From a virus (taxonomy: Duplodnaviria; Caudoviricetes), in the IMG/VR virus record IMGVR_UViG_3300037524_001078, positions 1 through 37,205 of that record: DNA of 37,205 nt. The stretch is one strand, 5' to 3'. Under the pieces are notes generated by a model that saw nothing but the letters and a program-made list of their open reading frames with translations, did no database searches and had not been told where the DNA came from. Shown piece by piece: positions 1 through 37,205 of the stretch. Each line of letters begins with the position of its first letter. The first letter of the stretch is position 1. The translations under genes were made by a program, and so were the position numbers.

Positions 1-95
1 GTACCGCACCAAGCCGTTCCCCGCCTCGCCTCTCCTGTCCAGGCCGTGACTGGACATGCCACGCCTAGACTCTCCGCGCCGGGCCTCACCACGCC
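1..95 (-). repeat. Pentamer (GGY-NN) tract 1, truncated by the window edge; candidate guide-RNA unit
   Basis: The + strand parses as 19 in-register 5-mers (gtacc gcacc aagcc gttcc ccgcc tcgcc ... tcacc acgcc). 12/19 end in RCC (GGY on -); the rest are single-base variants (tcc, gac). Confidence 0.85.
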
Positions 96-122
96 TCGGT
101 GTTTCGTGTCCCCTGTTCCATT

Positions 123-291
123 GGGCCGAAGCCCCCATGCCACGTCACGCCTCGCCGAGCCCTACCTCATCTCTCACTAACACGCCTCGCCGAGCCGTAC
201 CCCACCTCACACCAACACGCATTACCTAGCCTGGCACCGCCACGCCTCTCCGCAACACACCTTTCCGGGCACCTCCGCACCGCACCGCGAC
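123..291 (-). ncRNA. Pentamer (GGY-NN) tract 2 with 3' UUCG hairpin; candidate guide RNA
   Basis: 31 in-register 5-mers at 137-291 (17 end in RCC). On - they are followed by GGGC-UUCG-GCCC (123-134). Confidence 0.75.
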
Positions 292-326
292 ATTTTCAGA
301 AACCGACGCTATCTGTATCCGTGCAA

Positions 327-548
327 TCAACCACCAGGGACGTACCGATATTCCACTTCAAAAAATTCCATATAGTCGTCCGTTTCTCCAAAGTGTATGA
401 CATTCAATTCATATAAATACCCATCCATTCGCATCTCATATTGTGGCGCAAAACTGTTGTAGCATATAAAGACTCCATCAAATGGACCTCCAATGCACTC
501 AATAAGCATCTCCTTCTTCTCTGGCAATAGATCGCTTATATCTGCCAT
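327..548 (-). CDS. Small acidic hypothetical protein (73 aa) lying within the repeat array
   Basis: MADISDLLPEKK...YVPGG with a GGAGGT RBS upstream. AT-rich compared with its flanks. The longer 220-aa ORF call only reads through the repeats. Confidence 0.6.
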   Translation of the reverse strand: MADISDLLPEKKEMLIECIGGPFDGVFICYNSFAPQYEMRMDGYLYELNVIHFGETDDYMEFFEVEYRYVPGG

Positions 549-591
549 GTACACCTCCGCTAATATTGCCACTCTTTTGTCTCTTAAGACC

Positions 592-718
592 AATCGCCGA
601 CGTTTCCACCGACGATTTGTGAATAGCCATGCCTGACCACGACTCGTCGAGCCCAGCCATGCTGCGACGCGCCGAACCTTGCCGAGCCATGCCGTGACTC
701 GCCGAACCATGCCTTGCC
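592..718 (-). ncRNA. Pentamer (GGY-NN) tract 3 with 3' GAAA-tetraloop hairpin; candidate guide RNA
   Basis: 19 in-register 5-mers at 624-718 (14 end in RCC). The - strand hairpin AAUCGUCGGUG-GAAA-CGUCGGCGAUU (592-617) has 11 bp including 3 G-U pairs. Confidence 0.78.
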
Positions 719-739
719 CAAGCCTGTCTCTTTCAAAAT

Positions 740-870
740 CCTGCGACCCCCGTATTCCAGAAGCCGCAGGCGACCTTGCCGGGCCGTGCCGGGCCACGCC
801 GGGCCCTGCCCAGCCATGCCGTGCCTGGCACTGCCGAGCCGCGCCTCGCCGAGCCGCGCCATGCCGCTCC
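740..870 (-). ncRNA. Pentamer (GGY-NN) tract 4 with 3' hairpin; candidate guide RNA directly downstream of the RAMP-like gene
   Basis: 20 in-register 5-mers at 771-870 (18 end in RCC). The - strand hairpin CCUGCGGCUUCU-GGAAUAC-GGGGGUCGCAGG (740-770) has 12 bp including 4 G-U pairs. Confidence 0.8.
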
Positions 871-885
871 TCGTTCCCAGCCAAA

Positions 886-1455
886 TTACGCAACCTGCTC
901 AACGGTGAACCGTCCATGCTTCGGCCGCCAGTCGCATGCACCAACCTCGCGGCCTGCACGCTGGAACCACTCGACGACGCGAGATTCATTGGCCATCGTG
1001 TCTTCGTACTCGACCTCGACTACCGCCGACCAGTTGCGAAAGATCGGACGTGTACGCATCACGCGATTTTTGCCAACCTTCACGCCAACAACCAAGCGGA
1101 AGTTTTCGTCCTCCCACAATTCGTCGGCAGTACGTGGACCCTCGTATCCCAGGTCAGCCGCCTTTGTCACCATCAGGCCAGCTTTTGCGTTCTGCCCGTC
1201 TTTAACTTTCTTCGCACCGGCAATTGCTAACGCTTCGATGATCTCTGCTGTCAAGCACGGGCCGTTGCTGTTCATGTACAGCCCACCTTTGAACTCGATC
1301 TTGGCCATTCGCTCAAAATCGGCGTCGGTTTTCGTCCGTTTGGACGAGACTTCCTTCAGGGATTTCGAGAACTTGTTCAAAGGATTCGCGAGCTGTCCGT
1401 TGTGAAGGATGATCGTATCCCCCGACAACTTCAACTTCAGTGTCTTCCACGCCAT
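886..1455 (-). CDS. Solo RAMP/Cas7-like RNA-binding protein (Vipr-like), 189 aa
   Basis: N-terminal beta strand ending in G (LKLKLSGDTIILHN), RxRPxFxxW followed by a beta strand, and a C-terminal Gly-containing loop (AGREVGACDWRPKHGRFTV). This is the layout of RAMP/Cas7 RRM proteins. AAGGAG RBS. Fold inferred by eye. Confidence 0.7.
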   Translation of the reverse strand: MAWKTLKLKLSGDTIILHNGQLANPLNKFSKSLKEVSSKRTKTDADFERMAKIEFKGGLYMNSNGPCLTAEIIEALAIAGAKKVKDGQNAKAGLMVTKAADLGYEGPRTADELWEDENFRLVVGVKVGKNRVMRTRPIFRNWSAVVEVEYEDTMANESRVVEWFQRAGREVGACDWRPKHGRFTVEQVA

Positions 1456-1768
1456 AATCGAACTCCTTCATGCTGTTGCGTTGCGTGGGATTTTGGATTT
1501 CCGTGACATCAGGCGTCCCACGCTTGTCGTACCTGATGCCTCGGATCACGTTAGTGACTGCTTCGTGGCACTGAACGCACAGCGTCAATAAGTCTCTGTG
1601 CACGTCTTCATGCCAAAATGTCTTATAGTGCCGGTGGTGGCACTCAAGGCGGATTTCTTCAGACGAGCGATTGCAGGCGGCACAACGATGGTTGTCGATA
1701 GTGAGTCGCTGGTTGCGTAATTGCTGCCATGTCGGATGCAGCATCCGTGCTTCGTATTCCTGATTCAT
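1313..1768 (-). CDS. HNH endonuclease
   Basis: W..LR...L..DNHRCAAC...LECHHRHY...DLLTLCVQCH fits the CxxC...HH...CxxCH zinc-binding HNH pattern. Likely start is ATG 1768 with a GGAG RBS. The 3' end overlaps the RAMP-like gene by 143 nt. Confidence 0.85.
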   Translation of the reverse strand: MNQEYEARMLHPTWQQLRNQRLTIDNHRCAACNRSSEEIRLECHHRHYKTFWHEDVHRDLLTLCVQCHEAVTNVIRGIRYDKRGTPDVTEIQNPTQRNSMKEFDYGVEDTEVEVVGGYDHPSQRTARESFEQVLEIPEGSLVQTDENRRRF

Positions 1769-1786
1769 GCTTTCTCCAAAAAGCCC

Positions 1787-1871
1787 TTGCCACGCCACTC
1801 CCAACACGTCCCCGACAAACCTTTCCTCGCGGGACCGATCCTTGCATCGCCGTTTCCGGCCCCGCCTCACC
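1787..1871 (-). repeat. Degenerate pentamer (GGY-NN) tract 5, between the thermonuclease and HNH genes
   Basis: 17 in-register 5-mers: ttgcc acgcc actcc caaca cgtcc ccgac aaacc tttcc tcgcg ggacc gatcc ttgca tcgcc gtttc cggcc ccgcc tcacc. 12/17 end in CC. Confidence 0.65.
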
Positions 1872-2220
1872 CCTCATACCGCTTCGCCAACCCTGCCTTC
1901 ATCATCTGTTCGTTTAGACTTTCCTCCACTCCTGGGATGAATACGTGGATGATCCAGCGACCGTACCGCTCGCCGCCCTTCTGAGTCTTCACGATGACGT
2001 TGCCACCGGCCGCACCGATCTGATCTCGCAGCCATTCAGTTGCTTCCTTCCCGCCCGGCTGTGGATTGCGCCATGTTTCAGGTGCATCAATGCCAGCCAA
2101 TCGACAGCGTTCGCCGTGCAGCCACATGCCGCAGCCGAGGTCGATGTTCAAGATGATTGTGTCACCGTCTACGCAGCGTTCGACCGTGGCCTTGTACGTG
2201 TACAATTCTTTTTCGAGCAT
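1867..2220 (-). CDS. Thermonuclease (SNase-like) family protein
   Basis: Motifs VERCVDGDTI, RLAGIDAPE, YGRW and SLNEQMMKAGLA. Start ATG 2220 follows GGAGG (the ORF track extends to 2253). Confidence 0.9.
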   Translation of the reverse strand: MLEKELYTYKATVERCVDGDTIILNIDLGCGMWLHGERCRLAGIDAPETWRNPQPGGKEATEWLRDQIGAAGGNVIVKTQKGGERYGRWIIHVFIPGVEESLNEQMMKAGLAKRYEG

Positions 2221-2253
2221 CCCGTCATCCTCCGTATCTCTATTGCGTCCCAC

Positions 2254-2751
2254 CTACCGTCCGACCACCATCACGCCGACGTTGCCTTCGGCAATCCGCT
2301 GGAGCACCTGCTGCCCGAGGTCGGCCAGCGACAACTCGAACCGGATGACGCCGCCGGTCAGGCTCTTCGCCCGCCAGCCACAGCCGGCTAGAAACAGTTG
2401 CAACTCCAAGTCCTTTTCGTCCACTTGACACGTAGCCACCTCGCGGCGATCGCATATCTTGCGTTCGATCTGGTCCAGTAGCGTCTGACCGATGCCACGC
2501 CGACGAAAGCCGGGATGCACCACGATCCTGTGCACCACGATGCGGTCCGTCTCCAGCGTGTACAGCATCACGCCGACCACGTCGTTGAACTCGCCGACCT
2601 TGACGACGACAGACATGGTGTGCGGCATGCAGCAGTAGAGTTCGTACTCCTCGGCTCCCCAGCGGCGTGGCTCGCCGCCGAACGCCAGCAGTTCGAGGTC
2701 AAGCACGGCCTCCATGTCGCTGCGGCTCATCCACATTATCTTGAGTTGCAT
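2254..2751 (-). CDS. GNAT (RimI-like) N-acetyltransferase
   Basis: Acetyl-CoA-binding motif A (IVVHPGFRRRGIGQTLL) and a RimI-like N-terminus. Confidence 0.85.
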   Translation of the reverse strand: MQLKIMWMSRSDMEAVLDLELLAFGGEPRRWGAEEYELYCCMPHTMSVVVKVGEFNDVVGVMLYTLETDRIVVHRIVVHPGFRRRGIGQTLLDQIERKICDRREVATCQVDEKDLELQLFLAGCGWRAKSLTGGVIRFELSLADLGQQVLQRIAEGNVGVMVVGR

Positions 2752-2776
2752 GTCGTTCGCCTCCGGTGCTGTCAGG

Positions 2777-5152
2777 TCAGGTGGTCACGCCGAGCTTGGC
2801 CATGTTTCTTTGCACGTCCTCCGCCAGAAACGTCTTGCGGTTGTGCAGGCTCGAGCGGCTGGTGAACTCGCGGGCGGTCTGCTGCTTGCCGATCAGCAGG
2901 CAGCCGACCTGGGCCCGCGAAATGGCCGTGTACAACCACGACCGGTCGCAGACGCGAGACGCCGAACCGCTGGCGTCGAGCACGACGATGACGATTGGCC
3001 ACTGAGAGCCCTGGGATTTATGAACCGACACGGCGTACGCCAGATCCCACTGGCAGCCGGTGGCCGTCTTGTCGTCGTCGTTGCTGCCATTGCTATCGCC
3101 TTCGTCATCCGCCTTGCCGCGCGGGATGCGGACGACCCGGTACGGGTTCTGCAGTTCGGCGACCGTGTAGCGTGGTGCCACTTCGAGCACTTCGGCCTGC
3201 TCGCCGTTGGCGACGTAGACCTTGCCGTCCTTGTTGCACAGCTCGTCGTTCGGATCGCGGGACGGCGTCCAGGTGTTCTTCAGATTGATGATCTTGTCGC
3301 CAACGCGAAACGGATTTTGTCCGGACGCGTCCCGTAGTCCGTCGCGATTGAGCAGGTTCTGCAGCATGCTGTTGAGTGCCCGCCGGCTGACTTCGGATTT
3401 CGTGTTGACCGCACAGAGCACCTGGACATGCCAACGCGGATCGTACTTGCCACTGGCGACAATTTTACCGACAACGGCTTCGAGTTGTGCCAATTGTGTG
3501 GCAGGCGTCCCACCGTTGATGAGATATAAGTTATCTCCGGTTTCTGGCGACCACTGCGAACTTGTCTCAAATGTCGCCTTTTGTCGCATTGCTGCGCAAG
3601 CTGCGACTATTTGCCCGCTGTTTCGTCTAATTTCCGTTAGTTCACCGCACGGTACGCCAGCTTTGATCATGTCCCGCAGCGGCGAGCCGTGTCCGACCGG
3701 CGGCAGTTGGTTCGTGTCGCCGATAAAGAGGATGTGCGTGCCGGGCGCACAGGCGGACAGCAGCGAAGCCGCCACGAAACTGTCCAGCATGCTGGACTCG
3801 TCGACGACCAGATACTTGAACGGCAGCGGGTTGCCTTTGCCGAACGCGAACTGCCAGCCGTGCGAGTCGCCTTCGCCGCCAGGCTTCTCGACGCCCAGCA
3901 GCCGGTGGATGGTGGTAGCTTCGAGGTTGATGCCCATCTGGGCCATCGTCTCTGTGCACCGCACGGCGGCTTTGCCAGTCGGAGCCACCGCCGCCACCGA
4001 GTAGCCGCAGTCCCGCAGCAGAGCCCGCACGATGCGGCCGGCCGAGTACGTTTTGCCCGTGCCAGGTGTCCCGGTGAGGCAGGCGATGGGACTCGTCAAC
4101 GCGGCGACCACCTTGCCACGCTGGTGCACGGACAACTGGTCGTCCTCCAGCATGTCGGGCCACGTCGCCGGCTCGCTCAGCAGGTCTGCCACGCATTCGG
4201 CCAGCACGCGTTCGTGCTCCGCCCGGTCCTTGCTGGCGATCCACCGGCGGCCTTCGGCGTCCTGCCGCGTGGCGATCAGGCCCATTTCCACGGCCTGACG
4301 GCAGGCGTCGGCGGTGCGGATCTCGGTGCTGCTGATGTTGCCCCGCAGCGTCGAGAGCACCTCCGACTCCGACCGCCAAGTGTCGCCGGTCGAGGCGTTG
4401 GCGGCGTGCCAGATGCACCACGCCTGCCGCTCCAAGGCGTTCGGGTCGCAGCCAAGGTCGAGGTAGAGTCGGTCCGCCGTCAGGAACCCGACGCCGGAGA
4501 ACCGGATGAGTTTGTACGGATTCTCACGGATGATGCCCGGTGCGGCGTTACCCCAGGTGTCGATACACTTTTTGACCAGCACGCGGGGGAAGCCGCGGCC
4601 GGCGAAAAGTCCCGTCAGTTCGATGGTGACGGACTCGAGTGAGTCCCGTTCTTCCAGCCACTTGGCGGCCACCTTCGCCCGTGCCTCGGACAGGGTTCGC
4701 ACCTTCGCGGCGGCCAGGGCCGGATTGGTGCGGACGACTTCCACCGCCTGCTCACCGAACTCGGCGAACAATGCAGCGGCACCCGCTTCGCCGATGCCGG
4801 GTGCCTGCTTGAGGTACGCCACGATCCCGCGTCGGCCCAGCGGTGCAGACAGGACGAACGACTGAAAGGCGAACTGCCAGCCGTACCGCTCGTGCTCCAC
4901 CCAGCGTCCGTAGAGTCGGTAGGTCAGTCCCTGCCGAAAGTCACCTTCCGCCGCCGGGCCTTTGATCTTCCACGTCGTGCGGTCTTTGGCGACGGTGGCT
5001 AGTCCGATGATGACGCGGCTGTCACCCGTGCCGAATGCGTTCAGCTCCCGCATGAAGTTGACGACCACTTCCCGTCGTTCCCGCAGGTCGGCAGCCGGTA
5101 CATCCGGACGGATGGATTCGAAGTCGCTTAAACGCTTCACGTCAGCCCTCAC
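2777..5152 (-). CDS. recD2: RecD2-like SF1B ATP-dependent helicase
   Basis: N-terminal H.RYG.QF and HhH (PGIG, ENPY, GVGF), Walker A GTPGTGKT, APTGKAA, TIHRLL, VVDESSM, GDTNQLPPVG, LAYAVSVHKSQGSQW and LYTAISRA. Confidence 0.93.
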   Translation of the reverse strand: MRADVKRLSDFESIRPDVPAADLRERREVVVNFMRELNAFGTGDSRVIIGLATVAKDRTTWKIKGPAAEGDFRQGLTYRLYGRWVEHERYGWQFAFQSFVLSAPLGRRGIVAYLKQAPGIGEAGAAALFAEFGEQAVEVVRTNPALAAAKVRTLSEARAKVAAKWLEERDSLESVTIELTGLFAGRGFPRVLVKKCIDTWGNAAPGIIRENPYKLIRFSGVGFLTADRLYLDLGCDPNALERQAWCIWHAANASTGDTWRSESEVLSTLRGNISSTEIRTADACRQAVEMGLIATRQDAEGRRWIASKDRAEHERVLAECVADLLSEPATWPDMLEDDQLSVHQRGKVVAALTSPIACLTGTPGTGKTYSAGRIVRALLRDCGYSVAAVAPTGKAAVRCTETMAQMGINLEATTIHRLLGVEKPGGEGDSHGWQFAFGKGNPLPFKYLVVDESSMLDSFVAASLLSACAPGTHILFIGDTNQLPPVGHGSPLRDMIKAGVPCGELTEIRRNSGQIVAACAAMRQKATFETSSQWSPETGDNLYLINGGTPATQLAQLEAVVGKIVASGKYDPRWHVQVLCAVNTKSEVSRRALNSMLQNLLNRDGLRDASGQNPFRVGDKIINLKNTWTPSRDPNDELCNKDGKVYVANGEQAEVLEVAPRYTVAELQNPYRVVRIPRGKADDEGDSNGSNDDDKTATGCQWDLAYAVSVHKSQGSQWPIVIVVLDASGSASRVCDRSWLYTAISRAQVGCLLIGKQQTAREFTSRSSLHNRKTFLAEDVQRNMAKLGVTT

Positions 5153-5161
5153 GTTTCTAGG

Positions 5162-5458
5162 AAAAAACCGCTGCCGCCGTGGTTTGGGAATCGGTGGGCA
5201 GCGAGCACCGACTAAGGACGACTGATCGCCTGATCCCGAGCAACCAAGCCGCTACCTCGGTCTGTCAGCAACCGGCACACTCACGGCGTATGCCATCCAT
5301 GCGACGACGTGCCTTCCACACCCCAGCAAGACACGCAGAATCGCTTACGGTCTGGACCAACCGCCCTCAGCTATGTTGGAAAACCGGTGCGGACGCGGAG
5401 AGGTAGCACGCATCCGCACCGGAGTGAGGACAACGGGACGGGCTGCGGCCCCGTTGTC
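5162..5458 (-). ncRNA. Candidate highly structured ncRNA or cis-regulatory leader upstream of recD2
   Basis: 16-bp long-range helix (5355-5370 with 5212-5227, 5 G-U pairs on -), several internal hairpins, a 14-bp hairpin at 5384-5422, a possible 3' pseudoknot and a U6 tract. No convincing ORF. Confidence 0.6.
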
Positions 5459-5939
5459 AGAAATTCACGCCCTGCAGCGGATCGCCCTCGGCCGTCTGGC
5501 CGACCATCCCGTTGTTCTTCGGGATGTCTTTCGCTTCCGGAGCATCCAGGGCCCAGATGCCGGCGAAGCTCCAATTGACGAACTGGCCGTCCTTGCTCTT
5601 GACCAGCTCCACGCAAATCTGGCGTCCCTCGGCCTGCGTGAGATCAAGAGCGAGCCGCTTGCCGGTTCGCTTGGCGTCGATCATCTGTTCGGTCGTCGTC
5701 AACTTGGTGGCCAGCACGAACAGGGCCAGTCGCTTTTCGGACTTTGCCGACCGTGACAGATACTCGCGGTTCGTCTTGCCTTCCATCCCTTTCACGGTGC
5801 CGCTGAGGATCTCGTAGTCGACCGCGATCGACTTCGACGGATCACTCTCGTCGACACCTTGGATCAGGATGTGGTACTTGCCGGGCTGTGGCCGATCGTT
5901 CGGGTTTTCCGGATCAAAGCCTTCGAAACCGAATTCCAT
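5457..5939 (-). CDS. Putative phage single-stranded DNA-binding protein (DUF669-like)
   Basis: The PGKYHILIQGVDE N-terminal motif, ~160-aa size, C-terminal F and position beside a Sak4-like ATPase. Confidence 0.55.
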   Translation of the reverse strand: MEFGFEGFDPENPNDRPQPGKYHILIQGVDESDPSKSIAVDYEILSGTVKGMEGKTNREYLSRSAKSEKRLALFVLATKLTTTEQMIDAKRTGKRLALDLTQAEGRQICVELVKSKDGQFVNWSFAGIWALDAPEAKDIPKNNGMVGQTAEGDPLQGVNF

Positions 5940-5947
5940 ACGTCACC

Positions 5948-6127
5948 TCACTCGTTTTTAAGGATGGATTGAATGGCCGCTTCAACGGCCTGCATTTCGC
6001 CGAGCGTGTGGGCCCAGTAGGCTGGGTACTGCAACGCTCGCAAGCCCTCGGTCAACACTAACTCTTCTCCATGCCGGTCCACCAATGGTCGCATGACGTT
6101 TGACCATTGATGGCCCGGCCAAGTCAC
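5948..6127 (-). CDS. Small hypothetical protein (48-59 aa)
   Basis: Open frame read by hand (MRPLVDRHGEELVLTEGL...SILKNE) filling the gap. The GTG at 6127 overlaps the upstream stop; an alternative ATG is at 6094. Confidence 0.4.
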   Translation of the reverse strand: MTWPGHQWSNVMRPLVDRHGEELVLTEGLRALQYPAYWAHTLGEMQAVEAAIQSILKNE

Positions 6128-7422
6128 TTTCCCGCTTTCTCTGCTGCCTCCGTCAGCGTGCGGATGATCTCTGCCGCCCTATCGCGTGTCAGGTCCAGCG
6201 GATTGGTCGATCCGCCGGTGTGCTTCGCAATGCCCTGCTCGAACCGCTCGAGCGACAACCCCAGGCGTTGCTTGAGTTCCACGAGCTGTGCCGCCTGCTC
6301 CGGCGTGCACTTGCCGTCCGGCGTGATGCCGTGGCTTTCGGCTTCCGGTTCGTCCAGATCGAACGGCGGCTCTTCCGGCTTCTCGACAGCCGCCTTGACG
6401 GTTTCAGCCGCCTTCTGCTGGGACGACACGTCGATCGGCTGCGGTGCCGCGGCGGCCTTCGTTTCGGACATCTGCCGCAGTTCGGCCTGCCGCGTCAGCC
6501 TCTCGAGTGCCGATGCTTCGGCGTCTGCTTTGGCCTGGGCGATCTGCCGCTCGATCTCGAGCTTGTCGATTTCGCTGACCGCCTCTTCGACGACCCGTTC
6601 GTTGGTCTTCAGTTTACCGTAGTCGGCCGGCTTCTGGACGTATTCGCGGATCTTGCTCGGCGAACAGTCGTCGAACGCCGGCGGGAGATACGGCAGAATG
6701 ACCGGCTCCATCGTTTGCTGGTCGAACGACGTGTACGACAACCGATCCTTGAGCTTTTTGTGGCATCGCGGCTTGGCGGACACCTTGCCTGTCTTCGGGT
6801 CCGGCGACCGGTCGAGCCAGAGGTAGAGGCTCGCCAGTTCGAGCAGCGTCGTCTTGCCGCCCGGCTTATCCTTCGACGTGGGCTTGCCGTTGACCCAGTC
6901 CTTTTTCAGGTGTGCCGTGAATATGAACGTCTCACAGCGGCTGGCGAGGTCGGCCAGCAGCCGCTTCCAGTGCTCGCGGACCTTCGACCAGAAGATGCCG
7001 CCGGTGATCACGAACGACTTCTCGCTCGAGAACCCGTGCTTGGCGTATTCGCTGGCCACGAAGTCAACCAGTCCGCTTTCGATGTCGGTGATCGGGTCCG
7101 CCACAATCACGGCGTAACTGCCCGGCTGAATCGCCAGTACGTCCTGCTGCCACCAGCGAAAGACGTCGATCGGGCGGTACTCCTTCTGGCCGAACAGTCC
7201 ACGCATAGTGGCCGGCACGTCGACGTAGTCGAAGTCCAGCCCGCGATAGCCGCTGGCCGACAGTTCGAAGTCGTACACCCGCGTCCGCTTCTGGCCCGGT
7301 GCGATCGACAGAGCGAACAGCGTCTTGCCGGACTGGTATTTGCCGGTGACGCCAATGACCGGGATTCTCACGGCTTCTCCGTAAGAATTCGTCCCCCAAA
7401 CTCCTGACACATTCTCGACCAT
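6124..7422 (-). CDS. P-loop AAA ATPase, Sak4/AAA_24-like recombination protein
   Basis: Walker A GKYQSGKT, VYDFE, IVADPIT and FIFTAH. Start ATG 7422 with a GGAGG RBS. Adjacent to SSB-like and exonuclease genes. Confidence 0.75.
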   Translation of the reverse strand: MVENVSGVWGTNSYGEAVRIPVIGVTGKYQSGKTLFALSIAPGQKRTRVYDFELSASGYRGLDFDYVDVPATMRGLFGQKEYRPIDVFRWWQQDVLAIQPGSYAVIVADPITDIESGLVDFVASEYAKHGFSSEKSFVITGGIFWSKVREHWKRLLADLASRCETFIFTAHLKKDWVNGKPTSKDKPGGKTTLLELASLYLWLDRSPDPKTGKVSAKPRCHKKLKDRLSYTSFDQQTMEPVILPYLPPAFDDCSPSKIREYVQKPADYGKLKTNERVVEEAVSEIDKLEIERQIAQAKADAEASALERLTRQAELRQMSETKAAAAPQPIDVSSQQKAAETVKAAVEKPEEPPFDLDEPEAESHGITPDGKCTPEQAAQLVELKQRLGLSLERFEQGIAKHTGGSTNPLDLTRDRAAEIIRTLTEAAEKAGK

Positions 7423-7492
7423 TGTGCAGCCCTCCCACGCGAAAACCCGATTCTCTTTCACTGCCGCTATCGGCTTGGTTTGACAATTGGAG

Positions 7493-7520
7493 ATTGTACC
7501 GACATCGGCACTATCGGCAA
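7493..7520 (-). promoter_or_regulatory. Sigma70-type promoter for the recombination/replication operon
   Basis: TTGCCG-16 nt-TACAAT on -. The spacer contains TGCCGAT, and an A/T-tract region lies upstream. Confidence 0.55.
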
Positions 7521-7600
7521 TGGAAAGCGGCGGAAATTTTCCAGATTTTCTGGTCCGGAAAACGTCCGCCGCCCATACTCCACCTCCGTGCGACCGGTTG

Positions 7601-8395
7601 TCAGAATCCCAGCCGTTTGGCGACTGCCATCGTCATGTCGATGTCGCCCGTCAGATAGGCGACCGCTGTATCGCGTTCCTCGTCCCACAGGCGGGCGAAA
7701 TCAGCCCCTTCGCCGCCAACCTTGCCACCGACACCGAGGAACTTCGCCACGCGTTCCAGGCCCGCGTAGGCCCCGTATTCGCCCGAGCACCACTCAACCA
7801 TCAGATCGACGACCGACTCGTGCCAGTTGCGGCCCCGCTTGAGCAGCTCCGTTGGCACCGGCAGACCGTGCAGGTAGGATCGCTTGCGGCAGAATGGCAG
7901 GTCGAACTTGTGGCAATTCCAGCCCACAAGCTGGCCGTTGTTTCGCACGACGCTGTAGAAGATGGACCACAGTTCCGTCAGCAGGTCGGCCTCGTCGGCC
8001 GCATGGATGATCCGGCGGCCGTCGGCGTCACCGTATCCGATCACGAGCACGCTGCCACGCAGCGGATCGAGGGCCGCCTTCTCAATGTACTCCCGTTCGT
8101 ACTCCGCCTTCTTTTTCTGCCAGTTGACGGCGTGCATTTCGCGGGCGGTGGCAAGTTTCTCGGCGATCTTTCTGGCGTCTTTCAAGTTCCCGATTTTCAC
8201 GGCCGCTTCGTCGAACGGCTCGAGCGGCGGAAACGGCTGCATGTCGGCCAGCAGTAAACTTTCGTCGAGAGGTGCCGTTTCGATGTCGAACGCCACCAGA
8301 CCGTTTGGGTTCAAAGCCTCCACGACCGAATCGGCCATCACGTCGGCGTAGCTGGCAATCCGGTCGACGTCCAGGTTCCGCAAGTCCAGTTCCAT
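7601..8395 (-). CDS. 3'-5' exonuclease, PolB-like (DEDD/RNase H fold)
   Basis: ExoI AFDIET, ExoII LVGWNCHKFDLPF and ExoIII YLTGDI. Likely start is ATG 8395. Confidence 0.85.
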   Translation of the reverse strand: MELDLRNLDVDRIASYADVMADSVVEALNPNGLVAFDIETAPLDESLLLADMQPFPPLEPFDEAAVKIGNLKDARKIAEKLATAREMHAVNWQKKKAEYEREYIEKAALDPLRGSVLVIGYGDADGRRIIHAADEADLLTELWSIFYSVVRNNGQLVGWNCHKFDLPFCRKRSYLHGLPVPTELLKRGRNWHESVVDLMVEWCSGEYGAYAGLERVAKFLGVGGKVGGEGADFARLWDEERDTAVAYLTGDIDMTMAVAKRLGF

Positions 8396-8490
8396 GGCAA
8401 CCCCCGCATGGTAATAAATGGTAATAACGTCCGCCCTGGCGGTGCTCGCCACACGCGAGCGAGAGCAAACAAAGGCGGAAATGGTGTTCT

Positions 8491-8691
8491 TTAATTCCCG
8501 CCAGGACGGACTGTTTTCGCACGGCGATCCTCGTGGAGCAGCCGGTAGATTTCCTTGCGATGGACCGAGACGGTTTTTGGTGCTTCAATCCCGAGCCGGA
8601 CACGATCTGGCCGGATCTGGCACACCACGATTTCAATCGTTCCGTCGCCGATCACAATGCGTTCGTCTGTCTTGCGGGTGAGCACTAACAC
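8491..8691 (-). CDS. csrA: Carbon storage regulator CsrA/RsmA homologue
   Basis: (M)LVLTRKTDERIVIGD..IEIVV...DRVRLGIEAPKTVSVHRKEIY. GTG start follows AGGAGG. Confidence 0.95.
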   Translation of the reverse strand: MLVLTRKTDERIVIGDGTIEIVVCQIRPDRVRLGIEAPKTVSVHRKEIYRLLHEDRRAKTVRPGGN

Positions 8692-8847
8692 GATGCACCT
8701 CCTGTTGGTCCACTGGTCCAAACCACGGTCCTCCACGGCCGCGGGCACCGTGGAGAACTGGTGCCATCCTTGTTATTCACCGCAAGTTGACGCGGGCATC
8801 CGTTTTAGATTCCTGTTTCTGTGCCGCCACACGAGCGGCAGGGAGCA

Positions 8848-8877
8848 ATTATAGTCCTGACTACGGGACAAAAGCAA
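8848..8877 (-). promoter_or_regulatory. Putative promoter for csrA
   Basis: TTGCTT-18 nt-TATAAT on -. Confidence 0.45.
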
Positions 8878-8938
8878 GACAAAAAAAGGTCGCAGACAAA
8901 AGCCAGCGACCTTCGTGCTGTTGAGAGGCGTAGGAATT

Positions 8939-9172
8939 CTACGTGGACCGGCGCTGTCGTCGCGTCGGCCGGCTGAAATTCGGGTTGCCGACGATCCGTG
9001 GCTGGCGGGAGAATTTCTCCAGCCCCGACTCCTCGATCAGCCACTGGCGACCGACCGGGATGGCTGGAATCCGTCCCTGCCGGCAATACCGCGTGACCAA
9101 ACTGGCGTCAATCCGTAACACGTCGGCCGCCTCTCCTACGGTGTAAAAAGTGCCCGTAATCATGCGTGCCAT
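8939..9172 (-). CDS. Excisionase-like/MerR-type HTH DNA-binding protein
   Basis: FYTVGEAADVLRIDASLVTRYCRQGRIPAIPVGRQWLI matches the HTH_17/Xis pattern. Located near the integrase. Start is ATG 9172. Confidence 0.85.
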   Translation of the reverse strand: MARMITGTFYTVGEAADVLRIDASLVTRYCRQGRIPAIPVGRQWLIEESGLEKFSRQPRIVGNPNFSRPTRRQRRST

Positions 9173-9178
9173 GCCCTT

Positions 9179-9206
9179 ATTGTACCAATACTGAGACAAT
9201 AGTAAA
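9179..9206 (-). promoter_or_regulatory. Extended -10 promoter, probably giving a leaderless mRNA for the HTH gene
   Basis: TTTACT-16 nt (ending TGG)-TACAAT-AAGGGC-ATG. Confidence 0.6.
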
Positions 9207-9213
9207 GTAAAAT

Positions 9214-9299
9214 GCCGTCGCCGAGCAGTCCTAAGGTTGTGAGGGTTTGTGTCTCAGATACCTCCGGGGCCTCGCGGCTGCCCGCTACTCGACGACGGC
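9214..9299 (-). ncRNA. Candidate structured RNA 3' of the tRNA (c4-antisense-like architecture)
   Basis: 15-bp closing helix GCCGUCGUCGAGUAG / CUGCUCGGCGACGGC (G-U pairs on -) enclosing a GCC-GCGA-GGC hairpin and a second arm. Confidence 0.45.
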
Positions 9300-9304
9300 G
9301 GCAG

Positions 9305-9379
9305 TACGCCGTGCAGGGCTCGAACCTGCGACCTTGGGTTCCGTAGACCCACGCTCTAATCCAACTGAGCTAACGGCGC
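9305..9379 (-). tRNA. tRNA-Arg (ACG)
   Basis: GCGCCGT/ACGGCGT acceptor stem, D arm GCTC..GAGC, anticodon arm TGGGT-CTACGGA-ACCCA and T arm GCAGG-TTCGAGC-CCTGC. No encoded CCA. Confidence 0.93.
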
Positions 9380-9580
9380 ACTCGTCAGGCGTATAATCGT
9401 CCTGTCGCCGATACTGTTACCTATACCATGCCCCAGCCAATTGAGATGAAGCACGCAAGTGCCCTATCTCACTCTCCAATGGAGAAAAAACCGCCGTCGA
9501 TCCAATAGGCATATCGCCAGTCGCTTTTATACTTTCGCGTGGAACAAGTGGCATGGAGGCGTCTACCCCGAGGTGACGCC

Positions 9581-10417
9581 ATGAAACTCCGAGAATTCAT
9601 TGAGTTCTATCTTGCCTCGCGGGACGTATCGGACGGCTATGCCAATCAGCTCCGCTGGCTTGCCAACTCCATCCAGCGGACAATCGGCGAACAGCCCGGT
9701 GTGGAGCAATTCACGCCGGAGCTACTCAACCAGCACCTGAAAGCCACTCGCGACCGGCTGCGGCCCGAGACGCGGAAAAGCCACCGCCGGATGCTGCTCA
9801 CGCTCTGGCAGGCGGCGGCCGATGCCGGGTTGGCCCCAGAGCCAGTCCGCCGCAAGGTGATGCCGATCCGCGTCCCCGATAAACTCCAGCATGCCTGGAC
9901 GGCTGAACAGGTGCGGCTGCTGCTGGTCGGTGCCGATCGCCTGCGGGGATACTATCCGATCGGCGTCCGCAAGACGCTCTACTGGCGGTCGTATGTGCTG
10001 ACTGCCTGGGACTCCGGCCTGCGTGGCTGCGACATGCGGCGGATCAGCCGGGACGCGATCGGTGACGACGGCCGCTGTGTGCTCGTCCAGCACAAAACCG
10101 GAAGGCTGCACCGGTTTCGATTGCGACAAGAGACGGTCGCCGAGGTACGGGCGATGTTCCCGCCGGACAGGGAATTGGTCTGGCCGCTCTGGGGACGGCT
10201 GGAATTGTGGCGGCGACAGGCGAGGTTACTGGTCCAACTGGCTGGCCTGCGTGGCTCGATCGGCCAACTCCGGCACAGCAGCGGTACGGCGGTCGAGGTG
10301 AAGTATCCGGGCCGCGGGCACGAGCATTTGGGCAACACGCGGGCAGTGTTCGAACGGCACTACCTCGACCACGAGAAGATCGGTTTCGAGGCGGTGCTGC
10401 CGGAAAGTTTGCTTTGA
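9581..10417 (+). CDS. Tyrosine recombinase/integrase
   Basis: SGLRGCD (catalytic R), HKTG (K), QLRHS (HxxR box), HLGNT and RHY (catalytic Y). ATG 9581 follows GAGGTG. Confidence 0.85.
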   Translation: MKLREFIEFYLASRDVSDGYANQLRWLANSIQRTIGEQPGVEQFTPELLNQHLKATRDRLRPETRKSHRRMLLTLWQAAADAGLAPEPVRRKVMPIRVPDKLQHAWTAEQVRLLLVGADRLRGYYPIGVRKTLYWRSYVLTAWDSGLRGCDMRRISRDAIGDDGRCVLVQHKTGRLHRFRLRQETVAEVRAMFPPDRELVWPLWGRLELWRRQARLLVQLAGLRGSIGQLRHSSGTAVEVKYPGRGHEHLGNTRAVFERHYLDHEKIGFEAVLPESLL

Positions 10418-10456
10418 CTGGGTGGTGCTGGTATCTTTGCTGGAACGAGGTGCACC

Positions 10457-10654
10457 ATGCGAAAGGTTGCAGAAGTCACGTTGGCACTGTTCATCATCGC
10501 CGCCATCGCCTCCACTGCGTATCGCCTTGGATATGAAAAAGGCACGGCCGAAGAGGCAGCGCATCAGCAATTCATTCACGCAGGGGAGGAGACGATGAAA
10601 CACACCAAAAACGTACGAGAGATATTGCAGAGATTAGACCAGCCAGAGAACTAG
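10457..10654 (+). CDS. Small membrane-anchored hypothetical protein
   Basis: N-terminal hydrophobic helix and a GAGG RBS. Confidence 0.55.
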   Translation: MRKVAEVTLALFIIAAIASTAYRLGYEKGTAEEAAHQQFIHAGEETMKHTKNVREILQRLDQPEN

Positions 10655-11574
10655 CCCGCCACGTACTCCAGCCACTGCGGTGCTAGAATCCGCCAATCGG
10701 CTTTCTCCTCGATCTCACGCCGCACGCCGCGGCTTAACGGACCGAGTGCCCAGTGCCAGTCGGTCATCAGCTCCAGCAGCACGCTTTCCGCCTCGTCCAC
10801 GACCGCCGGAGCCTGCTGTGCATGCTCCCAGCCGCGGAGGATGACAAACGACTTGAACCGCTTCGAGTCGCCCGCCGGCGTGGCAATAACCGGGACGCCG
10901 GTAGCCGCCGCCTCGAGCTGCGGCATCTGGCAACCTTCGTTAGCAGACGTGCACAGCAGCACGTCCAGGCTCCGATACCATGCCGCCATCTCCATTTGGC
11001 TCAAGGCGGTCGCCGCGCTCCTGGTATTTAGTCGCCAATCGACCTGCGGCAACCGCTGCATCAGCGGCAACAAAACCTCTTGGTAGCCTTTAGGGGACGC
11101 TCCGCCGACCTGTCCACACCAGCCAACCCGGAGGTGCTTGCCGGTGGCTCGCGTGCGGGGCTGGAACGCCTCCAGATCGACGCCGGCCGGAATGTAGGTC
11201 GAGGGAGCCAGCCGCCCGCAGAACGCCTCCAGTCGCCGCGTAACGCAGATCACGCCATCGACGCCTGGTAGGTGCTGCTCCACTTCCCAGCGGTTGCGTT
11301 TGCGGGTTGTTCCCAAAGCACCTAGCGGCAACGTCATGGCGTCCGCCGCCGCCAGGACGACCCGCCGGATCGGCACTTGAATCGCATCACACCAGGACAT
11401 GAACAGCACGGCGTCGAAGTGGCAGGCACTCTCGAGCGTGAACTCCCGATGGCAGAAGAGCTGCACGGTGTACTCCGGCGGGGCATACTTCGCCAGCCCG
11501 CGAGCCATGTGGTGCCACGCCCAGCCTGGCGTGTCGTACACAATGGCAATCCGCTTTACCGACGTCGCACCCAC
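10651..11574 (-). CDS. Glycosyltransferase, GT-B (GT4-like)
   Basis: GVDLEAF, VGWCG, and the EX7E motif in TSANEGCQMPQLEAAATGVPVIAT. GTG start at 11574 follows GGAGG. Confidence 0.88.
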   Translation of the reverse strand: MGATSVKRIAIVYDTPGWAWHHMARGLAKYAPPEYTVQLFCHREFTLESACHFDAVLFMSWCDAIQVPIRRVVLAAADAMTLPLGALGTTRKRNRWEVEQHLPGVDGVICVTRRLEAFCGRLAPSTYIPAGVDLEAFQPRTRATGKHLRVGWCGQVGGASPKGYQEVLLPLMQRLPQVDWRLNTRSAATALSQMEMAAWYRSLDVLLCTSANEGCQMPQLEAAATGVPVIATPAGDSKRFKSFVILRGWEHAQQAPAVVDEAESVLLELMTDWHWALGPLSRGVRREIEEKADWRILAPQWLEYVAG

Positions 11575-12149
11575 ATCGCCTCCACGGTGCCGTAGCGGTC
11601 CGGCCGTCCGGACTTCGTCGGCAGAAACTCGTAGTGTACCTCGAGCCATGTAGGTGCCGGAAACAGGCTCTTGAGGTGTTCATGGCTGCGAATTGGATGG
11701 CAGTGCCCGTCGCTACCGCCAGTTGGCTCAATCGGCACGCCGACGAAGCACCATTCGTCGCAGGCTTGCGTGATCTGCCGGACTGCCTCTTGCTGGTCGT
11801 AGCAGTGCTCGAGGATGTGCGAGGCGTGAATGTTCCAACGGCCCGGCACGACGCTGGCGAGGTGCTCGCAGTCGCCTTGATAGACTTCGAACCCGAGTGC
11901 CCGCCCGTCTTGGCAGAACGATTCGACTACCTCCAGCCCAACGACCGGTGCGAACCCGAGATCCTGGTACTCCTGCAGTTCAAACCCATGCTGCGGTCCG
12001 ATCACCAGCACGCCGGACTTGCTCAGTCCCAGCCTGCGGACGATTTCCGTGGCGTTCTGCACGCGGCCGGCGGCACTGGCCTGCACCTCGTCACCACGCC
12101 CCACGCACCACTTGTACTGCAGTTCCTGGTAGCCGAGCGGCTGTTGCAT
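11556..12149 (-). CDS. Class I SAM-dependent methyltransferase-like protein
   Basis: VLVIGPQHG (motif I-like), VVGLE, GDCE and ASHILEH. Confidence 0.7.
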   Translation of the reverse strand: MQQPLGYQELQYKWCVGRGDEVQASAAGRVQNATEIVRRLGLSKSGVLVIGPQHGFELQEYQDLGFAPVVGLEVVESFCQDGRALGFEVYQGDCEHLASVVPGRWNIHASHILEHCYDQQEAVRQITQACDEWCFVGVPIEPTGGSDGHCHPIRSHEHLKSLFPAPTWLEVHYEFLPTKSGRPDRYGTVEAMWVRRR

Positions 12150-13120
12150 CAGATTCCCTTCAAAAAGCCAGCGATGAAACCTTCGATGATCCCCAGCAGC
12201 CGTTCACAGTATCCCGCCACGCCGTGCTGCTCCATGGCTACTTTCTGGCCTTCGAGTGCCGGCCAGTGTAGGTCGTGGTCGATAGCCGAGCGGATGACAC
12301 GCACGATTTCATCGTCGCTGGCGTCGTACTCAACGCGAACCATGTGCGGGCCCAGCGACCGTTCGAAGTCCGGCGGCACGTCCCCGATCACGCGGGCCCC
12401 GGCTTGGGCCGCTTCAACATACTTGGCAAGTCCGTAGTTGTAGATGGACGAGCAGCAGAAAACGTGCCTGGCGTTGCCCAATTCGCGAGCGTACGCCATT
12501 TGCTGGCGATCGCATTCCTGCAGGCTGCCCAACCGGTAGCCTGGATGCGGCAGCACCTTGCCCGGCAGCCGACCTGCTGCGATCAAGTCCGCAACCCGCG
12601 TCCGCAGCGGGTATACATCCGGGTTGAGTGTGCCCGTGACCAGCAGCGGCGTGGTCCGCTGAAACCACCACCTGCCGGCCGACACGAAGATTTCCGGGTC
12701 GGCACAATGCGGAATGTGGACGGCTGGCAGACCGCAGAAACGCTCGGCGTCCGCCTGATGGTGGTAGATCACCAAGTCGGTTGCGGAATTGGTGCACTCG
12801 TTCACGGCCCGATCATCTGGCCAATACGCCTCGTTGTAGATGGCCACTGCTGGGATATTCCTGGCGTACGGATCGCGGATCGCCGGAACCTTGTCCCGCA
12901 CGCTCCCCAGCGGCTTGTACCACAGAATCGCGTCAGCCAGCGGGTAGGTTGAGTTGATATTGTCTTGGATGCTGGCGGCATCGTCCCAGTCGTCCCAACC
13001 CTGCCCGCTCAAGTGGCAATGGTACCGGTCCGGTCGGATTAGGTGTCGGATCACGTCCCGCCGCCCGCTGGACATTTTCCGCTCCCAGTACACTTGCGGA
13101 TACAGGATGAGCAGTTTCAT
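12149..13120 (-). CDS. Glycosyltransferase, GT-B-like
   Basis: IPHCADPEIF, YPLR and KYVEAAQAGARVIG, within the glycosyltransferase cluster. Confidence 0.7.
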   Translation of the reverse strand: MKLLILYPQVYWERKMSSGRRDVIRHLIRPDRYHCHLSGQGWDDWDDAASIQDNINSTYPLADAILWYKPLGSVRDKVPAIRDPYARNIPAVAIYNEAYWPDDRAVNECTNSATDLVIYHHQADAERFCGLPAVHIPHCADPEIFVSAGRWWFQRTTPLLVTGTLNPDVYPLRTRVADLIAAGRLPGKVLPHPGYRLGSLQECDRQQMAYARELGNARHVFCCSSIYNYGLAKYVEAAQAGARVIGDVPPDFERSLGPHMVRVEYDASDDEIVRVIRSAIDHDLHWPALEGQKVAMEQHGVAGYCERLLGIIEGFIAGFLKGI

Positions 13121-13392
13121 TCCTCAGGCTCCCGATTGACGGTGCACAGCCCCAATGCCTCTGCGAGGTACGGAGCTGCGTCTCGTGCTGCAGCCGCCGC
13201 AGCTCGCATGCGGTCTGCGTACAGTTTGCTGTCGCTCTGCAATTCAGCCGCCACGTGAGCCGCGAGGTGGGCGTAAATCCGGCTGGCTGTCTCGGCAATG
13301 AATTGCTGAATGGACGCCTGGGCTGCATGAGCCCGTGCCATTTCCTGAGCCGCCAGCCGCAACCGGCCGTTTTCTCCTGGGAGTTCAATCAT
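13117..13392 (-). CDS. Hypothetical helical protein
   Basis: Translationally coupled ORF (MIELPGENGR...). Confidence 0.5.
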   Translation of the reverse strand: MIELPGENGRLRLAAQEMARAHAAQASIQQFIAETASRIYAHLAAHVAAELQSDSKLYADRMRAAAAAARDAAPYLAEALGLCTVNREPEE

Positions 13393-14317
13393 TCGTCGTC
13401 GCCTCCTGCACGATAGCCGCCGCCTCCGCAGTCGGCACAAGTTTCTGCACGTTCACCGTCTCCAGATCCATCGCAAGTTCGGCAGCGTTTGGGTCGCCGC
13501 TTAACAGGTCGTCCGAGCAGCAGCAGGAGCCAAGCCACATCTCGCACGCCTCCACTGGGCCAGAAACCGAAGCTGACTTCGCTGTGAATTCGCTCGAATC
13601 GTTGACCGTCTGTTTCTGCCACTTGAGAATCCTCGCGTCATCCAGAACTAACCGCAGGCCGGACACCTCCTCGGCCGCATCCAGCGTCAATCGTTTGCCG
13701 ACGTCGGTATTGGCGGACCCGTTGGCGAAGATCAGCAGTGAACCGCCTGGCCGCAGCAAGTTGTGCATGAACTCAAAAAACAGCCGCAGCTTGGCTCGCG
13801 TGATGGGAGTGTCCCGCCACGCCAGCCGTTTGCAGTCGTGGTGCAAGTGGTGCGGTTCGCCTTCCATGCAGTCGGCGAACATCTGCTCGAACGAGCCGCG
13901 CGAATTGATCAGCACGAACTGTTCGGCCCGATCGGTGATCTGCTCACCGCCTTCGCCAAACAGCAACGCATCCAAGCCGCAGAGAGTCACACACAATTTC
14001 TGTCGTGAGTGCATCAGGCTGCAGGCCCGCACATAGGCGTTGCCCATCCCGCCTTTGCCGTCCGGAGCATCCAGCCCGATGGCGTTGTGGTTGTAATAGC
14101 GAGCGATTTCCAGCAGTTCTCCGGCACCTGGGCCAAGGTCCAGCACGCAGCCGGATGACGCTTTGTACAACTCTGGGGCGTACGCATCTACGTACTCCCA
14201 GTGCTCCTGCAGCCGACGGCTGCGATTCAACTTTTTGCGGAGCCATTCGTCCGACATCAGCGTGTCCCACGCCGATTGCCATGCAGCGTTCGCTTCCAAG
14301 AGAGGCAGGTCAATCAT
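13385..14317 (-). CDS. Class I SAM-dependent methyltransferase
   Basis: VLDLGPGAG (motif I), IGLD and LLRPGGSLLI. Confidence 0.8.
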   Translation of the reverse strand: MIDLPLLEANAAWQSAWDTLMSDEWLRKKLNRSRRLQEHWEYVDAYAPELYKASSGCVLDLGPGAGELLEIARYYNHNAIGLDAPDGKGGMGNAYVRACSLMHSRQKLCVTLCGLDALLFGEGGEQITDRAEQFVLINSRGSFEQMFADCMEGEPHHLHHDCKRLAWRDTPITRAKLRLFFEFMHNLLRPGGSLLIFANGSANTDVGKRLTLDAAEEVSGLRLVLDDARILKWQKQTVNDSSEFTAKSASVSGPVEACEMWLGSCCCSDDLLSGDPNAAELAMDLETVNVQKLVPTAEAAAIVQEATTND

Positions 14318-14943
14318 CCTTGCTCCTTCGCGTTGTGGGTGCCAAACAGGTCGCGGATGGCGAACGTGATGGCAGACTCCAGATCCTCGATTGTGCTGTC
14401 ATTGCGGACGACGGCGTCCCAGTCGCTCGGTTGGAGCGAGTGCTCGCTGGCGTGGTTTCCCTCTGCATCGCAACGGAAGTTCGCCGATCGTTGGCTGACG
14501 ATGCGGATCACCTTGCCGGCGTAGTTCTTCCGAATGAGCGCCGACTCGTTGGGAAATCGCACGTCGGTGAAAACGACGTTGTTCCACGGCGGAACGTCGG
14601 CCAGACGCCGATTGGCAATGTTCAGCCAGCAGCCCTGTCCGTGGATGTCCCGCCCGCCTTCGGTGCCGTAGCGTTGCAGCAGACCGCGCACCTCAGTCTT
14701 TTCTTTGAGTGCGTCCCAGCCCCAGCGGTCGACCGCCTGTTGGAGCGAATAGTGGATGCGAGCCCCAGTCAGCCTCTGCAGAGGATGAAGCAATGCGGCG
14801 ACATTCACCGTTGGGTTAACGCCCAGTAGTCCCCAGCGAACAGGGTCGGCGAATGCCATCTTCTTCCAGCCGCGGCGAATGAGCGAATCAGCCGCCGTGT
14901 CTTTGCCGCACCTGGCCGCACCGCAGAGCCCAATCACTCGCAT
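14314..14943 (-). CDS. Deoxynucleoside monophosphate kinase
   Basis: IGLCGAARCGKDTAA P-loop, FADP, LLQRYGTE and VVFTDVRFPNE, the T4 gp1-like pattern. Confidence 0.9.
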   Translation of the reverse strand: MRVIGLCGAARCGKDTAADSLIRRGWKKMAFADPVRWGLLGVNPTVNVAALLHPLQRLTGARIHYSLQQAVDRWGWDALKEKTEVRGLLQRYGTEGGRDIHGQGCWLNIANRRLADVPPWNNVVFTDVRFPNESALIRKNYAGKVIRIVSQRSANFRCDAEGNHASEHSLQPSDWDAVVRNDSTIEDLESAITFAIRDLFGTHNAKEQG

Positions 14944-15158
14944 GCGGTTGTCCCTTTTGTCTCATTTATGTCCCTTTTGCACGTCACGATTGGAAACCGC
15001 TCGTATGGCGCATCCGCCGACGTTGGGCGCTCGATCGGGAGCGGCGGCATGGAGTTCGAACCGCACGTCACCTTTGGCGGCTCGCTGCAGATAAAACACT
15101 GCACGATCGTCGGAGCGTACACCCGTCCGCACTTGGGACAGATCCAGCCCATGTTCAT
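14934..15158 (-). CDS. Small zinc-ribbon protein
   Basis: GWICPKCGRVYAP...CFIC. Confidence 0.6.
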   Translation of the reverse strand: MNMGWICPKCGRVYAPTIVQCFICSEPPKVTCGSNSMPPLPIERPTSADAPYERFPIVTCKRDINETKGTTACE

Positions 15159-15168
15159 GGCTCTCTCC

Positions 15169-15732
15169 TTAGCAGTGGATCTCCAGAAACTGCTCCAGCA
15201 ACTCAAGTGCTCGTGGCTCCTCCGGATACCGGCGGTTCCATGAACGCGGAAACAGAAACGCTAGGCCGCCGTCCTCGACAAAGTCGTCGCAGTTGACGGA
15301 GTAATCGTCGACCAGCAACGAGTCATCGTTGGCTAGAAACTGCTTCGGTCCGGTTGCCTCCGGATGAAAACTGCGGCACGAAAACAAAATCGGCACGTCC
15401 GGAAAGCACCGTTGAACCCAAACGCGCTTGCCGTCCACGCAGCCGTTATTCAGGCTGCACGCAGTCAGAAAGCAAAGGTTGCCAATCCCACACTTGCCGA
15501 TCAGCATCTCCATCACGCCATCTGCCTCGGCCGTCTTCGGCAGGTTCGCCCAGAAGTCGTAATCCATCGGCTCCCAGAACTGCTGTGGCGTCAGCCCCCA
15601 GAGCTTTTCGAGCCCCCAGCCCACGTCTCCGAGATTCTCGCGGCGGTGGTATGGCCAGTCACGCTGATGCAGCCGCATGCAGCCGGCGACAAAGTCGGCC
15701 ACCACACCGTCCATGTCGATCAACACTTTCAT
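15169..15732 (-). CDS. 5'(3')-deoxyribonucleotidase (HAD, NT5C-like)
   Basis: IDMDGVVADF, FLTA, K..W and LVDD. Confidence 0.88.
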   Translation of the reverse strand: MKVLIDMDGVVADFVAGCMRLHQRDWPYHRRENLGDVGWGLEKLWGLTPQQFWEPMDYDFWANLPKTAEADGVMEMLIGKCGIGNLCFLTACSLNNGCVDGKRVWVQRCFPDVPILFSCRSFHPEATGPKQFLANDDSLLVDDYSVNCDDFVEDGGLAFLFPRSWNRRYPEEPRALELLEQFLEIHC

Positions 15733-16064
15733 TCGTAAACCCCCGTCCCGTGATAGTATTGGCAAATGTCCGCCACACTTCTTAATACTGGGATGCTCAA
15801 GCTGAATGCCAGGTCTTTGTCGTTACGAGCTTCGCCGTCCAGTTCTCCCAGCAACATCATGACGCCACATCCAGGCAGCCACGCCCGATCGAGATTTGCC
15901 AACGAGGTCGTATTCATCGGACGGATGGCGTACAAGTCAATCCGGAGCCGTCGCGGCACGAACGTCGGAAAGCCGCAGACAAGCAGTCGTTCTTCAGCGT
16001 CTGCAACTTGAGTCGGCAACGCATCACCGGTGATGAAAACGCGAAATGGCATCCGTGCGTGCAT
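15729..16064 (-). CDS. Hypothetical protein, possibly nucleoside 2-deoxyribosyltransferase-like (DUF4406/DUF1937-type)
   Basis: RVFITG...G..FVP...D.AWL..C...L.G....A......A....IPV pattern; catalytic residues look degenerate. Confidence 0.45.
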   Translation of the reverse strand: MHARMPFRVFITGDALPTQVADAEERLLVCGFPTFVPRRLRIDLYAIRPMNTTSLANLDRAWLPGCGVMMLLGELDGEARNDKDLAFSLSIPVLRSVADICQYYHGTGVYE

Positions 16065-17059
16065 TAGATCCGCTCCGGGCTGACGTCCAGGTAGCAAAAC
16101 GGATTCACGTCGTCGGGGCCGCGTTTGATCAACGCTCGAAACAAAGCGTAGAAATACTCGGCCCGGTTGCCGGGCGGTCCGTAAGTCCATTTTTCGTGGA
16201 CAGTGCGGTGGGCTTCGGCACTAATTTCTTTGCGGCGTTCGCGGGCATACTTGAGAGCCTCGATGACGCTATCGACATCGCGTCCGGTAATCACGCAATT
16301 CGCTAAGGCTCCCACGCGACCAAACTCGAGCACGTTGCCAACGGCTGTCGTGACCGGCACGCAGCCGCACGCCATCGCCTCGAGCAGGTAGTTGGGCGTC
16401 CCCTCCGACTCGCTCACGCACAAGATATAGCTGCCGCTGTTGTAAAACTCCCGCATTTCGTAAGGCGTCAGGACGTTCTCATCGTGGAACTTGTCGACTT
16501 CGAGGAAATCGTAGCTGAACCCGTGATAGGCCAATTGCTCCTTGAGTTGCCGCAGCAGTCCGCAGCCCTTGCCTTTATTGGGTCCGATGCTGCCGGTCCA
16601 TAGTACCCGATGTGGCCGCAGCCCAATCGGCACATCGGACTGCCACAGGTCGTCGATGCCGTTGGCGATGCAGCACGTCCGCGACAACGGTCCCTCGTCG
16701 GCCAGCCAGCGATCGCGGTTGTTGACAACCAGCCAATCTGCCGCCCGCCACGCCGGCAGGTAGCGTTCCGTGCGGGACTGCGAATCCCGGTTGAACGACA
16801 CGACGTAGATCGTGTTTGGCGAAACCTCCCGCAGCCGTTCGCCGATCGACTCTGCCATCGAGTAGTCGAGGTTGAAGACGAGATCGTACTGGGCCCGCCG
16901 CACGTCGCCCCAGTTGAGGCTCGTGACAGAACATCGTCCGATTCGCAAATCCGGCGGAGCGTGTCGACAGAGTGCGTAGCTGCGATTGGCGTAGGCCCAG
17001 CGTTTCACGCCGTACTTGGTGAGCTGCTCCACGTCGTGCAGGATCAGGATTCTGTGCAC
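16064..17059 (-). CDS. Glycosyltransferase, GT-B (GT4-like)
   Basis: ANGID, KG and SESEGTPNYLLEAMACGCVPVTT. GTG start at 17059. Confidence 0.88.
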   Translation of the reverse strand: MHRILILHDVEQLTKYGVKRWAYANRSYALCRHAPPDLRIGRCSVTSLNWGDVRRAQYDLVFNLDYSMAESIGERLREVSPNTIYVVSFNRDSQSRTERYLPAWRAADWLVVNNRDRWLADEGPLSRTCCIANGIDDLWQSDVPIGLRPHRVLWTGSIGPNKGKGCGLLRQLKEQLAYHGFSYDFLEVDKFHDENVLTPYEMREFYNSGSYILCVSESEGTPNYLLEAMACGCVPVTTAVGNVLEFGRVGALANCVITGRDVDSVIEALKYARERRKEISAEAHRTVHEKWTYGPPGNRAEYFYALFRALIKRGPDDVNPFCYLDVSPERI

Positions 17060-17754
17060 TTGGCAGCCTCCTCCTCTAGAATCTCGATGGCCCGCTGCTG
17101 GGCCAATCGGTTCATCTCCCAATGGTCAGCCATCCGGTAGAGAGCCTCGTCACCGGTGGCCCCCGGCAGATCCCGCACGTTGCGTTGCAGCAGCGTGTGC
17201 TCGCGGTTCTGGAGAATCGTGAACAGCCTGTCCGCCTTGCGGTCGAACAGGTTGTCGATGTGGTGCTTGCGCAGGTACAGATCCAGCCGGCGGATGGTGG
17301 ACTTCGGGAAGGCGGCTCCCCAGCCCACTAGAGCTTCGTACGCCACACCGCCCTGGTAGACATGGGTCCAGCGGCCAGCCCGCACGTAGTGCTCGTAATG
17401 GCCCGGCTTGATATTGGCGGCGATTCGCTGTGTGCATTCGGCCGCCTCGACCAACTCGTCCCAGTTGCTGACGAGGCAGTCGTCGTCGCAGGTGGCCACC
17501 AGCGGCGTATTGGCTAGTTCGGCGGCTGCGTACCGTCCGCCGGTATAGAGGTTCGCATCGGAGCCAAACACGATCACATTGGCATGTCCGAACCAGCCCC
17601 GCAGCATGTCGCGGATCGTGTGGGTTGTGCCGCGCGAGCGGTTGGACCACACAATGACCTCGTGCATGCCGGCTTCCAGCATGCCGGCAATGATCGGGTG
17701 CAGGTTATCGAGCCGCCGCCATGCCAGCAGCACCCCGGTCACATCCGCCGCCAT
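17044..17754 (-). CDS. Glycosyltransferase, GT-A fold
   Basis: LLAWRR, EVIVWSN and a DXD motif in TCDDDCLV. Confidence 0.7.
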   Translation of the reverse strand: MAADVTGVLLAWRRLDNLHPIIAGMLEAGMHEVIVWSNRSRGTTHTIRDMLRGWFGHANVIVFGSDANLYTGGRYAAAELANTPLVATCDDDCLVSNWDELVEAAECTQRIAANIKPGHYEHYVRAGRWTHVYQGGVAYEALVGWGAAFPKSTIRRLDLYLRKHHIDNLFDRKADRLFTILQNREHTLLQRNVRDLPGATGDEALYRMADHWEMNRLAQQRAIEILEEEAAKCTES

Positions 17755-17781
17755 CCGTGCTGATTCCCACGCTCCTCCGCC

Positions 17782-18417
17782 TTACACAGGATTATAGTTG
17801 ATTGGCGTGTCCCAGTCACTCGCCGCGTAGCGGAACTCTTTCAACCACGGGATGCCCGGTGAAATGGTCGAATGCCGTCCGATGTGCTGGCAGAACGAGC
17901 GTTCGTAGTACCAGTAGCCCATGTTCTGCTCGAGGCAAACCTTGCCGATCAGAAACTCGGCTTTGTTCGGCTGTCCGTTGTAATTGCCAACTGCCAGCAC
18001 GGCGTCGACTAACGTCGGGTCGAACACGTACGCCAGAGCCCCGTACGCCTTGCGTGGCAGATCCTCGTCCGGCAGTCGCCACCAGCCGCGGTTGCCCCGT
18101 GCCTGATGCGTCAGTGGCAACCACAGGCTGACGAGCCCTGACGGCAGCAACCCGAGCGAGTATTGGTGCTCCAGCCACTCCCGCACGCCATGGGCGAAGA
18201 CCGCATCGTCCTGGGCGACCAGCAGCCGGTCCCACTCGCCACGCCGGCGGGCTTGGTCGAGGGCCCGCAGCAGGTTGTTGCGAGCCCCTGACATCGTCTC
18301 GTCGTGGAGTAGCGTGTGTCCAGGCCAGCCGGCGGCGTCGAGGGATGCCGACGCAGCCGCGAGCGTTGGTTGCTTGCGGGGACAAGTTGTGACGTAGGCA
18401 AGCCACTTCATTTTCAT
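17782..18417 (-). CDS. Putative glycosyltransferase, GT-A fold
   Basis: VTTCPR, LVAQDDAVF and CQHIG.HST. Confidence 0.65.
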   Translation of the reverse strand: MKMKWLAYVTTCPRKQPTLAAASASLDAAGWPGHTLLHDETMSGARNNLLRALDQARRRGEWDRLLVAQDDAVFAHGVREWLEHQYSLGLLPSGLVSLWLPLTHQARGNRGWWRLPDEDLPRKAYGALAYVFDPTLVDAVLAVGNYNGQPNKAEFLIGKVCLEQNMGYWYYERSFCQHIGRHSTISPGIPWLKEFRYAASDWDTPINYNPV

Positions 18418-18632
18418 TCGTACACCTCTATTCGCAGGTAATGTTTCTCCGCCCACTGTTGGGCCTGCTCGATCGCCCACTCCCGGCGTTTGGAGCCATA
18501 GCAGTACATGCGATGACCGATCTTATGGCCGACGACGTTGTAGGCCACGACCTCGTAACAAGCTCCGTCGTGGCGAATCACTTCCACCGTGGAGGTGACG
18601 CAACTAAAGTTGTATTTCTGATCGGTGTACAT
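18414..18632 (-). CDS. Hypothetical protein
   Basis: Coupled ORF (MYTDQKYNF...) with a GAGG RBS. Confidence 0.5.
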   Translation of the reverse strand: MYTDQKYNFSCVTSTVEVIRHDGACYEVVAYNVVGHKIGHRMYCYGSKRREWAIEQAQQWAEKHYLRIEVYE

Positions 18633-18633
18633 C

Positions 18634-18960
18634 TCACACCCCTCGCACAAACCACTTGAAACCGTAGCCACGCTGGGCGTCGGCGTGGTACTCGATCACC
18701 GCCGGCTCGCCGGCAATGTCGGTCATGGCCCGCGTGTAGTCGTCCAGTACAATTCGGCCAGCTTCGTACAGTTCGACCATGCCGGCTTTGAACTCAGCCA
18801 GCGACACGCGGCGGTCGGCCATGGCGACCTCGGAGAGCACCTGCCCGAGCGTCAACTGCTGCTCGACCTTCGTCCGGCCGGCGACCATCTGCAGAACCAG
18901 TTCTTTCCAGTTCGTCTTGGCCATCGTCGTCGCCTTTCGTTGGTATTTCGTGCTTGCCAT
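18634..18960 (-). CDS. Hypothetical protein, probably leaderless
   Basis: ATG lies 6 nt after a perfect TATAAT. Confidence 0.6.
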   Translation of the reverse strand: MASTKYQRKATTMAKTNWKELVLQMVAGRTKVEQQLTLGQVLSEVAMADRRVSLAEFKAGMVELYEAGRIVLDDYTRAMTDIAGEPAVIEYHADAQRGYGFKWFVRGV

Positions 18961-18966
18961 GCCCTT

Positions 18967-18994
18967 ATTATACAGTTATCGGCATAGTTGTCAA
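18967..18994 (-). promoter_or_regulatory. Consensus sigma70 promoter
   Basis: TTGACA-actatgccgataactg (16 nt)-TATAAT-AAGGGC-ATG on -, with A/T tracts upstream. Confidence 0.8.
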
Positions 18995-19063
18995 GTGTCT
19001 GGCAGAAAAAAATCCAAAATTTTTTGCGGGCCAGCTTGGCCGCATCACGTGGCAACCAACGCG

Positions 19064-20083
19064 TCACAGGAAGATGTTCCTGGCTTGCGGATCGGCGTCA
19101 GCGAAAATTGGGTGCACCTCCCTGGCAATTAAGCCGGCGTCGACGGCCGGATGTCTCAATCGCGGGTCGTCCAGAATTTCGCAGAACTCCGCGTAATTGG
19201 GGTGCCCTGGGTTCGAGAGGTTTCGCTCGCGAAACCAAGCGGTCGGCATGTGTGGCCACGGGGCCATCATCGTAAACTGAATCTGATCTGCCGCATGTTC
19301 GATGCACATCTCGGCGAACGGCACAATCTCGCGAAAGTTCTCTGCCTGTACCACCATGTTGTACTGCAGGTGCAGAATTTCGCCACGCCTCCGAATGTCC
19401 GCACAGAACCGCATCGCACGCTGCAGATCCTCCCATCGGCCCCCTCGCCGCAGTCGTTCGTAGGTGGGGCCCGTTGCGGCGTCGATCGAAAAGAAGATCA
19501 GCGTCACGCGGCAGTTGAGCGTGTGCCAGTATTGCGGAAGCAGTAGTCCGTTGGTGAATAGATGGATGTCCGGACCACCTTTCCCGACCGTCTGCAGCCA
19601 ATGCCGATGTGACGGATTGGCAAACGGATCTCCCGAGTGCGAGAGCGATACGATTTGCACGCCACCGCCAAACCCGTCCAGCATCCATTCAATGACACGC
19701 CGCTTGTCTTCCTCGAATACGCGATGCGGCCGGCACGTCACGCAATGCAATTGACAAGTGGAGTTGTCAGCAATGGACAGGTTCTGCGGCGGCTTTCTCA
19801 TGACGACGTCCTCGCCATCGCGTCGTTCGTCGCGCCGCCATTGCGGCCCGCGGGCAAGGTTCGGGCAGCCGGAGCAGAACCGCTTCCAGTCTTTATCCAA
19901 GACTGCCTGTCGCAATTCGATGAAGTTCTGGTGGTTCCAAATGTCCCACGGGTTCTGGTAGTGGTCGAGAACGAATCTCGAGCCGTCCACCCACGCCGCA
20001 CAGCACGTCGAAAACCTGCCGGTCTGGACGTGCAAATGCGTGAACGGCACGGGGCAGAAATTCGCTTCACTCATCGGAGGCAC
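19064..20083 (-). CDS. Radical SAM protein with N-terminal SPASM/Twitch-like Cys cluster
   Basis: CQLHCVTC (CxxxCxxC), GDPF, TNG and SIDA. The N-terminus has CP.PF...CC...C.GC. Confidence 0.88.
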   Translation of the reverse strand: MPPMSEANFCPVPFTHLHVQTGRFSTCCAAWVDGSRFVLDHYQNPWDIWNHQNFIELRQAVLDKDWKRFCSGCPNLARGPQWRRDERRDGEDVVMRKPPQNLSIADNSTCQLHCVTCRPHRVFEEDKRRVIEWMLDGFGGGVQIVSLSHSGDPFANPSHRHWLQTVGKGGPDIHLFTNGLLLPQYWHTLNCRVTLIFFSIDAATGPTYERLRRGGRWEDLQRAMRFCADIRRRGEILHLQYNMVVQAENFREIVPFAEMCIEHAADQIQFTMMAPWPHMPTAWFRERNLSNPGHPNYAEFCEILDDPRLRHPAVDAGLIAREVHPIFADADPQARNIFL

Positions 20084-21213
20084 CCTTCGTGCATGTCCAG
20101 CACCCGAAAGTGCCGCCGTCGCATTTCGCGGACGATGCTTTCGTCACTCTCTACGTAGAATGACACGTCCAGTTCACGACAGGCGTTTACCTTCCAGGCC
20201 GCCACACTCTGCAAATTGCGTTCGCTCGCCTTGCCGGGCCACATCACCAGTTCGCGGTACTGGGCCCCTTGCTGTTTCAACCACGCCTCGGTCACGGCCC
20301 GATATTTCTCCAGCCGAGCCGTCACGATGCCGGCCGCCCTGAAGCGGACGTTGCGTGGCACGTCCAGCGGCTGCACGCTCTGCAGGTGCTCAAGTTCTCG
20401 CGTGCCGCCGTCGTACACCTCGCGCTGGCCGTCTTTGCACAGCACGCCGTCCATGTCGAGTGCCGCCAACGTCACCTGTGGACCGTTGAAAAAGTTCCAC
20501 TCGAACAGGTGCGGCGTCCCTTGCACATAATCGTAGAGTTGAGCCTTGTGTTCGTTCCCTGGTGAAACGAACACTGACACGAAGAACCACTCGTCCCGCA
20601 GCACGCCGTTTGCTTTCATCTGTGCCCACTGCGTGCCGCTGCCGATGGAGTCTTCCACGACCGCCAGCCGGCCGGCGGTTGGCTGCAATTCTAGCGCCCG
20701 GACGCCACCTCGGACAAACTCAATCTTGCCATCGACGATCGTGTAGAGCGGAAGATGGAGTCGCGTGGCGATGGTCGCCGCCGGAATCATGCCGGATCTT
20801 GGCACACCGACGATGCCGACCACGTCCTTGGGAATCTGTGGTGCCAGATCGTACGCCCGACGCGTCAGTTCTGCGGTCGTGTGCCATGGAATGATCACCG
20901 GCGTCCATTTGTCACGGGGACATTTACCCAACGTGTTGCGGATCGTCGCCCGAAACGTCTTGCTGCACCCCAGGTCAATCTGCTTGCAGCGGTCCGATGC
21001 CGACGGCATGAACTCCTTGCACTGATGGCACGCCTGCAGGCGGGCCTCGATCTCCCAGGCGGCTGCCCGGATCGGCTGGCCGGTGTCGACGGTGTCCACG
21101 CGAATCGGACCGCCACGTCGGCGAGATACCTCCGCCACCGCCCCGCAGCGGCAGAACACCCGCTTGGTTTTGACATCCAGGCTGAATCCGCACTTGTCGC
21201 AAGTCCACTTCAT
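20071..21213 (-). CDS. Cys-rich Zn-finger + phosphoribosyltransferase + HAD phosphatase fusion
   Basis: N-terminal CxxC clusters; PRPP-binding loop (GVPRSG, AVVEDSIGSG); HAD motifs LDMDGVL, VTAR, K and VESD. Confidence 0.8.
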   Translation of the reverse strand: MKWTCDKCGFSLDVKTKRVFCRCGAVAEVSRRRGGPIRVDTVDTGQPIRAAAWEIEARLQACHQCKEFMPSASDRCKQIDLGCSKTFRATIRNTLGKCPRDKWTPVIIPWHTTAELTRRAYDLAPQIPKDVVGIVGVPRSGMIPAATIATRLHLPLYTIVDGKIEFVRGGVRALELQPTAGRLAVVEDSIGSGTQWAQMKANGVLRDEWFFVSVFVSPGNEHKAQLYDYVQGTPHLFEWNFFNGPQVTLAALDMDGVLCKDGQREVYDGGTRELEHLQSVQPLDVPRNVRFRAAGIVTARLEKYRAVTEAWLKQQGAQYRELVMWPGKASERNLQSVAAWKVNACRELDVSFYVESDESIVREMRRRHFRVLDMHEGCLR

Positions 21214-21237
21214 GGCTGCTGAATAATTGGTATTGGA

Positions 21238-24200
21238 TTAGTAGCTGGTTGCAGTCACGATGAGGTTTTCCCAGTTGACGCACATATACCAACTCGGGTC
21301 GATTGGAAATGGCGATATTTGGTACTTTTCGACGAACGTCAGCTCTGCACCGCTTATTTCATCACACCTGACAGATGAGTCAAACTCTGCCTCATAAGAC
21401 CCCCGAGCAAGCCCGTAGAACAGATTTCCATAAGTAGAAACTTCCACATCAACCGTTAGCTTCCATCCACCAGACTCCAGCTCCTCAATGGCCCAACCAA
21501 CCTTGACATCAAAGCCGTAGTACAGCGGCCTGACTTCGCAAAACTCTTGGCTCACCCAGCCGCCGCACGATCCAGTGTGTCCAAAATAAGTTGGAGATCC
21601 TGACCCAAATGGAATAACATAAGTGCCATCAACGTCGGTGCAATCGCACAGAAAACCGTATGTCGTTTGCAGGCCAGACACCGACACGCTCAGGCCGCCG
21701 TTTGGGCCAATGTCGCCGGCACAACCGTCACACTCCGTTGGGGTGCATGCTTCACACGTTCCAGTATTGGACAAACCTATCGCCGAAAGAAACTTAACTG
21801 TACCGCCAACCGTCGATCCGGTTCCGAATCCGACGTGTCCTTCTCCGTTGACTGTGGTTGCCGTCGATAGCCAGATCGTCCCGATTCTGCACGAGAAGAT
21901 GTCGATGCCATCCCTTTCGTGCATGCACACTTCCACGTAATACGTTGCATTCGGAAGTATGGCATCCGTGTAACTGTACCACCTGCTTGGCAACTCCAGT
22001 TCTTCCAGCAATCCTCCGGTTGAATACAGTTTGATCGAACCACCGTCGCCAGTCGTATTGGCACCGCAAGTGACGATGGCGTAGTGGCTCGTGCTCCCGT
22101 CGGAGTTGGCGTCGATTAGCAGCTTTGCTTCGTCGCCGGCCGTGTCGAACCGCACATGAAATACCGCGTAGTGATAGCCGAGCGGCGTTGGCTCGATGCA
22201 GTTGGAGTCGTCCTGCGGCACCTCGGACATCACCAAGGCACCGGAGTCTTCTGTCTCGAGGGACGGGATCGGCGAACCGGCGACCGCGTCCCACGAGCCG
22301 CTGACCTTGACCCAGCCGCAGCCCACGTCGGCAATGTCGGTGCCTGTCTGACAGTACCAGGGATTCACAAACGTGCACGTCGGCACTGTGTCTGGGCCCG
22401 GCTCGTAACACTCTGTCGTGACGGTGCTGTAGTTGTGCCGGTAGTAATAGAAGTGCGTGAATGCAACCGTGCCGTTGACAGCGTCACCCGTCCCCAGTCC
22501 CACTTTTGTGCCGGAGACGGTGCCGACGTTCTCGGAAAGCTGCACGCGACTGGGAAATCGCCCGTCGGAGGTGGCTGCCACCGCCCAGAACACGCCCGTC
22601 GTTTCGCTGTAGCCAGCCCACAACGCAATTCCATCGGTCGACTCGACACGAATCTGGGCCGCCTCCGCCAGTAGCGTCGTGTCGTTGTACAGCCGCAACG
22701 TCATGCACCCGTAACTGGTGACGCTGCTCGAGTGCAGGCCCAGCTCCAGTTCGGCGTACAACGTGTCGCACAGGACGATCCGGGCCTTGTCGCCAGGCGT
22801 CACGTAGTCCGACTCTTTGGAAAGGATCGTCAGCACGACGTGCTCGGCCACGGCATCCGGATGCTCTGTCTCGTAGCGGATGTAGGCGTTCGCATCCTGC
22901 GTGGTGAGGTAGCCGCCGTACTCTTCGATAATCGACCACGTTCCGCTTTGCACAGCCCAATCGCCGCCGATCGAAGCCCGCTCGAAATCGTCTTCGCCGA
23001 TTAGGCAGTCGCGTTCGCAGTAGCACGGCCAGCACTGCTTTTGGTCCGGTTCGGCGTCGGTTGTGAACGTCAGAGTCGCACTGCCGGTCATACTCCCGGT
23101 GCCGGTGAGCGTACCGCTATCGGTCAGTGTGACTGTCGACGAACCGGTGATGTACCGCGAGCCGACGCCGCCTTCCGGATAGAGCCAGCCGGTCGTGTTG
23201 AGCGTGATCGTCACGGGCGAGCCGGACGAACTACTCATAAACCCGCGACCGCCGCTGCCGCCGGTCAGTGTGACGCTGGCCGTGACCGCCAACGACGACG
23301 AGCCGGTCATGGCCCCCGTGCCACGCATCGCCGTGCTGCTGGACGTAAAAGCCAGCGACGATGAGCCGGACAGCGAGCCCATGCTGAAAATGCCACAGAG
23401 TGCAGTCAGCCGAATCGTCGACGAACCGGTCATGTTGCCGGTGCCGGCCAGCGTCGGTTCGTTGGTCGTCAGCTCAAGGTACGTCTCGCCGACGGCCATC
23501 CGCTTGGCACGACCGGCCGCGTCCGCCGTGAGCGTCAGCGATGACGAGCCAGACAGCGCCCCGTCGCCGGTGAGCGTGCCACTGGCCGACAATTGTGCCG
23601 AAACCGTGCCGTTCGTGCCGTATCGCCGCCAACCGAACCCGGACGACGTGAGCGTGATGGTGAGGTTGCCACGGAGGCCACCACCGGCCCATGTGTCGCC
23701 GGTAACGGTCAGCTCGAGCGACGATGAGCCGTATAGCCGGCCTTTGCCGACGAGCGTGGCGTCGTACGGCAGCAATTCAATATAGATGTCTTCGCCGACG
23801 AGCTGGCCATCCGCCCGCATGCCACCGCTGCTGCTAAACGTCAGCGACGACGAGCCAGACATGCGGCCTTTTCCAGCTAAAGTGGCATCGTCGGTGGCAG
23901 AAAACTCGATGTAAACGTCTTCGCCAACAAGCCATCCGACAGCCCGCATGCCACCGCTGCTGCTAAGTGACAACGAGGACGAACCCGTCAGGCGGCCTTT
24001 GCCGCGTGCGGTTGCTTCGGAGTTCAGTTCGATGTAGCAGTCTTCACCAACCAGACTGCCGACACCGACCACTGTTGCCGAACCAAGCGACACCGCGAGG
24101 CTGCTCTCGCCGGTCAGTTCGCCGTAACCTTTGATGGTCGCCGACGATGTAAGTACAATTGTGCACGACCCGCTCATCTGGGCCGACGCCATGCACTGGC

Positions 24201-24642
24201 CGTCGATGTAGACTTCGAGCTGGTCGATGCCGCTGCAGAACGTCGGCTCGTCGCCGTTGTAGTCGAGAATGTAGCCGTCGAAGGTGAGCTGGCTGTTCTC
24301 GATCGGATCGTAGATCGTCGCCAGGTCGAACAGACCGTAGAACCTGGCACCGCCTAGTTCTGTTCGCTCGAGCGTGCCGTCTTCGATGCGGGCGACGGTC
24401 AGGTCCAAATCAAAACGGTCTTCGTCCTCGCCGTCGCCCGGAGTGATCGTCCACTCCATCTTCATCATGATGGAGTAGGTGCCGGAGGTGTAGCAAACCT
24501 CCCACTCGCCTTCGCCGTAGCAGGAGCCGGCCGGACTGGTGCGGGACGCGAAGTAGGTGCCGTCGTAGTCCGATACGCAGTCGCACAGCGAACCGTAGGC
24601 GTACTGAAAACCGCTGACCTGAATTGAGTAGCCGTCAGCCAC
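21238..24642 (-). CDS. Large Gly/Ser/Thr- and Cys-rich tail fibre or minor virion protein
   Basis: 1134 aa, last gene of the tail module. Contains G.L.G.S.L beta repeats and duplicated Cys-containing terminal domains. Confidence 0.65.
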   Translation of the reverse strand: MADGYSIQVSGFQYAYGSLCDCVSDYDGTYFASRTSPAGSCYGEGEWEVCYTSGTYSIMMKMEWTITPGDGEDEDRFDLDLTVARIEDGTLERTELGGARFYGLFDLATIYDPIENSQLTFDGYILDYNGDEPTFCSGIDQLEVYIDGQCMASAQMSGSCTIVLTSSATIKGYGELTGESSLAVSLGSATVVGVGSLVGEDCYIELNSEATARGKGRLTGSSSLSLSSSGGMRAVGWLVGEDVYIEFSATDDATLAGKGRMSGSSSLTFSSSGGMRADGQLVGEDIYIELLPYDATLVGKGRLYGSSSLELTVTGDTWAGGGLRGNLTITLTSSGFGWRRYGTNGTVSAQLSASGTLTGDGALSGSSSLTLTADAAGRAKRMAVGETYLELTTNEPTLAGTGNMTGSSTIRLTALCGIFSMGSLSGSSSLAFTSSSTAMRGTGAMTGSSSLAVTASVTLTGGSGGRGFMSSSSGSPVTITLNTTGWLYPEGGVGSRYITGSSTVTLTDSGTLTGTGSMTGSATLTFTTDAEPDQKQCWPCYCERDCLIGEDDFERASIGGDWAVQSGTWSIIEEYGGYLTTQDANAYIRYETEHPDAVAEHVVLTILSKESDYVTPGDKARIVLCDTLYAELELGLHSSSVTSYGCMTLRLYNDTTLLAEAAQIRVESTDGIALWAGYSETTGVFWAVAATSDGRFPSRVQLSENVGTVSGTKVGLGTGDAVNGTVAFTHFYYYRHNYSTVTTECYEPGPDTVPTCTFVNPWYCQTGTDIADVGCGWVKVSGSWDAVAGSPIPSLETEDSGALVMSEVPQDDSNCIEPTPLGYHYAVFHVRFDTAGDEAKLLIDANSDGSTSHYAIVTCGANTTGDGGSIKLYSTGGLLEELELPSRWYSYTDAILPNATYYVEVCMHERDGIDIFSCRIGTIWLSTATTVNGEGHVGFGTGSTVGGTVKFLSAIGLSNTGTCEACTPTECDGCAGDIGPNGGLSVSVSGLQTTYGFLCDCTDVDGTYVIPFGSGSPTYFGHTGSCGGWVSQEFCEVRPLYYGFDVKVGWAIEELESGGWKLTVDVEVSTYGNLFYGLARGSYEAEFDSSVRCDEISGAELTFVEKYQISPFPIDPSWYMCVNWENLIVTATSY

Positions 24643-24669
24643 GCACGCGCTCCTTCGTCGTCAGTGCTG

Positions 24670-25515
24670 TTACGGGCACTCCGTGATTACGATCAGCCAG
24701 TCGTCATCGTACCCGGAATACTTGGCCCAGCAGGCCGAGCCAGATGCACCAGAGAAGACGTAGAGCCCGGCTGTCTTGGTTTCCAGGTTGTGCAGCGTCA
24801 CGCTCGTGTCGTCGTGATCCGGGCCAAATCCGTACTGGTTCGTGAGCGTCCCCGCTACCGTCGCTGATGCGGTGGTGTAGGCGGCATCGGCGGTCGCACG
24901 GGCCCAATCCTTCAGCGGATACTGCACCGTCGAAACGACGTACCACCGGCGACTCTGGCGATGCGGCATGACAATGACCCGCGTCCCAGACGGCAGCGAG
25001 CCGGAGTCTTCGCCCAGCAGCCAATCGTAGACCGTCACGCCGGTGATGGCACTCGCCTCCTCGGCCGTCGTGCCGTACTTCCAGATCGTCGCCGTAGCGG
25101 ACGAGCCGGGACTCAACGTCGACGTGAGTTTTGCCATGTGCCAGTTGGCAACTGGAAAGACCCAGTGCCGACCGTTCGATTTGTCCCACCACAACGGCAG
25201 TCGCTCGCCAGCGAGGTGGATGCTGCCTTGAACCTCGGCAATGCGTGTCTGATCGGCGAACGAGCCCCACTCGAGAATCGGATCGTTGCCTTCGGACCAT
25301 GTGCCGGTGGTGTAGATGCCGTGCCCGGTCTTCTGCTCCCTGTACCGGTTCACGTCGTCGTGCAGTTGCACCAACCGCAATTGCTGCTCGACTGCCTTTG
25401 GCGGACCGCCCACCTCGTCGTGCAGCCAGTTGATGGCGTCGACGAGTTGGTTGTAGTGGGATGCCGAAAGCTGATCGCCAGGTCGAACGCGACTGATTTT
25501 GGTTGGCTTGCTCAT
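24670..25515 (-). CDS. Putative tail/baseplate protein
   Basis: N-terminal GD.LSA..YN.LVDAIN motif, common in virion proteins, and position after the TMP. Confidence 0.55.
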   Translation of the reverse strand: MSKPTKISRVRPGDQLSASHYNQLVDAINWLHDEVGGPPKAVEQQLRLVQLHDDVNRYREQKTGHGIYTTGTWSEGNDPILEWGSFADQTRIAEVQGSIHLAGERLPLWWDKSNGRHWVFPVANWHMAKLTSTLSPGSSATATIWKYGTTAEEASAITGVTVYDWLLGEDSGSLPSGTRVIVMPHRQSRRWYVVSTVQYPLKDWARATADAAYTTASATVAGTLTNQYGFGPDHDDTSVTLHNLETKTAGLYVFSGASGSACWAKYSGYDDDWLIVITECP

Positions 25516-25533
25516 GTCGGTCCGCGGTTGGCG

Positions 25534-26370
25534 TTATGAATACTTGAAGATGTCGTTCAGATCCGCTTCGGGGATGATCTTGTTGCTGCCGGTCTTCGTG
25601 ACGATGCGGTCCCAGGCCCCCGTCGAAGGATCGAGAAAATGATTCCAGCCGGCGGCGTCAGCATTCGTCCCGCCTTGACAGATGCGAGCCTGAAACGTCA
25701 GGCGGCATTCGTACGACACGCTGCCGTCGGTTTTCGCTTGCCGACCGGCGTTGAACCCGCTGAAGATCACGCGTTCGGCAGCATGCCCGAGAAACGTCGA
25801 CGAATTGCACTTGCCGACGTAGGTATACCACGTACTGAGCGGCGGGTTCGGGACGTTGTGCCACGTCAGATCGTGGTTGATCATTGTAATCGGAAAGCCA
25901 GGGAGCACGTCTTCATGGACGGCAGCGCCGCCAGTGCTCCACTTCAGCCCCGACAGTGCATGGGTCATGTACTGCTGCTGGACGCTGATGTCGTGGCTCA
26001 TCCACGTCGTCGGATCGTCCGGATTGCTATCGGGATTCGACTGCTCATCGTAATCGACCGTGCCGTACTCCAGCGTTATGTCTGCCCCGCTGCCGCACAC
26101 GGCCCGGTTATACGAATCCGTCCCGCTGATGTTGTTGGCGTCAAACGGCTCGACCTTCACGCTGCGGAGAATCAACGCCGACCGACCGGGAAATGTAGAT
26201 TGCCCAGGCCGGTACGGATTGTCGCCGGTGGGGACGCCGCCGGGAAACAGGTCGTCGATGTACTCGTCGACGTCGGCCCAATCGTAGAGCCGCAGCCGCC
26301 GCGTGGCTGTGATGCCGCGCTCGCTGATGTCGTAGGTCGGTGCTTGCAGTTCCTCGAGGTCGTAAGCCAT
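25534..26370 (-). CDS. Putative distal tail/hub protein
   Basis: Immediately follows the tape measure gene; beta-rich, 278 aa. Confidence 0.55.
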   Translation of the reverse strand: MAYDLEELQAPTYDISERGITATRRLRLYDWADVDEYIDDLFPGGVPTGDNPYRPGQSTFPGRSALILRSVKVEPFDANNISGTDSYNRAVCGSGADITLEYGTVDYDEQSNPDSNPDDPTTWMSHDISVQQQYMTHALSGLKWSTGGAAVHEDVLPGFPITMINHDLTWHNVPNPPLSTWYTYVGKCNSSTFLGHAAERVIFSGFNAGRQAKTDGSVSYECRLTFQARICQGGTNADAAGWNHFLDPSTGAWDRIVTKTGSNKIIPEADLNDIFKYS

Positions 26371-26400
26371 TGTGCATCCCTGCCGTCCGCTGCGAGTATG

Positions 26401-28590
26401 TTACGGTGCAAACCCGAACTTCAAATTGCCGATCGCCGTCTTGATGCCTGTTAGCAGGTCCGGCATCACCTTCGTTGTCGCCACCGCCGTATCCGCCGTG
26501 TTTTTTTCGATGTCCGCCTGCAGTTTCTCTTGGTTTTTCTCCATGAGCTTCTGCTGCATGCTGGTAAGGAAACTGGTCACGTCGGACAGTTCGCCGCCTT
26601 GGTCGCGTGCCTTCTTCCCTTTCTGGTACTCCTGAATCATGCCGTCGACGACGTTGCCGCCCATTTCCACGAAGCCGGCACCAAGTCCTTTCAGCCAGGA
26701 CAAACCTCCGGCGGCGGCACCTGCCACGGCAGATTGAGCCGCCGAGATGTCTCCACCTGCCGCCGCGGCTGGCGTAGAGAATTTCGCCCGGTAGGCATCC
26801 ATCGCTATGATGCTTTCCAGTTGTGCTTTCAGTTCTTCCACCTTCTGCTGGTATCTTCGTACTGTCTGGATTGCCAATGCTGCCGATTCGCTTTGCTCGT
26901 CTGCTGCCAACTTCCTCGCATGTGCCTTTTGAGCGACAATCTCTTTTTCCAACTCTGCGATATTTGCCGAAACAGTTTCCTGTGTGGACTCTCCGCGAAG
27001 CCGCTGCTGTTCGTTTTTGGCGAGGATGGCTAGGACGTCACGGGTGTTCTTTTTTGTGACGTTTCCAGCCGCAATCGCATCGTTGGCCCGCGTGACGGCA
27101 TTCTCGAATCCCAGCAACCTGGCCGTGCCCTCGGCGATCGAATCGAACCACGTTTGGCCGGTCATTTGTGCGTGAACAAATGCAGCAGCCAAGGCTGTAA
27201 CTCCCAGCACAAGCACACCGGCTGGCGAAAACAGCAGCGCCAATCCAGATGTCCCCATCGCAGCGCCAAGCAATGTAAACGTCACCTTTAATACTTTCAG
27301 GGCCGCAACGATGCCAAGTATCTTGGGAGCCATTCCGACCAGCCACGGCATCAAATCCTTCTTTACTGAAATTCGATCCGCCAGCCGCTCGAACCACGCC
27401 GAAATTTCCACCAGCGCCGGTTTGAGTGCCTCTCCGATATTGTTCGCAACTTCGCTGACGCTGCCTTTGAGTTGCTCGAACTTACCCCACAACGTGTTCA
27501 TCTGGATTGCAGCAATCATAGCCGCACGTCCTGCCGAACCAAATAAAGCTGCCATCTTCGTGCGGATCACGTCGCCGCCAGCCGACATGAGTTCGATCAG
27601 CCCGGACAGTGCCCGCGTCTCGGCAATGTGCCCCAGTGCCGCGTTGCGTTGCTCCTCGGTCATCCCAGCCGTCGCCCGGTTCAACTGGTCGATGATGGAA
27701 CTCATTGGCATGAATTTTCCGGCCGAGTCGTAAACACTCACGCCTAATCCATCAAGTGCCTTTTTCGCTTCCTTCGTCGGTGATCGCAGATTCACAAACA
27801 ACTGCCGAAGCGATGTACCTGCCATACTGGCCTGAATGCCAGCGTCCGAGAGAATCTGAATCATGGCTGTCGTCTCTTCCAGCGAAGAGTTCGACGAAGC
27901 CGCCACCGGACCCACGTACTTGAATGCTTCCCCTAGCATCTGCAGATCGGTATTGCTGGTCGTGAACGCCTGAGCCATCACGTCCACCACACGCCCCACT
28001 TCCTCTGCAGGAATCTTCATGCCCTTCATAATCTTGCTGACGATGTCGGCCGACGTGGCCATGTCCAACTGCCCGGCAGCAGCTAGGTTTAATGTGCCAG
28101 GCATGGCTTTCATAATCTCATCGACCTTCAAGCCGTTCTGGGCGAAGTATCCCATCGCGTTGGCGGCATCTTGGGACGAAAACACCGTCTCCTTACCGAG
28201 CTTGCGGGCCTGAGCCGAAAGCGCCTCGAACTGCGGTACAGATGCACCGGTGATCGCCTTCACGCGGGCCATCGACTGTTCAAAGTCGCCGAATTGCTTG
28301 ACAGACGCTCCGAGTGCAAAAGCCCCACCACCCACGCCCGCCATCGCAGCCCATGGCGTGGCAATCGCCCGTAGACTCGTCCCCATGCGGCCGATCTCGG
28401 CTGTTACTGCCGACACCCGCGACTTCAGGCCGTCGAACAGTTTTGTGCCGACCGCTTTATTCCCATCGCCAGCCAGTCGTGACATTTCCTGCTTAAACGC
28501 TGACCGGGCGGCTGTCATCGACTTGGCAAATGCCGTCGACACGAGAATGTCGACATAGGCGGTCGCGATCGAGTTACCGGAAGTCGGCAT
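26401..28590 (-). CDS. Tail tape measure protein (TP901-type core)
   Basis: FEQSMARVKAITGA..., ARKLGKET.FS..DAA.AM, NTDL..LGEAFKYVGP and AGTSLR; Ala/Gly-rich and helical. Confidence 0.95.
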   Translation of the reverse strand: MPTSGNSIATAYVDILVSTAFAKSMTAARSAFKQEMSRLAGDGNKAVGTKLFDGLKSRVSAVTAEIGRMGTSLRAIATPWAAMAGVGGGAFALGASVKQFGDFEQSMARVKAITGASVPQFEALSAQARKLGKETVFSSQDAANAMGYFAQNGLKVDEIMKAMPGTLNLAAAGQLDMATSADIVSKIMKGMKIPAEEVGRVVDVMAQAFTTSNTDLQMLGEAFKYVGPVAASSNSSLEETTAMIQILSDAGIQASMAGTSLRQLFVNLRSPTKEAKKALDGLGVSVYDSAGKFMPMSSIIDQLNRATAGMTEEQRNAALGHIAETRALSGLIELMSAGGDVIRTKMAALFGSAGRAAMIAAIQMNTLWGKFEQLKGSVSEVANNIGEALKPALVEISAWFERLADRISVKKDLMPWLVGMAPKILGIVAALKVLKVTFTLLGAAMGTSGLALLFSPAGVLVLGVTALAAAFVHAQMTGQTWFDSIAEGTARLLGFENAVTRANDAIAAGNVTKKNTRDVLAILAKNEQQRLRGESTQETVSANIAELEKEIVAQKAHARKLAADEQSESAALAIQTVRRYQQKVEELKAQLESIIAMDAYRAKFSTPAAAAGGDISAAQSAVAGAAAGGLSWLKGLGAGFVEMGGNVVDGMIQEYQKGKKARDQGGELSDVTSFLTSMQQKLMEKNQEKLQADIEKNTADTAVATTKVMPDLLTGIKTAIGNLKFGFAP

Positions 28591-29278
28591 GAACGGGCCC
28601 TTTCGTCACCTCGCGGAGTTTTTTCTGCTCGCGTTCCCACTGCTCACGGGACACCCGCCGACCGCGGACGTTGGCCGCCTCGATGTACAACTCACGGAAG
28701 GTGTACATCGTCAACTCGCCCACGTCGGACGGCGTCAGCCCCATGTACGCCTCGCACAATTGCCGTACGGCGTACTTCCAGTTGAACCGCTTGCGTTTCG
28801 CAGGTTGTGCCTCGTCGTCGTCTACGGCGGTTGTGCGAAGCCAGTCGCGTTCTGAGGCTTCCGTCAGCCCATTGATCGTGGCTTGCGTCACCAGCAGCCG
28901 CTCGAACTCGTCGTCCGGCAATGCGTGAACATATTCATCCGCTTCGTCGAATTTCGCTGGCTGATGCCGACTTAGCATCAACCACAACGCCAGTGCCGAC
29001 CCCGTTCGCGTCTCGAGGTATCGCTGCATACTGTCCGGGTCGATATAGTTCGGCAGCCGCCGCTCTTCCTCTACGGCTGCCTCGACAAGTGATCCGACCA
29101 CTTCCACTGGTATCCCGAGCAGACTCTTGCGAACGGCCATCAGCGGCGACGGACGCTGTGCCAGGAGGTAGTTCTCAATCGTGCCGTAATCCACCAACCG
29201 CAACGGCGACAGAAGTCGCAGTTGACCGCCGATGCGAATCGGCAGCGGTGCAGCCACGGCACGGCACAAACCATCCAT
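28574..29278 (-). CDS. Tail assembly chaperone (paralogue 2)
   Basis: Lies between the tail tube genes and the TMP. C-terminal GLTPSDVGELT motif; N-terminal similarity to 29282-29758. Confidence 0.65.
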   Translation of the reverse strand: MDGLCRAVAAPLPIRIGGQLRLLSPLRLVDYGTIENYLLAQRPSPLMAVRKSLLGIPVEVVGSLVEAAVEEERRLPNYIDPDSMQRYLETRTGSALALWLMLSRHQPAKFDEADEYVHALPDDEFERLLVTQATINGLTEASERDWLRTTAVDDDEAQPAKRKRFNWKYAVRQLCEAYMGLTPSDVGELTMYTFRELYIEAANVRGRRVSREQWEREQKKLREVTKGPVHADFR

Positions 29279-29281
29279 CGG

Positions 29282-29758
29282 TCAACTCCGCACGAGCCCG
29301 TCGCGTTGAGCCAGCATCTGCATGAACTCCTCCTCAGTGGCGCTTTCCACGATTGCATCAATCTCGGATAACGCTACGTCAGGATGGTTCTTCCGGACCA
29401 TCAGCCAGAACATCATCGCCGCACCCTCGCGTGTGTCGAGAGCCGCCGCGAAATCGGCATCCGTGATCGCCGTCGGCATGGACGACTCGCGGGCCAACGC
29501 ATCCCGCAGCAAGGCGAGCTGCTGGTCTGGCGTCAGGCCGTCCAGTTTCGCCTTGGCAATGTCCAGCGGCGACCGGCGGTGCTTGAGAATGAACTCCTCC
29601 ATCTGCCGTACGCCATCACGGCCCGGAGGCAGGAGGTAGTACGTCCGTCCACCTAGCTCCATCGGATAGCCAGGCGGCGGCTTCCGTTCATCGAGCCGCT
29701 CGCGAGCCTTCTCGAGCGACTTTCGCTGTCGCGTCTTTGCGTGCTGTTGTTCGGTCAC
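29282..29758 (-). CDS. Tail assembly chaperone (paralogue 1)
   Basis: LGGRTYYLLP...EEFILKHRRSPL...LDG. Follows the tail tube genes. Likely start is GTG 29758 after AAGGA. Confidence 0.65.
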   Translation of the reverse strand: MTEQQHAKTRQRKSLEKARERLDERKPPPGYPMELGGRTYYLLPPGRDGVRQMEEFILKHRRSPLDIAKAKLDGLTPDQQLALLRDALARESSMPTAITDADFAAALDTREGAAMMFWLMVRKNHPDVALSEIDAIVESATEEEFMQMLAQRDGLVRS

Positions 29759-29769
29759 GGCAGATTCCT

Positions 29770-30153
29770 TTACGCCGGTACGTCGGTCCAAGCACCGTTG
29801 GTGGTCGCCTCCACCGATACGGTCGGCGGCTCGCCTTCCTCGATGTTCACGTCGTCCGACATCGAATCGATGATGATTGGCACGCTGTAGTACTTCGTCG
29901 CATTGCGGTACAACAGCAGCGTCAACGAGTCACCCTCGTTGATCTCGCTTTCCGGCGGGTCCGCTGGATCGACGACCATCTCGAACGACACTGTGCCCGA
30001 AAACTGACCAGGCACCGTCTTCTGGTAGCCCGACGTGCTGGACGTGGTGTATGCTTTCACGTTGCCGCTGCGGTCGAACTTCCAATTTTTGATTTCGCGG
30101 AGCGACGACGCCCCGATCATGATCTTCCCGAGCTTTCCACTTTCGACAGTCAT
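29770..30153 (-). CDS. Major tail (tube) protein, paralogue B
   Basis: 127 aa with ESGK.GKI.IG...IKNWKFDRS...SGTVSFE, and typical gene position. Confidence 0.75.
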   Translation of the reverse strand: MTVESGKLGKIMIGASSLREIKNWKFDRSGNVKAYTTSSTSGYQKTVPGQFSGTVSFEMVVDPADPPESEINEGDSLTLLLYRNATKYYSVPIIIDSMSDDVNIEEGEPPTVSVEATTNGAWTDVPA

Positions 30154-30207
30154 TGTCGCTGCTCCTCCTGACTATGGTTTTGTCGACTTGCTGATTGGAT
30201 TGGCGGA

Positions 30208-30588
30208 TTACGATGGCTTCGTCCAGGTGCCGTGTGTGGACGCCTCGACGCTGACGGTTGGCGGTTCGCCTTCTTCAATGTTCACGTCGTCCGACATGGA
30301 CTCGATGCGGCACGGCACGGTCCAGTATTTCGAGGCGTTGCGATAGAGTTTGAGCGTCACCAGATCGCCGACGTTCAGGATGCTGTTGATCGACGTGGAC
30401 TGGTCGATCACCGCCTCGAACGACACAGTACCAGACTTGTTCGCCGCCACTGCCTTTTGGTAGCCCGCCGTGCTTGAGCTGGCGTAAGTCTTCACGTTGG
30501 ACGACCGATCGAACTTCCAGTTTTTGATGTCCGTGACATCGCTGGAGCCGATCACAATTTTGCCCGTTTTGCCACTTTCAACAGCCAT
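30208..30588 (-). CDS. Major tail (tube) protein, paralogue A
   Basis: Close paralogue of 29770-30153, sharing SMSDDVNIEEGEPPTVSVEA. Start is ATG 30588. Confidence 0.75.
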   Translation of the reverse strand: MAVESGKTGKIVIGSSDVTDIKNWKFDRSSNVKTYASSSTAGYQKAVAANKSGTVSFEAVIDQSTSINSILNVGDLVTLKLYRNASKYWTVPCRIESMSDDVNIEEGEPPTVSVEASTHGTWTKPS

Positions 30589-30609
30589 TGCGAATCCTTT
30601 CTCTGTATG

Positions 30610-30666
30610 AAAAGCGGCGGCCCCCGGCACAAAGTGGTGGTTGGTGGCCTGGGGGCAGTCGCCGCA
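30610..30666 (-). terminator. Possible intrinsic terminator or attenuator
   Basis: GCGGCG..CCCCAGGC ... GCCGGGGG.CCGCCGC followed by UUUU on -. The stem is imperfect. Confidence 0.4.
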
Positions 30667-30669
30667 AAT

Positions 30670-31221
30670 TTAGTCTGTGCCGACGATGATCACGTCCACG
30701 TCGACATTTGCCACGCCTCCGCCGTTGAGTTGAATCTGCAGTTTGTCTGCCGTGCCGGCCGACACGGTCCAGCCGTCCATCGGAGCGGTGGCACAGAACA
30801 TGCCGCCGCTTGGGAGCACGATCTTGGCGTCGATGTCGCTGTTGAACATGGCGTCCCAAGCGTCCGCCGCCCCGCTGCCGCCGATGTGGATGTATTCGCC
30901 GGCCGTCGGCGTCCACGTTTCGTGCGAGGCGTCCGGCACACCTTTGTTGATGATGATGAGCTGCCGGATCTTGGTGAACGTCAGCGTCTCGCCGAAGACA
31001 TTGGTCAGCGACCCAGCCAGGTCCAGCGTGGCGGTGGCTGCCGCCGGCGTGAGGTACAGCCGGTCGTGGTGCATGTCGCTGGCTTGGTTGTCGCTGGTGC
31101 CGTTCGTCAGGGCCTGCCGCTCTTTGTAGCTCTGCGAGTCGGTGATCGTCGAAATATCGACGACGTTGTCAAACTGCCAGGCCAGTTTCAGTTCTGCGGT
31201 GATCACAAGCGAGGTGGCCAT
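30670..31221 (-). CDS. Hypothetical virion structural protein
   Basis: Beta-rich, 183 aa, within the tail module; GGAG RBS. Confidence 0.55.
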   Translation of the reverse strand: MATSLVITAELKLAWQFDNVVDISTITDSQSYKERQALTNGTSDNQASDMHHDRLYLTPAAATATLDLAGSLTNVFGETLTFTKIRQLIIINKGVPDASHETWTPTAGEYIHIGGSGAADAWDAMFNSDIDAKIVLPSGGMFCATAPMDGWTVSAGTADKLQIQLNGGGVANVDVDVIIVGTD

Positions 31222-31249
31222 GCCGGGACTCCCTTCGCATCAGCAGGCG

Positions 31250-31651
31250 TTAGTCGAGGTACACATCCAGGTCGCCAGCAGCGAACTCAGGCGTAATACC
31301 TGTGGACACAGCCAAACTGCTGCCGAGCGAACCAAAGAACAGCATGTTGCCGCCGCTGGAGGCATCGCAAACGGCAAAGTGCGTGACGGTGGAACTTCCA
31401 GCAGAGCAGGCACCAAACGTCAAGGCACCTGCGTTCTGCGTGTGTCCGCTGCTGGCAGCCTCCCAGTCTGACCCGGACGTACTCTTGCGAGCATAGCCCG
31501 TATAGTTCGCCTCCACGATCGTCGAGCCTGTACTGGCGTCTGTCGGTGCCGTCGTGCACAGTGCAATGTACGCCGTCGGCATGCTGTAGCTCGTCTTTCC
31601 AACGATGTGATCGAGTAGCTTGTTTTCGAGATAATCGGAAGCGCCTGCCAT
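31250..31651 (-). CDS. Phage tail-associated/fibre protein
   Basis: SDYLENKLLDH...YIAL.T..P.D...GYAR...TF...VTHFAV.DA.SGGNMLF is a recurring phage structural-protein pattern. Confidence 0.75.
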   Translation of the reverse strand: MAGASDYLENKLLDHIVGKTSYSMPTAYIALCTTAPTDASTGSTIVEANYTGYARKSTSGSDWEAASSGHTQNAGALTFGACSAGSSTVTHFAVCDASSGGNMLFFGSLGSSLAVSTGITPEFAAGDLDVYLD

Positions 31652-31694
31652 GTTGTTTCATCCTCCTTGCGGGACACAATTGCCACCCGCCAAC

Positions 31695-31732
31695 AAAAAA
31701 ACCGACTTCGAGCACATCGGGCCCGAAGTCGG
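31695..31732 (-). terminator. Intrinsic terminator
   Basis: CCGACUUCGGGC-7 nt loop-GCUCGAAGUCGG followed by U7. Confidence 0.8.
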
Positions 31733-31766
31733 CTCTCGTTTCTACCTGAACGGCGTGTGGAGATAC

Positions 31767-31976
31767 CTACTTTTTCGGCGGCACCGGGCGAAACATCTTG
31801 CGAGCTTCGCCCTGCATGCTGTTCTCCTGAATTATCCCGTCTGCAACCGTAAACGTCAACTCGACGGTGGCGAAGGTGCCACGGTGCGTTACCTCGGTAA
31901 TCAGCCTATCCAAGAGCTGATGCACCTCGTTGATGTTTCTGGCGTTGGTAAGGTTGCCGGTCGTGCCACCACTCAC
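31767..31976 (-). CDS. Small hypothetical protein (DUF2292/YezD-like)
   Basis: F.TVELTF.V.DG.I pattern, with a GGAGG RBS. Confidence 0.55.
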   Translation of the reverse strand: MSGGTTGNLTNARNINEVHQLLDRLITEVTHRGTFATVELTFTVADGIIQENSMQGEARKMFRPVPPKK

Positions 31977-31992
31977 GCCGCCTCCTTAGCGT

Positions 31993-32478
31993 TTAACTCG
32001 GGCTGTAATCGACGGCCAAGCGTTGAAGAATTTTGTAGTCAAGCCTGCCTGCCCACACGCGATCCCGCGAGTCCTGAGTGATATTATCCTTGATCCTTCG
32101 CACTTCTATGACGTAGCCATACAAGTCACTGAGCGACAGGGTCGCAAAATTGTAGGCCCCATCGAGCACCTCCATTAACGAACCGACGGCACTTACCGGA
32201 TCGGTGTCTTCCACCTCCTGGTAATACACTGACATTTGAATCAAGTATTCCCTAAACTCACTCGAACTTGTCCAGCTAACAGGCGAGCCGCCAGAGGAAA
32301 GGAATCGCACGAAAGGATATTCTGCACCTGCTGGAGCTGTAATGTACCAAAGACCTCCTGGGAAATATGTGTCAAGCGATTTCTCTACCCAGCGAGATGC
32401 GATTGCTTCGTAAATCCGACTTGACATGGCAAGAAAACCTCTCAATAGGTACGTACTTCCGACAAGCTCGTACTGCAA
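31993..32478 (-). CDS. Putative tail terminator/completion protein
   Basis: AP.GAEYPFV motif and position. The true start may be at MSSRIY. Confidence 0.6.
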   Translation of the reverse strand: MQYELVGSTYLLRGFLAMSSRIYEAIASRWVEKSLDTYFPGGLWYITAPAGAEYPFVRFLSSGGSPVSWTSSSEFREYLIQMSVYYQEVEDTDPVSAVGSLMEVLDGAYNFATLSLSDLYGYVIEVRRIKDNITQDSRDRVWAGRLDYKILQRLAVDYSPS

Positions 32479-32481
32479 CAG

Positions 32482-33027
32482 CTAAAACTTAAGCATTGAC
32501 TGTGCATTGCCTGACGGTTTCGCCATTTCATATAATTTCATTGAACCTTTTTTCCCAGACAGAATCATTTGTATTACCCCACCCATTTCTGACACGGAAG
32601 TTTTTAGGTATGGCCTTTGTTCAACGTGTTCAGTTCCGGTTTCTAGCCCTAGTGCATACTCAACAGGTAATCTTCCATCGGCGTTAGCCCCAACCCTAAC
32701 ACCAATCTGCCCTTTTTCACGAATAAGAATCCAACTAAGCGATGCTCGCAACCTTCCTGTGTCAACATGCGGCGGATTGTATGGCCTGGATGGCCCAGAG
32801 TCCTGCGTGAATCCTTGGGAAATCTTTGAATAGATATATCGTGTTAATTGAGCACCAATGCTAGATAGCCTTGGAAACATAGCCTTGTCGACCTGTCGCT
32901 TTAACTTTGTTACATCAAGTTGCCTTACAATTTTGACATTAACTCTTGGCTTTGGGAATGAAATCTCTTTTCCTGAGAACTTCCGTTGGCCGCCAGAATA
33001 GCCAAGCGTAGTCGTAAACCCTTTCAT
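32482..33027 (-). CDS. HK97 gp10-like tail completion/neck protein
   Basis: PHVDTGRLRASL...EYALGLETGT..V.QRPYL. Confidence 0.8.
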   Translation of the reverse strand: MKGFTTTLGYSGGQRKFSGKEISFPKPRVNVKIVRQLDVTKLKRQVDKAMFPRLSSIGAQLTRYIYSKISQGFTQDSGPSRPYNPPHVDTGRLRASLSWILIREKGQIGVRVGANADGRLPVEYALGLETGTEHVEQRPYLKTSVSEMGGVIQMILSGKKGSMKLYEMAKPSGNAQSMLKF

Positions 33028-33030
33028 CGC

Positions 33031-33381
33031 TCACTCCTCAATCAGTTCACCCGGATCGTGGCACAAGGGCGGCAGCCAAGGCGGAATGTCGCCCAGCCCG
33101 GCCCGCCGCCGCCGCTCCGTCTCCGTCCATTCGCCACGAATCCGCTGCGTTTCTTTTTCAATGATAGCACTTACGATCCGCTGCGACTCGTCGTTTTCGT
33201 CGCAGGTCGCCAAGGCGTAATGTTCCAGCGACGATAACTTCATCCCACGCCGCCGACAGTATGTTTTGGTCCTTCGTACCGCGTTGAAAATTACCGTGCA
33301 ACAGTAGCAGCGTTTTGATTTCGTAGGACGGCCGCAGTCGAGGCATTCGTGCTGTCGACCGTTGCTGTTGGCGTGAGCCAT
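33031..33381 (-). CDS. Zinc-finger hypothetical protein
   Basis: CLDCGRP..KRCYCC and IRGEWT..ERRRR. The ATG is coupled to the upstream stop. Confidence 0.55.
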   Translation of the reverse strand: MAHANSNGRQHECLDCGRPTKSKRCYCCTVIFNAVRRTKTYCRRRGMKLSSLEHYALATCDENDESQRIVSAIIEKETQRIRGEWTETERRRRAGLGDIPPWLPPLCHDPGELIEE

Positions 33382-33728
33382 CAGCCAGCATCCTTCACCG
33401 TGTTGCAGTAGACTTTCCACATCCGATCCATTTCGTGTGGATTGTACGCCGCCACGACCTTCAGCTTGAGAGCCGTGCCATCCGTGTCGGTGTAGCCGAT
33501 GTAGTCTTTCGTGGTGACGCTCGGATTCTCCGTGAAGTAGAACCGGTAGTCGGCGATTATATCGTCTTTGGCCACTTCCATCCCGTAAGTCGGCTTGAGT
33601 GGCCGGGCCCGACAACGCAAGCCGCTCGTGCGAGTCGTCCACGAAATCACCTGCCCGCCAGACGCTCCTCGCGTGACGTTTCGCCGGAGGATGTCGCAGG
33701 TGTGAATCATCAACGAGGACAGCGTCAT
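33381..33728 (-). CDS. Head-closure (stopper) protein, SPP1 gp16-like
   Basis: 115 aa, MTLSSLMIHTCDILRR...GG...W. Follows the adaptor gene with an ATGA overlap. Confidence 0.7.
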   Translation of the reverse strand: MTLSSLMIHTCDILRRNVTRGASGGQVISWTTRTSGLRCRARPLKPTYGMEVAKDDIIADYRFYFTENPSVTTKDYIGYTDTDGTALKLKVVAAYNPHEMDRMWKVYCNTVKDAG

Positions 33729-34438
33729 CCGATCGCCCTCCGACGAAATGGCTTGAGCAGCATCTTGGCATCCATCGGCAGGTTGACAATCGACGACTCC
33801 ATTTCGTTGGCGGAATACTGCACGAAGTAGTCGTCGATCTTCTCGCTGATAATCCGCCCGCCACCGCTTTCGTTCTGCTGAGCTGCCCGGCTGTACGTTT
33901 CGGAGATGGTCTTGAGCACCGCCAATTTGATATCGCTGGCGTCCAGCCGCGGGTCGTCCACGTCGCCATCCAACTCGTCGGCCGTCCAGCCGGCGGTGTA
34001 GACGACTTTCAAGCTGCCGGGGATGGCGGCCCAGGTGCTGGAGATTCGCACGACGTGCCCGAACCACGATAGCCCGCTCTGATCGACCGCCAGATAGTAG
34101 TCCGAGCCTGACGTGAGTAGGTCGTCCGAGCCAAACGCACCGGCCGCCGAGCCGGCGTAGGCGTACTCGTCCTCGTGGATGGTGGTGATAGACCGCACCG
34201 GATACTCCGGCAGCCGCAGCACCTCGCCAAGGTCCGGCTTGCCAATGCACTGGCCTGGCGAAGGCAGAAAGTGCGTGTAGGTGGCCTGGACGATGTTGGT
34301 GCCGACGTAACGTCGGATGGATCGTTCCGTAAGCCGCTGGATCAGCTCCAGCCGAGCCACGACGGACGAATCTGTCTCCGTCTCTTTGGACATGTAGGAC
34401 AGCACTTCGTCCATGCTGGTGATTGACGCGATTGCCAC
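33725..34438 (-). CDS. Head-tail adaptor/connector protein
   Basis: L.LP.YPV.SI, VVYTAGW, DIKLAVL, SEKIDDY.V.Y and LP..AK.LL.PFRR. Confidence 0.8.
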   Translation of the reverse strand: MAIASITSMDEVLSYMSKETETDSSVVARLELIQRLTERSIRRYVGTNIVQATYTHFLPSPGQCIGKPDLGEVLRLPEYPVRSITTIHEDEYAYAGSAAGAFGSDDLLTSGSDYYLAVDQSGLSWFGHVVRISSTWAAIPGSLKVVYTAGWTADELDGDVDDPRLDASDIKLAVLKTISETYSRAAQQNESGGGRIISEKIDDYFVQYSANEMESSIVNLPMDAKMLLKPFRRRAIG

Positions 34439-34462
34439 CGCTTGCCTCCTTGCCTCGCGTCG

Positions 34463-34789
34463 TTACGACGCGGCCTCCACGATCGCCTTGGCTGGTGCCA
34501 CTCGAAACGCATCCTCTTCCGCCGCCTTGCCGTTGCCGGTGGACCACCAGCGGTAATACCACACGCCCGCCGAGTCGGCGTCCACGTTCATGGTGTAGAT
34601 GCCGGTGGATGACTTGTTGATTTCGGCATCCAGGCCGTACTCGTACGTGGTGGCCGTGCCATCCGGCTCGCGAATGGTGCAATAGACCTTAGTTGGGTCG
34701 ATCGCCGCATCATCGTCCAGCGGATCAGTGAACGTGCCGGTCAGTTGCACCACATCGCCCAGGTCGTATGCGTTAGCCATTGGGGTCAC
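34463..34789 (-). CDS. Ig-like virion protein
   Basis: DPT.V...I..PDGT..TY...TGIY......AGVWYYRW beta-sandwich pattern. Confidence 0.55.
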   Translation of the reverse strand: MTPMANAYDLGDVVQLTGTFTDPLDDDAAIDPTKVYCTIREPDGTATTYEYGLDAEINKSSTGIYTMNVDADSAGVWYYRWWSTGNGKAAEEDAFRVAPAKAIVEAAS

Positions 34790-35405
34790 TCATATCGGTG
34801 GAGGAAACCGCCCAGCGTCGGACGTCCGCCAACGCGACGGACCAGCGAGCCGTATCGGCGATCGCCACGTAGCCCATTGTGACGGGCCCACGCAGGCGGA
34901 CGTTGTCGCTGCTGTGCCGGTGAACCGAATCGGCAATCACCATCGCCGCGATGGAGGCCAGCGTCAGGTTGTCCGAGGCGTGTGCGTGAACCGAATCGTC
35001 GATAACGAGAATCGTGCCGGACGATAGCGTGAGGTTGTCGCTGGCGTGGGTATGAACACTGTCGTTGACGGATAAGGAGAACGTCTCGGTCAGCGTGAGA
35101 TTGTCGCTGGCGTGAGCGTGAGCACTGTCTTGAACCGCCAGAGTGCTGACGGTGGTCAGCGTCAGGTTGTCGCTGGCATGGGCGTGCAGCGAATCGTCAA
35201 TGACCAGCGTCGTGCCGGACGTCAGCGTGAGGTTGTCCGAACCGTGCGTATGCACGGAGTCCTGAACCGTCAGCGTTGAAACGGACGTCAGCGTGACGTT
35301 ATCGGAGCCGTGTGCGTGGACGGAATCTTGGATCGCCAGCGCGTTGGCGACGGAGCCGCCGCCGCCGAGCCAGTACGCCAGAAATGACCTGAATCCGCCA
35401 GCCAT
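34773..35405 (-). CDS. 22-aa HxH repeat fibre-like protein
   Basis: Seven tandem L.[IV].DS.H.H.SDN[LV].L repeats. Confidence 0.7.
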   Translation of the reverse strand: MAGGFRSFLAYWLGGGGSVANALAIQDSVHAHGSDNVTLTSVSTLTVQDSVHTHGSDNLTLTSGTTLVIDDSLHAHASDNLTLTTVSTLAVQDSAHAHASDNLTLTETFSLSVNDSVHTHASDNLTLSSGTILVIDDSVHAHASDNLTLASIAAMVIADSVHRHSSDNVRLRGPVTMGYVAIADTARWSVALADVRRWAVSSTDMSDPNG

Positions 35406-35423
35406 CGCACTCCCTTGCCGTCG

Positions 35424-37073
35424 TTACGAAGAGGCTGGATCGCTGCCGGTCACGGGATCGGCTGCAGCGTTGGTCGTAACTTCTGCCGTCCACGACGGCG
35501 TAGAGTCGTCTTCTTTCGTGACCGTGAGCGTCGTGCTGCTGATGGACCACTTGTTGCGCAGGAACCGCAGAGCCTGCCGCACGGTACGCACGGTGGCAGA
35601 GCCGGAGTCGGTCCCGGTCGACATATCGCGATTGAGGATCGCATCGGCGATTTCCGTCCCGGCGTCGGCTGCCAAAGCGTCGGCGTCGATGGCTCCGGTG
35701 GCGATCTTGTCGGCGGTGATAGCGTTCGAGGCAATCGCTCCGGCGTCGATGGCATTGTCGGCTATGGCATCCGCGTCGATCGCTCCCGTGGCGATGGCCG
35801 CGGCATTGATCGCCCCGGCTGCAAACGAGCCTGACGTGATGCCGCCGGTGGCAACGCTGCCAACAGAGCCTGTGACATTTCCGCCGACGTTGCCAGTCAC
35901 GGAACCGACAGCACCAGTTACACTCCCAACAGCACCTGTCACGCTGCCAACGGACCCAGTCACGCTACCAACCGATCCACTCAAGTTTCCGGTGATATTG
36001 GCCGTTTGGTTGCCAAGCCCAGTCGTCGCAGTCAGGCTGTATCCAGTTTTGCTGGCCGTGGCAACAACCACGCCATCAGTTCCGGTATCTGCGAGAATTG
36101 CCGGGATGCTCGTCACAGCGGCGGTGTTGAGCGAACTGGCGTCAATACGTGTCGCGTCGTCGACGATGTACGAAAGAATCTCCGCATCCACATCCGCGGC
36201 GAAGGTTGCCGCGTCGATGGCCCCGTTGGCAATGGCGGCCGCGTCGATCGCACCGGCCGCGAACGAAGCTGCGACAATGCCTCCGGTAGCGACACTTCCG
36301 ACAGAGCCCGTCACATTTCCGCTCACGCTGCCAACGGACCCACTCAAGTTTCCGGTGATATTCGCCGTCTGATTGCCCAATCCGGTCGTGGCAGTCAGGC
36401 TGTAGCCGGTTTTCGAGGCAGCCGCCACCACTACCCCGTCCGTTCCCGTATCGACCAAGATGGAATCCACAACCGTATCGACCGTGTCGATCAACGTCTT
36501 GAGTGCCGAATTGCCATACGTGCCACTGTTGACAATGGCGTACGAGTCGCCGGTCTGGGCGGTGCTCGTGGAGGCGGTTCCGACGCTGGCTAGGACCGTA
36601 ACGCCTGCGGAACAGGTGATGCTCTGGGTCTTGATCGTATCGAGGTCCGTCTTGAGCCGTACCGTCCCGCCCGCGTACCCGGTGCCGTCGAACATCGCCT
36701 TGAGGTTCGTGACCGAGGTGGAGTCGTCGAAGAAGTCCTCTAGGGCGTCGGCTGCGGCGGTGTCGCCGCTGATCGCACCCACGTCCACAGTCCCTGCAAC
36801 CGCCGTCGCACTCGTCACCACCGTCGCGCAAGCGGGAATGCAGCCCGTCTTGTACGCGATGACCGTGAAGCTCGTATAGTTCGTCTCGCCCTGTGTCGGA
36901 GTGTAGTGAACGATACCTTCCTCGTAGGCGGTCGTACCAGAACCGGCGGATGCCGCTTCGCCTTGCGGTCGCACCTTAATCGACACACCACTTGCCTGCA
37001 CTGCACCGTCACTGATCTGCACGACAGGACCAATGGCGATCCGTTCGGGAGAAGCCGCATTGCGTGGATACAT
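35424..37073 (-). CDS. Repeat-rich virion (fibre/decoration) protein
   Basis: GSVGSVT and AIDA.AIA repeats, with an internal ~70-aa duplication. GGAGG RBS. Confidence 0.65.
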   Translation of the reverse strand: MYPRNAASPERIAIGPVVQISDGAVQASGVSIKVRPQGEAASAGSGTTAYEEGIVHYTPTQGETNYTSFTVIAYKTGCIPACATVVTSATAVAGTVDVGAISGDTAAADALEDFFDDSTSVTNLKAMFDGTGYAGGTVRLKTDLDTIKTQSITCSAGVTVLASVGTASTSTAQTGDSYAIVNSGTYGNSALKTLIDTVDTVVDSILVDTGTDGVVVAAASKTGYSLTATTGLGNQTANITGNLSGSVGSVSGNVTGSVGSVATGGIVAASFAAGAIDAAAIANGAIDAATFAADVDAEILSYIVDDATRIDASSLNTAAVTSIPAILADTGTDGVVVATASKTGYSLTATTGLGNQTANITGNLSGSVGSVTGSVGSVTGAVGSVTGAVGSVTGNVGGNVTGSVGSVATGGITSGSFAAGAINAAAIATGAIDADAIADNAIDAGAIASNAITADKIATGAIDADALAADAGTEIADAILNRDMSTGTDSGSATVRTVRQALRFLRNKWSISSTTLTVTKEDDSTPSWTAEVTTNAAADPVTGSDPASS

Positions 37074-37205
37074 CTAAAGAACTCCTCCACCAATGGTTTG
37101 TTGTCGGCGTGCCGCCCATGCGGCCAGAAATGTTGGAGTGGCCCCACCCGTTTCGATCCCCCAGAACCGCCTGCGTGGCGGGACGATCAGTCCGGAGAGC
37201 ATCAC

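Follow-up and report, generated by a model that had tools for sequence, protein, structure and literature searches.

Hairpins behind the GGY-NN tracts of a phage VIPR locus and tRNA-like spacers in related arrays

Gene content and tract layout of the locus

The window, meaning the whole stretch of 37,205 bases analysed here, is a phage-like contig that carries tape measure, head and tail genes, RecD2 and glycosyltransferases. None of the 41 ORFs scanned belongs to a cas family, and no CRISPR array lies at the locus. A scan for GGY at 5-base spacing revealed five tracts, all on the minus strand, which is also the strand of a RAMP-like gene, vipr. On that strand an upstream tract is followed by an HNH-like gene, vipr and then tracts 4, 3, 2 and 1:

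1782-1871, minus strand: upstream (fifth) tract, 18 units, 8 exact GGY; no hairpin
1313-1768, minus strand: HNH-like accessory (vap-like) gene, 151 aa, directly upstream of vipr
886-1455, minus strand: vipr, 189-aa RAMP-like protein P0001
771-870, minus strand: tract 4, 20 units, 18 exact GGY
740-770, minus strand: hairpin 4, predicted 3′ tail of the tract-4 RNA
725-739, minus strand: A/U-rich linker holding GAAA and RGRGACA (725-731)
624-728, minus strand: tract 3, 21 units including two degenerate lead-in units, 14 exact GGY
592-617, minus strand: hairpin 3, predicted 3′ tail of the tract-3 RNA
327-548, minus strand: ORF of 73 codons with a ribosome-binding site; the insert holding it has 41% GC and separates tract 3 from tract 2
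137-291, minus strand: tract 2, 31 units, 17 exact GGY
123-134, minus strand: hairpin 2, weak, directly at the end of tract 2
1-110, minus strand: tract 1, 22 units (three of them lead-in units) with 12 exact GGY; truncated where the contig ends

The initial annotation had placed a RAMP-like gene on the minus strand, and phmmer assigns its product to the Vipr family: residues 4-187 of P0001 match PDB chain 36pp_D ('SUSP1 Vipr protein') with an E-value of 7.9e-25. The AlphaFold model of P0001 has a pLDDT of 94.3, and its top Foldseek matches are CRISPR Csm/Cmr chains, in line with the RAMP fold with thumb and G-loop that characterizes Vipr proteins. Alignment equates H18, K34, R136, D175, W176 and R177 of P0001 with H17, K33, R138, D177, W178 and R179 of the SUSP1 protein, residues described as RNA/DNA contacts in a structural preprint (10.64898/2026.04.26.720927). 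A relative, P0002, shares 74% identity. Together, 886-1455 (minus strand) and the GGY-NN tracts constitute the guide array locus of a phage VIPR system.

The frame of the HNH-like gene reaches 143 nt into vipr. Its best matches are PHROG HNH families (E = 4e-12), the Pfam HNH match falling under the cut-off (E = 0.38). A homolog lies directly upstream of vipr in 132 of the 160 related loci analysed (the best 80 of 422 viral and of 109 genomic ones); in this group a possible nuclease thus accompanies phage arrays with several guides. The upstream tract, overlooked in the initial annotation like the 73-codon ORF, starts where an SNase-like nuclease gene (1867-2253) has its stop codon and runs to the ribosome-binding site that serves the HNH-like gene. 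The ORF at 327-548 found no relative by Pfam, PHROG or tblastn, its atlas matches all being sub-threshold. Unrelated small ORFs, each of 81 aa, occupy inter-tract gaps of two related loci, L002 and L020.

According to the parts of the VIPR preprints that we could consult, small-RNA-seq identified four vrRNAs of ~100 nt, each composed of 9-16 repeats and an invariable structured 3′ tail, which recognize their targets by a one-base-skip rule; seven VIPR types are distinguished, and staggered as well as hammerhead-interspersed arrays are presented in figs S18-S19 (10.64898/2026.04.26.720920, supplement PMC13142463). Cryo-EM resolved one Vipr subunit per repeat and, at the 3′ end, a capping pseudoknot (10.64898/2026.04.26.720927); further VIPR preprints, likewise seen in part, are 10.64898/2026.10.15.759431 and 10.64898/2026.10.21.760802. 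As far as these texts describe the type II systems of SUSP1 and P. fulva, the window resembles them in its conserved RNA-contact residues, its two-gene phage locus, its GGY/NN tracts (one upstream and several downstream) and its 3′ structure. It differs in having an HNH-like accessory gene, a small ORF inside the array and an upstream tract without a tail. The window tracts, at 18-31 units with degenerate edge units counted, also exceed the 9-16 repeats per published vrRNA, a range that the consulted text gives as typical and not as a strict criterion (10.64898/2026.04.26.720920). Tracts of such length, with a predicted target of ~60-90 bp, thus exist.

Internal duplications that keep the register and span whole numbers of pentamers occur in tract 2 (35 nt, 146-220) and tract 3 (30 nt, 651-713), which suggests that guides change through in-register slippage or recombination. 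Weak GGY signals, with 5 of 10 units each, were also seen at about 2487-2541 and 27110-27164.

By analogy with the published system, each pentamer would bind one Vipr subunit and its NN pair would read double-stranded DNA with a one-base skip, a gapped recognition that might be directed at other mobile elements. In a search for DNA targets under this rule, even the highest-scoring gapped matches from the window and the 160 loci stayed at chance, and a skip of 1 did no better than a skip of 0 or 2. Exact-seed scans of viral contigs, which are insensitive and left tract 2 outside their scope, returned 7, 0, 24 and 10 matches, again at chance level. Agreement outside the seed was that expected by chance for tract 3 (6-7/24 for 5/7 scorable matches) and for tracts 1 and 5 (at most 8/22 and 7/20, respectively). 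These searches yielded no target that would mark the tracts as guides.

Hairpins at the ends of the window tracts

The stem behind tract 4 had been annotated as 12 bp with 4 G-U pairs. The four G-U pairs are present, but RNAfold predicts 13 bp closed by a 5-nt GAAUA loop, and 12 bp are obtained only with the inner G-C pair open. This hairpin begins 0 nt past the last tract-4 pentamer and folds far better on the minus than on the plus strand (z = −5.35 versus −1.69; −21.7 versus −7.6 kcal/mol). Hairpin 3, which begins 6 nt past tract 3, is exactly as first described, with 11 bp, 3 G-U pairs and a GAAA tetraloop, and shows the same strand preference (z = −2.99 on the minus versus −0.44 on the plus strand). 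Both have a high pairing probability within a 900-nt precursor. Since the minus strand of the 37-kb contig contains only 10 perfect hairpins of at least 11 bp, two of which are hairpins 4 and 3, their positions are not attributable to chance.

The situation differs for hairpin 2, a 4-bp stem with a cUUCGg loop. It is present where the initial annotation had drawn GGGC-UUCG-GCCC and is the sole cUUCGg hairpin of at least 4 bp on the minus strand of the contig, but it is weak: by energy it lies within chance (z = −1.57; 14 of 200 shuffles fold equally well), and at −5.4 on both strands it lacks the minus-strand specificity that had been claimed for all three stems and that holds for hairpins 4 and 3. 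Its pair probability of 0.68-0.69 in the 900-nt precursor drops to 0.39 when the tracts are forced to remain unpaired. It is therefore conceivable that only hairpins 4 and 3 matter, that the UUCG stem is incidental and that tracts 2 and 1 mature by another route or are in decay, as the 17 exact GGY among 31 units of tract 2 and its internal duplication would also fit. Given the uniqueness of the stem on its strand in 37 kb, its place at the tract end and an RGRGACA motif behind it, we consider this reading somewhat unlikely; it is in any case compatible with the interpretation given below for tracts 4 and 3.

A structured tail is thus strong behind tracts 4 and 3 and weak behind tract 2, while tract 1 is truncated. 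Behind the upstream tract at 1782-1871 no tail structure was found (folding z = +0.8).

The three hairpins were described as differing in sequence, which is true overall, except that one apex, UG-GAA(U)A-CG, is common to hairpins 4 and 3 and that RGRGACA follows all three at a distance of 7-9 nt (725-731, 578-584 and 107-113). This motif was defined post hoc and occurs 10 times in the contig, 3 of these occurrences lying behind the window hairpins. An alignment of the three window linkers and tails was uninformative, and the tails do not align as copies. With stems of unlike sequence, a single nuclease is unlikely to cut them all sequence-specifically. The GAAA reported on the 5′ side of tracts 1-3 is there, at unequal distances.

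Hairpin 4 is followed by AUUUU, raising the question of whether the hairpins serve as intrinsic terminators of low strength or as pause sites, partial termination producing the 3′ ends and read-through or internal promoters supplying the later tracts. Hairpins in homologous arrays (best 160 of 531 loci) are indeed commoner at the last downstream tract (43 of 83) than at internal tracts (46 of 123). Against this, hairpins 3 and 2 lack a U-tract, as do all but 10 of the 89 downstream hairpins of the same homologs, a terminator scan called none of the three window hairpins, and no sigma-70 promoter was found in 1-2300. A role in termination is therefore quite improbable.

We propose instead, with a probability of about 0.6, that the hairpins are the structured 3′ tails of separate VIPR guide RNAs of ~130, 130 and 165 nt. 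If the published system is a guide, the HNH-like gene, vipr and the array would be co-transcribed. A host endonuclease could then cut the A/U-rich linker behind each stem and 3′ exonucleases could trim back to the stem, which would protect the RNA end and bound the Vipr filament. The notion that the RNAs are separate and bear a structured cap at their 3′ ends, already put forward in the initial annotation, agrees with published VIPR, where a structured 3′ tail on each RNA is a known feature; that annotation was mostly right in what it observed and plausible in its interpretation. The window hairpins by themselves are an ordinary instance of this feature.

In the prediction by RNAfold, the three window tails fold as simple, non-identical, G-U-rich hairpins and not as the invariant pseudoknot tail of ~40 nt that the consulted text describes for type II. 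A plain hairpin may thus replace the pseudoknot as a VIPR tail. Distinctive of this locus are these tails, the long tracts, the HNH-like partner and the ORF embedded in the array.

The crRNA of Class 1 CRISPR combines a variable guide, held in a RAMP filament, with a 3′ stem-loop handle that caps it. The window would parallel this arrangement with its variable guides and predicted 3′ stem caps; it differs in having no repeats, spacers or Cas6 and in the different sequences of its stems.

The preferred reading implies that the transcript is cut. Were the hairpins only to stop the filament or to insulate tracts on one long unprocessed transcript, neither a processing enzyme nor a ribozyme would be needed, and the locus encodes neither: the hammerhead core CUGANGA...GAAA was found at 0 loci among the window tracts and the 160 related loci (best 160 of 531), and Rfam returned no match of note and no ribozyme in 1-2300. 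The protein-coding ORF inside the array would also suit a long transcript. We nonetheless regard this alternative as improbable, as the published arrays yield discrete RNAs of ~100 nt (10.64898/2026.04.26.720920, consulted in part). The VIPR preprint text available to us gives no account of how arrays are cut into single guides, except for the hammerhead and staggered arrays, in which a module in the linker between tracts, the place of the hairpins in the window, yields single guides. From the hammerhead arrays as they appear in that text, the window and the 160 loci differ in carrying hairpins or tRNA-like spacers and no hammerhead core.

In three wetland metatranscriptome runs (X4-X6, a small share), each of which gave one short contig here (815-974, 895-1045 and 847-997, at a depth of 2-3), no RNA contig covered a window hairpin; scattered pieces lie elsewhere in 1-20000. 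Since the runs were found with this stretch itself, DNA carry-over is possible and no hairpin was covered, we draw no conclusion from these contigs. Positions 34-638 and 640-20000 are covered by the DNA run X2; it lists three single-base differences, none of them in a hairpin. A search for close relatives suited to a covariation analysis of the window hairpins found none in viral contigs and one unrelated weak match in a metagenome.

Structures behind the tracts of homologous arrays

We identified 531 related loci (422 viral and 109 genomic) and analysed the best 80 of each. These 160 loci and the window were dereplicated at <80% identity to 106 loci, 99 of which have scorable tracts, giving 257 tracts including the window's four. 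Among these 99 loci, drawn from the best 160 of 531, a structure stands behind 129 of the 257 tracts (96 hairpins and 33 tRNA-like elements), about five times background. Perfect hairpins of at least 8 bp were found at 96/257 tract ends compared to 140/1407 random windows, and the tRNA-like pattern at 33/257 compared to 19/1407. Counted by locus, 53 of the 106 carry hairpins, 18 carry tRNA-like elements, 28 carry neither and 7 lack a scorable tract. Homologous arrays are thus not devoid of 3′ structures, a finding that the initial annotation had named as one that would refute separate capped RNAs; yet tails occur behind only about half of the tracts, structure being absent from 128/257 tracts and 28/99 loci, where tract-end calls are rough and some arrays abut.

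Folding energies in the same set (best 160 of 531 loci) point the same way: the z-score falls below −2 in 95/257 tail windows compared to 33/318 random and 26/225 in-tract windows. The homologs share no general strand bias, since 89/257 reverse complements of the tail windows also reach a z-score below −2 (asymmetry in 55/99 loci, P = 0.056). Among the 77 hairpins of at least 10 bp in these loci, the start lies −3 to +10 nt from the tract end in 59 and the loop is of the GNRA/UNCG type in 28, while RGRGACA was found behind none of the 75 other long hairpins. Compensatory changes between hairpin copies of one array occur in L044, L069, L113 and L140.

Long tracts are common as well: in the loci analysed (best 160 of 531), a permissive caller assigned more than 16 units to 110/257 tracts. 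Tracts of 42-60 in-register units in L042, L083, L095, L022 and L062 are either fused guides or staggered arrays. Other arrays (L046, L049, L055, L059-L067, L072 and L077-L079) consist of many short, near-abutting and register-shifted tracts, mostly of 9-14 units, and resemble the published staggered VIPR arrays as presented in the sources consulted.

tRNA-like spacers in related arrays

The more interesting result of the survey is the class of spacers found in relatives of the window. These are tRNA-like elements of about 41-51 nt that lack an anticodon arm, show compensatory changes and lie mostly between tracts (33 elements in 99 loci; for example L002:3726-4849 and L012:3660-3701). Class one (L001-L010, L016 and L017) forms a three-way junction of 45-46 nt in the linker, with a 7-bp acceptor-like stem, an arm of 3-4 bp closed by a loop that bears GG, and an arm of 5 bp whose loop reads TTCGAN or ATCRACG. 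Class two (L011, L012, L025, L033, L083, L091, L093, L145, L153 and L158), mostly of 41-45 nt, combines an acceptor-like stem with a short strand that bears GG and with a canonical T-arm.

In class one, 96.5% of the cells pair across 26 hand-picked elements and 8/10 pairs change on both sides, the T-stem being unscored owing to an alignment shift. The corresponding values for the 18 elements of class two are 86.8% and 12/13. Because elements were selected by the T-stem and part of the T-loop, and the acceptor was set at the best-pairing position, these pairing counts lean towards structure. The covariation scores of both classes lie above all 500 shuffles and all slid controls. The GG, which was not a selection criterion, is present in 18/18 elements of class two and at least 90% conserved in class one, although GG is also common in the tracts; in tRNA, GG pairs with the T-loop.

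A covariance model of class two, run on 100 loci, returned 25 matches. All of them lie on the strand of vipr, and they include matches in the untrained loci L035, L149 and L152. ARAGORN called 2 tRNAs in 24 spacer-bearing loci, one of which overlaps the L093 element, and a comparison of the spacers of 10 loci with Rfam gave no relevant match. Three of the 18 tRNA-like loci (L084, L092 and L105) look like ordinary UUCG-type hairpins and are not matched by the model. Spacers as remnants of phage attachment sites were considered and rejected because the 5′ acceptor strand covaries and because several diverged copies occur in each array.

In 26 chosen loci, 73 of 76 elements have tract-like sequence upstream and 68 downstream, against a background of 124/1401. 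The last tract is without an element in L002, L005-L008, L016, L017 and L025, and with one in L010, L011, L145, L151 and L158. The spacers thus appear to behave mostly as separators, which would fit release by RNase P and a 3′ nuclease of the kind described for mascRNA (PMC4919922). That they occupy the same slot as the window hairpins, mostly between tracts, points to cutting and so speaks against one long unprocessed transcript.

These relatives invite a further reading of the window itself, in which its hairpins are degenerate tRNA mimics cut by RNase P, the stem being removed from the upstream guide and leaving no cap. Of the loci with called arrays, those whose Vipr proteins are most similar (L001-L013, 55-60% identity) do carry tRNA-like spacers, and the geometry of hairpin 4 also admits a minihelix of 12 bp with a loop of 7 nt. 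The window loops, on the other side, lack the T-loop consensus, and its combination with an acceptor-like stem and GG is absent from the window linkers. The class-two model detects the T-arm of the genuine tRNA-Arg of the contig, a tRNA-Arg(ACG) gene at 9304-9379 (minus strand), but found nothing in 1-900 at E up to 10. This descent from tRNA mimics is accordingly very improbable. A quick, unfinished tree places the window in a weakly resolved group with L002 and L016 and requires 12 changes of the tRNA-like label, which is not confined to one clade.

Retaining the hairpins as 3′ tails, we suggest at about even odds that guide maturation is an exchangeable module: many arrays of the HNH-linked group (~15/99 dereplicated loci, among them the nearest relatives of the window) would use mini-tRNAs without an anticodon, through which host RNase P and a 3′ tRNA nuclease would be brought in to divide the array into single guides, and the window hairpins would be an alternative filling of a slot held elsewhere by a pseudoknot or hammerheads, both published, or by the tRNA-like spacers of this survey. 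In the consulted texts of three VIPR preprints and one supplement the word tRNA occurs 0 times, and a literature search likewise returned 0 papers on such spacers. Known precedents are mascRNA and menRNA, tRNA-like RNase P/Z substrates that define RNA ends within a longer transcript (PMC4919922, seen in part). As far as that source describes them, the spacers of the relatives resemble these RNAs in their acceptor-like stem, T-arm and conserved GG, and differ in lacking an anticodon arm, in their length of about 41-51 nt, in matching no Rfam family (10 loci) and in that their cleavage is a prediction; the window has no such spacers.

Short tRNA mimics may let a phage borrow the tRNA-processing enzymes of its host for guide maturation. 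Engineered polycistronic tRNA-gRNA arrays use tRNA folds to define RNA ends for the multiplexing of CRISPR guides; if our reading is correct, the spacers would be a natural counterpart of that design, and a natural spacer of 42-46 nt would offer a compact element for expressing several guides together. The locus in the window and its relatives make the cutting of VIPR arrays directly testable.

Several features elsewhere in the contig complete the description. A cluster of glycosyltransferase-like, methyltransferase-like, radical SAM, nucleotide kinase and nucleotidase genes at 10651-21213 (minus strand) suggests DNA or surface modification. Tandem repeats of 66 nt at 34959-35341 lie in the region of an ORF at 34773-35405, which probably encodes a repeat protein. 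The longest perfect hairpin of the contig, of 17 bp at 31697-31737 (minus strand), ends in a U-run and is terminator-like.
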